The translations under genes and the position numbers were made by a program. DNA of 63,683 nucleotides, the filler included, from Chrysochromulina tobinii (taxonomy: Eukaryota): the NCBI GenBank assembly GCA_001275005.1. It is 5 parts of 5 records of this genome, joined end to end, with 100 filler letters (N's around TTAATTAATTAA, not from the genome) between each part and the next. Parts side by side here need not be neighbours in the genome. Positions count along the whole stretch, not along the records: positions 19,041 to 43,013 come from JWZX01001015.1; 4 more parts are not named here. One strand, given 5' to 3'. Below the pieces are notes generated by a model, which saw nothing but the letters and a program-made list of their open reading frames with translations, did not search any database and was not told the DNA's origin. Shown here piece after piece: positions 1-63,683 of the stretch (the stretch's first letter is position 1; each line of letters opens with the position of its first letter).

Positions 1-103
1 AGGGGGTGAGGGGGTGAGGGGGGTGAGAGGGGAGGGGGCAAGGGGGGCGAGAAGAACAGCCACTGGGCGTCCTCATGCGTATGCGAGGCGAGGGCGCACA
101 CAC

Positions 104-3100
104 CTCGACCTCCTTTTCATTCTCCTTTTCTTTCTCGGCCTCGGTCTCGAGGTCCGTCACGCCCACCACGTCACTGACCATCTCGAGGATGCGTGCTCGC
201 TCCTCGTGGTCCTTGGGCTGCAGCAGGTGCTCCCACTCCCGAGCGCGCTCTTCGAGCACGTCCACGTAGGGTCGAGGCAGTGGGGTCTCCGTCGAGACGG
301 TCGTATCGACGCCCTCTACGAAGGCGCTCAGCGCGGCGCTCAGCCGCGCCATAGCTTCGCCTTCCTCGATCGACGGTCGTCGGCTCAGCGGGACGATGCC
401 GCTGCCGCTGCCGCTGCTGCACGACTCGTGGTAGCTCGACGCGCGTGAGCGCTTCGTGTTCACACCCTCGGCGCGCAGGAGCTCGAGCAGCTCAGCGGCC
501 TCGAAGTAGACGCGCGAGTTGTGCCGGTCGAGACCCACCTCGACCGCACGCCCTCGCAGCTCGCGCGTGAGCAGCTCCTCATCGCGCAGCGCGATGGCAC
601 GCCGCAGCACCTCCTCGCAATCCGAGCGCGGCCCGAGCGCCTCAGCCCAAGGAAAGAGCTTGAACGGCTCACCCTCGGGGAAGAGCTCTGCCGGGATGCC
701 ACGCTCCTTCATCATGCGGCGCACACGCTCCTGCTCCTCGCGCATCGTGCGCCGCGCATCGCGCTCGTAGTCGTGCAGCTGCTGCTTCGTCATCTCAATC
801 CGATGCTCGAGCGGCGCCGACTTGCGCTTCTGCTCAAACCACGTGCACATCTTGAGGATCCAGCGAAGCAGGCTCTCTTCAGTCATGGTCATGCTCGAGA
901 GGTCCTCGCCGGAGCTTCCGTCGACTGCGGGCGCCGCCACCGCCGACTTGCCCTCGTCCTCGTCCCCGTCCTCGTCCTCGTCGATGTAGCTTTCGGAGCA
1001 TCCGGGGCACAGATCGTAGCGGCAGCCCGAGCAGTGGAAAAAGTGCGAAAAGTCGTTGGCCATTTCGCCGTGGTGCACACACGTCTGGCCGCAGTCGTCG
1101 CACTGGGCACTGCTGCCATAACCAGGCGGCACCATGGTCAAGCTTTGCATCCGCTTGCCGCACGATTGGCAGCTCGGCGTGGGTCCGCTGAGCACGCTCT
1201 TCGCCTCCTTGGCCTCCAACTCCTTGACGAGCTGCTTCATGTCGACGCCCTTTTGGGCGTCCCGAACTGCACGTACGGCCGCTGGAGTGATCACGCTCCG
1301 GTCAAAGTCACCGAAGCGCAGCTGGCCGCTGAGCAGACTGTGAGCTCGCTTAGCCGCGGGCAGGCACTGGACGATCTCGACTGCCCTCTTCTCGTCGCCG
1401 TTGACGCGCTCAATGAGCCACTGCACCTGCGGAAGCGAGATTCTCATACCGTCGTCGATCAAGGCCTTGCGCAGCCGGCGTGCCTGCGCGGCCTGCTTGG
1501 CCGCGCCGCTCGAGGTGCTCAGGACAGCGTCGAGCTCCGCCTGCGCGCCGGCGATCGCTTCCTTGAGCTGGGCAATGGCCTTGCGGCTCTCTGAGTGCTG
1601 GTGCACCATCTGCATCAAGTTCGTGAGTATGAGAAGGTAGTCGTGCAGCCGGACCATCACCTCGACGATCGCGTTGTGCTCGTCATTTGTGGCCGCCTCT
1701 TGCATCGCCTCCTTGCTCACGTCCTGGAGGAGACTCCCAGCCTTGCCCCACTGCTCGAGGAACTTGTCGTTCGACATGCCCTTCTTGATCAGGTCGAGGG
1801 GCGAGCGGGTGAGCAGCTGGATCATGTCGGCAAAGTTCGTAGCTGCCAGCTCGAAAGGGTTTTCACGCTCCTTCTCCATCTTCTCGAGCAAGCCCGGCTT
1901 GTTCGCCATCAGGAAGAGAGTGACGAGGGTGGGCACCATGTGCGCCTCTTTGACGTTGGGGGGGTGGTGGAGCGCGAGCTTGCCGTCGGCGACGCTCTGA
2001 AGCGTCTTATCGGCGCCGGAGAAGGAGCCGCTCACGCGCGACGCCTGTTGCTCGACATTCTGCTCTTGGTGCTTGGCATTCTTGACACCCAGCTCGAGCG
2101 TGCGCTCATTCTCGTTCAGAATCGACTCGTACCGGTCGATGCGCTGCTGCAGCTTACTCACGTGCTCGAACTCCTCGTCATCGTCCTCGTCGTCGTCGTC
2201 GCCAGCATCCTGCTCGGCGGCCGCGGCCAACTTACCGCCGTCGCCCGCCTGAAGCCGCAATACCGTCTTCTTGCCCTCCTGGATCATCTTTGCCAGCCTC
2301 TCCTCCTCATTCAGAATTCGGACGGCCCTCTCCACGCGTGCCGCGTCATCGCCCTCGAGGCCTACGCCGTCGACTGACAGGATGGTCGTGCCGTACGGCA
2401 GCGTGACCCGCGTGCTCTTGAGCAACCTGGGCGGCGCAGCAGAGACAGGCTCGAGCGTCCCTTGCAGCCGCACCTCTGCGTGACGCAACGTCAGGCTATG
2501 GCCGCCGCCACCGCCCACCCGGTAACCGAGCTCGAGCTTCCCATCGGGTAGCCGGGGTCCCGCCAACGGTATCATCGCCCTGAGCGGAACGGAAGAATGC
2601 GGCGCCGGCTCAGGGGCAATTTCCTTCCAATTGCCCATCATCTTCGAGCCGCTCGTTGAGAGCATCTCGTAGCGCGCGTACAGCATGCCCTTGCGGTTGC
2701 CCCAGCCCTGATCGTTCCAAGTGCACTCAAGCACGACCACGTCCGCGCCGCGCGTCAGTACCATCGCCCAGCTGCAAATACCGTCGTCACCATTCGCTGT
2801 GTTGACGTCCTCGAGCGTCACGGTGTGGCCGACGCCCACCTTGAGCTGACGATGAGGAGGCTCCTCTTCGCCGACTTCCTCTGCGCGTGGCACGCCGCCG
2901 CGCACCTTGTCATAGACGATCTTCACGGGTTGCTTGGCGAGCTCATCTGGCAAACCTTGAGGGGCGCCCACCTCGAGCTCGAAGGACTTTAGTGAGCCGC
3001 CCGCGTCAGAAAAGGTGGCGACCATGAGGAGCGCCGAGCGCAGTACACCCGTATCGTCGATCGAGTCGAGGCCGACGAGGTCGCACAAGCAGCGGCAGAT

Positions 3101-6100
3101 CTCGCGCATGGCCTTCGTGCATGAGCTGATCTCCATCGCGCTCGAGGCCTCGTCGTTGGCAATGACCAGGTTCAGCAGCGCGATGAGCCAGCCGCGCAGC
3201 GCGGCTGCGAGCGGCTCATCGGCCTCTCCGCAGTCTTCACTGTCAGCGTACCGATGAATCTGCATCGTAGCATTGCTCGGCAGCGCATCGGGCCGGGGCT
3301 CGACGCTGAGCAGCCGCCGGCGCAGCGCCTCCGGGCTTACGCGCATCAGCCGCTGTTGTGCCATCGCAAAGTCGGGCCGAATGTCGAAGATGGCGCAGAT
3401 GACACGCACGGCCCGCGTGACTGCTTCCGATGGCATGGTGGTCTTGCGCAGCTCGTCGAAGTCTTCGACGGGCACCTGGATGAGCGCGGCCTTGGCCTCC
3501 TCGTAGCGAAGCTTGGCTGCCTCGAGCCGCGCCTTGAGCTCGCCTGGGAGCTCGGGCTCCTTGACGAAGTCGAGCATCTCCTTGAGGACGAGCGCCGTTC
3601 TGGGCGCCTTGGCGTCGCCATCAGCCGCCCTCGCGAAGCCTTCATCAAGAGCCTTGGCCGTTGCGTCCACCGCATTCCCGTGCGGCAGCAGCATGTTGCG
3701 ATCACTCTCGAGGCGCTTGCGCAGGCTCGCAAGTGAGTCTTGCATATGCTTTACCATGTAGTTGTCGCTGCCGCGCTTGGCCTGATTCTCTGCCGCCTGC
3801 AGCGTGTACGCGAGCCCGAGCAGCGCGGCACCGTTGCGCGTGATCGTGTCGCCCTCGACGCCGATGAGCACCACCTTGTCTGCTTCATCGGTCGCGTCGA
3901 AGAGCGAGCGCAGCTGCTCGCGCCGCAGGTCGGCGGTGAAGGGGAGCGCGAGCCACGGCATCTGGCTGAAGCGCTCGTGGAAGTCGGACACGGAGCTCGC
4001 CGCGGTCAGGTACACAAACTCGACCTCGCCCGCGTCGAAGTCTCCGTCTTTATTGACGACGCCAAGCGCCTTGTGCACGTACTTCATGGCCTCAAGCAGC
4101 ATGCTGCGCTTCGAACGCATCGAGTCGTCCTCGTCCATGTACTTATCCGCCGCCTCAAAGTACAAGCCGACCACCTTCCCATCGAGCGCGCGCTTCGACG
4201 AGACGGCGGACGACATGGTGACCTTCTCGAAGGTGTCCCCAAGCAGCTCGCGTGCGAAGCCGCGCGTGAGCTCGGGGCGCACCTTGAAGTGCTCGTGGCC
4301 GCGCAGCAGTGTCTTCCACGCGTTCTCGCGCCACAGATTCGCAAGGTTCTGTGCGCACAGCTGGTCGAACTGGACGCGCTCGGTGCGCATCGAGTTGATC
4401 ACGAGCCACGCGGCCACATCGGAGAGCATCTCGGACTGCGGTCCGCGCTCATTGCGCACGATCCTCGCCTTCTTGAGCTGTCGCTTCATAAGCTCCTCGA
4501 CCTCGGGGATGACCAGCATCGTGACCGTCTGCCCCTTGGCGATGCCGCGCATCCGAAAGGCTCCCTGCGCGACGTCACGGAAGACCATGATGAGGGACGC
4601 AATCAGTCGCAATCAGTGGCCATCAGTGACCATCAGACGCAATCAATGGTCAGCAGAGGCCCTCACCTGCGCGAGGTCACGGAAGACCATATCCTTGCCG
4701 AGCGTAAGGGCGGCTCTGGCGGAGAGCATGTGGGTGATGTCCATGCCCGTGGTATGGATCTGGTCGTAGAATGCAAACCGCTGCTCCAAGCCAATGCCGC
4801 ACTGTGCAAGCTTGAGCACGCGGCCGGTCGCCTTCACCATGATCACCTTCTCGTCGTTCTCGTCGAGGAAGACGACGCCCTCGCACCACTTGGATAGCCC
4901 ACGATCGAGCAGCTCGCGTGCGACCTCCTTGTTAGTCAGCCCGGTGATCAGGGCGCCCGTGTCGATGAGCGCGTGGAAGCGCGGCTCGGCGTTGGCAATG
5001 CGGTCGAGCAGTGTGCCCACCGACCAGCCCGGCGGCTGGAACTCGACGGACATGTACTTCTCGTCCGTCAGCACGTGGAGCATCTTACCGTCGCTGCCGA
5101 CTTCGTAGCCGCAGCGGCCGAGGTCGAGAGGCAGCAGGTCGGACGGCGTGCCGCTGAATCCGATGCGGTGGTGCGTGAACAGCATCGCGCCGCCGAGTTC
5201 CTGTCCTGAGGCGGAGAGCTTGATGATCTGATGCTCCATGAAGCGTGGGAAGACGATCTCCTCTAGATACCAATGGATCACGGCGGGAACCTTGAACAGC
5301 AAGTCGAAGAGCTTCTGCAGCTGCTCGTCGTTCGATTCCTTGAGCAGCCAGAGTGGGGCAACCACGCTCTTGTCCGCGTCGGGGTCCCCGCTCGTGTCGG
5401 CCTCGGCGGTCGCGGCGGTCGCAGCGGAGGTGCCCTTCATGAGGCCACCGGCTTGCTCCACCCATCCCTCGTAGAGCAAGCTCGACTTTCGCAGACGGTA
5501 CGGTCCCACCTCCTTCTCGAAGTGCATGCGCAGGTGGCGCATGACGTCTTGCTCGAAATCGTCCTTGCGCAGGCCGTAGTATCGATAGGCGAGCACCGAG
5601 AGGCCGATGATGATGTCCGGATGCGCAAACTCGGAGGCGTTGGACGGCACGTCCTTGCCGAGGAACGGGATGGCGAGCTTGATGCGCGAGCGCGGCATGT
5701 GCGGCTCGATCTTGGCCAGCCGCTTGTAGTCCTCCGGCGAGAGCAAGCCGAAGGTCACGCGGTGAATCTTCTGCAGGCAGTGGGGCAGGAAGACGCGCAG
5801 CCACTCGGCCGCAATGTTCAGCAGTTGCATGTTCTTCAGAGAGAGCTTTGGCCGTGCGTTGATCCGCATGGCGCCGTTTGGAGCCTCTCCTTTGCGCAGC
5901 GCCTTCTGCGTCTCCTCCATGCCGCCGCCACCACCGTCGCCACGGCCGACCTCGTCATTGTCGTCTGCGCCGCCGCCCTCGCCGACACCGCCGCCCATGC
6001 CATCCTTGCCGAAGCCGCCAATGCCTTTGCTCGGTGCCTCCTCCGCCACAGCCTCGACCGCGCCGGCCAGCGCAGTCTCCCCAAAAGGCCTTGGCACCGA

Positions 6101-9100
6101 TGGCAACGTGACCACAAACTCGCGATCAGGCCCAAGAGACGGCGGCACGACGCACGGGATGCAGTTGCCGTAAAAGTACACGTCCACGGCCTCGCCCGCC
6201 GCTTTCCCATCGGGCGCGGTGACCGCAAAGGTGCGTGTGAGCCGCTCGACGTGCACGTGCAGCCGTTGCAGCGCTGCAGCGGCCCTCTGATGCTGCTCGG
6301 CTTCCTCCGTGTCCGAGGGCTCGTCGGCGAGGGCCGCGCTGCGCGCCTTGAGCGCGGCTTCGCGCATGGCGGCCTCCTCCTCCACCTCAGCACTCCAACA
6401 GTGGCCGATGAGGTGCTCGCCGTCCGACATGAGGTACGAGACGATCTCGTCAGAGCTCAGGCCGCCCACGTGGTTGGCCTCGAGCCAGAGCATCTGCCAG
6501 CGCGCCATGACCGGACGCATCGTCGAGTGGTACCATTCGGCATTCAGCAGGGTCAAGTGGGGCGACGACTGCAGCGCCTTTTGGGCGTAGCCGTCCTCGA
6601 TGATCTCGCAGAGCTCTTGAAGGATCGCGTGTGCACGCCCCGACGCCTGAAAGGGGACCGCCATCTTCTTGCGCTCGACGAAGAAGACGGCGTCTAGGCA
6701 GTGGATGGCGCACGTCCAGCGCTCGGGCGACAAGTCGAGCGCGTGCTTGTCGCCGATCGGGAAGTTGAGCTCCGCCTTCAGTGGGTGCAGCAGCAGGTCC
6801 ACCTCGTCCATGATCAAACAGCCTTTGTCGAAGATCTTGAGCGTCTGCGCAAGCGCGCGCACATCGTGCTCCATCGAAGGGTGTTGCTTGCGCTTGGGAT
6901 CGCGCAGCGTGTGCATCTTCTCGAGTAGTTTGAGTTGGAGCGACTTGATGGTCGAGGCGGTGCACATGACGACGCCCCGGTTCTTAGTAGCAGCCTGCAG
7001 CTTCTCGAGCGTCGCCCAAGAGATCTCGGACGAGCGATCGAAGGAGAGCGTGAAGACACGCTTGCGTACGATCGACGAGAAGGTGGCGCGCAGCGTCGCC
7101 TTCGTCTGCTCGAGGAGCGCGGGCGGCATCGTCTGCACCACAAGCGTCTTGCCGTCGCCCAGGATGAGAGACAACATCGGACCGACCACGGTCGTCTTGC
7201 CGCCGCCCATGATCATCTGCTTCACTAGGGGCGTGCCGTTGCGCACCGCGTCGACGTAGTCCATGATCAGCTCGATCTGCGCCTTGCGCAGCACAAGGTT
7301 GTGCGTGAACTCGAAGAGGAGGAAGCGCGGGTCGTACGTGGCCTCGTCCGCGTGCACGTACGAGCGCTTCGTGAGGATCTGCTCGGCGAGCGTCTGAGCC
7401 TTGAGCGTGATCGCCGCGGCCGCCATCGCGCGCTTCGCCGGCTCATCAGGGAAGGCGCCGCCCTTTGGCTGCATCAGCTTGAGAAGGCCGCGCGCCTCGG
7501 TGAGCGACCGATTGATCTGGCCGACTCGCGACGCGTGAAAGATGACCGCCACCACGAAGTCGGACAGCGCTTCCTTGTCGGCGGCGCTCAGGAAGGGGTT
7601 GGTTGCCTGTAGGTCGGCTTCGGCTCGAGTCGAGAGGAGAGTGCAGAAGAGGAACGAAAGGGATGCGAGCATGTTCTGGCCGGCCATCTGGCCGAGCATG
7701 AAGAGCTCGCGTGCGCGATCCTCCTCTTCATCGGTGGCGCCCGGCATCCTCGGCGGTAACGAATGCGCCTTGTGCAGCAGCTGCGGCAGCGCGCGGTTGA
7801 CGTATGCCGCGTCCTCGTCGCGCTGCGCCGAGAGCGCACTGATGAGGTCGTGCAGCTTCGCCTCCGCGGCGCGCCGTGAGACGCTGTCATCAACGATCAG
7901 GGGCGCGTCGACAAAGGTGCAATGATACTCGACTCCCTTGACGTTGTGCTGCTCGGCGTACATCTCGACGTCCTTGACGAGGCGTTTCTTCATGTCGACG
8001 GCCACCTTGGAGCGCGCGTCCGGATGCGCCGACACGTCAAAGCACATCCTCTCGCTTACGGGCGGCAGCCCAAGGGACATGCGCGGCACCTCGACGACGT
8101 ACCCGCCGTCCACACCGATGGTCTTGAGCGGCAGCTGCGAGAAGTGTCGCATCTTCTCGGCGCCGAGGGAGGCGATCTCGAGGGTGGAGGTATCATGCAG
8201 CGTGCGCTTGTCGCAGCTGAAGTCGCTGATGCGCGGGATGGTCTTCGGCTCGTCGTGTAGCATGATGCCCTCGAGCTCGCATCCCTCAAGCGCATTGCCG
8301 GCTGTCCGCTCGTCCACAACGGCCAAAGACTCCGCGGGCTTGGCTGTGCCCCGCTGCACGATCGTTCGCAGCAGGGCAAGCTGCGCCACTTCGAGCTCGA
8401 TCTGCTTGTCGGCCTCCTCGGCCACATCCTCCATCTTACGCGGCTTGAAGCCGCCGTAGCCGCCGTAGCTGCTGTAGCCGCCGTAGCCGCCCGCACCTTC
8501 GCCGTACTCGACGGCTCCTCCGCTCATCCACCCACCCCAGCCCGTGTCGACGGAGCTGCTCGCGCCGCCGTACATGAGCTGCTTCGTGAGCACCTCGGAG
8601 CGCCGATTGACCATCTTGCGCGTGACCTCACGCACAGCGCGCGGCGTGCCGGGTGAGCGCGCGCAGCTCGGACAGCGCCGTGCTGAGCAGCCGGCCGAGC
8701 GACGATTCGACTTCATCGTTAGTAGGCAGTCCAAAGAAACGGTCGCTGCGCCGCTGCGAAGTCGGGCGTAGGTCGACCCATTCTGGCATGAACGGTCCCA
8801 GTGTCGGCACACGCGCCATCGTGAGCAGGATCGAGGCGAGGATCGAATCCTCGGCCAGCCCCGCGCTCACCACACCGAGCAGCAGCGTGGCGAAGCTCCC
8901 ACCAAAGGGATCCGAGCTCACACCATTGCGCACGCCGATGGTTCCCTTGAAGAGCCCGTAGAGGGTGAGGAAGAGGCCGCGCTCTGAGAGGTCAACGCGC
9001 GTGGACCCTGACTGGGGCAGGTCGTTCGCCGACGAAATCAGACCCTTGAGCTCGTCATTGTAGAGCGTGGCCGTCGACTTGAACTCGATCGCCAGGGTCT

Positions 9101-12100
9101 GCAGCAGCTCCTCGAGCTGGCTCTCACCCGCGAGCACAGCCGTTGGGCTCCACAGGTAGATCCACCCGTCCTCGGCAGGCCGCGGCGGCAGCTCCACGTC
9201 GCACTCGGGGACCGCGCCGATCCGGATGCTGCTCGCCAGCCACGCATGGCGTGCGCGCAACTCCGAGCGTCGGTTCTTGCACAGCAGCACCTTGAAGACC
9301 GAATGGCGCTTCTTGTCGAATCGAGCGTCGGCGGGGTCGCAGATGCAGTTCTTGAGGATAATGAGCTCCTCTTCCTCGGTGAGCCGGCACTCGCTTGACA
9401 CGTGTGCGAGCTTGGAGACGTAGCCGGCCATCTCGTTGGACACGTCCCACGGCAGCGTGATGGGTGAGTCGAGCATCACGAGTGAGATCTTGAGTCGACA
9501 CGCGTGCGCGTCCGGGTGCTTGTCGGGCGCGTGGTCGGGGCTGCCCATGAATTGGAGAGTCTGGTTCTGCTCCTTGGAGAGCGCCGTGTCGGACGAGACC
9601 GTGTCCACGAGCTGCACCACCTGTGCATACTGTGCGGACAGGAAGCGGAGGAGCAGCAGGTAGAGCGCCGAGGCGAGCGTGGTCGAGTACAAGAACGAGA
9701 GCGACACGTGCACCGGGTAGATGTAGTACGGCTGGTCGAGGGCCGCGTACCACTCGAGGTCGGAGCGGTCGAGCACGAGCTCAGTCGAGAAAGGCTCCGA
9801 CGCGATGGTGGGCCGGTAGGGCTTCCACACTGGCACGAGCACGTCGATCTTCCCATTCGAGTCCGAGAGCAGCAGCGAATGCGGCAGGCCGGTGAGTAGA
9901 GTGACCGTCTCGTTGCGCTCGTTGGTGATGAACAGGTCGGCATGGTCGACCGAGTAGAGCCGCACGGACCCCTTGACCTCTCGCGCTTCGAAGGTCAGCT
10001 TGAGCCGCGGCAGCGAGACGAGACGCACTTCAGCCTGCGTGATGGCTGCGGGCTCGCGCAGCTCGGCGCGCTCGTCGAAGCTCGCCCACGCGAGCACGTT
10101 TGAGAGTGTCTCAACGCGTGTCATTACCTGCGCGAGCGAGTGCAGGTACGAGCCCTCGGGCGCATGCAGTAGGTCGAGCATCACGAGCTCCTGCTCCGCG
10201 AGCTCCGACTCCGAAGTCGCGCCGGTGGGCCGCGCCGGCTTGGCGGCCTGCTCGGCCGCCCTCCTGGCCGCCGCCTCCGCATCCAGGCTCTCGGCGTCCA
10301 GGTAAGCATTAATAGACTGGAAGATCTTGGTCAGCACGAACTCCGGCACGCGCCGACGCCGGCGCAACCGTCGAAACGGGGCGAGGTCGACGTAGTGGAG
10401 CAGCCGCTCGAATTCAGCGAGATCGACGGCGAGGCGCGCCTCAACGCCCTCCCCAAACCCATGCCCATCGCCCAGTCGGCGCAGCACCGCCGCCATCGCC
10501 TTGCCCACTTCGAAGTTCGCCTCAAACGGGCGCGAGAGGAGAGCGTGAGCCTCGCAGAACAGCTCGAGCACGCCCAGCCCTTTGCGCACCGCCTGGCGCT
10601 GCCGCTCGAGCCGCGTGCGCCTGAGGCGCAGCACGAGCGTGCGCGTGGGTGCGAGGGCACCGTCCTTGGCACGCACCGCATTGAAACGATCACCATGGAA
10701 CGCCACGTGGCCGCCCTTGGCCAGCTGAATGAAGATGACGTGGTTGGCCGCATTCTCGTTGAGGGCTTTGCCCGCATTGTCGCGCACGGGATAGCCGCGT
10801 ATGTGGAAGTCCTCATCTTGCCAATACTCGTACATGAGCGTCGTCATGAGCGCCTCGGGCAGCACGCCGTGCAAGAGCCGGTCTGGAATGAAGGTCTCCA
10901 TGCCGAGCGACAGGTTCGCCTCCATCGAGGCATCCCGCGTGATGACGCACGAGGGTGCGGGCGGCGGCCCAGCGTACGGGTGGCCCGCACCGTGCCGCTC
11001 CCACTCGGGCCACGGGTACTCCCGCGCCCCGGTGGGCGGCTGCATCTCGCGGTAGCAGTAGCGCGCGTCCGACGTGTACTCGAGCACGCGGTAGAAGCGA
11101 GAGCCCACCTCCTCGATGCGATAGACGTGGACCACCTTCCACACGCGATAGACGAAGATCTCGCGCCACACGCCGGGCGTGTCGGGCATCTTGCCCACAA
11201 GGTAGGCGCACGTCGCGTCCAGCGGCAGCGGCGGGTCCTGCAGAAAGATTTGGAGTGCAATCAGAGTGCAATCAGAGTGCAATCAGAGTGCAATCACTCG
11301 CGCATGCAAGAGCTCACCTGCAGGAAGATTTGGAGCGGCGGCGGCTGAGGACCGTTCATGTACCGCAGCCGCACGGGCTCGAGGATGGCAGGTAGCCAGG
11401 CCTTCTCCGACGGGTAGAGCTCATCCACGTAATACTGCCGGAACAGGTCCTGCACGGGCAGCTTGTTGCACGGCAGCCAGCGTGCGATGGTGTGCGAGCG
11501 GCCGACGAGCCGATAGATGGAGCGGAGTGACGAGCGCTCCATGAGCACCGCCTGTATGGCGGCCAGGCCGAAGACGGTGACCACGTCCACGTCCTTGGCC
11601 GTGCTCGAGTCCAGAGCCTGCGGCTGCGCGCCCGTCAGAGTGAGCTGCATCACTTGCACATCCACTTGCATCTCGGTCGCGCACTCTGCGACCGTCGGCA
11701 GCTCCACCCCCTCCGCCGCCGCCCCGGAGCCGCCACCGGTGCGCGAGCCGTTCTGCTGGAAGCGGCCGCGGTTGACTTGGCCGTTCAAGGGCGCCCATCG
11801 CATGCGGGCCTCGTCCGCCCGGGGCATGAGCGAACCCTCGGACTCCGAGACCCGCACAACAGCGTCCATGAGCTCATCGAGCATGAGTTGCGAGGCGCCG
11901 TCGTAGCGCACCCACTGCACAAGCTTGCGGCGCACCACGTGCAGGCACTCGAAGACCTCGGTCTCGGGCACGCGCCAGTCGTCGTAGCTCGCGGCCCCTT
12001 CCTGGCTCCCGAACTCGTCGGCGAGCTGCCGATGGTTCCACTGATGGCGCGTCGAGAGGAAGATCATCCCGCACACGAGCGTCTGCACCAGCGGCTGCGT

Positions 12101-15100
12101 GAGCTCCTCCGGCCGGCAGTTGCGCAGCGAGAGCAGCAAGTGCGCGTGCAATGTGCACATGCGGCGTGCACGCTCGTCCACCTCGTCATCCTCCTGATCG
12201 GCATCCTGACGCACAAGCTTGTGATACCAGCGGAGCAGAATGGAGCGCAGCTCACCCCACAGGAGCTTGTGGAGCTCAGTGCGGAATTCGTCTAGGTACG
12301 CGCCCACGCCAGGCCCCAGCTCGAGCCCGCGGAATGGCTTGCCCCGGATCGAGTCGTGCTCGCCGCGCTCGTAGCTGAGCACAAAGGAGACGAAGTTGTC
12401 CACGCGTGAGCACAGGCGCACCACGTACAGGATGATGGGGGTCGTCGAGTTCTCAAATCTCCCGGTGTCGAGATCGACGGCCTGTCGGCCAAGGCTGAGC
12501 ACCGACTCGCACAGCGTCTTTGGCGAGCGGCACAGCTCGTTGAGCAGCAGGTGGTGCGCCGTGCCGAGCAGCTTGGGCGCCGAGGTGGGCACCTCGCGAG
12601 GTTCGAGCCCCGCCGACTCGAGGGGGAGGTGAGCGCCCGGCTGGAAGAGCGCCGCGTCGAGCAGCTTCTGCAGCTTGAGCATCGCGAGCGCGTGGATGCG
12701 GTCGTCGGTCGCAAAAAAGGCGGCGATGAGCGGGATGCGAAGGTACGGCACCGTCAGGTAGCTCAGCAGCAGCTCGGCATCGTGCTGGCCGAGCGCGCGC
12801 CCGGACGAGGCGGTCGCGTCCTCGCCAAAATCGGGCAGGTCGATGATGTGAAGGATGTCGTCCTCACCATGCGCTTGCACGGGGCGCGTGTAGTAGCTTG
12901 GTGCGCCGAGATCGGGGAATCGATGCTCGGGCGGCGCGGCGCCGTCGCGCGCGAGCGGCTGTGCGATGAGCGGCGGAGACTGTGGGTTTTGCTGGAAGGC
13001 GATCATAAAGAAGCGACCGTTTTGGAAGATGAACCGGAGCTCGGCTGAGCGCTGCACCCACTCCGTCCGCGGCGGGAAGGCAAGCTTGTCCGGATTGAGG
13101 AAGAATTTGCAGTAGAAGACCACGTCACGGAAGCACCGAAACTCTGGGAAGTTCTTCATCATGAGCGCGCTGGGGTCGGTCATGTAGTCCACCGTATGCT
13201 TCGCGTCCGAGGGCCACGCGAGGTCGCGCGCGATGCGCTGGATGAATCTCGCCGTCTCGAGCTCGAGCCCCTGGCTGCGCTCCCACATCCAAATTGCGGC
13301 GAGCGCCTTCTGGGCCCCGAAGTAGTCGAGCACCCTCGTGCGTGTGCAGTTGAGCTCGGCCGTGTGGACGGGCATCGTGACGAGCTGCTCGACGAGGGCC
13401 GCCGTGCCGAACGTGAAGCCCCCAGGCCGCTTGGCCGAGCCTTGCTTGTCACCGCGCAGGTGCACCGAGACGCGCGAGGGCTTGTCGGTGGCCAGCTGGC
13501 GCATGACCACGTCGGCCACGCATGCGATGGCCGCGGGTACGACCATCCGAACTGCATCGAAGCTCATGGTGTGATCGAGCGAGAAGGCCGCCGCCGCAAA
13601 GTGCTCGCAAATCCGTTGGAGCAGGAGAAGAAGTTCGAGCTGCTGGGCGTGCAGCATCGGGGTGCGCCACACGCAGGTGCGTTCGGCCTCCTTGCCGTCC
13701 GGCAAGGGCATGGGCAGCAGCGCCGTGAACGTGTGCTGCACAAGCGCGGCGATCAGGAACGTCGTGTTGAGCACGGAATGCGACTGGACCATCGAGAGCG
13801 TGCAGAGCGCGTCGCACTCGACGAGCACTGCCACGCACTCGGCAAAGGCCCGCGAGCGAAGCGCCTCCGGATCGGCCGCGCACGGCGTGACGGCTTGCGG
13901 CTGCGACAGAAAGTCGATCGGTTTGTACTTGGGTAGGTCGTACGGCGAGCCCGGGTCGACTTCGTCGGGCCGTTGCAGCCGCTCGTACAGCGGCTGGTGG
14001 TGCGGCGTCTCGGGTGGCGGCTTGCTCGTGTCGCGCCACGGGAAGCGCCGCTCATGGCGCAAGAGCAGCTCGAGGCCCTCTGTCGAGATGACATTCCCCT
14101 TGGAGGTCATCAGCACGAGTGACGGGATTCCGCGCACCTGGAAAAGCTCGCTGAGGCGAGCACGCTGCAGCCCCGCCTCAAACGGCATCGCCGGGAAGGG
14201 CATGTGGCCTCGGTACTCGTCGAAGGAGGCCGCATCCTTATCACTCGAGACGAAGACGAGCTGCAGCCTCTTGCCCTGTGCATGCAGCCGTTTGTACACC
14301 TTGGCGAGCTCGGGCGTCGTCTTGCGGCACGGAGGGCACCACGAGGCGCTGAAGTAGAGCCCAATCACCTCTGCGCCCGAAAGCGCTGCGTCCGTTGAGA
14401 GCCAACCCCCCGCCCCACCGGAAGCCAAAGGGGCCGCCGCCGCCGCCGCCGCCGCCGTCGCCGCCGCCGCCGCCGCCGCTTCCGCCATGGGCATCGAGCA
14501 GCCGTCGGGGCCGCAATCACCGGTGGAGGGCACGCTTGGCATGGAGGAGGTGGTGGTGGTGCCAGCCGCGGCCACAGGCGAGGCCAGCAGCACCTCGCCA
14601 AGCAGTGCCTTCATCGACGGGCGCAAGAGCATGCGGTCCGCCTCGCACAGCACGAGCGGCGGCGGCGGGGGCGTTTCGTCCGGTCGCGTGCCATTGAGTT
14701 GCTCGAGTTTCATCTGGATGAGAAGGCAGTGATGGCGCAAGCTGGTGAGGCGCGCCGCTGTGAAGCTTGAGCCCTCGAGCTTGCCTAATTTGACGGCCTT
14801 GTACGCCGTCTGCCGGCAAGCGATGGTGAGGATCCGACGTTGCGCAGCACTAACCGACGACACGAAGCCCAGATCATGCTGCGCCAGCTTGAGCATCTGG
14901 AGCCGCACGAGCAGCGAGATCTCCTTGTACTCCGGCCGGCCGATGCCGTCGCGCCGGAGAAGGTACTCGAAGGCGTGGCGCACCACGCCATAGTGGCCGC
15001 TATTCGAGCGGCGCACCGTGCGAAACGGCGCATCGTCCTGAGCGTCCACCTCGGCGCCCGTGGCGAGCAGCTCGGCGCGCCGTTCCGCCTCCGAGGCAGC

Positions 15101-17038
15101 CATCGCCACGCCGAGCGAGCTGTTGCACACGAACGAGAGGAGCACTTCATAGAAGAGGGCGAGAGGACTCTTGCGCGCTCGCTCCTTCCAAGGGAGCGTC
15201 ATCGTCGTGTACAGGAACGACCAGAACGCTCCGTCGAGCACCCGCGACATGGGCACGCGGCGTAGCTCGAGGGCCGTGCGGAAGCGCATCTTGGGCGGGC
15301 GAGCCTGTGCGCGGTGATGGTTGAGCCCAGCCACGTCGGCGGAGAGCACAGTGAAGGTGCATGTGTCGCCCGCCTCTGTGGAGAGTGCTCGGCTGATGCA
15401 CACGAGCAGGTTGACGCGAGTCTCCTTCGCCGCCTCGAGAGTGGCGGGGAAGAGCTTCGACTCGCCCGGCTCGAGCTTGCGCACGTCCTCGATGGCTGCC
15501 TGCAAGAAGAGACGCTCTTGCCCGTTGCCCGAGATGGCGTGTGCCAGCTTGAACGCGAGCGAGCGGCAATCCTTGAGAAGGGCCGTCGCTCGGTTCAGGG
15601 CCTGCTTGCTCTTATGGGGCAGCTCGTGTGCGGAGGCGACGCCGTCCCGACCCACCAGGTTACCGAGCACCAGGAGGAAGACGTCGAGAGACACGTGCAG
15701 CGCGGACCCCTCGAGGCTCGTGCCGCCGATGAATGAATCGCCAAACTCGGCGCCAAAGGCCGGATGGAGCCAAGCAGGTGGTGGGCGCGGGTAGAGGGCC
15801 TGCAGGGAGAGCTGTTGCGAGCGCGCAGCCTCGACCTCCTTCTTCATCTCGGCGGCCTCCGAGCGCGCGCGCAGCCCGTGCAGCTTCGCGCGGATCTTCT
15901 CGAGGTCGAGGCACTCGTTGGTGATGTGCAGGTACTTGAGCGCGAGCGACCGGGGCTCCTCGGTGCCCTCGGCCGCCTCATCCCTCGCGAAGAGAGCCAG
16001 ATTCTGAGGCTCGATGCACATCACTTCCTTGAGTAGGAGCTCCTTGCGCCGCATGCCCTCGTCCTGGCCGCCCTCGCCGCTCTCGGCTCCGCCGCCTCCT
16101 CCTTTCTTCCCGCCGCCAAAGGGATTCGAAACGGACTGCCCCGGCTTGCCCTCCTTGCTCGACGTGACCTGCTTCGGGTCCTTTAAGGTCACGTCGGCGC
16201 ACAGGGAGCCGTCCACGTACGTCCTGAGCGAGCCCTTCTTGCGCGTGATGGTGATCCACGCCCAGCGCCCGCGCTTGATCGAGGCCTCGGAGCTGCCCAT
16301 CGTGCCGAGCGCGCCGACGCCTCCATTCTTGTAGATCTGCACGTACTCGACTTTCTCGCCTTGAGAGGGCGGTAGAGAACCGCTGAAGAGGCGCATGGGT
16401 TGTAGCTGCTCCCTGCGCCGATCGTCGTCCTCGTCGTCTTCGTGGGGCTCGCCGACGCGGATGGCGAAGAAGATGGTGTACGAGTGCAGCCGACCGTCCT
16501 CCTCCAGGAGCCACGGCGTGCATGGGATCACTGCCTTCAAGTACCCCGCCTCAGGGAGCGCGAGGGCCACCGTGCCATCCTCCTGCTTCTCAAAACGTGG
16601 CTCGCCGCCGCCAACGAGCTCGAGGCCGCGCGGCAGCTCGGTCGTCTCGGGGGGCAGTGTGCGGAAGTCGGCGGTCAGGCTCGCCTCCTGCGACCAAGTG
16701 CCCGCCCGGGACAGTGGGCCCACGAGGGAGCCCTCACGCCGCGCCGCTCTCCGGCCTACCGCGAGGGCGGGCGGCTCATTGAGGTCCACAGATGCTTTGT
16801 CGAGCTCGTCGTCCGAACTCCATATTGACAGGGCGTCTATCTGGTCGATGTCGAGCCCGAGCCCGAAGCCGCCAAACTTGACAGCCTTGGCCTTGGATTG
16901 CTCCTTCGTGTACGCCTTGGTCACCAGGAGTTCGTCGAACGGTTTCTCCTCCTCCGGTGCGCTGGCCGCGTATTGCTTGGTGCCTTGTTGTTGCTTTCCG
17001 CCGCGGTCTGTTTGATATTTGCGACCAGTGCGGGCCAT
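104..17038 (-). CDS. Giant DUF3638/DUF3645 P-loop (SF2-like) ATPase with LamG-like, nucleoredoxin-like and UBA-like domains. About 5,580 aa visible; the 3' end runs off the window.
   Basis: Exons 17038-11318, 11237-4667 (one extra base near GGG 8651-8653) and 4564-104 (1487 codons; absent from the ORF track because the frame has no stop before the window edge). Motifs: YFSASWCPPC (WCPPC at 14327-14341), QMIMGGGKTT (~7190-7220), IMDEVD (~6797), AIPFLGKDVPSNASEFAHPD (~5620-5680), GFSGT, DTGALI, FYDQIHTTGMDI. Splicing restores DLAQ|GAFRMRG. An acidic ETEAEKEKENEKEVE run ends at a GT donor at 103. Start codon is uncertain. Confidence 0.85.
4565..4666 (-). other. GT-AG intron whose last 24 nt duplicate the end of the upstream exon
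   Basis: Begins GTGAGG and ends CGCAG. 4565-4588 matches exon 4667-4690 at 23/24. Removal restores the QGAFRMR motif. Confidence 0.9.
11238..11317 (-). other. GT-AG intron whose last 18 nt duplicate the end of the upstream exon
   Basis: Begins GTGAGC and ends CTGCAG. 11238-11255 matches 11318-11335 at 17/18. Interior is (CTGATTGCACT)n. Joins LQIFLQ|DPPLP. Confidence 0.9.
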
Positions 17039-17170
17039 TTGTTCCCCGTCGGAGGGGATGGCAAATCACAACGAGCACCGCGCGGGGTCGCTTCTTTCCG
17101 CCGCGGTCTGGTTGATTGCGGCCGCGGACCTCGCGGGTCCCCGTCGGGGAAAGGCAAATCACAAGCGCTT
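16990..17170. repeat. Imperfect tandem duplication of ~95-100 bp overlapping the putative start codon
   Basis: CTTTCCGCCGCGGTCTG at ~16995 and ~17095. CCCCGTCGG at ~17044 and ~17139. GGCAAATCACAA at ~17060 and ~17153. Confidence 0.7.
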
Positions 17171-17177
17171 TTCCGAG

Positions 17178-17217
17178 GTCAAGTCAAGTCAAGTCAAGTC
17201 AAGTCAAGTCAAGTCAA
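17178..17217. repeat. (GTCAA)8 microsatellite
   Basis: Direct reading. Confidence 0.95.
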
Positions 17218-17394
17218 GGCGGTTGTCGAGTCCCGAGCACCGCCCCGAGGGGCGAACCAGGCACATACCACCTTCCCCCACCGCACTTCAGGGGTTTGAC
17301 CAATTCTCTGCAAGAAATGCTAAATATATTGTTTTAGAATGCTACATCAGAATAATTCCTGTTGCGAGAGGAATTTCGTCAGCGTCTCGAAAAT

Positions 17395-18243
17395 ATGGCC
17401 GCTACGCTACAGGTCTCATGTCGCCTCGGCCTTCCACGAGCTCGCTCGAAAAACCTCAAACCGTTGGACCTCAAACCGCTGGACGAAGCGATAGCTTCTC
17501 AGCCCTACAGCGCAAAAGGAAAAGGCGTATCTCAGAATGCTGCACATTCACCGGGCGCCGCCCAGATCAAAGAGGAACGTAAGGACGTCATTCTGCGCGA
17601 GTTCCAGGAGGAGATCCAGCGGCTGAAGGGCCAGCTGGCTGCGGGCGCCTGCGGCAGCAGATGCAGCAGTGGTGCAGAGCTGGCGGCGATGCAAAATGTG
17701 CTGTCACCGACTGGGAGTTCGCCTGAACCTGAGGAGGAAAGTCCGAAAAGGTTAATCATCATGTTCGTCAGTGCGGCACCCACATCCGCCCATATTCTGA
17801 GGCCTAGAGCACGGCGTCCAGTAGAGAAGCTGCCGAGCATGGGGACGACTCGCCCTAACTGCACGCCAAGGTCGCCAAAGCCGTCGCCAAAGTTGGCAAC
17901 ATCTAGCGACGACGCAGGCAGTTTCGTCTTGAGCAGTTCGAGATCGCCGGCGAGTAGCTTCAGGCCAGGCAGCTCGGCGCCGTCGACCGCCTCCCCGAAG
18001 ATAAGCTTGCAATCGCCCGCCAGCAGCTTCAGCTCGAGCCTTCGATCGCCGGAATCTCGCGAATCTCGGCTAGCCGTTACCGCTGCCGCCTCTGCCGCGA
18101 CACCCGCCGCGGGCAGCTTCTCCTTAGGCGCGGGCGCGGGCGCTCCCGTCGCCTCGCCACTCGGCGGTGCACGGGCGACGCCCGCTGCCGCCGGCAGCTT
18201 CAGGCTCGGAGCGGAGAGAACGCGGAGGCGGAAGCTCGGATGA
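17395..18243 (+). CDS. Hypothetical Ser/Pro-rich protein with a kinesin-neck-like coil and a basic tail
   Basis: Open frame. KDVILREFQEEIQRLKGQL resembles the kinesin-2 neck. Repeated GSFxL words. Ends RTRRRKLG. Confidence 0.4.
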   Translation: MAATLQVSCRLGLPRARSKNLKPLDLKPLDEAIASQPYSAKGKGVSQNAAHSPGAAQIKEERKDVILREFQEEIQRLKGQLAAGACGSRCSSGAELAAMQNVLSPTGSSPEPEEESPKRLIIMFVSAAPTSAHILRPRARRPVEKLPSMGTTRPNCTPRSPKPSPKLATSSDDAGSFVLSSSRSPASSFRPGSSAPSTASPKISLQSPASSFSSSLRSPESRESRLAVTAAASAATPAAGSFSLGAGAGAPVASPLGGARATPAAAGSFRLGAERTRRRKLG

Positions 18244-18450
18244 CAGTGAGCGGATGGATTTGTGCGCCTGGAGAATGTTCCTCTGCATCTCGTCGTCCTC
18301 GCAGATGAGCACCTTGTACACCATGGGCGTGATGCTCGTCCGCCCCAATCGCTCCGCAGCCTCATCCGACGCCACGAACGCGGGTCGCTCAGGCGGTGGA
18401 GGCGGAGCGTGTGGCGGCGAACATCGATGAGGCGGAGCGTCAGATGGGGA

Positions 18451-18660
18451 GAGGCTACAAGGGAGGCTTCAGGCTACAAGAGCGTACAAACAAAAGAGAG
18501 GCTTCAGGCTACAAGAGCGTACAAACAAAAGACAGGCTACAACGGTCAGGTGGCTACACGAGCGTACCACAAAAGAGAGGCTACAACGGGAGGCTACAAG
18601 AGCGTACAAACAAAAAGGGTGTACAACAAAAACGTTAGAGCAGTGACGACAAAAACGTAT
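18451..18660. repeat. Degenerate tandem repeat, core GGCTACAAGAGCGTACAAACAAAA
   Basis: About 4-5 copies with 35-50 bp spacing. Strongly T-poor on the + strand. Confidence 0.85.
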
Positions 18661-18940
18661 GTACGGATGGGGCTGAGTTGAGCAGCCCATAGGGCATACC
18701 CGTACAGTACCGGAGTCCCGTGGACGATGCCTTGCGGCCCTTGCGCATGCCATTAGCCATGCCGGTGCTCGGACTACCTACTTCGCGTCGTACTTTTGGT
18801 TTTGCCAACCGGGTTTTCGGTTGCTTTGGGGGTTTCTTCTGCTTCAGATTGGGTCTTCTCGCCGAGGAGCGAGTTAACAGTGAAGGGCGGTTGGGCTGGG
18901 GTGAAGGTAACCCCGGCGAGTGAGGTATCAGAGCGGGCGA

Positions 18941-19040
18941 NNNNNNNNNNNNNNNNNNNNNNNNNNNNNNNNNNNNNNNNNNNNTTAATTAATTAANNNN
19001 NNNNNNNNNNNNNNNNNNNNNNNNNNNNNNNNNNNNNNNN
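18941..19040. other. Artificial contig linker (N44-TTAATTAATTAA-N44)
   Basis: Six-frame stop spacer inside Ns. Confidence 0.98.
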
Positions 19041-19313
19041 CGACAGCACGGGCTGAACGGGAAAGGACGCGTCCTTTCCCATGGGAAAACGGACCAAAAA
19101 ACCCTGAAGTTCTCAGGGCGCCTTTAAGGTTGGAGAAAAGAGAGCTTTGGATCAAAGCACATGAAATAGTGATAGGAGCAAGGAGGGCGGAAGAAGAGAG
19201 GCCGAGGCTGAGAGCTTGCCTTTGATTTTGGCATGAACGAAAAAAGAGCCCACGGTTTCATGCCCTCGTTACATTTCGCGGAACCGTCGTACTGGGAACT
19301 TTTATTACCGGGC

Positions 19314-20789
19314 ATGGCGTCCACCTTGGCGTCCACGTACGCGCCCGTGGAAACCCGTCCGGCCGTTCAGGTAGCTTCGAAGACGCTCTCGAAGCATGGG
19401 AAATTCTCGACGACCAACGTGTTCAAGCTCGCCGGCACCGCCGCCGCCGCGCCCGTCGATGGTGTGGTGACCGTTGTCAAGTCCATCGAGGAGGCGGCAT
19501 CGTTGCACATGTGGCAGCAGGGTGACGAGGAGATGTACACGCTGCAGCACGTGCAAGAGCGCTTCTTCAACCGCTTCCACCCCGAGGTTGTGCAGCTCCT
19601 AAGCAGTGTATGGTGGCCCACAGCGCTCCGTGGCTTGCCAATTGAGGGTTGGGATGGCGACACCCTACGAACATGGTCAATGCCGCAGCGCAACCACGCA
19701 TTGATGATCGTCAAGCTGTGTAGGGCGCTGCTCGAGCCGGGCGAGCCTTGGGACGCGGCTGAGGCCGAGCGGTTCGCGTGCACGGCGTGGGAGGAGGACA
19801 CCAAGGGCACCCATGTGCTCAATCGCATCCGGTTTTGTGACTCAATCTTTGAGGTGGCCGACATTTGGACGCTGTCGACAGAGGCAGACGAGTACGTCGC
19901 TTTTTTGCGCAGGCTGATGGACGCGGTGGGCGAGCCACCCCAAGGCTGGAAGTGCAACGAGGACATAGTGAGCGTGCTCGGTGACAGATTTCCGAGCAAG
20001 GCCGAGCGGGCCAAAAGGATACATTCGCACAAGCAGCGGACGGCGAATGTGCAAATCCAGGCGCACGCACGGCGGATGAAGCAGCAGAAGATCTTTAGGA
20101 AGAAGCGGGCATCTGCCATCAAAATCCAGGCCCAGGCGCGCCGAAAGCAGGCGAGCTTCAGCGGAGGCGTGCATGTGCTCGACATGCTGCACGAACAAAA
20201 GACGACGACGATTGCCTTGGCCATGCCCGACCGGCACCACGCGTCGCGCTACTTGCTGCCAAAGCCGCGGCCGCCCACGCGGCTACTGGACCGGCAGAAG
20301 CAAGCGAATATCGGGTTGCGACAGACGCGCAGCTTGCCCTCCTTGGATCGTGCACAGATCGCCTATGAGTCGCCCGAGGGAAGAACTGGGCAAGCCACAA
20401 AGCTCCGTCTCCGACGCGCTCGGACGCCCAAGCTTCATCTTAGTCAGCTGGCTGCTCCAACAGGGCCGCTGGGCGTGATGCGCTATGTGGACCAGGTAGG
20501 CAATCTGCGAGTCGCGCGCAACTTTATGGAGGTGAGCGATTTTGTGAGCCCAAGGCGTCTCGCGCCGCTCCCCGCACTCGACTCGCCAATCGGCGGCATC
20601 CTGGGCGGGTTTGTGAGCCCGCCGACGCGTCTCGTGCCGCTCGCCCCCCAAAGCGCGGCGCCGATAGGTGGCATGCACAGGTCACTTGACGTGCACCGTC
20701 GGTTGATGAGGGAGCCGAAACGCCAGCCGCCATCCACCGCCTTCGGCAGTCTCTACTCCACTATCTTGAAGGGCCAATTCTCTTTTTGA
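19314..20789 (+). CDS. IQ calmodulin-binding motif protein with a degenerate EF-hand-like region
   Basis: Single long ORF (ATG at 19233 or 19314). AWEEDTKG..FCDSIFEVADIWT helix-loop-helix block. Two IQ motifs: VQIQAHARRMKQQK and IKIQAQARRKQA. Confidence 0.7.
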   Translation: MASTLASTYAPVETRPAVQVASKTLSKHGKFSTTNVFKLAGTAAAAPVDGVVTVVKSIEEAASLHMWQQGDEEMYTLQHVQERFFNRFHPEVVQLLSSVWWPTALRGLPIEGWDGDTLRTWSMPQRNHALMIVKLCRALLEPGEPWDAAEAERFACTAWEEDTKGTHVLNRIRFCDSIFEVADIWTLSTEADEYVAFLRRLMDAVGEPPQGWKCNEDIVSVLGDRFPSKAERAKRIHSHKQRTANVQIQAHARRMKQQKIFRKKRASAIKIQAQARRKQASFSGGVHVLDMLHEQKTTTIALAMPDRHHASRYLLPKPRPPTRLLDRQKQANIGLRQTRSLPSLDRAQIAYESPEGRTGQATKLRLRRARTPKLHLSQLAAPTGPLGVMRYVDQVGNLRVARNFMEVSDFVSPRRLAPLPALDSPIGGILGGFVSPPTRLVPLAPQSAAPIGGMHRSLDVHRRLMREPKRQPPSTAFGSLYSTILKGQFSF

Positions 20790-21118
20790 AGTACAGCTGT
20801 GTGTGAAAGGGTACGAGGTTCTAGCTGCTCACGATAGGGGCTCCGTGCACCAGCGTGTCCCCAGACGCTGCATCTTCGACCGACCGAAGGCATGACCGAA
20901 GGCCACACACCGGCCCAAGGCAACGCACGTGTGAGCGCGTGCACTTACTTCTCCCCTTACCGGAGGGTAGATACGGGAGGCTTGGTGAGTTGCGGCTGGT
21001 CCACGACGGCTGGGCCGCGACGAAACTCACGGCGCTTTTTCGTCATTTGCGCGGCGTCTATCGCCGCTCGTCCGCGCCCTCGTCGGTGCGCGCGCGCGCT
21101 TCAGTTCGCTGACAACCA

Positions 21119-24100
21119 ATGCGCCTGCTCGCACGACTACCTCAGCTCCATCTCTCGCTCAATCTCACGAGTGAGGAGCGTGACGAGGGTCGCCGCGAGC
21201 TCGAGCTCCTCTTCGGCTCGGAGACGCACGCTGACGATGAGGTCGAGCATGACGAGGTGGACGCCGCCGATCAGGGACGCGGCGAGGCTGATGGAGAAGA
21301 AAAGGACGCGCTCGACGAGGCTGAAGTGATGGAGCCCGTCGTTGATGGGATTGACTGCGACGGTGCCGACGTGCAAGAGACGATGGCTGCTCTTGCTGCT
21401 GCGGATGCGGCAGCGAGTGCTGCAGAGGCGGCCGCGCTGTCGGCCGCCGAGGTGGACGTGATCCAGCACACGTCCGACGCAGCCGAGGCCGCGGCGGCGG
21501 CGGCGGCGGAGCAGGAAATGGCAGCTGAGGAGGAGGCGCTGCTCCATCCCGATTGCGCCTTGCAGGCGGTCTGGGCGCGCGTGGACACTTCAGACGTGGA
21601 CGACTTTGCATCTCGCGTGCCTCGGCCGGCGATCACGTATCCGTTCGAGCTGGACGAGTTCCAAAAGCGAGCGGTGGTGCGGCTCGAGCAGAACGAGGAC
21701 GTGTTCGTGTGCGCGCACACCTCCGCCGGCAAGACGGTTGTCGCCGAGTACGCCGTCGCGCTTGCCCTCCGTCACAGGACGCGGGCGGTGTACACGTCGC
21801 CTGTGAAGGCCCTGTCGAACCAAAAGTTCAGAGAGCTGCGGCAGCGCTTCGGCGAGGCGGCGGTGGGGCTGCTCACGGGCGACGCCTCCATCCAGCCCCT
21901 GGCACCGTGCCTCATCGTCACGACGGAGATCCTACGAGGTATGATCCAGCGCCGCTCGGCGCTCATTGACGAGATCGAGTTCGTCATCTTTGATGAGGTG
22001 CACTACATCAACGACATCGAGCGCGGGGTGGTGTGGGAGGAGACGATCATCAGGTGATTGGCCCAAATCGGCGGCCTCTGATTCCATCCGGGGGCCTCTG
22101 ATTCCATATGCAGATGCACCCCGTCCCTTCCTTCACTATTTCTAATCGAGCCCTGATCGATCCCTAATTACACCCCTTCCTTCACTATCTCGAATCGAGC
22201 CCTGATCGATCCCTAATCGATCCCTAATGAGTCATTTCCGCCCCCCCCACTACTCGAATCCGCAGCCTGCCGCCTTCGTGCCGCGTCGTCTGCCTCTCTG
22301 CCACCGTCCCCAACCCTCTCGAATGTGCCTCGTGGATTGGGCTGACCAAGCAGCGCCTCGTACACGTCATCACCACGGAGAGGCGCCCGACGCCGCTACG
22401 TCACTGTGTGTACGCCGGTGGGCGGCTCTGGCAGCTCGTCGGCGAAGATCGATCCTTCGACCATGCGTGCTATGCCCAGGTACTCCTTGATTGCGCTTCA
22501 TTGCGATTGATTGCGCTTGATTGCGATCGATCCTTCGATCATGCGTGCTATGCCCAGGTACTCCTTGATTGCGCTTGATTGCGCTGATTGCGCTTGATTG
22601 AGATTGATTGCGCTGGATTGTGCTTGATTGCGCTTGATTGCGATCGATCCTTCGACCATGCGATGCCCAGGCGGCGAAGGCACACAAGCTCCATAGAGGC
22701 GACGGAGGAGGAGGCAAGGGCGGCGGCAAGGGCGGCGGCAAGGGCGGCGGCAGGGGCGGCGGCAGCGGCGGCGGCGGCGGCGAGGAGTATTGGGTGTCGC
22801 TGCTGAGTATGCTTCAGCGCGAGAATCTCTTACCGGCGGTGGTCTTCTCCTTCTCAAAGGCACGCTGCGATGAGATCGCGTTTGGGCTCGCTGGCCGACT
22901 CCATCAGCTGAGTAGCGTGGCCGAGAGCGCCGAGGTGGGCACCTTCTTCGACGCGTGCCTCGAGCGCATCCGGCCTGAGGAGCGCTCGCTTCCACAGCTG
23001 GTACGCCTTGGATGGCCTCGGATGGCCTCTGATGGCCTCTGCTTGCCATTGAATGGCTTCCGCATGGCTTGGGGCGGCAGGTGCGATCTCCCTTGATTGC
23101 GCTTGATTGAATGGCCTCCGCATGGCTTGGGGCGGCAGGTGCGATCTCCCTTGATTGCGCTTGATTGCGGCAGGTGCGAGCAAAGGAGCTGCTGCTGTGC
23201 GGCGTGGGTGTGCACCACTCGGGGATGCTGCCCCTCGTGCGCGAGATTGTCGAGATGCTCTTCTCGCGCAATCTCCTCAAGGTGCTCTTCGCCACGGAGA
23301 CGTTTGCGATCGGTGTGAACATGCCCGCGCGCTCCGTGATCTTCAACGGCGTGCGCAAGAACGATGGGCGCTCCTTCCGCGAGCTATGGGCTGGCGAGTA
23401 CGTCATTGGTTGCCCATTGATTTCGTCATTGATTGCCCATTGATTGCGTCATTGGTTGCAATCAGAGCTATGGGCTGGCGAGTACGTCATTGGTTGCGTC
23501 CTCTGATTGCGTCATTGATTGCAATCAGAGCTCTGGGCTGGCGAGTACGTCCTCTGATTGCCCATTGATTGCGTCATTGGTTGCAATCAGAGCTATGGGC
23601 TGGCGAGTACGTCATTGGTTGCCCATTGATTGCGTCATTGATTGCGTCATTGATTGCCTCTTGATTGCCTCTTGATTGCCTCTTGATTGCCGGTTGATGG
23701 GTTCGCTCTTCAGGTACACACAGATGAGCGGGCGGGCGGGCCGTCGCGGCATCGACGCCCACGGCATAGTGATCATTGCCGGGGATGAGCTGATCGATCC
23801 CTCCCGCCTCGAGGCGATCATTCTCGGGCAGCCTCCCAAATTAGTGTCGCAATTCGGGATGACCTACTCGATGCTCCTCAACCTGATCCGAAGCCCAGAT
23901 CGCACGAGCTACGCGCAGATGATCTCCCAGTCGTTCGCGTCGTATCGGGCGCGCACGGCCTCGGCGCAGCTGCACTCAGCACGCGCTCGCCTCGAGGCGC
24001 AGCTGGCGGCGCTGCCGCTGCCGACGCCGACGCCGCGCCGCGCGTTGCTTCGGGCAGCTGACGACGCGGAGATGGCGAGCTCGACAATCTCACGTGGAGC

Positions 24101-27100
24101 TGCCGACGCGGAGATGGCGAGCTCGACAATCTCACGCGGAGCTGCCGACGCCGATGCTGCTGTTGAGAGCGGTGGCGGAGGCACGGTGACCATTGAGCGC
24201 CAAGATGAGCGCGCGACCCTCGCCACGTATTATGATCTGCTCGAGGCCGCGACCAACACGGCGCTCGACCTGATCCGCGCCGCACGCAGCCTCCCCGGGG
24301 GGGGCCGGCGCCTTCTGCCGTCGGGTCGAGTGGTGGTTACACGGGATGTCGGGGACGCCCGGGACGGCGCCGTGGTACGGCCGCGCTTGGCATTGCTGCT
24401 GACGGCGATGACCGAAGACCTGCCGCCGCCGCCACCACATGCATCGCCCCAGACGCTACCGGTGCTAGGGGGGCCTCTGCCGCATGCCACGCGGGAGGAG
24501 GAGGAGGAGGCAGCGTCGCCGCCGGTGCCGCAGGTGCCGCCGCCGGAGCCTCCGTCGGTGCATGCAAGTGCTCACCACGGCGCTCCCCTCTCTCCCCCCC
24601 CACAGGTACCGCCGCGCGCCTCGTCTGCGCCGGCGTCGATGCCGGCGGCGCCCACAACGGCGGCTACCGGTACCGCGGACGCAGCAACCGAGGCCACCAA
24701 ACCCGCGGCTGCCGCCCGGCTGCGCTGCCTGATCGCGTCGCAGGAGAACGGCGCGTCGCCGCATCCCCTCGATGGGTTTGGAGTGGCGCCACGTGTCCAC
24801 GCGCGCCCGCCATGGCGCCCACCGACGCGCCTCGCGTGCGGCTCGGGCGCCGTGGTGGGCGCCATGATGGGCGGCGGCAATCAGGGCGCCATGGTGGGCG
24901 GCGGTTATGAGGGCGCGGATGGCAAGGACGGCGGCGCTGGAGGCGATGAAGGCGATGAAGGCGCCGTGGTGGGCGGGTGCGGCGGACGCATCGCCGGGCG
25001 CCGTGGTGGGCGCGGCGCTGGCCGCGGCGGGCGTGGCGGCCGCGGTGCCTCCGCTTGCACTGTTGTGCATCTCCCGGGTGCCTCCGCCGCCGCGGCCTCC
25101 TCCGCTCCGTCAATGACCTGGGAGATAGTGGAGATCGAGGCATCACACATCATCGCTCTGAGTACGCTGCGGCTCAACGTCCCTCAGTCCCTCGCGACCG
25201 CGACGGCGCTCGACCTCGCCAGTGTGGGCGCTGAGACGGGCGCTCACCATGGCGCCGCGCTGCTCAAGCTCGCTCAACAACTCTCTCTCCTCCAACGCAA
25301 GCATCGCTTCCTACCGGTGCCTCTCATCGACCCGATCGCCGACGTGCACTTCAGCGCCCAGCCCACCTCAGCTTGCGAAGTGACAGCCGCCGCCTCCGCC
25401 TCCGCCTCCGCCTCCGCCGCCGCCGCCGCCGCCGCCGCCGCCCCCGCCGAAAAAGGGCGGGGCGGTCGTAGCGGCCGTGGGCTGGGCGTCGTGGTGGGCG
25501 GCCGTGGGGGGCGCGGTGGCCGAGGGGTGAGCGTGACGGCGAAGGTGGCGATGGGCGCGACTGACGGAGCGGCCGGCGCCGAGGTGGGCGGCAGCAGCCG
25601 CGTCGGCGATGATGGCGCCGTGGTGGGCGAATCCGACGGCGGTGGCGCCGGGTATCCGTCGCCTCTGGCCGCGATGGTCGCCCGTCTCTCGCGTTCTCTT
25701 CAGGAGCATCGCTCCGCCCTCCAAGCCCACCCGTACAGCTCGCACGCCGAGATTGCAATCCTCATCAGCGCCGAGGCGCAGCGGCGAGCGCTGCTCGGCG
25801 AGATTGCGGAGATCGATCGGGTGAGATTGCGAGATTGCGAGATTGCGAGATTGCGAGATTGCGGAGATCGATCGGGTGTGCGCGGCCAAAGCCGTGCACC
25901 TGCCTTGCATGCATGTGCTCACCACGGCGCCGCCCCTTCCCCACAGGTGTGCGCGGCCAAGGCGGTGCACCTGCTGCCCGGGGCGGCGCGCCGGCTCGCT
26001 GTGCTTGAGCAGCTCGGCTACCTGCTACCTGCCGTCTCCGCAGACGAGTCCGCAGCCGAGTCCGCAGACGAGTCCGCAGACGAGGCTCCGGGCAGCAGGT
26101 TGTCGCTCAAGGGACGCGTGGCATGCGTCCTCACGACGACTGCCGACTCACTCATCTTGACGGAGGCGGTGTGTGATTGCCACTGATTGCCACTGATTCC
26201 CACTGATTGCCACTGACTGCCACTCCTCTTGAAGGAGGCGTGCTCACCACGGCGCCCGCTCGACCTCAGGTGTGTACGGGGCTGCTCCATCCTCTGAGCG
26301 TGCCCGAATGCTGCGCGCTCCTCTCGACCTTCGTGGCCAAAGGGAAGCTCAGGACGGCGCCCAAGCTGCCGCCGGCGCTCGTGGCCGCCCATGAGTCACT
26401 TCTGGTCCTCGCGCGCCGACTCGCTACCTTACAGGTGCAATCGCCGTTGATGGCCCGTTGGTGACCGCTAATTGCCCGATGATGACCGATGATGGCCGCT
26501 GATGACCTCTGATGACCTCTGATGACCTCTGATGACCTTCCTGATGACCTCGGATGACCGCAGATGACCTCTGATGGCCCTCTATGGCCGCTAATTGGCC
26601 GCTGATCGCCGCTGATCGCCGCTGATCGGCCACTGATGACGACTGATGGCGCCTTGTGACGTTTCAGGTCGAGGCGGGAGTGCTCGAGACGACGCCGGAC
26701 GAGCACGTGAGCGCGACGCTCAACACGGCGCTCATGGGTGCCGCGTTCCATTGGGCGAGCGGCGCGAGCTTCGAGGTGGCGTGCCAGCTCACGGATCGGA
26801 GCTGCATGCAAGTGCTCACTACGGCGCCTTCTCTCCCCACAGGTGGCGTGCCAGCACACAGATCTATCCGAGGGCGACGTGGTGCGCATCCTCTCGAGAA
26901 CCGAGGAGCTGTGCAAAGAGGTGTGCGCGCGGCGGCGCGGCGGCGCGGCGGCGGGCGGCGGGGCGGCTGCATGCGAGTGCTCACCACGGCGCCCTCCCCT
27001 CCACACAGGTGCGCGCGGCGGCGCGGCTGCTTGGCGACGCGCTGCTCGCCAAGAAGCTCGACGAGCTGCTCGCGGCCATCCGGCGCGATCTCGTGGCTGC

Positions 27101-27140
27101 CCCCAGCTTGTACACCACCGGCGGGATGGCGGGCTGGTGA
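21119..27140 (+). CDS. SKI2: Ski2/SKIV2L-like DExH-box RNA helicase, 11 exons; 5' end uncertain
   Basis: Motifs [71 protein letters not shown] and a DSHCT tail ([18 protein letters not shown]). Introns: 22054-22265, 22480-22670, 23001-23173, 23398-23713, 24534-24605, 25821-25946, 26169-26269, 26435-26667, 26776-26842, 26921-27008. Confidence 0.9.
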
Positions 27141-28090
27141 TAATAACTGACCACGCGCGCACGCCACCGGGGCAAGCAGAATGATACGAGACCGTAAAGC
27201 GCCGTGCGCCCGGTGGGGGTGCGGCACCGGTACAGCTGTCCGGCTCGGCTGTGTTGTGCATGTCGCGGCGCGTGCTGTACGCGTAAGTCGAGACCATTTA
27301 CCCGCACGAGTACCTCTACTATAATCGTATCGTATGTTATAGATGAATTTCAAGTTGATCCGTCGGACGAGTATCTATTACGTCATGCGTCACGGTCACT
27401 CGACTGGTGCGCGGAGTAAACAACCACGCGGCACACGCAGATCAGATGAGATGCGAACTCCGATCTCCGACGTGATCTCAGATCTGTTCGACGAAGGCGC
27501 GATCCGGTGCGACGCTGCACGCTCCAGCCACAGGCGAACGCCATGCACAGTCGACACAAGTCACAACACACATGGGTCATGCTCGTGGGCAATGAGTTCC
27601 CCATCCGTCGCCGCACACACCAAGACCAACAGAGACCATCCCCCGACCCCTCCCACACAAACTCAAACAGAGACTCCACAAACAAGGGCAGTCGCTGCAC
27701 CAGACACACTGGTTCACTCAAACCCGATTGGCCGGAGGACTCCCACGACATGGTCGGCCCATCCACGATCTCCCACAATCTCCCATAACGGCTCACGAGC
27801 CCGCACCCTTCTTGGCCTTGAGAGCGCGCCGACAATCTCCTTTGGTACTTGTAGTGCTTGACGCACTCCGCCCACCGGCGCGGCAGTCACTTAGGCGAAC
27901 GCAGGCACCGCTGATTGCCTCTGATTGCTCCGGCTCATTGACATAATTGCCGCCCGGAACCGGCATCGCGAGTGCTGTGTGGACTTACGACTTAGTGATA
28001 GTATGGAGTCTCGTGAGGCGTGAGCAATCTGGAAAAGGGCCTCTGCCAGAGGTGTACCGTGAACACGCGGTACGTTCCCAAAAGTCCCCT

Positions 28091-30419
28091 CTAAGACCCC
28101 TTTACCGTCGTGCCCGTGCCCCCACTCCGGGCCGGCGCCAAGGGCGCGCGCCCTCCCTCGCCGCTCGTCAGGAAGTCGACAAAAGCCTTGGCTCGGCGCT
28201 CGACGCTCGCGGCGGGCGGCAGGCCGTCCGCCGGCAGGAACGCGCCGCGCTCAGCGCTGTGCCACTCGGCGAACTCGAGATACGGCAGATCGTGATCTCC
28301 GCACGCCGTGATCTCGGCCTGCAGGAGATAGACGGAGATGAGCCCGACGGCGAAGGTGTAGCGGAGCCGGGGCTCACAAAAGTCGGTAGCGTTGAGAGAG
28401 AGGAGAGAGAGGGTGAGACGCTGGCGCCGAGGCGCGAGCTCGAGCTGCACGAGCACACGACCGAAGGCGCCGGGCAGCTGCACCTCCGCGCTCGCACTCG
28501 GGCCCTCCGCCTCCTCCTCGCCCTCGCCCTCGCTTTCGCCGCTGCCATCATGCTCGCTGCCCTCATCGTCGCCGTCGCCGTCGTCGCTGCCGACGTCCTC
28601 GCCCCCGTCGCCCAGCGCAGCTCGCACGAGCTCGCCCACGAGATCCAATCCCAGCTCATCGGCCTTGGCATGCACCCACTGCCGCATGCACGCGTCCGCG
28701 TTGTGGCCGCCGTGCAAATGGCGCGCCGCCTCCGCCGCCGCATCCACCGCGAGGAGCGACAGTACCCTCGACTGGCGGCGCACCCGGCGCGCTCTGCCGC
28801 CCGCGCGCCGCTCGTCGCCGAGTAGCTGCGCTAGCGAGGGCAGCGGCCGCAGCGTCGCCGCCAGTCCGTGTGCCGCCACGGCGCGCTCGAGCTGCTCGAC
28901 GAATGCCAGCTGCGAGGGGCTCAGCTGGGCGCTCAACACAACGTTCGACTGATCGCTCGCCGCGTCGGCGTCGTGCTGAGCGGCGGCGTGTTGAGCGTCG
29001 TCGTGTTGGGCGTCGTCGTGTTGAGCGGCGTCGTGTTGAGCGGCGTCGTGTTGAGTGGCGTCGTGTTGAGCGGCGTCGGCGTCGGCGCCATGGGCCCCCG
29101 CACTCCGTTCCAACGGTGTCAATGGCCCCAGCATTCCGCCATGGGCCCCCGCAGCATTCCGTTCCAGAAGGAATCGCAGCGGCAGCAGGCGCGCCGCCGC
29201 TGCAGCCGGTCTCGGATCCGACATGTCCAGCCGAGCCGCCCGAACAAAGGCCGCATGCGCGTCGCTCATCAAGCCGAGCGCCTCGAGTGCCCGCGCCGCG
29301 TCGCGGCGTGCGCTCGTTGCGCCGATGGCGCCGCCACCGCGCCCACCGGCCGAGACGGCAGCCGTCGGCGTCGGCGTTGGCGTCAACGGCGGCGTCGGCG
29401 GCGGCGGCGGCGGCGGCGGCGGTGGCGAGGTTGGCGTGACGAAGCGCCGAATGCATGCTCCGAAGCTTGCGCTGTGAAAGGGAGGCGGCGGTGTGAACGG
29501 CGGCGACGGTCGCAGTATCGGTACGCTTGGTGATCGCGCCGACGGCGTCGTAGTAGTGCGCGAGCGCCTGCGACCACTCACCACGGCGCGCGGCCGCATC
29601 GCCCTTTTTCATCGCCGCAGCCAGCACCTCGGCTGAATCGGGTCGGTGGACGGAGCCGCCGCACACTGGGCCGCAGATCGGGCAGTCCATCACTTGCCAG
29701 TCCCCTTGGCCGGAAGGACGCCACGCGACGCCCATCGGTGGCGCCGGCAGACCCGGAGATGCCGCGGGCGGCGCTGGTGTCCGTGGCGGCGGCGGCGGCG
29801 GAGGCGGCGCAGGCGGCGGATGCTCAGGCGCTGTATTGGGCGGATGCGCAGGCGCTGTATCGGGCGGATGCGCAGGCGCGGGCACGGCCTCCACGACTGC
29901 TTCTACCTGCTCGCCACTCTCGAGCACTCGGCCGGCGAGCTGGAGCTGCTCGCGCAGCCGCGGGATGGAGGTCTGCTGGCAGATACCGCAGCGCTCACTG
30001 CCCTCTGGGAGCGCGGCGCCGCAGGTGGCGCAAGGAATCGCGACCAGCGCTCCAAGCCGGATGATGCCTCCGGTGATCGTGCGCAGGCAAGGTCCGCCTG
30101 GACTGCACCCTCGTCGATCCGCTGGCCCTCCCGCCAGCACGCCGACGCGCATCGATAAGAGCTGCTCCACGGCTTGCGTGGAGTGCCCTGGCGCCGCAAA
30201 GGCCTGCGTCGCGTCGCCTCCTGCCACGGAGAGGATGAGCAGCGGGCCGCCGGGATGGCTCTCGAGGAACGACGTGACATCGTAGACGACGCCGCGAACA
30301 ATGATCCAGCAATCACTCGGCCGGCTGTGGGCTGCAACGTCCTTCTCCGAGTAAAAAGCCTCCGTCGTGGGCGGCACGAATCGTGGCGCACGGTCGCCAT
30401 TGTTCAGGGTGTCTCGCAT
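28091..30419 (-). CDS. Cytochrome b5-like heme-binding domain + Cys-pair (zinc-ribbon-like) motifs + TPR-like repeats + unknown C-terminal domain; one apparent frameshift
   Basis: DCWIIVRGVVYDVTSFLESHPGG..GGDATQAF..GHS. CATC..CGIC. TPR-like helices (KGDAAARRGEWSQALAHYYDAV; ARALEALGLMSDAHAAFVRAARLD) lie in two overlapping frames that switch around 29350-29425, a GCC-repeat region. Confidence 0.7.
28970..29080 (-). repeat. Coding 15-bp tandem repeat, (A/T)QHD(A/D) x ~7
   Basis: GCGTCGTGTTGAGCG units on the + strand. Confidence 0.85.
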
Positions 30420-30614
30420 TTTTCGAGAGACACCGCGATCGTCGTGAATGCTCGCCGCAGCGCTCTAATCTCTCTCTCATTGTTGTATTATGCGTATCAG
30501 AAGTACATTACGACGTCGGCATGCTACGGTCCGATTTTCGAATCATCCACCAAGCATCATCTCCAAGACGATTTTACCTAGTATGCGCAGGACGCAGAGA
30601 GGATCTATCCATGA

Positions 30615-31445
30615 TCAATAGTCCCAGACGGATTTCATAAAGCGCATCGCCCAGTTCTGGTAGCCCTCAAGGATGACGAACGCGACGAGGATGTAGCGCA
30701 CGCCGCCCGTGATCGGGTGCCCCCCGTGCAGCACGCCGCCCGCGTGCGCACACACATGGCCACGCTCGATGGGGAGTGAACGGCCGAGCCCCTCGAACCA
30801 AGTGCCGCCGCCCTCGTACTCGGAGCGCGCGTTGAGCGCGACGTTGAACGAGAGCACCGAACCGTCGCGGTGCTTCGACAGAAACGTCTGGCCGCCCGAC
30901 GCATTGTATTTGACAATGAAGGCGTCCGCGACTCGCAGCGCGCGCCAGTTGGGTAGGCTGCTCTCGAAGGCGTGGCCGAGCAAGGGGTAGATGCGGTTGG
31001 GCAGCGCGTCGGAGTTGAGAAACCAGCGCGTCAGTGGCAGCTCGGCGAGCGGGATGTCGGTCGTCGGGTGGTTGAAGTGCCGCTTCGACGTCCAGCCGCC
31101 CGCACGAGCGGCCCACTCCTCCGCCTCGCCGATGATGTATTCGCACTCCTGCGCACTGAGCAGCGGCTCGGCCGTCGTGTGCACGAGACCCACGCCGTCC
31201 GGCCCGGTCACGTGCGAGATCAGAGGAGTCCGGTGCAACGGCGCATCTCGCGGCAGCGGCTCAAAGAGCTTGATCGTCTCCTTGTACGCTTGGTTGTGCC
31301 GCTCAGAGATGGCAAAAGGAGTGCCGCAGCGACGGTGAGAGGCACCTGATGTGTAGGGGAGCTGAAGCGCTGCACGAGTCGGCGTACCCTGTAGCTGCAG
31401 CGCGTGGCCGAAGGCGGCCGAAAGGACGAGGAACTCCGTCCGCAT
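30615..31445 (-). CDS. Fe(II)/2-oxoglutarate dioxygenase (procollagen lysyl/prolyl hydroxylase-like) with an N-terminal signal peptide
   Basis: DAFIVKY, HRD (HxD), FNVALN, HGGHPITGGVRYILVAF. Hydrophobic N-terminus. Intronless. Confidence 0.88.
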   Translation of the reverse strand: MRTEFLVLSAAFGHALQLQGTPTRAALQLPYTSGASHRRCGTPFAISERHNQAYKETIKLFEPLPRDAPLHRTPLISHVTGPDGVGLVHTTAEPLLSAQECEYIIGEAEEWAARAGGWTSKRHFNHPTTDIPLAELPLTRWFLNSDALPNRIYPLLGHAFESSLPNWRALRVADAFIVKYNASGGQTFLSKHRDGSVLSFNVALNARSEYEGGGTWFEGLGRSLPIERGHVCAHAGGVLHGGHPITGGVRYILVAFVILEGYQNWAMRFMKSVWDY

Positions 31446-31923
31446 GAAATCTCCTCGCGATCGAGCTCAAAACCTTCTTTTCGTCACTTCGTCACTTTTG
31501 AGGATCCTTGACCACCAGCGCGCGTGCACCCCCGCCAGATACCGTCCACACACACTCACTCACATTTGCACATGCCATCGCTCGTTCGATCCAACCATCG
31601 CTCCTTTGTGCTTCATGCACCCTGCTGCTCTCGTCGTGAGACCTCCACAGGGTGCGTCGAGTACTAGTCGCGCCAGCGAGCGCTGCTTCCCCCCTGGCTT
31701 CCCCCCAGGCTCCCCCCCGCGCCCCCAATCCTCCACCAGCGCACCGTCGGTGGACGACGTATTCCGCCCCCCCCCCCTCATCGTGAAATTCAGAGGGTAC
31801 TTCCCCTCCCTTCCAGTCGTGGAATTCCAGCACGCGCTTCGAGATCGATCGGTCCGGCGCCGAGTGAACGCCTGACCTCAAGCGATGACCTCAAGTGCAC
31901 CGTTGTCGTCCTGTCCCGAGTCC

Positions 31924-32164
31924 CTATTCGTCCATCTCGGCCGAGAGGCTCTTTCCAGTCCACTTGGACAGCCCGTGGACCGCCGCACCCGCCTCCGATT
32001 GACGAACCGCACCCGCCTCCGATTGACGAACCGCACCCGCCTCCGATTGACGAACCGCACCCGCCTCCGATTGACGAACCGCACCCGCGTCCGATTGACG
32101 AACCGCCGACGCCCCGTCGGCCCCATCGGAGCCGTCGACCCCTTCTGCCACCGCCGCCGCCGCA

Positions 32165-32204
<40 letters not shown>

Positions 32205-35200
32205 AGCCGTCAAGCACGCGCCGTACTGGGCGCGCCCCGTCCAACGCCGTGCCAGCACGACGCGCTGCATCGGGCCGAGGGTCCGCGTCCTTCCCCCTCG
32301 CCTGTGCCGCCGCGCATGAGGCGGCCTCCACAGCGGCCACACCGCCTCCCCGCCCATCCGCGTACGCCTCCGCATCATCCTGCAGCTCGGAGGCGGCCTC
32401 GAGAGCGGCCGTGAGCCGAAGATTCTCGGCGCGGAGCTCAGCGAGCTCGGCGAGCATTCCGTCCATCTGCCGTCGGAGATTGCAATCATAGTGCAATCAG
32501 AGTGCAATCATAGCGCATAGCGCAATCATAGTGCAATCAGAGGGCAATCATAGGGCAATGAGAGTGCAATGAGAGTGCAATCAGAGTGCAATCAGAGTGC
32601 AATCGAAGTGAAATCAGAGTGAAATCAGAGGCTATCAGAGCGCAATCAGAGGGCAATGAGAGCGGTGATCAAGTGCAATCAGAGGCCATCAGAGGCAATC
32701 ACGGGTCGTCAGAGGCATTCGGGTGCAATCAAGGGGCACTTTGGTGCAATCATGCGCAATCATGCGCAATCATGCGCTATCAGGGGCACTCACCTGCCCA
32801 GCCATCTGACTCGAAGCAAGCTGCACGGCCTGTCGCGCCGTCTCGAGCACGCTCGTCTTCTCGTCCGCCGCCTTCGCCTCGGCCTCCCCGATCGCTTGTG
32901 CCACTGCCGCTTGCTGCTGCGCCTTGGCACGCACTGCCGACTCCCGCAGCAGCTCCTTGATCTGAACCTGCGGAGATCGCGGTGGCAGCCCGAAGCCATC
33001 ACAGGCGCCAACACAGGTGCCATCAGTGGCAATCACAGGCGTCATCAGCGCGGCCAACTTCGATCTGCACCTGTCGCTCCGCCGCCGCCTTCTCTGATGA
33101 GGGAGGCCATCAGCATGCAATCACAGGCCCCATCAGCATGCAATCAGCTGCACCTGTTGCTCCGCCGCCGCCTTCTCTGATGAGGGAGGCCATCAGCATG
33201 CAATCACAGGCCCCATCAGCATGCAATCAGCTGCACCTGTTGCTCCGCCGCCGCCTTCTCTGATGAGGGAGGCCATCAGCATGCAATCACAGGCCCCATC
33301 AGCATGCAATCAGCTGCACCTGTTGCTCCGCCGCGGCCTTCTCGTACGCCTCGTGCACCATCTTCAGGCGCGAGTCAGCGCGCTCCTCGGCGTCACGTAC
33401 CGCCCGACGCGTGGCTTCCTAATATGGTAACATTTGACCAATGGCAAATGGGGTCACGACACTCAGCCGTCATCTTCCGTCATCAGTCGTCATCAGCGGC
33501 CATCATTTGCAATCCCTTTATCGCACCTGGACGGCCTTAGGCTGCTCCGCAATCTCCATCGCGAGCTCTCCAATCCGCACTTGCACCTGCGACGAGATGG
33601 CTCTTCAGGGCTCGTCATCGCTCCTCAGTGCTCATCAGGGCTCATCAGGGCTCGTCAGGCGACTCCCCAATCTGCGATCGCACCTGCGACGCCAGCTGCC
33701 TCATCAGAGGACACTCGGAGCTCATCAGGGCTCATCAGTCGCAATCAGGCCCGCACCTGCGACGCCAGCTGCCGCTCGCGATCCCGAGCGCGCTCCTCCG
33801 CCTCCCGAATCGCAATCTCAACCGCCTGCTGACGCTGCAGCTGTGGCTTGATCAGGGCGAGAGCCTCCGCCTTCGCTTCCTCTCGAAGCCGGGCGGCTTC
33901 CTCGCGCTGGGCCGCCTCGATTGAAGCCCGCACCTGCGCCACTCAGGGGCACTCAGAAGTCATCCAGTTTCATCAGACGCAATCAGGTCCGCACCTGCGC
34001 CACTCGTGGGGCACTCAGAGGTCATCAGGGAAGCGATCAGAGAGAAGCGATCAGAGGCGATCAGGGAAGCGATCAGAGAGGCAATCGGAGAGGCGATTAG
34101 AGAGGCGATCACACACCTTGGCCTCCGCTTCCCGCACGGCCGCCTGTGTCTGCGCCACATGCCGTTGGGTCGCCGCTTCGAGCGCGGCCGCCACCATCGC
34201 CGCAACCGACTGCTCCTCGGCCCTCTTGCGACGCTCGAGCGCCTCTTGCACGGCCTCGTGCACCGCCTGCTTCTGCTGCAGCTTGTGACGCAGCTCCGCC
34301 TGATCGAGCGCACGGCGCAGCTGCGCGGCCGCCATCGCCTCCACCGAGCGAGCGTGCCCTGCTGACTGCTCGAGTACGGCTGTCACCGCCACCTTGCTCA
34401 CCTCGGCCCCCCGCCGGCGCTCCTCCGCTGCTAGGGCGAGCTTCACGGCCTCGGATCGCTCGATCGCGGCGCGCGCGCGCTCGGCCTCGAGCGCCTCCCG
34501 CACCTCCTGGCGCGCGAGGTTGACGGCATGGATCCTCTCCTCACGTCTCGCGTCCTCCCGAGCGGCCTCGAGCATCGCCCGCGCTGATGCACTCGCCATC
34601 GCCTCGGCCTGCGCGCTCGACTCGGCGCGCACCGCCGCGACGCGCTTGTTCGCCTCGGCCTGGAGCCTCTCACTCTGCATCCGCAGGGCCTCCCGAGATG
34701 CAATCTCGAGACGAGATCGCTCGGCGGCGAGCAGCTCGTCGATGTGGGACTGCGTCGCCTGGCGCTGCATTGGCACCGCACGCGCGATGGCCTCGCGAGC
34801 GGCGAGCTTCGACTCTTCCTTGATGAGGCCTGATGGTGTGGCACTCCAGTCAGGTTGGACTCGCAATCAAAGGCAATCAAAGGTGGCCATCAAAGGGGTC
34901 ATCACAGAGTTCCTCCTCAGGCGAGCTCGCCTATGGACTGCTCAAGCTTCTCGTATTCCGACTTGGAGTGCGCGGCGGCGGCGACGGCGGCGGCGAGCTC
35001 GGCTGCGACCTCACCACGTGCCTCGTCGAGCGCGCGCTGATGCGCGGCGGCGAGCATCGCTCGATCCGCGGAGCGCGTGATCGCAGCCTTGCCCTTCTCA
35101 AACGCCTCCTGTGCTGCCCGTCGCACCTCGTGCTGCATCGTAGCTTCGTATCTGCTGTGAGCCTCCTCGAGTGCCAGCCGCACTCCTTCATTCACCGCCG

Positions 35201-38200
35201 CGCGCTGCTCATCTTCCCTTAGCGAGCGGACCTGCGGAGGGATACGGAGCGAGGCAGGCTGAGGGGCATGCATGCAGGGGCTGCGAGCATGCGAGGGGAA
35301 TGCATGCAAGGGGCTTCGAGCATGCGAGGGGAATGCATGCAAGGGATATGGAGGGATATGGAGGCAGGCAGGCAGGCGCACTCAGGCGCACTCAGGCGCA
35401 CTCAGGCACACTCAAGCACACTCAAGCGCACTCAAGCGCACTCAAGTGCACTCAGACGCGCTCAGAGGGCGAGCATCTCCCGCTGCGAGCGTACGTGCTC
35501 CACGGCCTCGTCAACGGCTTTCGCCTGGCGGCGCTCCGCCTCAGCCGCCGCGTCGTGCAACACGTTCGCAAGCGACTGGTCGTAACGCTGCTGGTGCGAC
35601 AACGCCGCTGCCTGGCGCTCTGCCTCGACGTTGGCCATCCATTCCGCGCGTGCGGACGCTAACTCGTCCTGGTGCAGCGTGGCGAAGGCGGTGGCGATCT
35701 GACTGGTGGCCCATGCGAGGTGTTGGTGCCATGTGCGCGCACCTACCATCCCAAGGGGCCATCAGAGGTCATCAGAGGCCATCAGAGGCATTGCGAGGGC
35801 AATAGTAGAGCTCATCAGAGGTCATCAGAGGTCATCAGAGGCATTGCGAGGGCAATAGTAGAGCTCATCAGAGCCACTCAAAAGCAATGCGAGAGGGCAT
35901 CGGGCGATTGTGTCAGGCTCACGACGCTCACGCGACGCACGCGCACCGTCACCCGACGCCACAGTGGACTCAAAGGCCGCAGATGCATCCACACCGCCTG
36001 ACGCCGAGACCATCGCACGCACGACTGCACCGACCGCGTTCACAATGGAGCGAGTGGCATAGGCGTCTCGTGGCGAGTCGAGTCCGATGACGCGAATGGA
36101 ATCAGGAAGGTCGAGGTCGACGGCGGTGCCAGCAGCCTCCATGGGCACGGTAGCGGCGACGCCGTCTTGGGCGAGGCCGTCCTGTCCATCGGAGGGCACC
36201 AGCCTTCGCTCGCTGAGTGCTTTCCGATCGAACTGGATCCGTGCCCAGTGGATGGCCTCCTTGATGACCGTCTGCAGGGCGCGGCGCAGTATGACAGCAC
36301 GCGCCGCCTCGGGCAGCCTATGCAGCCCTATCGCCCGCGCCGACTGTACCGCCCTCTCGACTGCCCCGGACAGGCCCTGCTCGTCCTCTCCGAAGGCGCC
36401 CGTGAGGCTGAGCAGGCTTGCCTGATGAGGGAGGCAATTAGGGTCATTAGAGGCCATCAGAGGCTATTAGGGTCATTAGAGGCTGAGCAAGCTTGCCAGC
36501 TTCGCAGGATGCAGCTGGAGCAGCGCCGTCGTGGGCGCACGTGACGGGCCTGTGGCGGCTAGGGCCGAGTTCCCCACAGCCGAGTTCCCCACAGCTAGGG
36601 CCGAGTTCCCCACATCCTGTGCAGAGTCGGATGGCTTTCCTAATTTGGTGCTGAGCTCTGCGGCCGCACGGGCAGCGACGCTGCCACCACCCTTGCCGCT
36701 CGTGCTGGGCGTCGTGATGGGCGGCTGAGCCGCCCTCGACGTTACGCTCGACGTTACACTCGACGAGGCGACGGGACCGTCCGACGCGCCCACGTCCACT
36801 CCTTCGGCTTGGTCGTCGAGCCAGACGCCCTCGAAGCTCTCACAACGCGCGTCGATGGCGTGCGCCTCGGCGAGCGCAGCGCTTGCGAGCTCGGCGGCCA
36901 TCGCCACCTCCGCCCCGAGGACGACCTGGGACGTCTCATTGAACGAGTCGCCTTCGAAGAGATTCTGGAGCGCCGCGCTCTTGGCGCGCTTCACCTGCCA
37001 TACGAGCGCATCCGTGGTGAATATAAGGGCAATCACCTGCCATACGAGCTCATACGAGCTCATCTCTCATCACATCTAATCAAACGAGCTCATCCGCGGT
37101 GATTAGAGGTGCAATCGGAGGGCCCGCAGTGAGGGTCGAATGGAAGGGCAATCACGCAGTGAGGGTCGATTGGCATTGGCGAGGCGAGGGCGAGGGGCTT
37201 GCCTGCATCTGCTGCTCGTGGGTCGCGAGGGCGGCCTCCCTACGCACGGCCGCAAGGTCAATTGAGCGGAGGGCCTCGCACTGCAGCCACGCCTCTGCCA
37301 CCGTTGAGCGCTGCCGCTGCAGTGCGCGCGTCTCCGTAGCCTCGAGCGCCCTCGTGAGCACGCGCTCGAGCCGCAGCGAGTGCGGCTGCAGCGCCTCGAC
37401 GAGTTTGAAGTCCCGATTCGAGGCGAGTGGGCAGCTCGAGCGCCGTCGTGGGCAGGGTGAGCGCCGTCGTGGGCGTCGAGAGCGCCGTTGTGGGCCGTTC
37501 GCTCTTGGCGCCCGACCCGCCTGCACGCGGGCGGAGGGCGCCCTCACCCTGGCCGCCGCCGCTCCCCTCGCTGCCCTCGCCGTCCTCGCCGCCGTCGATG
37601 CGGGCCTGCCTATTTAGGGCCTGCCGGAGAGACGCGAGGAGACCTTGCTCGATGGCATGGCGCACGGCGACGTCCCTCTCGTGCCCCTCCGCCGCCAAGC
37701 TCGTCGTGTGCCCTACCATGGGCGCGGCGGCCACCAGCTCTCGCCGAGCTTGCCGCAGATGCTGCTGAAGCATCGTGTCCACATCCGCTTCGATTTCGTC
37801 AAGCGCTGTGGCGCACGCACTGGCCAGTCGCTTCTCAAGCACTCCGAGGAACTGCTTGTTCACCTGCATACAATGAGGGAGGCAACAAGGGAGCTCATCA
37901 GAGGCCATCAGAAGCCAGACGCTTCTCAAGCACCCCGAGGAACTGCTTGTTCACCTGCAGGCGGGAGGCTTAGGGGTGGCCTTGGCGTGCATGCATGCAG
38001 GCGAGAGGCTTAGGGGTGGCCTTGGCATGCATGCATGCATGCGGGAGGCTTAGGGGTGGCCTTGGCGTGCATGCATGCAAAAATGGGCTGCGGGTGGCCT
38101 TGGGAGGCATGCATGCATGCGGCAGGTCCGCGCATGCAAGGTGCATGCAAGGGGCCGCTGGCATCTGAGGGGCATGCATGCAAGGGGCTGCGAGCATGCG

Positions 38201-39306
38201 AGGGGCATGCATGCAAAATGGACTGCGAGCGCACCTGTGCTTTGGCCGCCTCGATCTTCTTCATGGTGTTGGTATGAAAGTCGGCTGCAGCCGCCACGCT
38301 CGACACGATGGAGGAGGCTTCGGCGGCGGCATCGACGCCGCCCTCGCCCTCGCTGCTGCGTCCAGCGCCACTCTCGCCGCGACCTATGTCGCTGACGCGT
38401 ATCGTCGAGAGGACCTCATCGAGGGCGGTGTTCTCTGCAGCCTTGACCTGAGGCGATGGAGGAGGGATTGTGCACGCGTCTTGTGCAGCTCAACGGCCAT
38501 CAGAGGTCATCAGAGGCCACCAGAGGCCGCCAGAGGTCACCAGAGGCCATCAGAGGCCATCAGAGGCCAATCAGAGGCCAATCAGAGGCCATCAGGGGAG
38601 TGGCGCCCACCTCCTCTTGCAGCTCGAACCGCACAGTTCCCACCCGCTTCTCCGCGCGTTCGTATAAGGAGCGCTGAGCGTGTGCGCCGCACTGCTCGAT
38701 GGCCTGGGTGATGATTCGCGCGGCCGTGTGCTCGTACGCGAGCGCCGCGCTCTCTGCCTTGCGCACGCGCTGCATCGCGTGCTCGTGCTGCACGCGCTCT
38801 GCATGGGCCGCACTGTCGCGCGCCGTCCGCTCTGCCGCCTCCCGCTGTGCCCTCTCGGCCTCCTTCTCGGCCTGTGCAGCGAGGACCTTGGAGGGGACCT
38901 TGAGCGACTCGGAGCAGTCGGCGGGGAGCTCGGGCAGGAGCGTGCGCAGCGGCGCCGTCTCCGGCCCGAGCGCGCCCCAGAACTGGCCGGTGTTGCAGCA
39001 GCGCGCGCGGAAGGCGTAGGCGGCTCCCGCGGCGAGGCCACCCTTGGTGCAGCGCGAGTTTTTGAGCGTGCTCGAGGCGACCTCCCACGGCGAGTCTTGC
39101 GACGGCCCGATCCTCTCGCCGGGCTCAGCCACGAGCCGCCACTGCAGCTCGAAGCATGCGACCTGCAGTGGTGTCGGCTGCGCGCCGGAGCGCAGCTTGG
39201 GCGCCGCGCCGAGGCTGAAGTCGAGCGTGATCGAATTGGGGCTGGCACGCACGAAGGTGATGATCACCGGAGGTATGGTGCTCGACTCGGATGATGCCAG
39301 CGCCAT
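31924..39306 (-). CDS. Fibronectin type III domain + very long coiled-coil protein, 13 exons, ~1,600 aa
   Basis: FN3 pattern SITLDF..FELQW..W..GLAAGAAYAFRAR. Phase-consistent exons: 39306-38611, 38447-38235, 37863-37203 (extra base near 37430), 36994-36497, 36421-35947, 35742-35495, 35231-34931, 34829-34117, 33933-33757, 33586-33527, 33418-33320, 32967-32794, 32466-31924. Confidence 0.75.
31981..32107 (-). repeat. Coding 24-bp tandem repeat, GAVRQSEA x5
   Basis: CCGCACCCGCCTCCGATTGACGAA units on the + strand. Confidence 0.9.
33071..33319 (-). repeat. Intronic 83-bp tandem repeat x3; each unit is a complete GT..AG module
   Basis: Units 33319-33237, 33236-33154 and 33153-33071 are near-identical. 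Confidence 0.92.
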
Positions 39307-39528
39307 CGTGCCTACGAGTGACTCGTGCTGCACACAGCAAAATTTGTGAGGCGGGCGTTCGACGGTTACGGCTGCAGGTTACGGCATGCAATCCATCACA
39401 ATATCCAGCGACTGGTCATGCGTCAGCCGTTTGAGTCACAGCTCGGGGGAAAAGCCAAAACCCTCTTCACAGCACATTTTGTGTGAGGAAAGCGCTCTCG
39501 GCTGAAGTCAAAGGATTTGGACGGTTCA

Positions 39529-41798
39529 ATGCCGTGGTTGTGGGGCCGAAAAGAGTCGGCGGAGGCCGCGGAGGAGCGGAGGCGACGAAAAGAGGAACAT
39601 GACAAGGAGCTCGCTCAATACTGGGCGACTGTCAACGCTAGCCGTGGCGCGAGCCCAGCGCCGAAGGCAGCAGCAGCAGATCACACGCAAGGATCTTCCG
39701 AACAAAGTGAAGTCGACCTGGCGTTGCTCGCGGCGCGCACTCGAGTTGAATTGGCGCGCAACGCACTCGAGTGCCAGGAATCTTACATCAAGAATGGCCT
39801 GAAGTCGACGATCGGGTGGAGTAGAATCTGGCAGCTTTCCGGAGAACACCCAGGGCGTGTGAATGGGAAGGAGTTGCGGCTTGGCGAGCTCGAGCGAGCG
39901 CTTCGCGCGGCGCAGGCAGAGGAGGCTGAGCTCCAGCGCCTCGCGGACTCCGGAGAGACGATGCTGCCGGCATCGGCCATCGCCAAAGACATCAGCCGCA
40001 CGCCGGAGGCTTGGCGTCCATGGCACCAGCACGTGCCAGCCGGTGGGCTAGCCGTGTCGTCAAGGCGTCCCACCCAAGGCGGCGTGGAGGTGAGGCGCCG
40101 ATTGGCCGTGCAGGACGCCCCGGCGCGAGACTCACCCAAAGCAGGCGCCGGCCCTTGGACGCTCCTCGAGATGTACTCGTATCTTCAGAGCGAGAATCTC
40201 AAGCTGCGCAGCCAGGTAGGCTTGCTGGAGGCGGTGGCTCTGCATGCAAGTGCTCACCACGGCGCCCTCGCCCCTCTCCCCTCTCCCCACAGGTAGGCAT
40301 GCTGGAGGCCGAGGTCGTGGCATTGAAGGCACAGCGACAGGCGTTCAAGGAGCAGCTGCTCGGAGCACGCGCCGGCGGCGCAGCCGTCGCGACAAGCATT
40401 GACGAGCCAAACTCACAGGCAGGCAGTCCCGCCCCCGCGACCTCTGTCACGCAGGCATTCGCGGGCGTCGGGGCTTTCTGTAGAGCACCGCCGCCGAAAC
40501 AGCAGCGTCCGCGTCGGAAGAACCGCCACGTCAGCGAGGGAGGCGGCGAGGGCGGCGGCGAGGGCGGCGACGAGGGCGGCGGAATGGAGCATCCCAAGCG
40601 GCCAGGTCCGTCAGTTCCGTCAGTTCCGTCAGAGGAGCATCGCAAGCGGCCAGTAGTCGTGTGCGGCCCCAGCGGCGTTGGCAAGGGCACCCTGATCGGC
40701 CGGCTGCTCAACGACCATCCCGACCAATTTGGCTTCTCTGTGAGCCATACGACGCGCGCGCCTCGACCGGGGGAGCAGCATGGCGTGCACTACTACTTTG
40801 TGGAGCCGGCGGAGATGGAGGCGATGATTGCGAGGGGCGAGTTCGTTGAGTACGCGCGTGTACACAGCCACGTCTACGGCACCTCCCACGCTGGCGTGCG
40901 GGCCGTCTCCGATGCCGGCAAGACGTGCGTGCTCGATATCGACGTGCAGGGCGCGACACTGGTCAAGAAGACGAGCCTGGACGCGCTCTTCATCTTCATC
41001 GCGCCGCCCTCCATGAGCGAGCTCGAGAAGCGCCTTCGTGGGCGCAGCACCGAGACCGACGAGCAGATCAGCCTGCGGCTCGGGGCCGCCCAAAAGGAGA
41101 TGGCATCTCTCGAGCTCTCGGGCTTTTATGATGCGGTGATCATCAACGACGATCTTGAAGGTGCGTACGCTAGGCTCAAGGAGGTCGTCCTTGGCGCGGC
41201 TACTGCGAGGGCTCATCCCGCCGCCACCGCCCCTGCGACGTGTTGGGCTCCATCGCCGTGTTGGGCGCCAGCGCCACCCGCCGCATCGCCCGCTGCCGCC
41301 GCCACCGCCGCTGCACCCTCCCAAGTACTGCAGCGGAAGCACAAGCATCGCCATCGCAAGACCCCCGAGCGCGTGGCTGTGGACGACGAGGAGAGGTTCA
41401 TAGCGCGTATGGACCTCCGCGAGGCAGGCGAGGCGACACTGACGAAGCCGCCGGCGCCCACGCCGGCGCCAGCACAAGCGTCGGCGGGCTCAGCTGGCAA
41501 CGCCGCCGCCCTGGCAGCCGCAACGGGCCCGGCGCCGCAGCCTAAGGTCGCCCACACGCCCGAGCCGCCGCCGCCGTCGCCGCCGCCGCCGGCGGCAGCA
41601 GTGGCCCGTGCTAAGCTCTACAGCTCGGCCTCCACAAACTGGGGCCCGCAAATGAAGGTCAGTGCTGGCGAGGTGGAGGCGATCAACGCGCGCATTCGGT
41701 CCAAAAGCATGGCCAAGGGGCTGGTTGCCAAGGGGCTCTCGCCAGCGGCTCATCATCAGAACATCCTACGGGGTGCAGCTGCAACTGTTGAAGCATAG
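39529..41798 (+). CDS. Guanylate kinase domain protein with a long coiled-coil N-terminus and low-complexity C-terminus, 2 exons
   Basis: Exons 39529-40215 and 40293-41798. VVVCGPSGVGKGTL, SVSHTTRAPRPGE..GVHYYF, YGTS, LDIDVQG, FIAPPS..LEKRLRGR (~40650-41180). Confidence 0.88.
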
Positions 41799-42325
41799 GA
41801 GCAAGACGCGCACATGTGTAGCTCGCCGCCGTCTGCATGGACTGAGGACTGGAGGACTGCGCCCCGCGCATGCCGGCCCCGCAGCCACCGACGAATCAGC
41901 ACTTTAGATTATGACAGCATACACTGTGGACTCACCACGAAATCCCTACCTCTGTTCCTCTCAGGCCAAGCCAACACGCGTGTGGCCTGTTCCCCAGGGC
42001 CAGGCCCACTTCTGTTCCGGGCAGCAGGCCAATATGCCTCCTAATTGTGTAACGCGCGCGCGCAGCTCAGAACACCTAAATTTCACTCATTGTCATACAA
42101 CCGGCAAGACTCTTGATTTTGCTGACCGTTTTTCCTGTGCAAAGCGAAGGTGAGCACGGGGACCGGTGGTTGTGCGGCTGCCGAGTTGACAAATAAACGT
42201 GCACGTGAATGTGAACGTGATGGGTCAGAAGGGTCCCGCCGATTCAAATTCACGAAACTCTTGAGGAAGCGCGGATGCTCCGCTTGAGTTCTGACCACAT
42301 GGGCCTTGTTGGCCCTCTCTGCTCC

Positions 42326-43013
42326 ATGAGTCGAGGCTTGCTGAGGAAACAAACTCTCATTGTGCTGCTCCTCCTTCAGCTGAGCGGCACGGTGGGGCAA
42401 TGCACCAACGAGTGCATCGGTACCCCCATTTGGGGCTCGGATGGCTACTGCGATGACGGCGGACCCGGCGCCGCGTACACTGGTTGCCAGTACGGCACCG
42501 ACTGCTCGGATTGCGGGCCTCGTGCCCAGAGCTCGCCGCCGCCACCGTCATCGTCGCCGCCGCCGCCCCTCCTTGCTGTAAGCACTGTCAACGGAATCAC
42601 ATACTATTCAGGGTCTGGCTCGAGCTGGACCGTACCACAGTATTCGCCGCTGGTATCCTATGCTTGCCAGTACAACCTGTGCACGATCACGGCTCCCTTT
42701 GATGGCACGGCCTCAAACCCACTTGGTAATTCCATCGACTTTGCCGGACCGAACTACCAACCATTGCCATATTCCTACACTATTGAGATGGGCGCTCGCT
42801 ACACGTTTTCACATTGGCGGGTTGCAGGCCAGACCTGGTATCGCTTCGGGCAGGTGCATCTCAAGTATGCGGACACTTCGGGGACGCTCGTCACCGCTCC
42901 TGGCTCGAACACTGACTTCACTACCATCCCCGATGGGGAGTTTGCTTATGGCACCTTTAGCAGCCCAGTGACCGCATCTCGCTGGCAAGTGGTCATCACG
43001 ACTTACGCGAACA
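42326..43013 (+). CDS. Secreted/surface protein with Cys-rich module, Pro/Ser linker and beta-rich domain; truncated by contig end
   Basis: Signal-like LIVLLLLQLSGTVG. CTNEC..DGYCDDGGPG..CQYGTDCSDCGPR. SPPPPSSSPPPP. Confidence 0.75.
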
Positions 43014-43113
43014 NNNNNNNNNNNNNNNNNNNNNNNNNNNNNNNNNNNNNNNNNNNNTTAATTAATTAANNNNNNNNNNNNNNNNNNNNNNNNNNNNNNN
43101 NNNNNNNNNNNNN
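43014..43113. other. Artificial contig linker
   Basis: N44-TTAATTAATTAA-N44. Confidence 0.98.
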
Positions 43114-43419
43114 TTGGGCCGCTCTGGCTGGGTATAGGCGGCGCGGCACGGCAGACTCAGGCCGCGAGCCCGCCGGTCCGCGTCTTCGCCACCCGCCGCA
43201 TGCTGCATGCTGCGCGCGCGCGCGCGCGCTCTCTTGCTCTGGCGCGCTCGCGGCGGCGCGACGCGCACCAGAGCGGCCCCTTCACTCCCGCCTCTCGGCG
43301 GCGCCCTCAATGAGCCATCACTTGGCGATCGTAGGGCGTTTATGGGCGCACGTCGCCACGACGGCGCGGGAAATTGCTGGTGCTCGCCTGCGCCTTTCGC
43401 GGCGAACATTTCGGACGTG

Positions 43420-46400
43420 GGAAATCGCTCAGCCTGTGATGCGATAGTTAGCGGGCGTTCAGCGCGCGCGGCGAGCGAGCTCTGCTCGGCAGCTCCCCTT
43501 TGGTGAGCGATTACGAGGTAGTCATTACAAGGAAATCGTGATCAAGATCACGGGCTATCGCGGGCACTTAGCCTGTGAAGCGATCGATAGCGGGCGGTTG
43601 GCGGTAAGGTTGGCGGTTAGGTTGGCGGCCGCACGCAGCGCGTGCGCGAGCGTGTGTGGGCTGCCTCTTGGTAGGCCCCTTGTACAGTCGGGCCGCCTCT
43701 CGGCATCCTCCGCCTCTGTGAGCAACCACAGGGTAATCTTGAAGCAATCATGATCATGATGATGAGCCGTCACGGGCACTTAGCCTGTGATGCGATCGTT
43801 AGCGGGCGTCTGCACACGCAGCGCGTGCGCGAGCGAGGTGTGGGCCGCTTCTCGGCAGCCCCCTTTGTGAGGATCACCTGGTAATCATGATGCACTCACG
43901 ATCACGACGAAGGGCCATCAGTGGCACTTAGACTGTGCGATCGATAGCGGGCGCTTAGCCTGTGATGCGGTTGACAACTGGCGATCTGCGCGCGCGCGTG
44001 TGTAAGCGAAGTGTGGGCCGCGCCTCTCGGCAGCCAACTTGGCGAGAAATCATGAGGTAATCATGATGCACTCACGGTCACGATGATGAGCTATCACGGG
44101 CACTTAGCCTGAGTGATGCGATTGTTAGCTGGCGGTCTGCGCGCGCAGCGCGTGCGCAAGCGACGTGTGGGCCGCCTCTCGGTAGAGCCCCCTTGGTGAG
44201 GATCGCGCCGGTCGCCTCTCGGTGAGCCATCATGACGAGCAATCGCGAGGTAATCATGATGCAGTCATGATCAGGATGACGGGCCATCGCGGTGGCACTT
44301 GGTCTGTGAAGCGGGAAGTCGGCGCCGGTGGCGCACGAGCGAAGGGCGAGCCGCCTCTCGGTAGCCCCCTCGGTGAGCCAGTCAAGACTTAATCATGATG
44401 CAATCATGATCAGGTTGATGAGCCATCATGGGCAATCAGCCTCTGACGCGCTCCTAAGCGGGCGGTTGGCGCGCGCAGCGAGCAAGAGAAGCGCGGGCCG
44501 CCTCTCGGCAGCCCCTCGATGAGCAATCACGATGTAATCATGATGCAATCATGATCAGGGTGATGAGCCATCAGTGGCACTCAGCCTCTGACGCGCTCCT
44601 AAGCGGGCGGTCGGCGCGCGCAGCGCGAGCGAGAGAAGCGCGGGCCGCCTCTCGGCAGCCCCTCGGTGAGCAATCACGATGTAATCATGATGCAATCATG
44701 ATCAGGGTGATGAGCCATCAGTGGCACTCAGCCTCTGACGCGCTCCTAAGCGGGCAGTCGGCGCGCGCAGCGAGCGAGAGAAGCGCGGGCCGCCTCTCGG
44801 CAGCCCCTCGATGAGCCATCACGATGTAATCATGATGCAATCATGATCAGGGTGATGAGCCATCAGTGGCACTCAGCCTCTGACGAAATCATAATCGAGC
44901 GGTCGGCGCGCGCAGTGAGCAAGAGAAGCGCGGGCCGCCTCCCGGCAGCCCCTCGATGAGCCATCACGATGTAATCATGATGCAATCATGATCAGGGTGA
45001 TGAGCCATCAGTGGCACTCAGCCTCTGACGAGCTCATAAGCGGGCGGTCCACGCGCGTAGCAAACGAGAGAAGCGCGGGCCGCCTCTCGGCAGCCCCTCG
45101 ATGAGCAATCACGATGTAATCATGATGCAATCATGATCAGGGTGATGAGCCATCAATGGCACTCAGCCTCTGACGAGCCATCACGATGTAATCATGATGC
45201 AATCATGATCAGGGTGATGAGCCATCAGTGGCACTCAGCCTCTGACGAGCTTATAAGCGGGCGGTCGGCGCGCGCAGCGAGTGAGCGAAGCGTGGGTCGC
45301 CTCTCGGCACACGGCAGCCCCTCGATGAGCAATCACGATGTAATCATGATGCAGTCATGATCAGGGTGATGAGCCATCGCTGGCAATCAGCCCGTGATGA
45401 GAGTGATGGCAATCAGCCCGTGATGAGAGTGATCGATGTAGCGAGCGGTCGGCGCGCGCGGCAAGCGAGCGACAGCCTGCGCTGCCAAGCAAGCAAAAGG
45501 GCGAGAGCAGCTGCTTGTATCGGAACCGAGCCGACGCAGCCGCGGCGGCGAGCGTCACCTCGCCTGCGAGGGCGATCAGCTGTGCAAGAGCCGAGTGGCG
45601 AGTGGGGGGCCTGCGCCACCAAAGCACGAGAGCGAGAGCGTCTGTGCTTGTATCGAAGCCGAGCCGATACAGCGGCGGCGGCGAGCATCACGTCGGTTAG
45701 GGCGGTCGGCGGCGCAAGAGCTAAGCGGCGGGTGGGGGCAAGCTCGTAAGTGGGCACCTTTCGGCGCGCGTGATGCACGAGCGAAGAGCGGGCCGCCTCT
45801 CGGCAGCCCCCTCGGTGAGCCAGTCAAGACTTAATCATGATGCAATCATGATCAGGTTGATGAGCCATCACGGGCAGTCAGCCTGTGAAGCGCACGTTAG
45901 CAGGCGGTCGGCTCGCGTGGCGCGCGAGCGAGGCGCTGGCCGCCTCTCGGCAGCCCCCTCGGTGAGCAATCATGACGTACTCATGATGCAATCATGCTCA
46001 GGGCGATGAGCCATCAATGGCACTCAGCCTCTGACGAGCTCATAAGCGGGCGATCGGCGCGCGTGGGGCGCGAGCGAGGCGTGGGCCGCCTTTCGGCAGT
46101 CCTCGGTGAGCGAGTCACGACTGAATCATGATGCGAATCGTGATCATGTTGATGAGCCCTCGTGGGCAATCAGCCTGTAGAGCGCTCATTAGCAGGCAGT
46201 CGGCGCGCTCGGCGAGTGAGCGAAGCGCGGGCCGCCTCTCGGCAACCTTTTGGTGAGCAATCGCGATGTGATCATGATGCAATCATGGTCAGGATGATCA
46301 GCTATCACTGGTAATCAGCTGGTGATGAGCGCGATCGTCGTTAGCGAGCGGTCGGCGCGCGCGCGCGCAAGGTGCACGAGCAAAGAGCGGGCCGCCACTC

Positions 46401-46990
46401 GGCAGCCCTCTAGGTGAGCGTTCACGATGTAATCATGATGCAATCATGATCATGTTGATGAGCCATCACGGGCAGTCAGCCGGTGATGTGCTCGTTAGAA
46501 GGCGGGCAACACGCGCAGCGGGTGAGCGAAGCGCGGGCCGCCTCTCGGCAGCCCCTCGGTGAGCCATCACGATGTAATCATGAAGCAGTCATGACCAGGG
46601 TGATGAGCAATCGGTGGCACTCAGCCTCTGACGCGCTCCTAAGCGAGCGGTCAGCGCGCGCAGCGAGCGAGCGAAGCGTGGGTCGCCTCTCGGCAGCCCC
46701 TCGATGAGCCATCACGATGTAATCATGATGCAGTCATGACCAGGGTGATGAGCCATCAGTGGCACTCAGCCTCTGACGAGCTTATAAGCGGGCGGTCGGC
46801 GCGCGCAGCGAGTGAGCGAAGCGCGGGTCGCCTCTCGGCAGCCCCTCGATGAGCAATCACGATGTAATCATGATGCAGTCATGATCAGGGTGATGAGCCA
46901 TCGCTGGCAATCAGCCCGTGATGAGAGTGATGGCAATCAGCCCGTGATGAGAGTGATCGATGTAGCGAGCGGTCGGCGCGCGCGGCAAGC
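43420..46990. repeat. Tandem satellite with ~145-bp monomer and higher-order structure
   Basis: GGGCCGCCTC(T/C)CGGCAGCCCC starts at 44495, 44642, 44787, 44932 and 45077 (periods 147, 145, 145, 145). Core AATCATGATGCAATCATGATCAGGGTGATGAGCCATCA. Copies are more diverged toward 43420-44300. Confidence 0.93.
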
Positions 46991-47024
46991 GAGCGACAGC
47001 CTGCGCCGCCAAAGCAGGCAAAAG

Positions 47025-47920
47025 GGCGAGAGCAGCCGCTTGTATCGGAGCTGAGCCGACGCAGCAGCGGCGGCGAGTGCTTGAGTCAAAGCCGAGCCGA
47101 TGCAGCGGCGGCGGCGAGCATCGCGCCGGTTAGGGCGGTCGGCTGCGCAAAGGAGCTAAGCGGTGAGCGGGGGCCTGCGCCGCCGAGCATGAGAGCGAGA
47201 GCAGCTGCTTGTATCGGAGCTGAGCCGACGCAGCAGCGGCGGCGGGTGCTTGAATCGAAGCCTAGCCGATGCAGCGGCGGCGGCGAGCATCACGCTGGTT
47301 ATGGCGGTCGGCTGCGCAAAAGAGCTAAGCGGTGAGCGGGGGCCTGCGCCGCCGAGCACGAGAGCGAGAGCAGCTGTTTGTATCGGAGCTGAGCCGACGC
47401 AGCAGCGGCGGCGAGTGCTTGAATCACAGCTGAGCCGACGCCGCAGCGGCGACGAGCATCATGCTGGTTAGGGTGATCAGCTGCGCACGAGCCGAGCATG
47501 TTTGAGCGCTAGTCAGCGCCGATCACGCACGAGAGCAAGAGATGCAGCATGCGTATCGATGCCGAGCCGATGCAGCCGCGGTGGCCATATGCCCTCGAGG
47601 GCAATCAGCTGCCCTAGAGCTGAGCATCAAATAAGCGTCGAGCGCTCGCCTGCGCCGCCCAAGTATGTGGGCGATAGCAGCAACGTGTATCAATGCGAAG
47701 CCGACGCAGCCGCGATGCCTAACGTAATGCTACGCCGACGCAGCCGTGGCGGCGAGCGTGACGCTCGCAGGGGCGCTCGGCTGCCCTAGAGCGGAGAATC
47801 GAGTAAGCGTCGAGCGCCAGCCGGTGCAGTTCAGCACGATAGCGAGAACCAACAGCACACATTGAAGCCGAGCTGACGCAGCCGCGGCGGCGAGCGTCAC
47901 GCCCGCGAGGGCGATCTGCT
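47025..47920. repeat. Second tandem repeat, ~169-bp unit, degenerating distally; related block at ~45480-45750
   Basis: TGTATCGGAGCTGAGCCGACGCAGCAGCGGCGGCG at 47041, 47210 and 47379. Confidence 0.88.
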
Positions 47921-48098
47921 GCAGATGTTTCGCTGATGCGGATGACGGTGCGTTGCGGCATGCGTCGCTGGCGGTGCCCCCGGCACCGCTCCAATGGGAG
48001 GGAGGGATGGAGAGAGAAAGCAGAGGGAGCGCCATCGCGCTTCGTCTGCCCGGATGTGCGCATGCACGATCCGGTGTGCGTGCGTGGGCGCCTTCGTA

Positions 48099-48198
48099 NN
48101 NNNNNNNNNNNNNNNNNNNNNNNNNNNNNNNNNNNNNNNNNNTTAATTAATTAANNNNNNNNNNNNNNNNNNNNNNNNNNNNNNNNNNNNNNNNNNNN
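48099..48198. other. Artificial contig linker
   Basis: N44-TTAATTAATTAA-N44. Confidence 0.98.
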
Positions 48199-48200
48199 AC

Positions 48201-48635
48201 CCACCTCTCAAGGACCTCCGTCTGGGATACGATTACCATGCGGAGGTCTCAGGTTTCCTCCCACCATTCAGATACGAGATTGGAGATGAGGGTGCGATTG
48301 CGCTCGTCGAAGGCCTGCGCACCAACACCAACCTTATATTCCTCGGTTTGCGCGGCGCATCAATTACTCTGCAGGGCTCAGCTGAGCTGGCACATGCGAT
48401 GGTGATCAATCCCGAGCTTGACGTCGACTTGCAATGGGACATCTTCGCGCGCTTCAACATACTTATGCTCGTTCCGGGCTGCATCAGTGTGTTTGGATCC
48501 CAGAAGCGAAAGACACGGTGGAATTACCGGATGGCGCAGAAGCTCAAGCAGCGACAGCGGCGACAGAGCAGATTGACCCCCGCCGTCTTGGGACCCTTGC
48601 GGTCGGATCTGCAAGAGGTTCTACTCCGAGACTGA
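48201..48635 (+). CDS. 3' end of an RNI-like leucine-rich repeat protein; 5' truncated
   Basis: LKDLRLG..EIGDEGAIALVEGLRTNTNLIFLGLRGASITLQGSAELAHAMVINPEL. Confidence 0.75.
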   Translation, partial: PPLKDLRLGYDYHAEVSGFLPPFRYEIGDEGAIALVEGLRTNTNLIFLGLRGASITLQGSAELAHAMVINPELDVDLQWDIFARFNILMLVPGCISVFGSQKRKTRWNYRMAQKLKQRQRRQSRLTPAVLGPLRSDLQEVLLRD

Positions 48636-49087
48636 CACGAGTGCGGTCCCACAGCGGCCATCGGAGCGGGCACCTCGTCGCTTGGGACACGGATCCATAG
48701 GCTATGGCTTACCACACGGCCGGAGTGTGAAAGGGGATCCGCCGGAAGAAGATCACCGACATGAAGATGCGCCTTCTCAAGGACGCAGTCAAGGCGGGCG
48801 GGCGGCCCGCCGGCTGATCGAGATTGGCTCAGGGATGGGACGAGAGGGCCCGCGGGTCTTTGAATAACACCGTTTACCCCGGTCTGACGGCGCCGCTTTG
48901 CGTGACCCTCGCCTTGACTGTGTGAAGTCGTAGAGGCCGGGGAATTGAATTGGGAATAGTCGTGATGGGGCACGTGGCTTTGTGTTCTTCTCTCAAGTCA
49001 AGTTTAATGAATACAATAAGCGCCGCGCCGCGCCACCTTCTATGTGCGCGCGACAGGAGCAATCCTGTGGGCTCTGACAAAGAATAC

Positions 49088-50104
49088 TCACACTTTCCTC
49101 TCAGCCTGCGAGCGGCCCTCTCGGGCTGTGAGCGCGACCTCGGCGACCGGGGTCTTGATCTCGCTGTCCTGGGTACGCACAGGCAGGTAGTCCTGCCGGC
49201 GTAGGGGCGCTTGCTGGTAGAGGCTGCCGCCGCCTAGACAGACGCACAGCGCGGCGATGCCGCCGGGCGAGGCGTGCTTGTCCCAGATCAGCACGTTGAT
49301 GAGCACGGTGAGCAGCTTGTTCATCACGCCCACTACCGTGTATGCGGTAGCCGTCACGACCGACTGGCACTTGAAGCCCGACCACGAGATCCCGATACCA
49401 GCCACGCACGAGAGCGCGAGCATGCCGAGTGCCTGAAGCGTCCAGTCCGTGGTAGCGAGGGCTTCAAAGTCGCCCGCGACGACGCCGATGAGGGCGGTGG
49501 GCGCGATGGCGAGGGCGTTCGTGTAGAGGACCGGCGACCAGATGGATTGCAGGCCGAGGCCCGAGACGAGGGTCTTGCCGTACGTGAGCTGAAAGATGAG
49601 CAGCACGAACCATACGGCCACCCACGTGTATGCAGCCTGCTGCGTCTCGCGCTCCGCCAGCGTCTGCCCTGACTTGCTGTCCAACGCCACGTAGGCAGAG
49701 GCGCCGAGCACGATAAGGACCATCGCCAGACACGAGCGGCGAGAGGGCAGCGCACGGTTGTAGAAGATGTAGTCGAGGACGGAGACGCAGATGGGGGCGC
49801 ACGAGCGAAACACGATGATCGTCTCGACGTTGGCGACCATGAGCACCTTCATGTTCGCCCATGTGCCGCCACTGAATGCCAGGATGTACACCACAAAGTG
49901 CTTCACCTTACGCCACTCGAGGGTATCGAGCTCCAACGCGCCACACGCCCAGCCCGCCATCACGCCGACTGCCGTTGCGACGAATTGCACGACCGTCACA
50001 AAGGCAGGAGCGTGTATGTGGTGCACGGCCAACTTGTTGAGCACAAGCATGCCACCCGAGCAGAAGCAGTAGAATGCAACGATCGCACCGACGGACATCG
50101 ACAT
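49088..50104 (-). CDS. Golgi GDP-mannose/GDP-fucose nucleotide-sugar transporter (GONST3/4-like)
   Basis: About 10 TM helices. MLVLNKLAV, NVETIIVFRS, SATAYTVVGVMNK-type GxxNK motif (TATAYTVVGVMNKLL), IWDKHAS, LYQQAP. Intronless. Confidence 0.9.
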   Translation of the reverse strand: MSMSVGAIVAFYCFCSGGMLVLNKLAVHHIHAPAFVTVVQFVATAVGVMAGWACGALELDTLEWRKVKHFVVYILAFSGGTWANMKVLMVANVETIIVFRSCAPICVSVLDYIFYNRALPSRRSCLAMVLIVLGASAYVALDSKSGQTLAERETQQAAYTWVAVWFVLLIFQLTYGKTLVSGLGLQSIWSPVLYTNALAIAPTALIGVVAGDFEALATTDWTLQALGMLALSCVAGIGISWSGFKCQSVVTATAYTVVGVMNKLLTVLINVLIWDKHASPGGIAALCVCLGGGSLYQQAPLRRQDYLPVRTQDSEIKTPVAEVALTAREGRSQAERKV

Positions 50105-50402
50105 GGCCCGAATGAGCCCGTGCGACACCGCACACGACGACCGACACAAAAACGAGGCTCCGACATCCCCCGGGAAGAAGTTTGATTTCGGCCGCGCCGT
50201 GCTGGCGGATTGGATGCGCTGCTGCTCCGCTGTTTGCTCCGCCTACCGGGTAGTGCGCTCGTCGCTTGAGAAATGATTAGCTTTGTTTTGGGCGTGTATT
50301 TTAAGTCCATTATAGTAGCAATCAGAGGATTCCCACATCCACACGCACAGCGTCTCGCACCAGCCACGCACAAGATCCAAGAGCACACCATTCCCTCTGG
50401 CG

Positions 50403-53400
50403 TCAAACGGTAGCGAACGTAGCGTCCGGCGCTGATGATGCAAGGGGGATCGCGGGAGAGTACGGCGCTTCCCCCGTGGAGAAGACGACAGGCGCGGGCG
50501 CGGGCGCGCTGATGGCTAGCGTGGGCGCGCTGGGGCGCAGCGCCTCCGCCACGAGCCGCTCAGCGGCTTCAAAGCTGGGCGACGCAAAGTCCGCAAGCTC
50601 CGCCGAGGGCGTGTTCGGGCACACCGGGGCAGCGCGTGGCGCCGTCATGGAGTCGCCAGACAGTTTCGTCGCCGTCGTCAGCGAGGGCGTTGGCACCGGC
50701 GTGGGCATTGGCGCCAGCGCGGGCGTGGGCGCCGGCGTGGGTGCCGGCGTGGGCGCCCGCGCACCACTCGCCCCCCCCCTCCCCTCGTGCGCCTCGCCGG
50801 CCGACGCCTGCAGCCGGTTCAGCTCGGATTCGAGGAACTCGATGCGGCGCGTGTAGTCGGAGCGCAGCCCCTCGATGCGCTCCTCGACGAGCCCGCGTCG
50901 GCGGCGCTGCCAGAGAGTGCCCCACTTGGCGTACGCGAGAGATGGGCGGAGGAGCTCCTCCGTGCTGTAAATGGCCCCGAGACCGCGCCCCGCCTCGGCC
51001 TCGGAACCGCTGCCCGGGCGCAGCCAGCGACCCTCTTGCGCGGGGCCCAAGCCGGGCGCGCCCGGCTCGCCTGCGCCGCACGTGCCGCCGCCCGCGCCGC
51101 CGCCCGTTGCGCCGCCAGCAGGCGGGCGCGGCAGGCCGAGCACCTCGTACATCATGAACGTGCGGAAGCGTTCGGCGTAGTCGTGAGGGTCGAGGGCCGA
51201 GATGCCCAGAGCATCGGCCCCCTTGCAAATGAGGTGGTACAGGGCGACGAGGACGAGGCGTTGCATGCGCCAGCGCAGGTTGTAGAACTCGAGCACGTCG
51301 ATGATGCCGAAAAAGTACGCCTTTTGGCGCTCGAGCGAGATGTAGCCGCCCGCCGCGCGCAGCTGCTCGAGCCGCGCCTCACTCTGCGCCTGGTTGAGGT
51401 GCGCTGGGAGCCGGACGATCCCGACGAGCAAAGAGTAATCGAGCAGCCCCTGCGACGCCAAGAACTTGGAGTCGCCTACTATGGTCTCCGCGATATGGAG
51501 CCGGTCGCTCTCATTCACGTCTACCGCCATGGCAATGTCCATCCACTCCCAATCCTTGAGTGTGCCGTATGCTGGCTGCTTCTTCACCCGCCTGCCCGGC
51601 GCGCTTCCCGCGGCGCCGGGCGTGCCGCTGACTTCGTCGAGGTCGGCGCCGGCGAGGCGGTGCAGGCTGCGCGCGGCGAGGGTACGTCGGTTGGCTGTGG
51701 CACCCTTGAGGTCAAACGCGAGCCACGGGCGCACAGGCACAAAGTTAGCCATGACTACAAAGTACACCTTGCCCGAGAAGGCCCAGCGTAGCGTCATCGA
51801 GTGGCAGCCCAGGTACTGGATGAACGAGTGGCCGTCGCGCTGCGCCACGTACTCCTCGTACGCGGGGAGCAGCGCCATGAGCGACTGCTTCTCGCGCCGC
51901 GAGATCTGCTTCACGATGAAGCACGAGGCGGGCCGCTCGGCGTCGGCGCCCGTAGGCGGGAGGACGCGATAGAAAAAGGAGCCGCTCTTGCCCTCGGAGA
52001 CGCTCTCCTTGAGTCTCTGCCGCCACGTGTCGCCGAGCGTGGTCAGGTCGTCAGGAAAGGCTCGGGCATACGCGGCCGCACTGACGCCGAAGAGCAAGCG
52101 CAACCGCCGGAAGCGCTCGACCTCGTAGTGCTGCGCCTGCGAGCGCGGCGCCGCCGCGTCGACGAGCGCGGCGCGCAGTGCGTTCATGTGGCTCTCTGAG
52201 GCGGACCGTGGGATGGGTGCCGACGCGCTCAGGCCTTCGGAGTACGAGACCGGCCGACCCGCCGGCGGCATGTACGGTCCGGGAGAGCGTAGGGGAGGTA
52301 GCGGGCTGAGCCCGAGACTCTCAGCCCGGAAGAGTGGAGGGAGGCTCTCGACATCGTCCAGACCAAGCGAGCGCAGAGCCCGATCGGAAGCCGCCTTCAT
52401 CTGGAAGGCACCCAAGCCCCGGGGCGGTGATGAGGTGGAGGAGGCGCACGCCACCGGCGAGACGATCTCGATCGGCTGCCACGAGTCCCCACAGCGCGAA
52501 TCCCCCTGGGCGTTGCTATGGCCTTGGCCACGGCCGTTGCCGTGGCCATTGTCACCCCCTGAGGTGGGCGAGCGCAGAGACTTCCACCCGTCGGGCCGGC
52601 CGGTGTGTGCGAGGGCGCTCGGAGGGGGGGCGCTCCCGCCCATGGCGCCCGCGCTGAGGAGCGGCTCGGCGAGCGGCGGGTGGGCGGCGGCGTGCTCGCG
52701 GCAGGTCGCGAGCGGCGGCGAGGCGAAGGAGGCACGGCGCGGCACTTGGCTGCTGTCGGGCCGGGGTGAGCTTTGGTGGGACTGAACGCGTGTGAGCTCG
52801 CGAGAGCCGGCGCCAATACTGGCACCGGCGAAGGAGCCGGAGATGGAGCCGGAGATGGAGCCGGTATGCGAGAGCTCGCCGAGATCGATCGAGGCCCGCC
52901 ATGGCGGCTCGGCCGCTCGGCGCTCGTGCGCGCGTGCCAACTGCTCCTCGCGGAGCTCCCACTGTGCTAGCTCGCCGATGCCGACGGCCACGTCATACAG
53001 GAGCTCAAACCGAAGCTCCTCCTTGAAACCGACCTCCTCAATGCCTTGCAGCTGCGCCGCCCGCAGCTGCCATCCCTGCCCCTGGGCGCCCGCGCCCGGA
53101 GCGCTCCCCGGGGTAGCATTGCCAACTGGTACAGTCCGCGCCCGCTGCAGCATGGGCAGCCCGGCGCCGCGGTCGGGCAGTTTGGCGCGTACGTGGCCTG
53201 CCCCCGGCGCGCGCGTGGCCATTTCCTCATGGGCGGGCTGGAAGCACGTCCACTTGGTGAGCGAGCAGACGCCGAAGGAGAGGTAGAGCACGTCGTTGAT
53301 CACAAGCCAGCCCGCGAGGGAAAGGATGGGGCGCGAGCACCAGACGAGTAGCAGCAGGTTCCACACCGCGGGCAGCCCGAGCCACTGCCCGACGTCATCG

Positions 53401-54397
53401 GCCAGCAGGAGGAACACCATCGCCGCCGACAGCTGCATGCCGTGTAGAACGAGGTACGCCGTGCCATGGCGCATCACCCGTTGGCGCGCCAAAAACGAGA
53501 TCGATGGCGCCGCTTGGTCGCGCCGTGCATTGCGCAGCAGGGCGCTCGACACAAGCAGCCGCACGGCCGTATGCAAGAAGAAGCCGCACACTGCAAAGAG
53601 CCCAAACGGCACGTACACAAAGGCGGCGCCCAGGCAGTTCAGCCCCGCATACTTAGTTTCGACATGGTCCGTCCTGCACACGCGCGCGGAGCGAACGACG
53701 TGTGAACGAGGTGTGAACGAGGTGGTAGGACGTGAGAGACGCGCGGCACGGGGGCGCGCGTGAGGCCGGTGGACGTCAAATGGGGATGCGCGTGATGGCG
53801 CCGAGTGTGCGGGGGGCGTCGGGGCATTGGGCCCGGGCGTTGATCCGGCGCGCACAGGTCGAAGTTCCGGATGACGCCCGTGATCACGCCGATGCCAGCT
53901 GTGGCGGCGAGCGAGACGACCACGACGAAGAGCGGATAGATGGGCCGGTAGCGGTCCGGCTCGAAGGGATTGCGGTACGTTGCGACGATATCGAGGAACA
54001 TGAGGAACCGCCACGCATGAGCGGCGATCTCGAAGGCCGACACACATAGCAGTAGAGGCGCGATCGTGTTGGTTGGACCGTTGAGTAAAAGGTCGCCTTC
54101 CTCGGGATTGGGCTCAAAAAACCAGAGCGCCAGCAAGCATCCCGACACGACCATCTCGCAAAGTGCCGCACGCACCATGAGCCAGCCGGGTGTGCGGCGA
54201 ACGCGTGGTATCATGCGGTAGAGCACTACGAGCGTGAGTGAGCTAGCAATCGCCGCCGTGGTGATTACGACGAGGTCGTAACGGACGCTTCCCGGCTGGA
54301 GCTGGTGGTCTGGCGGTGACCCTGGCGGAGACCCTGGCGGCAAAGGGGCCATCGGTGGTGCGGGTGGTTGTACGGGCGGTTGTGTGGGCGGCTCCAT
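50403..54397 (-). CDS. GPCR-PIPK: 7TM receptor fused to a phosphatidylinositol phosphate kinase domain, ~1,270 aa, 2 exons
   Basis: Exons 54397-53856 and 53673-50403 (phase-2 intron 53674-53855). Seven hydrophobic segments. LR(x9)GI motif LRFELLYDVAVGI (52977-53015). PIPK motifs GKSGSFFY, FIVKQI, VVMANF, FDLKG, LKD, LDYSLLVGI, FFGIIDVL, YAERF. Confidence 0.9.
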
Positions 54398-54750
54398 TGG
54401 CGAGGTCGCCAAGACTTGGCTGCTCGCTCACCCGCCAAGGGTGCCTCGAGGGTGACCGGCGACACCGTCTGTAAGCCCAACACGTTTAGTTTCGTCAACC
54501 CAATTGTTTCTTGGGAAACGTCCGGACCGGGTGTGTGCATACGCAGGTCACGCACCCGCGGCGAGAGCGAGACCGCGCCGACCGCGAAACGGCAGATCGG
54601 GGGTCTCGGGGCACGGACACGCACTTAGCCAGTCTCACACGCACGGAGTCGGTGACGGAGCGGAGAGATCACTCGCACCTCTTGAGATCATCTCTTGATC
54701 TCTGAGATCAGAGATGTGTAAGGGAGGTGAGTCCTTTGTCCTATCTTTCC

Positions 54751-54840
54751 GAGATCTCGCACTCAAGAGATCTCTCACCCACAGCAGGGGTCACAGCAGC
54801 GGCCAGCGCTGCGCGAGCACGGATGCAACACAGGACTTGA
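54751..54840 (+). repeat. Dispersed ~90-bp repeat, copy 1 (copy 2 at 59762-59852), followed by GTATCCTGA microrepeats at ~54900-54990
   Basis: GAGATCTCG(C)ACTCA..TCTCTCACCCA..CACAGCAGC..GCCAGCGC..GCGAGCACGG..GCAACACAGGA(A)CTTG is shared by both copies. Confidence 0.7.
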
Positions 54841-55312
54841 CATGCGAAAGGGTGAGTTTCGCAGTTTCCTATCGTGTTTGGGGTCAGTTTCCTATCAGAT
54901 GCGTATCCTGATGTATCGTGATGTATCCTGAGACTGCATCCTGAAGGATACTTGTATCCTGAGTGTATCCTGATGTATCTCAAATGCATCCAGAGATAGT
55001 TGATATGAATATGAAGGGGACAAGCGGGAAACATGCGAGATACATACGAGAGACAGTAACACTTGTAACATGGTCTCAAGGTGTCACAATGGTCAATGCA
55101 CCTGCACGCGGCACAGCTCTTCCTCTCACTTCTGCAGCCTTTGCCCCCACCTTCTGCACCATATGGGCACCGGCCCCTCCTAGAAATTCCTACTCTTCTC
55201 GCTGTGCCTTCGAGCTGCAGCTCCTTGCCCTCCGCCTTGCCGTGCGCTCCACGGTACCACGCCGCGTCCGTCCCACCCGCAGCCCTCCGCACGCGATCGA
55301 CCACACTAGCGG

Positions 55313-57014
55313 ATGAACTGGCTTTTTGCCCCACCAAGCCTCCTCGAACCCAACACGTACAAACGGCCCGATGCCGAGGTCCTCCCGCTGATCACGCCAG
55401 CAAAGGCCAGAAAGAAGGATCAGGTGCGCCGCATATTGCACCAGCGCTGCTGCGCACGGCACGCCGGCCACGGTGCCCTCTCGCGCCGCAATTCGTGGTC
55501 CGCCGCCTGTTTGCCACCCCGCTTGCCGGTGGCCGCACGCCCCCTCCGCGACAGGCAGGGCGGTGGACTCCTCCCCTCTGTGGCGGAAGACCGCCGACGC
55601 TCCGATTGCTCGCCGCGTGCGACGCGCGCCGCGTGCGTGGCGCGGGAGCGCGCACCCCAGTGGCGAGGCGTCGTGGAGGCGAGTACGCTCACAGGGGGGC
55701 GGAAGAGGCGGTGACGGGGATGGGCGGGCGACGCGTGGCTCCGACCCGCAGCGCACGGTACCGCCGAAGCTCCGACTGCAGCCGCGACGTGCGCCGCCGA
55801 GGGCGCGGGGGAGCGCACAGCCCGGCGGCGAAGCGGTCAATAACGCCTCTCCCCCACCCGCTTGCCCATCTCATCGTCCAGTCGCCCCTTGCCGTGTGCC
55901 ACGTACAGGACGGGTGGACGCCCCTCGACATCGCCGCTAAGTACAGCGTATCGGTGGCAGTGGTGAAGGCGCTGCTCGCGGCGTACCCGGAGGCCGTCAA
56001 GGCGAAGAAAAAGGTCCGCCGCCCCGGCCCTGCGTGCCGCGCGCATACAACATCTCCCACACCCGCCGTCCACCTCGTCGCTCAGCCACCCCTCTGCTTG
56101 CCATGTGCCACGTACAGGGGACCAAGCGCATGACACTCCACATCGCCGCTAAGTTCAGCGTATCGGTGTCAGTGGTGAAGGCGCTGCTCGCGGCGTACCC
56201 GGAGGCCGTCAATGCGAAGGACAAAGTACGCCGCCAGCGCCATCCTCGGCGACGCGATGGCAGCGCGCGCGCCCATTCGGCAGCGCCATCGTCGTGCGCA
56301 ACTCTCGCCCGCCGTCCGCTTCGCCGCTGAAGACCCGCTCTCGCTCCGCCGCCGTCGCTCTCCGCGTGCCCGCGCCGCAGGACGGCGACACGCCCGCCAA
56401 CAGGGCCGTCAAGTACAATAAGAACGCCGCGGTTAAGGCCTTCTTTGCGAGCGGCAAGGTGCGCCCGCTTCGCGTGCGTATCGAGTGCGGTGGGGGCAGA
56501 TGTGTGGCCACTGCGCGCGCCTCGAGGGCACTCAGAGGGCACCAGGACCCAAGACTTCCACGATGGAAACATGCGTCCTGAGCGGTGCGTATGCGTGTGA
56601 TCACATGTGTGCGCAGCACTTGGAGGCGGCAAAGGCGGAGCAAGACGCTCAGCTTGCTGCAGCTACCGCTGTGAGCCTCGACATCTCCGGCCCTGTCACT
56701 CCACCTCCCCCGCCACCATGCCCTGGCATTCCATCTCCCCCGCCCCCAGCGCTCGCTGAGAGAGCCGCAGCAGCAGCATTAGCGGAGGCGCCAGAGGAGC
56801 TGCGGCGCCGAGCAAAGGCGCTGGGGTTCCTTCAGATGCTCACGTCTCTCAACGTTGCCGAGGACGCAACGCTGAAGATGGCAGTCATGTGGTGCGACGA
56901 GAAGGGCGCGACGAGCGTGACCGACATCGTCGAGTGGGACCTGGTCGACGACTTTGTTCGCCATCTCGGCCTGAAGCTGATCCCCGACAAGAAGCTGCGT
57001 AGCATGTTGCAGGC

Positions 57015-57057
<43 letters not shown>

Positions 57058-57092
57058 TGCGACGACAGCGATGAAAGCGATGACAGCGACGA

Positions 57093-57168
<76 letters not shown>

Positions 57169-58152
57169 AGCGACAGCAGCGACAGCAGCGACAGCAGCGA
57201 CAGCAGCGACAGCAGCGACAGGAAAAAGGCGGCGATTCTCGAGCAGGTGCTGGCCGGCCAGCAGCAGGTGCTGGCTGGCCAGCAGCGGATCGAGGCTGGC
57301 CAGAAGCGGATGGAGGCCGGCCAGAAGGAGACCATGGGCCTACTGGCGCAGATCCGACTCACTCAAGACAAGGCGATCGAGATGCTGTCTGCACAGTCGA
57401 CGATGCTGACCACGCTGCTCCTCGGAACCCAACCGGCGCCTAAGCTCGTCCTCTTCCTGCCTGTTGCTGAAGAGACCCGCAAGGGGAAGGTGACCTCATG
57501 GTTCAAGAAGGCACTGAGCCCCAAGGCCTGGCTCAACCATCGCGTGCGCTTATTCTTTGTCGATCCGTACACTTATACCGTGGCCAAGACGCGCCCAAAT
57601 AGCAAGGGCGATGGTGAGGGCTTTGAGCTCATGTTTCCCAAGGAATGGGTCGTCAAGGCGATGCCGTACATCAAGCTCGGGCTGACGGCGCTCAAGGTAG
57701 CTGCGGCCGCGGGCAAGCTTACGGGCTTCCCGATACCCGCCCTCGGATCCAAGATGGCAGGCAAATGGATCGACTCGCAGCTGAGCGCGCTGGGCAGGTT
57801 AAAGGAGGAGGCGATCATCCAGATGTGTGCCATGACGGAGGATGAGGCCACGGCGAAGGAGCTGCTGGGCGCCGTGGACGTCAAGTGCCAGGAGCTGCTC
57901 GGCGAAAAGGCCCAGGAGCTGAAGTCAGAGCTGAAGCTGGTCGATGGCGAGCCGCTCAAGAAGAAGCTCATGGACTGTCTCGAGATATCGGCCAGGGAGC
58001 TCGACGCGTTGCTCTTAAAGGAGTATCCCGACTGGAAGGGGCAGTGCGGCCTTAAGCTTGCCGTCCACAAGCCATCTGGTGCGTGCGATTGGGTGCTGCC
58101 GGAGTACCAGAACACCTTTGAGGTGAATGGCACAGGCACGGTTATCAGCTAG
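55313..58152 (+). CDS. Ankyrin-repeat protein with a SAM-like helical domain, Ser/Asp repeat, coiled coil and ROCO/TORNADO1-like C-terminal domain; 5 exons, ~645 aa
   Basis: Phase-0 exons 55313-55423, 55909-56013, 56118-56225, 56381-56458, 56617-58152. DGWTPLDIAAKY..VVKALLAAYPEAV repeats. C-terminal PKLVLFLP..VRLFFVDP..GFEL..PKEWVVKAMPYIKLGLTALK..GL..WV. Confidence 0.78.
57017..57219 (+). repeat. Coding 9-bp repeat (GACAGCGAC/GGC/AGC; DSD/DSG/DSS)
   Basis: Direct reading, about 22 units. Confidence 0.93.
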
Positions 58153-59019
58153 CCGGCTATCACTGGGCTTGTGCGCATCGACCAAAGGCACTTGAGCAGC
58201 TGAAGTCCGCCGACCAAGCAGCCCCTGTCGGCAATTACTGGAACGGCGGGTACAGCGGCTGGTTCGACGGCCAGCATGTTGTAGAGGAGTCGCGCGGGCG
58301 TGGGAGCAGCGCGCGCCTGAGCACCACTTGGGCCCACCGATGCGGCAGGGCGGATGATCAGGGGACACTGCCACATCGGTGGGGGCAAGAACGCGGCCGG
58401 GATGGCATGCGGGCTTACATGCGGGCTGGGTGCACCAAAAAGGAATTAATCGAGTCGGTGCCGGGTTGTTGTGATCTCTCGTAGATCTCTCGCTGCCCGC
58501 TGCAGCGTGCGCAGGCCGTGCAGCTGCAGCGTGCAGGGACCGGACCAAAGGAATCAGGGTGTGGAGCGGCGCTCTGTGCGGCGACTGCACGGCACGGCAG
58601 GCTCGTAGCAGGCTGGTCCGGTCAACTTGCACGTCGGCAGGCGGGTGTCTGGTCGCAGGTCGGTCGAGGGTACGGGTCGGCGGTACGGATGTACGGTACA
58701 GCTTTCTGTACTTGAGTGTCGCCAGGCCGACGGTAGGCTGCAGTTCTGGGACCTGTGTGTGCGCGTGACCGCGTGTGTGGTGCAGGTAGGGGGGGGTCAT
58801 GTTATGAAATGCCGAGAACCACAAGAACCGACCAGGCATTCTCGCTGAAACGGCCGTCTTTTCGGCCTAGGAGTCAGTATCTCGCCGCAGGGGCCTGCCT
58901 GCCTGCCGATCAGGCACCAGAGGACCAGCGCCGGCCGCTCGTGTCCCGCCCGCGTTTCCCCCGCGTAGCATGTCGACGGTTTTTTGTGAACGAAGTCCCA
59001 CCCGCCATCCCCTGTCACC

Positions 59020-59610
59020 GGTCGCACTGGTTTGGGGTCCCAGGTCCCAGGCCTGATCAGCCCCTACAGTAGAGGCAGGGACCCTAAATGGGACCCCCAA
59101 CCAGTGCGACCCAGCTGATCAGGCCTGATCAGCCCCTACAGAGGCTCGTGGGGCCCTATGGGACCCCCAACATGTGCGACCCTGATCAGGCCTGATCAGC
59201 CCCTACAGAGGCAGGGACCCTAAATGGGACCCCCAACCAGTGCGACCCTGATCAGGCCTGATCAGCCCCTACAGAGGCTCGTGGGGCCCTATGGGACCCC
59301 CAACCAGTGCGACCCTGATCAGGCCTGATCAGCCCCTACAGAGGCTGGGGCCCTATGGGACCCCCAACCAGTGCAACCCTGATCGGGCCTGATCAGCCCC
59401 TACAGAGGCTGGGGCCCTATGGGACCCCCAACCAGTGCGACCCTGATCAGGCCTGATCAGCCCCTACTGAGGCTGGGGCCCTTTGGGACCCCCAACCAGT
59501 GGCAGTGCGACCCTGATCAGGCCTGATCACAGATCAGCCCCTCCAGAGGCTGGGACCCTCCATCCCCTGGCCCGAAGCCCGCGACCCTGATCAGGCCTGA
59601 TCAGCCCCTC
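59020..59610. repeat. Tandem array of 9 palindrome-containing units (64-74 bp) with an inverted lead-in
   Basis: CCTGATCA anchor at 59052, 59124, 59191, 59257, 59324, 59388, 59452, 59522 and 59596. Perfect 18-bp palindrome CTGATCAGGCCTGATCAG. Confidence 0.93.
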
Positions 59611-59761
59611 CTGACCGGCCTCTCCTATCAAAATCGGGTAGTTTTTCACCTCATGCGCCGGGCACCTTGAAAATCCGCTCTTTAGACCTTTCGACCCTGA
59701 TCAGGCGGGTCACCGACCCTGAAAGGGTTTCGGCACCGATTTCCCGCATCCTCTCACAAGC

Positions 59762-59852
59762 GAGATCTCGACTCAGGAAGTCTCTCACCCAGCACGCCAC
59801 AGCAGCCGCGCGCCAGCGCAGCGGCGAGCACGGGACGCAACACAGGAACTTG
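59762..59852 (+). repeat. Dispersed ~90-bp repeat, copy 2
   Basis: Similar to 54751-54840, same orientation. Confidence 0.7.
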
Positions 59853-60356
59853 CAATTCGTAGCTCCACAGCAACGAATACGGCTCAATAACAGTTAACAC
59901 GCACGCGCGCGACGGGGCGGACCAGGACCGCCGCGCGCCTGGCCGCGGCGGCCGGTGCGCGGCCGCTGATCGCGGCCGCTCGCCGGCGGCGCTTCCCGTT
60001 CTCGGGTCTCTCCGCGGGCACCGGACAGGCACCTGGCGTGCTACTGGCGTGCGCGCACACGCGGGCGACTGGCACACTCGAGGTACAAGCATTGGCCGTA
60101 GCATGGCCGCCAAACGCCGAAGCGATGGACGCCGCAATACAAGAGGACCCACACGAGGCACCGAGTACGATACGGTGTGCGCGTGCCAAAACGCCCCTCT
60201 GCCCATCTCATCTGCCGCCGCGGCTGCCGCCGCCGTCATATGCGCACGAACCGAGCGCCGTGACGAGCGCCGCTGCCAGACCATCCGCCGCCGCCGTTCA
60301 CGCCCTCTGCTGCCACCACGCCACCAAAGGGTCACCGAGAGCTCACCGGCGTGTCG

Positions 60357-61149
60357 TCACGAGGACGATTGCTTCTCCTCGAGGCGCGCGACGAGGCTGT
60401 GCAGCTTCGAGCCGAGGTCGACGAGCTGCTTGCTGTCGAGGGTGGCAAAGTCGTCGAGGGCGGGCAGCTCGGAGCGCAGCCACAGAGGATGATGATCCTC
60501 GGTGTGCGCGGCGCGGTCGAGTCGCAGCCCAAAGTCGTGGCCCTCGATGGCGAATGAGAACTCGAGGAGCTGCTGAAGCGCCGTATCCACACGGCGCGCC
60601 CCATCGGGAGGCAGAGAGAGCGCGCCGCCGCCCTCGGCGATCCGGGACAGGAGCTCCGCCTGTAGCAAGCGCACCGGCTCGCTCATGTAATCCTTGTCTT
60701 TGCTCGAGCTCGAGGCGCTCGAGGCGCCGCCACCCTGCGCCTGCGCCGCCTTCTTGCGAAGGTGTGGGATTTCGGCCGCCATGCGCAGCGCGCGCATCGA
60801 GGACGCCGCGGCGACCTTAGAGCAAGCGCTCGCGAGCAGATTCTGGTCGATGGTGGCCGCGAGGGAGACAGCGTCCTCACGCAGAAGCTTAGCCGCCGCA
60901 GACCACTGCTCGCTCGCGCTCGGGTGGCTTGCATGCAACTGACGCTCGAGCACACGGGCCGATTGCATCAGCCGCACGGCGCCATCGATGAGGAGCCTCA
61001 GCCCCACCAGCCCACCGTCTCGCCGCGCCGTCGTCACCATGGTACTCACCTCCCCAATCACCTTGATAATCATAGGATTCATCGGCGGCGCCGCCGGTGC
61101 CGGCACTGGAGCCGGCGCGGGCGGCGCGGGCGGCGCGGGCGGTGCGGGC
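60357..61149 (-). CDS. 3' part of a hypothetical helical protein; 5' truncated by contig end
   Basis: Open frame from the gap to a stop at 60357. Pro/Ala linker followed by amphipathic helices. Codon usage resembles neighbouring genes. Confidence 0.55.
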
Positions 61150-61249
61150 NNNNNNNNNNNNNNNNNNNNNNNNNNNNNNNNNNNNNNNNNNNNTTAATTA
61201 ATTAANNNNNNNNNNNNNNNNNNNNNNNNNNNNNNNNNNNNNNNNNNNN
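61150..61249. other. Artificial contig linker
   Basis: N44-TTAATTAATTAA-N44. Confidence 0.98.
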
Positions 61250-63683
61250 GATCACGTCCCAACGGGGCAACGACCTCCCATACATCAACGACGACATCTT
61301 CAACGACGGCAACTTCACCGCACGCCTCAACGTCTACCTCCGCACTCAGTACCACGCCGCCAAAACCAACCCGCACGTGAGCTGGCACGAAGCATGGGAG
61401 GACATCAAAAGGAACGTCAAACGAATGTGCCTCGAAGAAACACGCCGCCAGCGCTTCCAACTCAGCTCCGAGCTCCGAGTCAAGAAAATCCAACTCGGAC
61501 TCCTACGAGCCAAGGGCACCAGAGGCGAGCAGACCGACACCGTAGCGGCGGACGCACTTGAAAAAGAGATCAAGGACGCAACGAGGAAAGCAGTCACCCT
61601 CCACGACACGCTCGAACCTCGAAGGTGAAGCGTACAACAACGGCAAAAACCACGACGTAGGCTCCAGAGAATTCTTCCGACAATGGAACCCCTCGCGCCC
61701 CGCGCAAGCTCCGCCCAAAATGAAGGAAGCCGACTGGTCCGACCCGTCCAACCCATCCTTCACAGGAACCTCGGCAACCACTCCCAAAGGCATCCTCGAC
61801 GCCTTCACAAAGTACTACTCCAGCCTCTTTGCAGACAAGAACACCGATATCAACGGCCAAGCCGCCCAAGCCTGCCTCAACACGCTCAGCAGGCCAGATC
61901 CCAATGGCAAGGTCCGACGTGTCTTACCACCCACGGCCAAGCTGCTGGACGAACCAATCACAGCCGAGGAAATCGTCGGAATCATCAACGCGCTCCCAAC
62001 AGGCAAGAGCCCCGGTCCCGACCGCCTTCCCTATAGATTCTATAAAACGTACTCGGAAGTAATCTCTAATATACTTGAAAGAACATTCGAGGAGAGCGCT
62101 CGCACAGGCAAACTCCCCGACACGTGCCTCGAAGGAATCATCTCCGTCCTCCACAAAAAAAGCGACAGAGACGATCCTCGCAACTACAGACCAATCACGC
62201 TACTCAACAGCGACTATAAGATCTTCTCCAGACTCCTCACGCAACGCATGAACAAGGCCGTCCTCCAATTCGTCAGCCCCCAACAAACAGGCTTCGTACC
62301 GCACTCTTTCATCGCAGAGAACCTGATGCTCCTCAAGCTACTCCAAGCCAAAGTAGACGACTGCGACGAGGACGCAATCTACCTCTTCCTCGACATGGAA
62401 AAGGCGTTCGACCGATGCTCCTGGTCCTACCTCCGCGAAAGCCTCGTCCGCCTCGGCTTCGGCCCTGAATTCATAAAATACATCCAACTTTTCTACAACG
62501 AAGCTAATCCCCCCAAACGGCAGATCACCGTCAACGGTCACCTCGGCGTCCCATTCGCCCTCCAATCCGGAGTCGCCCAAGGCTGCCCTCTTAGCCCCCT
62601 CCTATTCCTATGCATCACCGAAGCCCTCACGCGACTCATCCAACAAGACGACACGATCAAAGGAATCGAAGCGGGAGGTATCCAGCACAAGATCTCCCAG
62701 TTTGCCGACGACACGACACTCATCGCCAAACCGACCGACCTCCCGCGCATGCAAAAACACTTAGACACCTGGTGTGAAGCGACCGGTATGAAAGAAAATA
62801 AAAACAAACGCGAAGGGCTCCTACTCGGTAGACTCAACCGTTTCAAAGATCAAGCCCCCCAAAACATCGTCCCCGTCTGGACGCCCGACGGCACCTCGAT
62901 CCGAGCACTCGGCGTACCCATGGGGAACAAGCTCGATGAAGAAGAATGGTGGTTCAAACGCTATCGCATCGTCAAAGCCCGGATCGCCGCATGGAAGTCC
63001 TTATCCCACCTCTCCATCACGGGACGCAGCCTCTTGCTCCAAGCCATCCTCTACGGTTCGCTACGGTACTGGCTGTTCGCAATGCGCATGCCCGAAAGCC
63101 TCCACGTCGCGCTCGATAAGGACTCGTACAACCTCCTCTGGGCCCAACAGCCCGAGATCTTATCAGACGAAGACGGCACGACGGCGAAATCACGCGCGTA
63201 CATCCACAGACGAGCGTCGTTCCTCCCGCAAAAGCAAGGAGGCGGAGGCGTCATGCACTTCCGCTCCCACGCCCAAGCGTACTACGCCCAATGGATCCGC
63301 CGCTACCTAGAACCCGGCGACCAACCCTGGAAGAATGTCGCCGACCGATGGCTCGCCACCTCCATCCACGGAAGAGGAGCGCTCCTAATCAACAACCCCC
63401 CACCGACTCCCACCCTGCCGCCACACGCCACTTACCTCCGCCAATGCCTCATCTCCTTTTCACTACTCAACATGAGACAAAACACGAACGTGCTAACACA
63501 CCGTTCAGAGCGAGCCCATCTTCAACAACTGGCGCTTCACCATCGACATCCCACCCGAAACCAAGAAACGATGGATCAAGCACGTCGAGCTCCTAAGAGT
63601 CCACAACGCAATCAACGCCACTCCGCCCCGCATCTTCACCGACGCCGAGATGGAGGTCTACACGCTCACACACGCCCCCCTCA
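61250..63683 (+). mobile_element. Non-LTR retrotransposon (L1/Tx1-like) ORF2 reverse transcriptase region; partial, with apparent frameshifts near 61617 and 63497
   Basis: KSPGPD, NYRPITLLNSDYKIFSR, QQTGFV, LDMEKAFDR, GVAQGCPLSPLLF (~62570-62610), QFADDTT (62698-62718), PQKQGGGG. C/A-rich coding strand unlike the host genes. Confidence 0.93.

Follow-up and report, generated by a model that had tools for sequence, protein, structure and literature searches.

How did six introns in two genes of the alga Chrysochromulina tobinii come to share one 3' end, and by what route does such an end reach new places? The window, by which we mean the whole 63,683-nt stretch of DNA analysed here, comes from a haptophyte near C. 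parva, a Chrysochromulina-type alga; excerpts of the C. tobin genome paper hold a single mention of introns (PMC4580454). A sequence-only reading had described the shared end as a cassette that always stops at the acceptor, is usually preceded by a copy of the downstream exon start, and represents a minimal non-autonomous introner family able to turn any exonic GT into a donor.

Cassette introns in the window

Five full copies and one partial copy of the cassette lie in six introns of two genes, as had been read from the sequence (Table 1). A 23-mer of the cassette matched five times in the window with 0-1 mismatch (24560, 25907, 26804, 26969 and 40242, all on the + strand) and never in 100 shuffles of the window; a 3'-part copy is found at 26240. 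The five cassette introns of the Ski2-like gene are spliced, as RNA contigs skip stretches of 72, 126, 101, 67 and 88 nt at GT..AG, and excision of all 10 RNA-defined introns leaves one open frame of 1480 aa. For the guanylate-kinase gene the intron is inferred from the reading frame: excising 40216-40292 joins the upstream ORF to the kinase domain, and no RNA joint for it is among the 15 joints listed (28 further joints are unlisted). RNA depth over the cassettes and 10-mer arrays is a sum over genome-wide repeats and is no measure of expression. One RNA run, matching at 82% (X21), gave short scattered pieces only and no usable joint.

Table 1. Host genes and cassette-bearing introns in the window
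Feature	Position	Strand	Evidence
Host gene 1, Ski2-like RNA helicase, 10 introns, 1480 aa	21119..27140	+	RNA joints, open frame, Pfam DEAD + DSHCT, homologs
72-nt cassette intron: ~10-nt exon copy, 16-nt head common to L111, core 24560-24583, pyrimidine tail, CAG	24534..24605	+	RNA skip in 2/4 runs
126-nt compound intron, cassette at 3' end	25821..25946	+	RNA skip in 3/4 runs
5' part of the 126-nt intron: 8-mer array and copy of upstream exon end	within 25821..25946		
Inner unit of the 126-nt intron: 28-nt exon copy (2 mismatches), CTT, core 25907-25930, tail	25876..25946		
101-nt intron: 10-mer array, upstream exon-end copy (26222-26240), 3' part of core (26240-26255), tail, CAG	26169..26269	+	RNA skip in 4/4 runs
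67-nt cassette intron: 22-nt exon copy (2 mismatches), 6-nt head, core 26804-26827, tail, CAG	26776..26842	+	RNA skip in 4/4 runs
88-nt cassette intron: ~20-nt exon copy grown into 8-mer array, core 26969-26992, tail, CAG	26921..27008	+	RNA skip in 4/4 runs
Host gene 2, protein with guanylate-kinase domain	39529..41798	+	Pfam PF00625, reading frame
77-nt cassette intron (inferred): 17-nt exon copy (1 mismatch), 9-nt head, core 40242-40265, tail, CAG	40216..40292	+	Restores ORF

All six window copies terminate in YAG, and the core holds a CTCAC motif, which we take to be branch-like, 20-35 nt from the AG. The preceding exon copy is less uniform than had been read. The intron at 24534, thought to be a simple duplication plus cassette, instead has a mere ~10-nt copy followed by a 16-nt head common to the unlinked locus L111, and the partial cassette of the 101-nt intron is preceded by 26222-26240, which copies the end of the upstream exon (26150-26168). 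An Rfam search over 21000-42000 at E<=1, relevant to a tRNA- or other small-RNA-derived head, gave no match on any cassette, with no full-length master copy known. Three sub-threshold snoRNA matches all fell on 10-mer arrays and none on a cassette. Secondary structure of the cassettes was nothing beyond that of shuffles (fold z-scores -0.05 to +2.05). Introns of Emiliania may hold 10-11-nt repeats, for which our literature search gave no support.

Abundance, footprint and target sites

A metagenome scan returned at least 159 distinct cassette contexts among at least 175 matches, so that the motif is abundant, and recapture puts the number of copies per genome at roughly 780-800; the introns of this kind probably number about a thousand. 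A single match in viral contigs, with the cassette at the end of a phage-like contig (L138), is read as a chimeric join, a second search pattern gave no match in viral contigs, and one match in prokaryote genomes, inside a bacterial gene, is chance. The core is 24 nt long and its conservation starts sharply, at 96% or more at positions 0-5 vs 53% at -1, with the 5' hexamer missing in just 12 of 238 copies; the copy search was anchored on the core, so that copies without a core are undercounted, and conservation of the core beyond neutrality is not separable from search bias.

Among the matches listed, 120 of 155 copies end at an acceptor YAG, so the rule that the cassette always does so holds in the window and not genome-wide. 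The tie to duplications stands: 81 of these 120 acceptor copies (again among the matches listed) sit behind an 11-50-nt target duplication, against 11/1500 in the null, while 39 show no clear ungapped duplication. Duplication lengths spread continuously from 11 to 50 nt, 30 of the 81 are perfect, and the duplicated copies together differ by 97 mismatches in 2105 nt. The locus-specific duplication makes up about a third to half of a cassette intron; only the 3' 40-60 nt is common to these introns, the 5' part is locus-specific, and similarity does not extend over the whole intron. Within loci, 224 cassette pairs lie on the same strand and 5 on opposite strands. The best frame on the cassette strand is stop-free at only 58 of 74 spliced junctions, against 281 of 300 correct strand calls in controls; among the 35 non-acceptor copies, strand calls are too noisy to bear on an orientation bias.

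Both ends of the insert are variable. Heads range from 0 to 46 nt, and the 3' end may coincide with the end of the core or with the AG, or fall within the donor exon. Six clusters of unlinked loci share foreign 5' heads, which reach ~28 nt. Where the duplication abuts the core, microhomology is present on the 5' side in 5/7 cases and on the 3' side in 6/6 (null 34%), and tail-less copies, which stop at the end of the core, likewise show microhomology. Tail-less inserts outside evident introns have a length divisible by 3 in 9/12 cases (hand tally; p=0.004). Duplication ends match the consensus head weakly (34/80 vs 196/640 in the background).

The target sites are not any GT. Of 72 target GTs, 76% have G at -1, 94% a purine at +3 and 67% G at +5, where the background GTs reach 26%, 56% and 30%, respectively. 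Targets thus resemble proto-splice sites, and the proposal that any exonic GT may serve as donor is not supported because these GTs are so strongly donor-like. The G at -1 that makes up the 3'-junction match may equally reflect selection for a good donor, so that the two are confounded.

Filled and empty alleles

At L130, an 81-nt insert (a 33-nt perfect duplication plus 48 nt) is missing from L017/L061 on flanks of 96-97% identity, and 53 nt of it, both junctions included, are identical to the next intron of the same gene. This is the one filled/empty difference in three overlapping locus pairs between culture-type and other assemblies, and its polarity is unrooted: a long duplication allows precise loss too. 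The close ortholog P0004 is continuous, lacking the cassette, at all four alignable cassette sites, the fifth site not being alignable. One site is polymorphic and four positions lack the cassette in a close ortholog; the cassette was not seen to sit mostly in old position-conserved introns.

A donor can be traced in a second case. L088 and L100 share 59 identical nt, the longest such stretch among 3933 core-identical pairs from different loci, consisting of a 6-nt microhomology, the cassette, 7 nt of the L088 exon and another 6-nt microhomology. The L100 insert lies inside a 23-nt duplication whose first bases are not GT, and it carries the 7 nt of donor exon past the AG; this read-through case is one contig pair.

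Copying is partly local. Near-identical cassettes (distance <=4) make up 9/102 pairs within contigs vs 67/11833 between contigs, and none of 10000 permutations reached 9; 118 kb of flank held 15 extra exact cassette copies vs ~1.6 expected. The nearest relative lies on the same contig for only 22 of 95 introns. Independent assemblies contain the same loci at 99-100%. The same footprint marks a second intron-end module (10/40 vs 5/585 in the null), and long duplications flank cassette-less introns as well.

Origin and spread of the cassette

The introner reading is borne out in function: the cassette is multi-copy, protein-free and intron-making, it brings 3' splice signals, and its donor comes from the duplicated exon start. 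What is not supported is a cassette with fixed ends, given that either end is variable and bears microhomology and that some copies are tail-less. We favour, with modest confidence, the view that the cassette is the 3' end of a spliced intron, set behind an 11-50-nt target duplication, and that it spreads by microhomology-guided templated copying from an existing intron, in genomic DNA or unspliced pre-mRNA, and not by cut-and-paste. A 3' end at the target would anneal, through 1-9 nt, to the stretch of the donor intron that directly precedes the 24-nt core, and synthesis would copy 40-60 nt (head, core, tail and AG), at times halting at the core end or entering the donor exon. The strand would then rejoin the target 11-50 nt upstream at another microhomology, thereby duplicating that stretch. 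Because every donor reads CAG|GT..., return points would favour donor-like (A)G|GT, so that the first copy would supply the 5' splice site and the mRNA would be restored exactly; selection would retain exact introns and in-frame tail-less inserts.

The footprint fits such copying, filtered by splicing, better than it fits a MITE, even though the cassette works like an introner. No terminal inverted repeats were found in the cassette alignment or folds, and the duplications run to 11-50 nt instead of the 3-9 nt of a short fixed-length TSD. Against template copying stand the 39 acceptor copies with no clear ungapped duplication, the stop-free frame at only 58 of 74 junctions and the low share of introns (22 of 95) whose nearest relative is on their own contig. 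In addition, the sharp, near-invariant core boundary resembles a protein-recognised end, and distant copying demands a trans route that is not obvious from local repair.

These last two features also speak for a possible, if less probable, alternative, in which a non-autonomous element moves through an element-encoded enzyme acting in trans and recognising the 24-nt core. The enzyme would be either a Replitron-like HUH transposase, working by copy-and-paste with a fuzzy end and a variable TSD, or a non-LTR reverse transcriptase that primes on pre-mRNA. A non-LTR footprint consists of variable 5' truncation, microhomology and a variable TSD. Truncation with microhomology and variable TSDs are indeed seen here, as in SINEs, and copies do occur at a distance. 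Variable TSDs with a donor-derived fuzzy end, a Replitron-type trait, are seen as well, at both ends. According to PMC10288648, Replitron-1 inserts in a specific orientation, its TSDs vary and its fuzzy ends derive from the donor; one C. tobinii locus yielded a putative Replitron protein. Against mobilisation in trans, the cassette alignment and folds show no terminal direct repeat or subterminal hairpin, there is no fixed end on either side and no poly(A) or simple-repeat tail (the 3' end is variable, usually YAG), and the insert is a mere 40-60 nt. A different intron end bears the same footprint, clustering is strongly local, and no coding element was noticed beside any copy in loci of only 0.3-3 kb; nor did these loci yield an autonomous partner.

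It is improbable that intron RNA, as excised lariat or in debranched form and with the AG at its 3' end, was reverse-transcribed or reverse-spliced into new sites. The exact YAG ends, the excess of same-strand pairs and a local spread compatible with nascent RNA would suit this route, but L100 holds donor exon past the AG and tail-less copies end at the core with microhomology. Reverse splicing, moreover, moves a whole intron seamlessly and yields no duplication, a footprint not seen here, where the locus-specific 5' half of the donor is not shared. Still less credible are ordinary tandem exon duplications turned introns, in which the shared motif arose separately as a selected splicing signal. 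Cassette-less introns with long duplications and the branch-like CTCAC of the core speak for them, but a 24-nt word with matching heads and tails cannot recur by point mutation, and the L130 insert, which appears in full and matches its neighbour exactly against a background of otherwise 97% identity, refutes them unless that pair reflects loss or assembly error. An assembly artefact, with duplication induced around a common repeat, is the least plausible of all, for although all evidence comes from short-read contigs and one chimeric contig (L138) ends in a cassette, RNA contigs skip the stretches exactly at GT..AG, the duplicate copies carry mismatches and the loci recur in independent assemblies.

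The copying route likely differs from that of described transposon-type introners. Introners of Symbiodinium and of Polarella glacialis (classes 4/5 and 6/8/10) supply their own 3' splice site and recruit the 5' one from the TSD (bioRxiv 10.1101/2020.10.14.339549; PMC9860276), and the cassette is like them in being multi-copy and non-coding, bringing the acceptor, drawing its donor from the first bases of the target duplication and restoring the mRNA exactly. They have fixed 3-9-nt TSDs, defined ends and often TIRs, whereas the cassette has a variable 11-50-nt duplication, fuzzy microhomology ends, no TIR and partly local copying, a distinction drawn from the descriptions. Introners of marine Chrysochromulina MAGs share the genus and the lack of a TIR, but their TSD is 4 bp and they bring the 5' site while borrowing the 3' one, a polarity opposite to that of the cassette (PMC9860276); among the matches listed in the supplement of that paper, C. 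tobinii CCMP291 appears twice, both times in the Table 1 list of genomes, and the cassette motif word not at all. Replitron-1/N1 of Chlamydomonas reinhardtii resembles the cassette in copy-and-paste movement, variable TSD, donor-flank-derived fuzzy end and orientation-specific dinucleotide target, yet is 0.9-3.6 kb long, is fixed at one end and carries 6-bp terminal direct repeats as well as a hairpin, terminal features that the cassette lacks, and is not reported as intron-forming in the excerpts (PMC10288648). Tandem genomic duplication, double-strand-break repair with filler DNA and intron transposition appear as routes of intron gain in PMC3296678, and direct repeats at intron borders with inserted DNA between them are a shared feature; those routes are described as separate and sporadic, whereas a single event here brings both duplication and filler, the filler being one heritable intron end that has served hundreds of times. 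Sequence-similar introns at new coding-strand positions are also known from fungal introner-like elements and Hypoxylaceae sister (stw)introns, with a repair-linked route proposed, but there the whole intron is copied seamlessly, with no TSD and with long inverted repeats (excerpts of PMC8469720). Full-text literature searches, covering few subscription papers, found no account of the cassette family or of introners with 11-50-nt variable duplications.

The origin of new spliceosomal introns is a long-standing question, and the mass gains described mostly involve either seamless copies or DNA transposons whose TSDs are 3-9 nt long. In this culturable alga with its small genome, hundreds of introns still record how they were born: the self-copy is long, the donor can be traced, and both filled and empty alleles occur, so that donor, polarity and enzyme are testable by strain comparison and mutation accumulation. 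More tentatively, we propose that an intron 3' end may act as a replicator without a transposase: host microhomology-mediated template switching would copy it into new sites, duplicate 11-50 nt of target, home to proto-splice sites and regenerate the CAG|GT junction, making each new intron a new donor. A second module with the same footprint makes the process wider than one family. Such a self-reinforcing loop may run in at least two competing intron-end lineages and may sustain an ongoing genome-wide intron gain missed by whole-intron similarity screens. If true, this would unite tandem duplication, repair filler and intron transposition in a single repeatable process, explain the proto-splice-site bias mechanically, and suggest that introner surveys undercount families with a locus-specific 5' half.

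The cassette in the window and across the genome

Consistent with the positions first claimed for it, the 24-nt core of the cassette (a shared intron 3' end: head, core, pyrimidine tail and AG) is present at five sites with 0-1 mismatch each, and the partial cassette corresponds to the 3' part of the core; no core match arose in 100 shuffles of the window sequence. The window consists of contigs joined by N spacers, and every one of the six copies falls within the part that runs from 19041 to 43013. Contigs from four RNA runs show ten GT..AG skips in the Ski2 helicase gene, all five of its cassette introns among them, and taking the ten introns out leaves a single open Ski2-like frame of 1480 aa. 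The intron at 40216-40292, which is absent from the 15 best of 43 RNA joints, is a predicted sixth cassette intron, excision of which would fuse an upstream ORF with the guanylate-kinase domain. The core also appears in 53-nt and 60-nt tandem units of RNA contigs (depth 43-93), a possible source transcript, and the 53-nt unit and the guanylate-kinase intron have a 9-nt head in common. Four times in a low-complexity Ski2 exon (GAVV peptides), an 11-mer matches the 3' half of the core in reverse complement, which may reflect either chance or old antisense inserts.

A metagenome scan with the exact pattern (21 fixed bases; at least 137 stretches) returned at least 175 core matches in at least 138 loci, one of them viral, and at least 159 distinct contexts. 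Seven recurring pairs (5 independent contig pairs) among the 105 matches listed from near-identical culture-type assemblies imply ~780 exact-pattern copies per genome, uncertain 2-3-fold, in line with the family proposed in the sequence-only reading. As controls, 596 Gb of prokaryote genomes gave one chance match and viral contigs one match, at the end of the phage-like viral-collection contig L138, which finishes in algal intron sequence (2900-3060) and was rejected as a chimeric assembly. A transporter encoded in the window has haptophyte proteins as its closest named relatives and shares its 90% cluster with a Chrysochromulina parva protein; the host is taken to belong to the C. parva/tobinii group. 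The C. tobinii genome is given as 59 Mb with 63.4% GC in its report (PMC4580454), and window GC is 64%.

Anatomy was scored on 155 distinct copies, each taken with flanks of 150 nt; the window contributed 5 of them. That the cassette always ends at an acceptor proved too strong: a tail and YAG follow within 10-38 nt in 120 copies, while the other 35 include many that form tandem units within introns or whose tails are atypical. CCCCACAG ends 87 of the 120 acceptor copies; of the same 120, 99 have GT after the YAG and 8 have GC. The described duplication of the downstream exon start was recovered upstream in 81/120 (null 11/1500), spanning 11-50 nt, with 30 perfect repeats and 97 mismatches over 2105 nt; in these 81 the donor lies 14-61 nt from the core (23-50 nt in 78) and introns measure 55-100 nt (mod 3, 30/28/23). 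Across 236 copies with ≤4 mismatches, the core is invariant above 90% save at positions 6 and 7, and the base just before it (position -1) is T in only 53%. Within loci, 224 cassette pairs share a strand and 5 are opposed; the cassettes showed neither TIR nor stable fold.

Recent activity, donors and targets

Three locus overlaps between culture-type and other assemblies allowed filled and empty sites to be compared, and one proved to be a filled/empty pair. In that pair the metagenome locus L130 carries 81 extra nt (a 33-nt perfect duplication plus 48 nt) relative to L017 and L061 (96-97% identity), L072 and L123 have their cassette intron in common, and an intron present once in L079 occurs as two tandem copies in L034. 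The refuting possibility that cassettes sit mostly in old position-conserved introns was not borne out at the sites compared: P0004, a close Ski2 ortholog (66% and 52% identical), has a continuous 1217-aa ORF across the four alignable cassette sites, on contigs of up to 8.2 kb that are not specified as DNA. Ski2 intron 1, which lacks a cassette, interrupts the same position in P0005.

Over 53 nt, the insert in L130 is identical to the intron that comes next in its gene (~460 nt off), and these 53 nt take in target bases (2 nt left, 4 nt right). Among 155 introns left after tandem and orthologous copies were collapsed, near-identical cassettes made up 9/102 pairs within contigs vs 67/11833 between them, and none of 10000 permutations reached 9; the nearest relative was on the same contig for only 22/95 cassette introns. 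The flanks (118 kb) hold 15 extra exact copies vs ~1.6 expected from a rough genome estimate. Copying takes place between distant loci as well: foreign heads of up to ~28 nt common to unlinked loci form six clusters, one linking the window intron at 24534 with L111 and another reaching into the genome's 10-mer intron arrays.

After 7 of the 81 duplication copies were dropped (non-GT/GC starts, tandem or orthologous repeats), 72 GT targets were scored against background: G at -1 in 76% vs 26%, A at -2 in 43% vs 22%, purine at +3 in 94% vs 56% and G at +5 in 67% vs 30%. Targets are therefore donor-like, contradicting the idea that any exonic GT becomes a donor.

Where duplication abuts core, microhomology was found on the 5' side in 5/7 cases (1-9 nt) and on the 3' side in 6/6 (1-6 nt; ≥3 nt in 4/6, null 4.7%). 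The longest identity among 3933 core-identical pairs, 59 nt, joins L088 and L100, one contig each. At L088 both flanks belong to its own exon, presumably myosin-like as named from its peptide. At L100 both are foreign: the stretch sits inside a 23-nt duplication without a GT start, with 6-nt microhomology at each joint, and the copied sequence continues beyond the AG into 7 nt of the donor's exon. A DNA or pre-mRNA template that includes the 3' splice site fits this pattern, whereas an excised lariat does not.

How copies may arise, and other intron ends

We are highly confident that the family exists and creates introns. As to how, we lean towards microhomology-guided templated insertion, whereby an intron 3' end would be copied into a new site, the target duplicated in the course of insertion and the outcomes filtered by splicing; copying would be self-reinforcing because donors read CAG/GT. 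If splice-incompetent outcomes persist mostly when in frame, tail-less insert lengths should be divisible by 3, as they are in 9 of the 12 such inserts with duplication among the 35 non-acceptor copies (hand tally, p=0.004). The main rival, held to be less likely, is that an element-encoded HUH or RT enzyme recognising the core mobilises the cassette. Replitron-1, in the portion of its description consulted, offers variable TSDs, donor-derived fuzzy ends and a putative C. tobinii homolog (PMC10288648). Repair alone gives no account of the core's sharp 5' edge. A splicing signal may lie there instead: the hexamer at that edge, TGCATG, is the RBFOX motif in animals.

At L007, L013, L058, L103, L106 and L122, tail-less core inserts are 48-69 nt long, always a multiple of 3, and any that lie in exons would lengthen the protein by a short peptide. 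At L076:1000 and L004:1000, a G ahead of the head creates AG/GT directly before the core, so the donor may come from the insert itself and the acceptor from the duplication. Whole cassette introns or core units are tandemly amplified 2-5x at L034, L059, L077, L088, L100 and L119, probably by slippage between duplicated copies.

Cassette loci often contain another intron end, GATTGCCTCCCTCATCAG before GT, which has an exon-start duplication in 10/40 (null 5/585). A core-blind census gave 171 candidates flanked by duplications: the exact pattern is present in 75 and a core with ≤5 mismatches in 24, many have 10-mer-array ends, and some rows are reverse-strand echoes. Tandem arrays of 8-12 nt (TGATTGC, TGATGAC and TGATGGC types) fill several window introns, several of which also duplicate the upstream exon end. 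Other probable intron ends carry TGCATGCA in tandem units whose branch-like words differ, so the hexamer may be a signal common to several intron ends.

Cassette-related and other repeat features
Feature	Position	Strand
Core	24560, 25907, 26804, 26969, 40242	
Partial cassette	26240	
Core in RNA tandem units	40233-40265, 24558	
Ski2-exon 11-mers	24847, 24961, 24998, 25615	+
GATTGCCTCCCTCATCAG/GT module, after 10-11-mer arrays	L004, L005, L043, L069, L076, L078, others; window 36439, 33111-33277	- (window sites)
Array-filled introns	22480-22670, 23001-23173, 23398-23713, 25821-25875, 26169-26239, 26435-26667	sense
TGCATGCA units	35261-35345, 37956-38216	-
Large satellites (145-nt, 169-nt, 64/133-nt units)	43400-47900, 59048-59558	

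Relation to described introners

Full-text literature searches found no description of this cassette family. C. tobinii is in the genome list of the introner survey, with no match in the other supplement sheets searched (PMC9860276); a whole-intron similarity screen would plausibly miss introns with a unique 5' half. Haptophytes go unmentioned in the main text of the 2025 survey (PMC12130899), and the 2024 review, in the portion consulted, has no long-duplication introner type (PMC11282704). The cassette works like the acceptor-carrying introners of Symbiodinium and Polarella. The introners already described from Chrysochromulina have TSDs of 4 bp and are of opposite polarity (PMC9860276). It also fails all three MITE hallmarks (TIR, fixed 3-9-nt TSD, defined ends), and of the proposed "minimal non-autonomous introner family" what stands is a cassette family that is real, active and introner-like, with a footprint unlike that of described families.

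Follow-up and report, generated by a model that had tools for sequence, protein, structure and literature searches.

Stacked modules in short introns of Chrysochromulina tobinii read as probable scars of local duplication

A minus-strand gene of Chrysochromulina tobinii (GCA_001275005.1) contains five introns built from two to four intron-like modules set end to end, so that inside the intron an acceptor directly abuts a donor at points reading CAG/GT (the slash marks the splice boundary). The preliminary description of this locus took such AG/GT points to be possible ratchet points for recursive splicing. Here we ask what the internal points are, how the introns that contain them are removed, and by what process they may have been built. 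The analysis covers a window of 63,683 nucleotides, filler included, which is the whole stretch of DNA studied and consists of five joined contigs. The features discussed are collected in Table 1.

Stacks and modules of the host gene

The stacks were named A to E, from 38234 downwards on the minus strand. They are introns 2, 3, 8, 9 and 11 of the host gene, respectively, and are 170-371 nt long. The ends of all modules lie where they had been placed and CAG/GT is read at all seven internal points, but the first module of stack B (37202-37037) starts with GCAAGC rather than GT and is a GC..AG module, not the GT..AG module originally claimed. The earlier calculation that use of the first acceptor at 37955 alone leads to a stop 19 codons later is correct. 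In four of the five stacks (A, C, D and E), stopping at the first acceptor soon leads to a stop codon. In stack B, use of that acceptor adds 14 residues in frame, the second module being 42 nt without a stop, and the inner acceptor within 37202-36995 may therefore be an alternative acceptor.

The modules differ in what they copy. In the second module of stack A, the exon copy is followed by TGAT-repeat filler resembling that of the stand-alone intron 36496-36422, whose GC donor comes from an 18-nt copy of the beginning of the next exon. The second module of stack C is composite: over 30 nt its 5' part agrees at 93% with the donor junction of stack D, which lies 237 nt away, and its 3' part is a copy of the acceptor of stack C itself; the module's first letters, GTGCGG, are also the true donor of stack D. 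The first module of stack D has a competing YAG 12 nt upstream of its end. The tandem unit of stack E is composed of a donor, filler ending in an acceptor-like CATCAG, and a 23-24-nt copy of the upstream exon end.

Table 1. Features of the window, with positions counted from its first letter
Feature	Position	Strand	Length	Content
Host gene	31924..39306	-	about 1618 aa	13 exons; frame open over 12 introns
Stack A, module 1	37955..38234	-	280 nt	40-nt and 33-nt tandem repeats; clean acceptor-like CAG end
Stack A, module 2	37864..37954	-	91 nt	41-nt copy of next exon's start (39/41 match)
Stack B, module 1	37037..37202	-	166 nt	GC donor
Stack B, module 2	36995..37036	-	42 nt	made by 21-nt copy spanning acceptor
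Stack C, module 1	33995..34116	-	122 nt	end near-identical to true acceptor (38 nt, 92%)
Stack C, module 2	33934..33994	-	61 nt	mosaic of two nearby junctions
Stack D, module 1	33684..33756	-	73 nt	ends in 17-nt perfect copy of upstream exon end
Stack D, module 2	33587..33683	-	97 nt	starts with decayed copy of next exon's start (16/21 match)
Stack E, modules 1-3	33071..33319	-	83+83+83 nt	83-nt tandem unit
Stack E, module 4	32968..33070	-	103 nt	9-nt near-copy of next exon's start first; carries true acceptor
Single intron	36422..36496	-	75 nt	built like module 2 of stack A
DEAD-box helicase gene	21119-27140	+	1480 codons	open frame; 10 introns, four of them stacks
Helicase stack	22480..22670	+		33-nt copy of upstream exon end at 22558
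Helicase three-module stack	23001..23173	+	80+58+35 nt	acceptor copies
Helicase four-module stack	23398..23713	+		three internal points GA/GT, copying own donor context; not acceptors
Two-module stack	25821..25946	+		spliced exon-exon junction copied (23+28 nt) at internal GG/GT
N runs with AT-only linker	18941-19040, 43014-43113, 48099-48198, 61150-61249			joins between the five contigs

The host gene model aligns with an intron-free orthologue, L004, which looks like a transcript contig, at 799 identities in 1661 columns; all five stack joins are gap-free in this alignment. The reading frame requires one surplus base to be set aside at about 37412 in exon 3; this is an error of the window, as the base is absent from three other assemblies (L001-L003) and from the RNA runs X14 and X15. 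In the C. tobinii model KOO35005.1, which corresponds to the 3' half of the host, stacks C, D and E are removed whole; this is a gene model and not RNA proof. The model lies at 30615-35140 (minus strand), spans only that 3' half and is fused to a downstream single-exon oxygenase-like gene, probably through an annotation error. The C-terminal half of the host protein is rich in Ala, Glu and Arg and by eye coiled-coil-like; no Pfam match was found in the two exons scanned, and the 59-aa exon between stacks C and D, used as a protein query, gave no hit, which is weak evidence. Proteins encoded by neighbouring single-exon genes fall into 90% clusters together with those of Chrysochromulina parva and C. 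tobinii.

Elsewhere in the window, two arrays were noted by eye. A long, satellite-like array at 43400-47500 consists of units of ~120-150 nt rich in ATCATGAT palindromes and has inverted orientation either side of about 46000, and a tandem array at 59030-59620 consists of units of about 60 nt carrying the CCTGATCAGG palindrome. A 712-codon open frame at 61546-63681 (plus strand), which we take to be LINE-like, contains a reverse transcriptase domain (PF00078, E 7.9e-31).

Internal points as copies of real junctions

We annotated 25 introns of the window by hand: 12 in the host gene, 10 in the DEAD-box helicase gene, which we take to be SKI2-like, and 3 others. Six have RNA joints and 19 have none, and all counts given here rest on the introns of this window. 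The introns at 55.4-56.6 kb were left out of the 25; they belong to a gene that is ankyrin-repeat-like by eye (55420-56620, plus strand), are GC-rich, carry by eye neither TGAT filler nor exon copies, and are possibly an older or different intron class.

At every one of the seven internal points of stacks A-E, the surrounding sequence is a near-exact repeat of a true junction of the host intron, whether an exon end, an exon start or the acceptor. Across the whole set, 14 inner junction copies were found in 9 of the 25 introns, compared with 2 of 600 mismatched intron pairs at the same score, a cut-off picked after the data had been seen. All ten inner AG/GT sites in the 25 introns (4363 nt) are junction copies. 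Exon or junction copies span about 6 to 46 nt.

Many of these points would make poor splice sites. Four of the 14 read GA/GT or GG/GT, exactly like the donor of their own host intron, and cannot be acceptors. At four of the seven points of stacks A-E a competing YAG lies 12-23 nt upstream; among the true acceptors, none of 25 has another YAG nearer than 27 nt. A scan for branch-point motifs did not separate true from inner acceptors.

Since all inner AG/GT sites are copies and four of the 14 points lack AG, the internal points appear as by-products of copying rather than as selected ratchet points. The proposal that they act as ratchet points for recursive splicing is thus disfavored, also by the competing YAGs and by the shortness of the introns. 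Its companion proposal, that repeated duplication or insertion at an existing junction builds the stacks, is supported by the junction copies. Recursive splicing of the stacks is unproven and probably not needed.

Removal of the stacks and competing readings

RNA evidence came from six freshwater metatranscriptome runs, used as contigs: X13-X16, and X14, X15, X17 and X18 over a narrower stretch. Stack E is skipped whole (352 nt) in X13 and X15, stack B is skipped whole (208 nt) in X15 and X17, and four ordinary introns of the host gene are likewise joined. No joint leads to any inner point among the joints listed (15 of 22, and all 11 passing the filter on the narrower stretch), at an RNA depth on the host gene of about 2-8, which cannot show intermediates, and in contigs, which drop rare forms. 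For stacks A, C and D there is no joint among those listed, and bins inside A and C have no cover, which counts neither for nor against their removal. One X14 contig extends 12 nt into intron C and continues with 41 letters that were not aligned there; it may be unspliced RNA of a different allele.

Absence of the whole stack from mRNA is therefore seen for B and E, and we infer it for the other three. One-step and stepwise removal yield identical mRNA, so for B and E the RNA shows the end product and not the route. As the RNA is from lake populations, in which the interiors of the introns may differ from those of the window, it may not test these exact stacks.

On balance, we have reasonable confidence that the internal AG/GT sites are junction copies made by local duplication and that mature mRNA lacks the whole stack, probably mostly through one cut at the outermost sites. 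A single outer cut is favored for most stacks because many inner points could serve only poorly as acceptors or not at all, and because flies suppress regenerated splice sites by means of the exon junction complex (PMC8184009), an effect not known for haptophytes.

A reading with the same origin, to which we give a low probability, holds that the spliceosome defines the smallest intron first, so that stacks with good inner sites are cut mainly module by module, 5'-to-3' or 3'-to-5'. It draws on the ordinary, intron-like length of the modules (median 83 nt, vs 101.5 nt for single introns), on the lack of a competing YAG within 45 nt of the acceptors of the first modules of A and C, on the letters that the second module of C shares with the true donor of stack D, and on the resemblance in build between the second module of A and the working single intron 36496-36422. 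A short complex intron of Lipomyces is moreover cut in one or two steps, according to the available text of PMC7138796. Against it stand the points lacking AG, the competing YAGs, and the existence of modules of 35-63 nt, a size that none of the 16 single introns has: the shortest of these is 67 nt, and 7 of 23 modules fall short of it. None of the part-spliced joints it predicts occurs among the joints listed from the six RNA runs, an observation of low power.

Similarly doubtful is a combined reading in which a genome-wide process in Chrysochromulina inserts modules with long junction duplications, forming both new introns in exons and stacks at old junctions, and the spliceosome removes the 60-280-nt units singly. 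If the two held together, the units would be cases of recursive splicing born directly from intron gain, and stacks without AG in the same genes would serve as built-in controls.

Regulated use of alternative sites, with the inner acceptor of B adding 14 residues and the three 23-nt exon copies of E serving as micro-exons, seems very unlikely. The frame would allow it: the micro-exons of E total 69 nt, or measure 21 nt each when taken from the next AG, the three E pieces, like the second module of B, are read through without a stop, and every E piece lies between the acceptor-like CATCAG and GT. However, both RNA runs joining B and both joining E skip everything, the extra residues are absent from L004 (and, for E, from KOO35005.1), and the copy number of E varies between assemblies.

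This last variation concerns the 83-nt unit, which is present in three copies in the window and in L002 and in two copies in L003; L001 ends inside the unit. The missing unit of L003 may be an assembly collapse. The three assemblies match the window at >99.6% and are probably not independent strains. One metagenome scan yielded these near-identical assemblies and, as the only diverged orthologue, the intron-free L004; it gave no diverged genomic allele and no orthologous genomic DNA by which the events could be dated. From about 130 nt ahead of the start codon, upstream of 39435, L003 (positions 1-1370) carries sequence other than that of the window, through either a structural allele or a mis-join.

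That the modules are assembly artefacts of repeats, as the varying count of the 83-nt unit and the break inside it might suggest, is highly improbable, since stacks A-D are letter-identical in all three other assemblies, the copies carry substitutions relative to their sources, and 12 DNA runs (three possible sources, all maybe of one campaign) hold 95-97% of the region's sampled words. The identity of A-D across assemblies indicates that the modules are real and leaves only the copy number of E in doubt.

Origin of the stacks and comparison with known systems

The same signature is found in single introns and in neighboring genes. We define an anchored copy as the next exon's start at the beginning of an intron, or the previous exon's end at its end. 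Such copies occur at a score of at least 6 in 12 of the 25 introns (10 and 8 of 600 in the two nulls) and at a score of at least 8 in seven (2 and 0 of 600). Bases in local 12-mer repeats make up 56% of introns, 11% of the exons of the two genes and 1% of long intron-free frames. Two motifs recur at the 3' end, one in six and another in four of the 25 introns, and recurrence within the window is confined to 3' parts. The motif of six introns sits 15-28 nt before the acceptor and in most cases follows a repeat of the beginning of the next exon. On the minus strand, the lone introns 4666-4565 and 11317-11238, which belong to very long genes, take their acceptors from terminal copies of the preceding exon's end, 24 nt and 18 nt long, respectively.

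The most plausible reading of the stacks is that they are scars left by local duplication or insertion, a frequent process that probably makes new introns here too. In the mechanism that we propose, short local duplications of about 15-45 nt, often with TGAT-repeat filler inserted, would arise at a high rate. Because exon joins often read AG/GT (11 of 25), exon starts resemble donors and exon ends resemble acceptors; with GT common to exon starts and donors, and AG to exon ends and acceptors, a duplication that spans a junction would produce a module with the look of a complete intron. Duplication inside an exon would then create a single new intron bearing copied exon sequence at one of its ends, and duplication across an existing junction would create a stack. 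Stacks would persist if their inner sites are ignored, and those with good inner sites (A and C) would persist since any cutting order would leave a spliceable remainder.

The copying itself could proceed by template switching or staggered-break repair, with CAG/GTGCG and TGAT repeats as microhomology, although this is a weaker inference; the mosaic second module of stack C fits microhomology-driven events of either kind. An enzyme of a retrotransposon inserting the modules is another candidate: the window holds the reverse transcriptase frame at 61546-63681, and such enzymes can make long variable duplications. For the inner exon-exon copies we also considered an origin from spliced cDNA, as in aborted intron loss; two successive duplications at the DNA level would explain these copies equally well.

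In most genomes the traces of intron origin are lost. About half of the introns examined here keep a copy of a neighboring exon or junction, and in more than a third whole junctions are duplicated. Were the pattern genome-wide, this cultured alga would offer many fresh cases of intron birth and of growth by local duplication. It would also allow a direct test of how a short-intron spliceosome chooses among near-identical sites 35-280 nt apart, including the reuse of regenerated CAG/GT. If the stacks are simply skipped, they are a tidy but modest mutational scar.

We found no description of stacked junction copies in haptophyte introns in the literature searched, which did not include subscription journals and supplements. 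The available parts of PMC13685798 and 10.1101/051292 contain nothing on such copies, and the word 'intron' occurs once in the available main text of the paper on the C. tobin genome (PMC4580454). The comparisons that follow are likewise drawn with known systems as presented in the available text of the papers cited.

Known routes of intron gain include tandem genomic duplication of AG/GT-bearing sequence and the repair of double-strand breaks that leaves direct repeats on either side (review PMC3443670; see also PMC3265369 and PMC4974935). The introns studied here are similar in that the duplicated AG/GT context gives splice sites, coding is unchanged and the inserted DNA is flanked by direct repeats. 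They differ in that the copies are long (15-46 nt), very frequent and often laid across existing junctions, and in that they form stacks of two to four modules.

Introners take one splice site from a target-site duplication (PMC9860276; for the ILEs of dinoflagellates, 10.1101/2020.10.14.339549), and their duplications are fixed and short, 3-9 bp, with 4 bp in a marine Chrysochromulina MAG (same sources). Here, too, one splice site comes from the duplicated target and the other from inserted DNA, and 3' ends recur. In contrast to introners, the duplications are long and variable rather than of a fixed short length, and most stack modules copy local sequence, not a dispersed element. Within the window, what recurs between introns is their 3' parts; motif scans for further loci gave one match in viral contigs and then none, and none in prokaryote genomes.

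Known ratchet points occur within long introns and depend on a cryptic exon (PMC8605326). All seven points of stacks A-E resemble them in that an acceptor abuts a donor, forming an apparent zero-nucleotide exon, whereas the introns here are short, their points are junction copies, 4 of the 14 points of this build in the window lack AG, and no intermediate is shown.

The stwintrons of Lipomyces are nested, have 4-7-nt donor duplications and have had their intermediates shown (PMC7138796). Both systems comprise short complex introns thought to be born by duplication of splice elements, and those of Lipomyces are removable in one or two steps; unlike stwintrons, the modules here abut end to end, have longer copies, interrupt no splice element and come with no shown intermediates. 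The stacks work like duplication-based intron gain, and they are set apart from ratchet points by the short introns in which they lie, from introners by the length and variability of their duplications, and from stwintrons by the end-to-end arrangement of modules in place of nesting.
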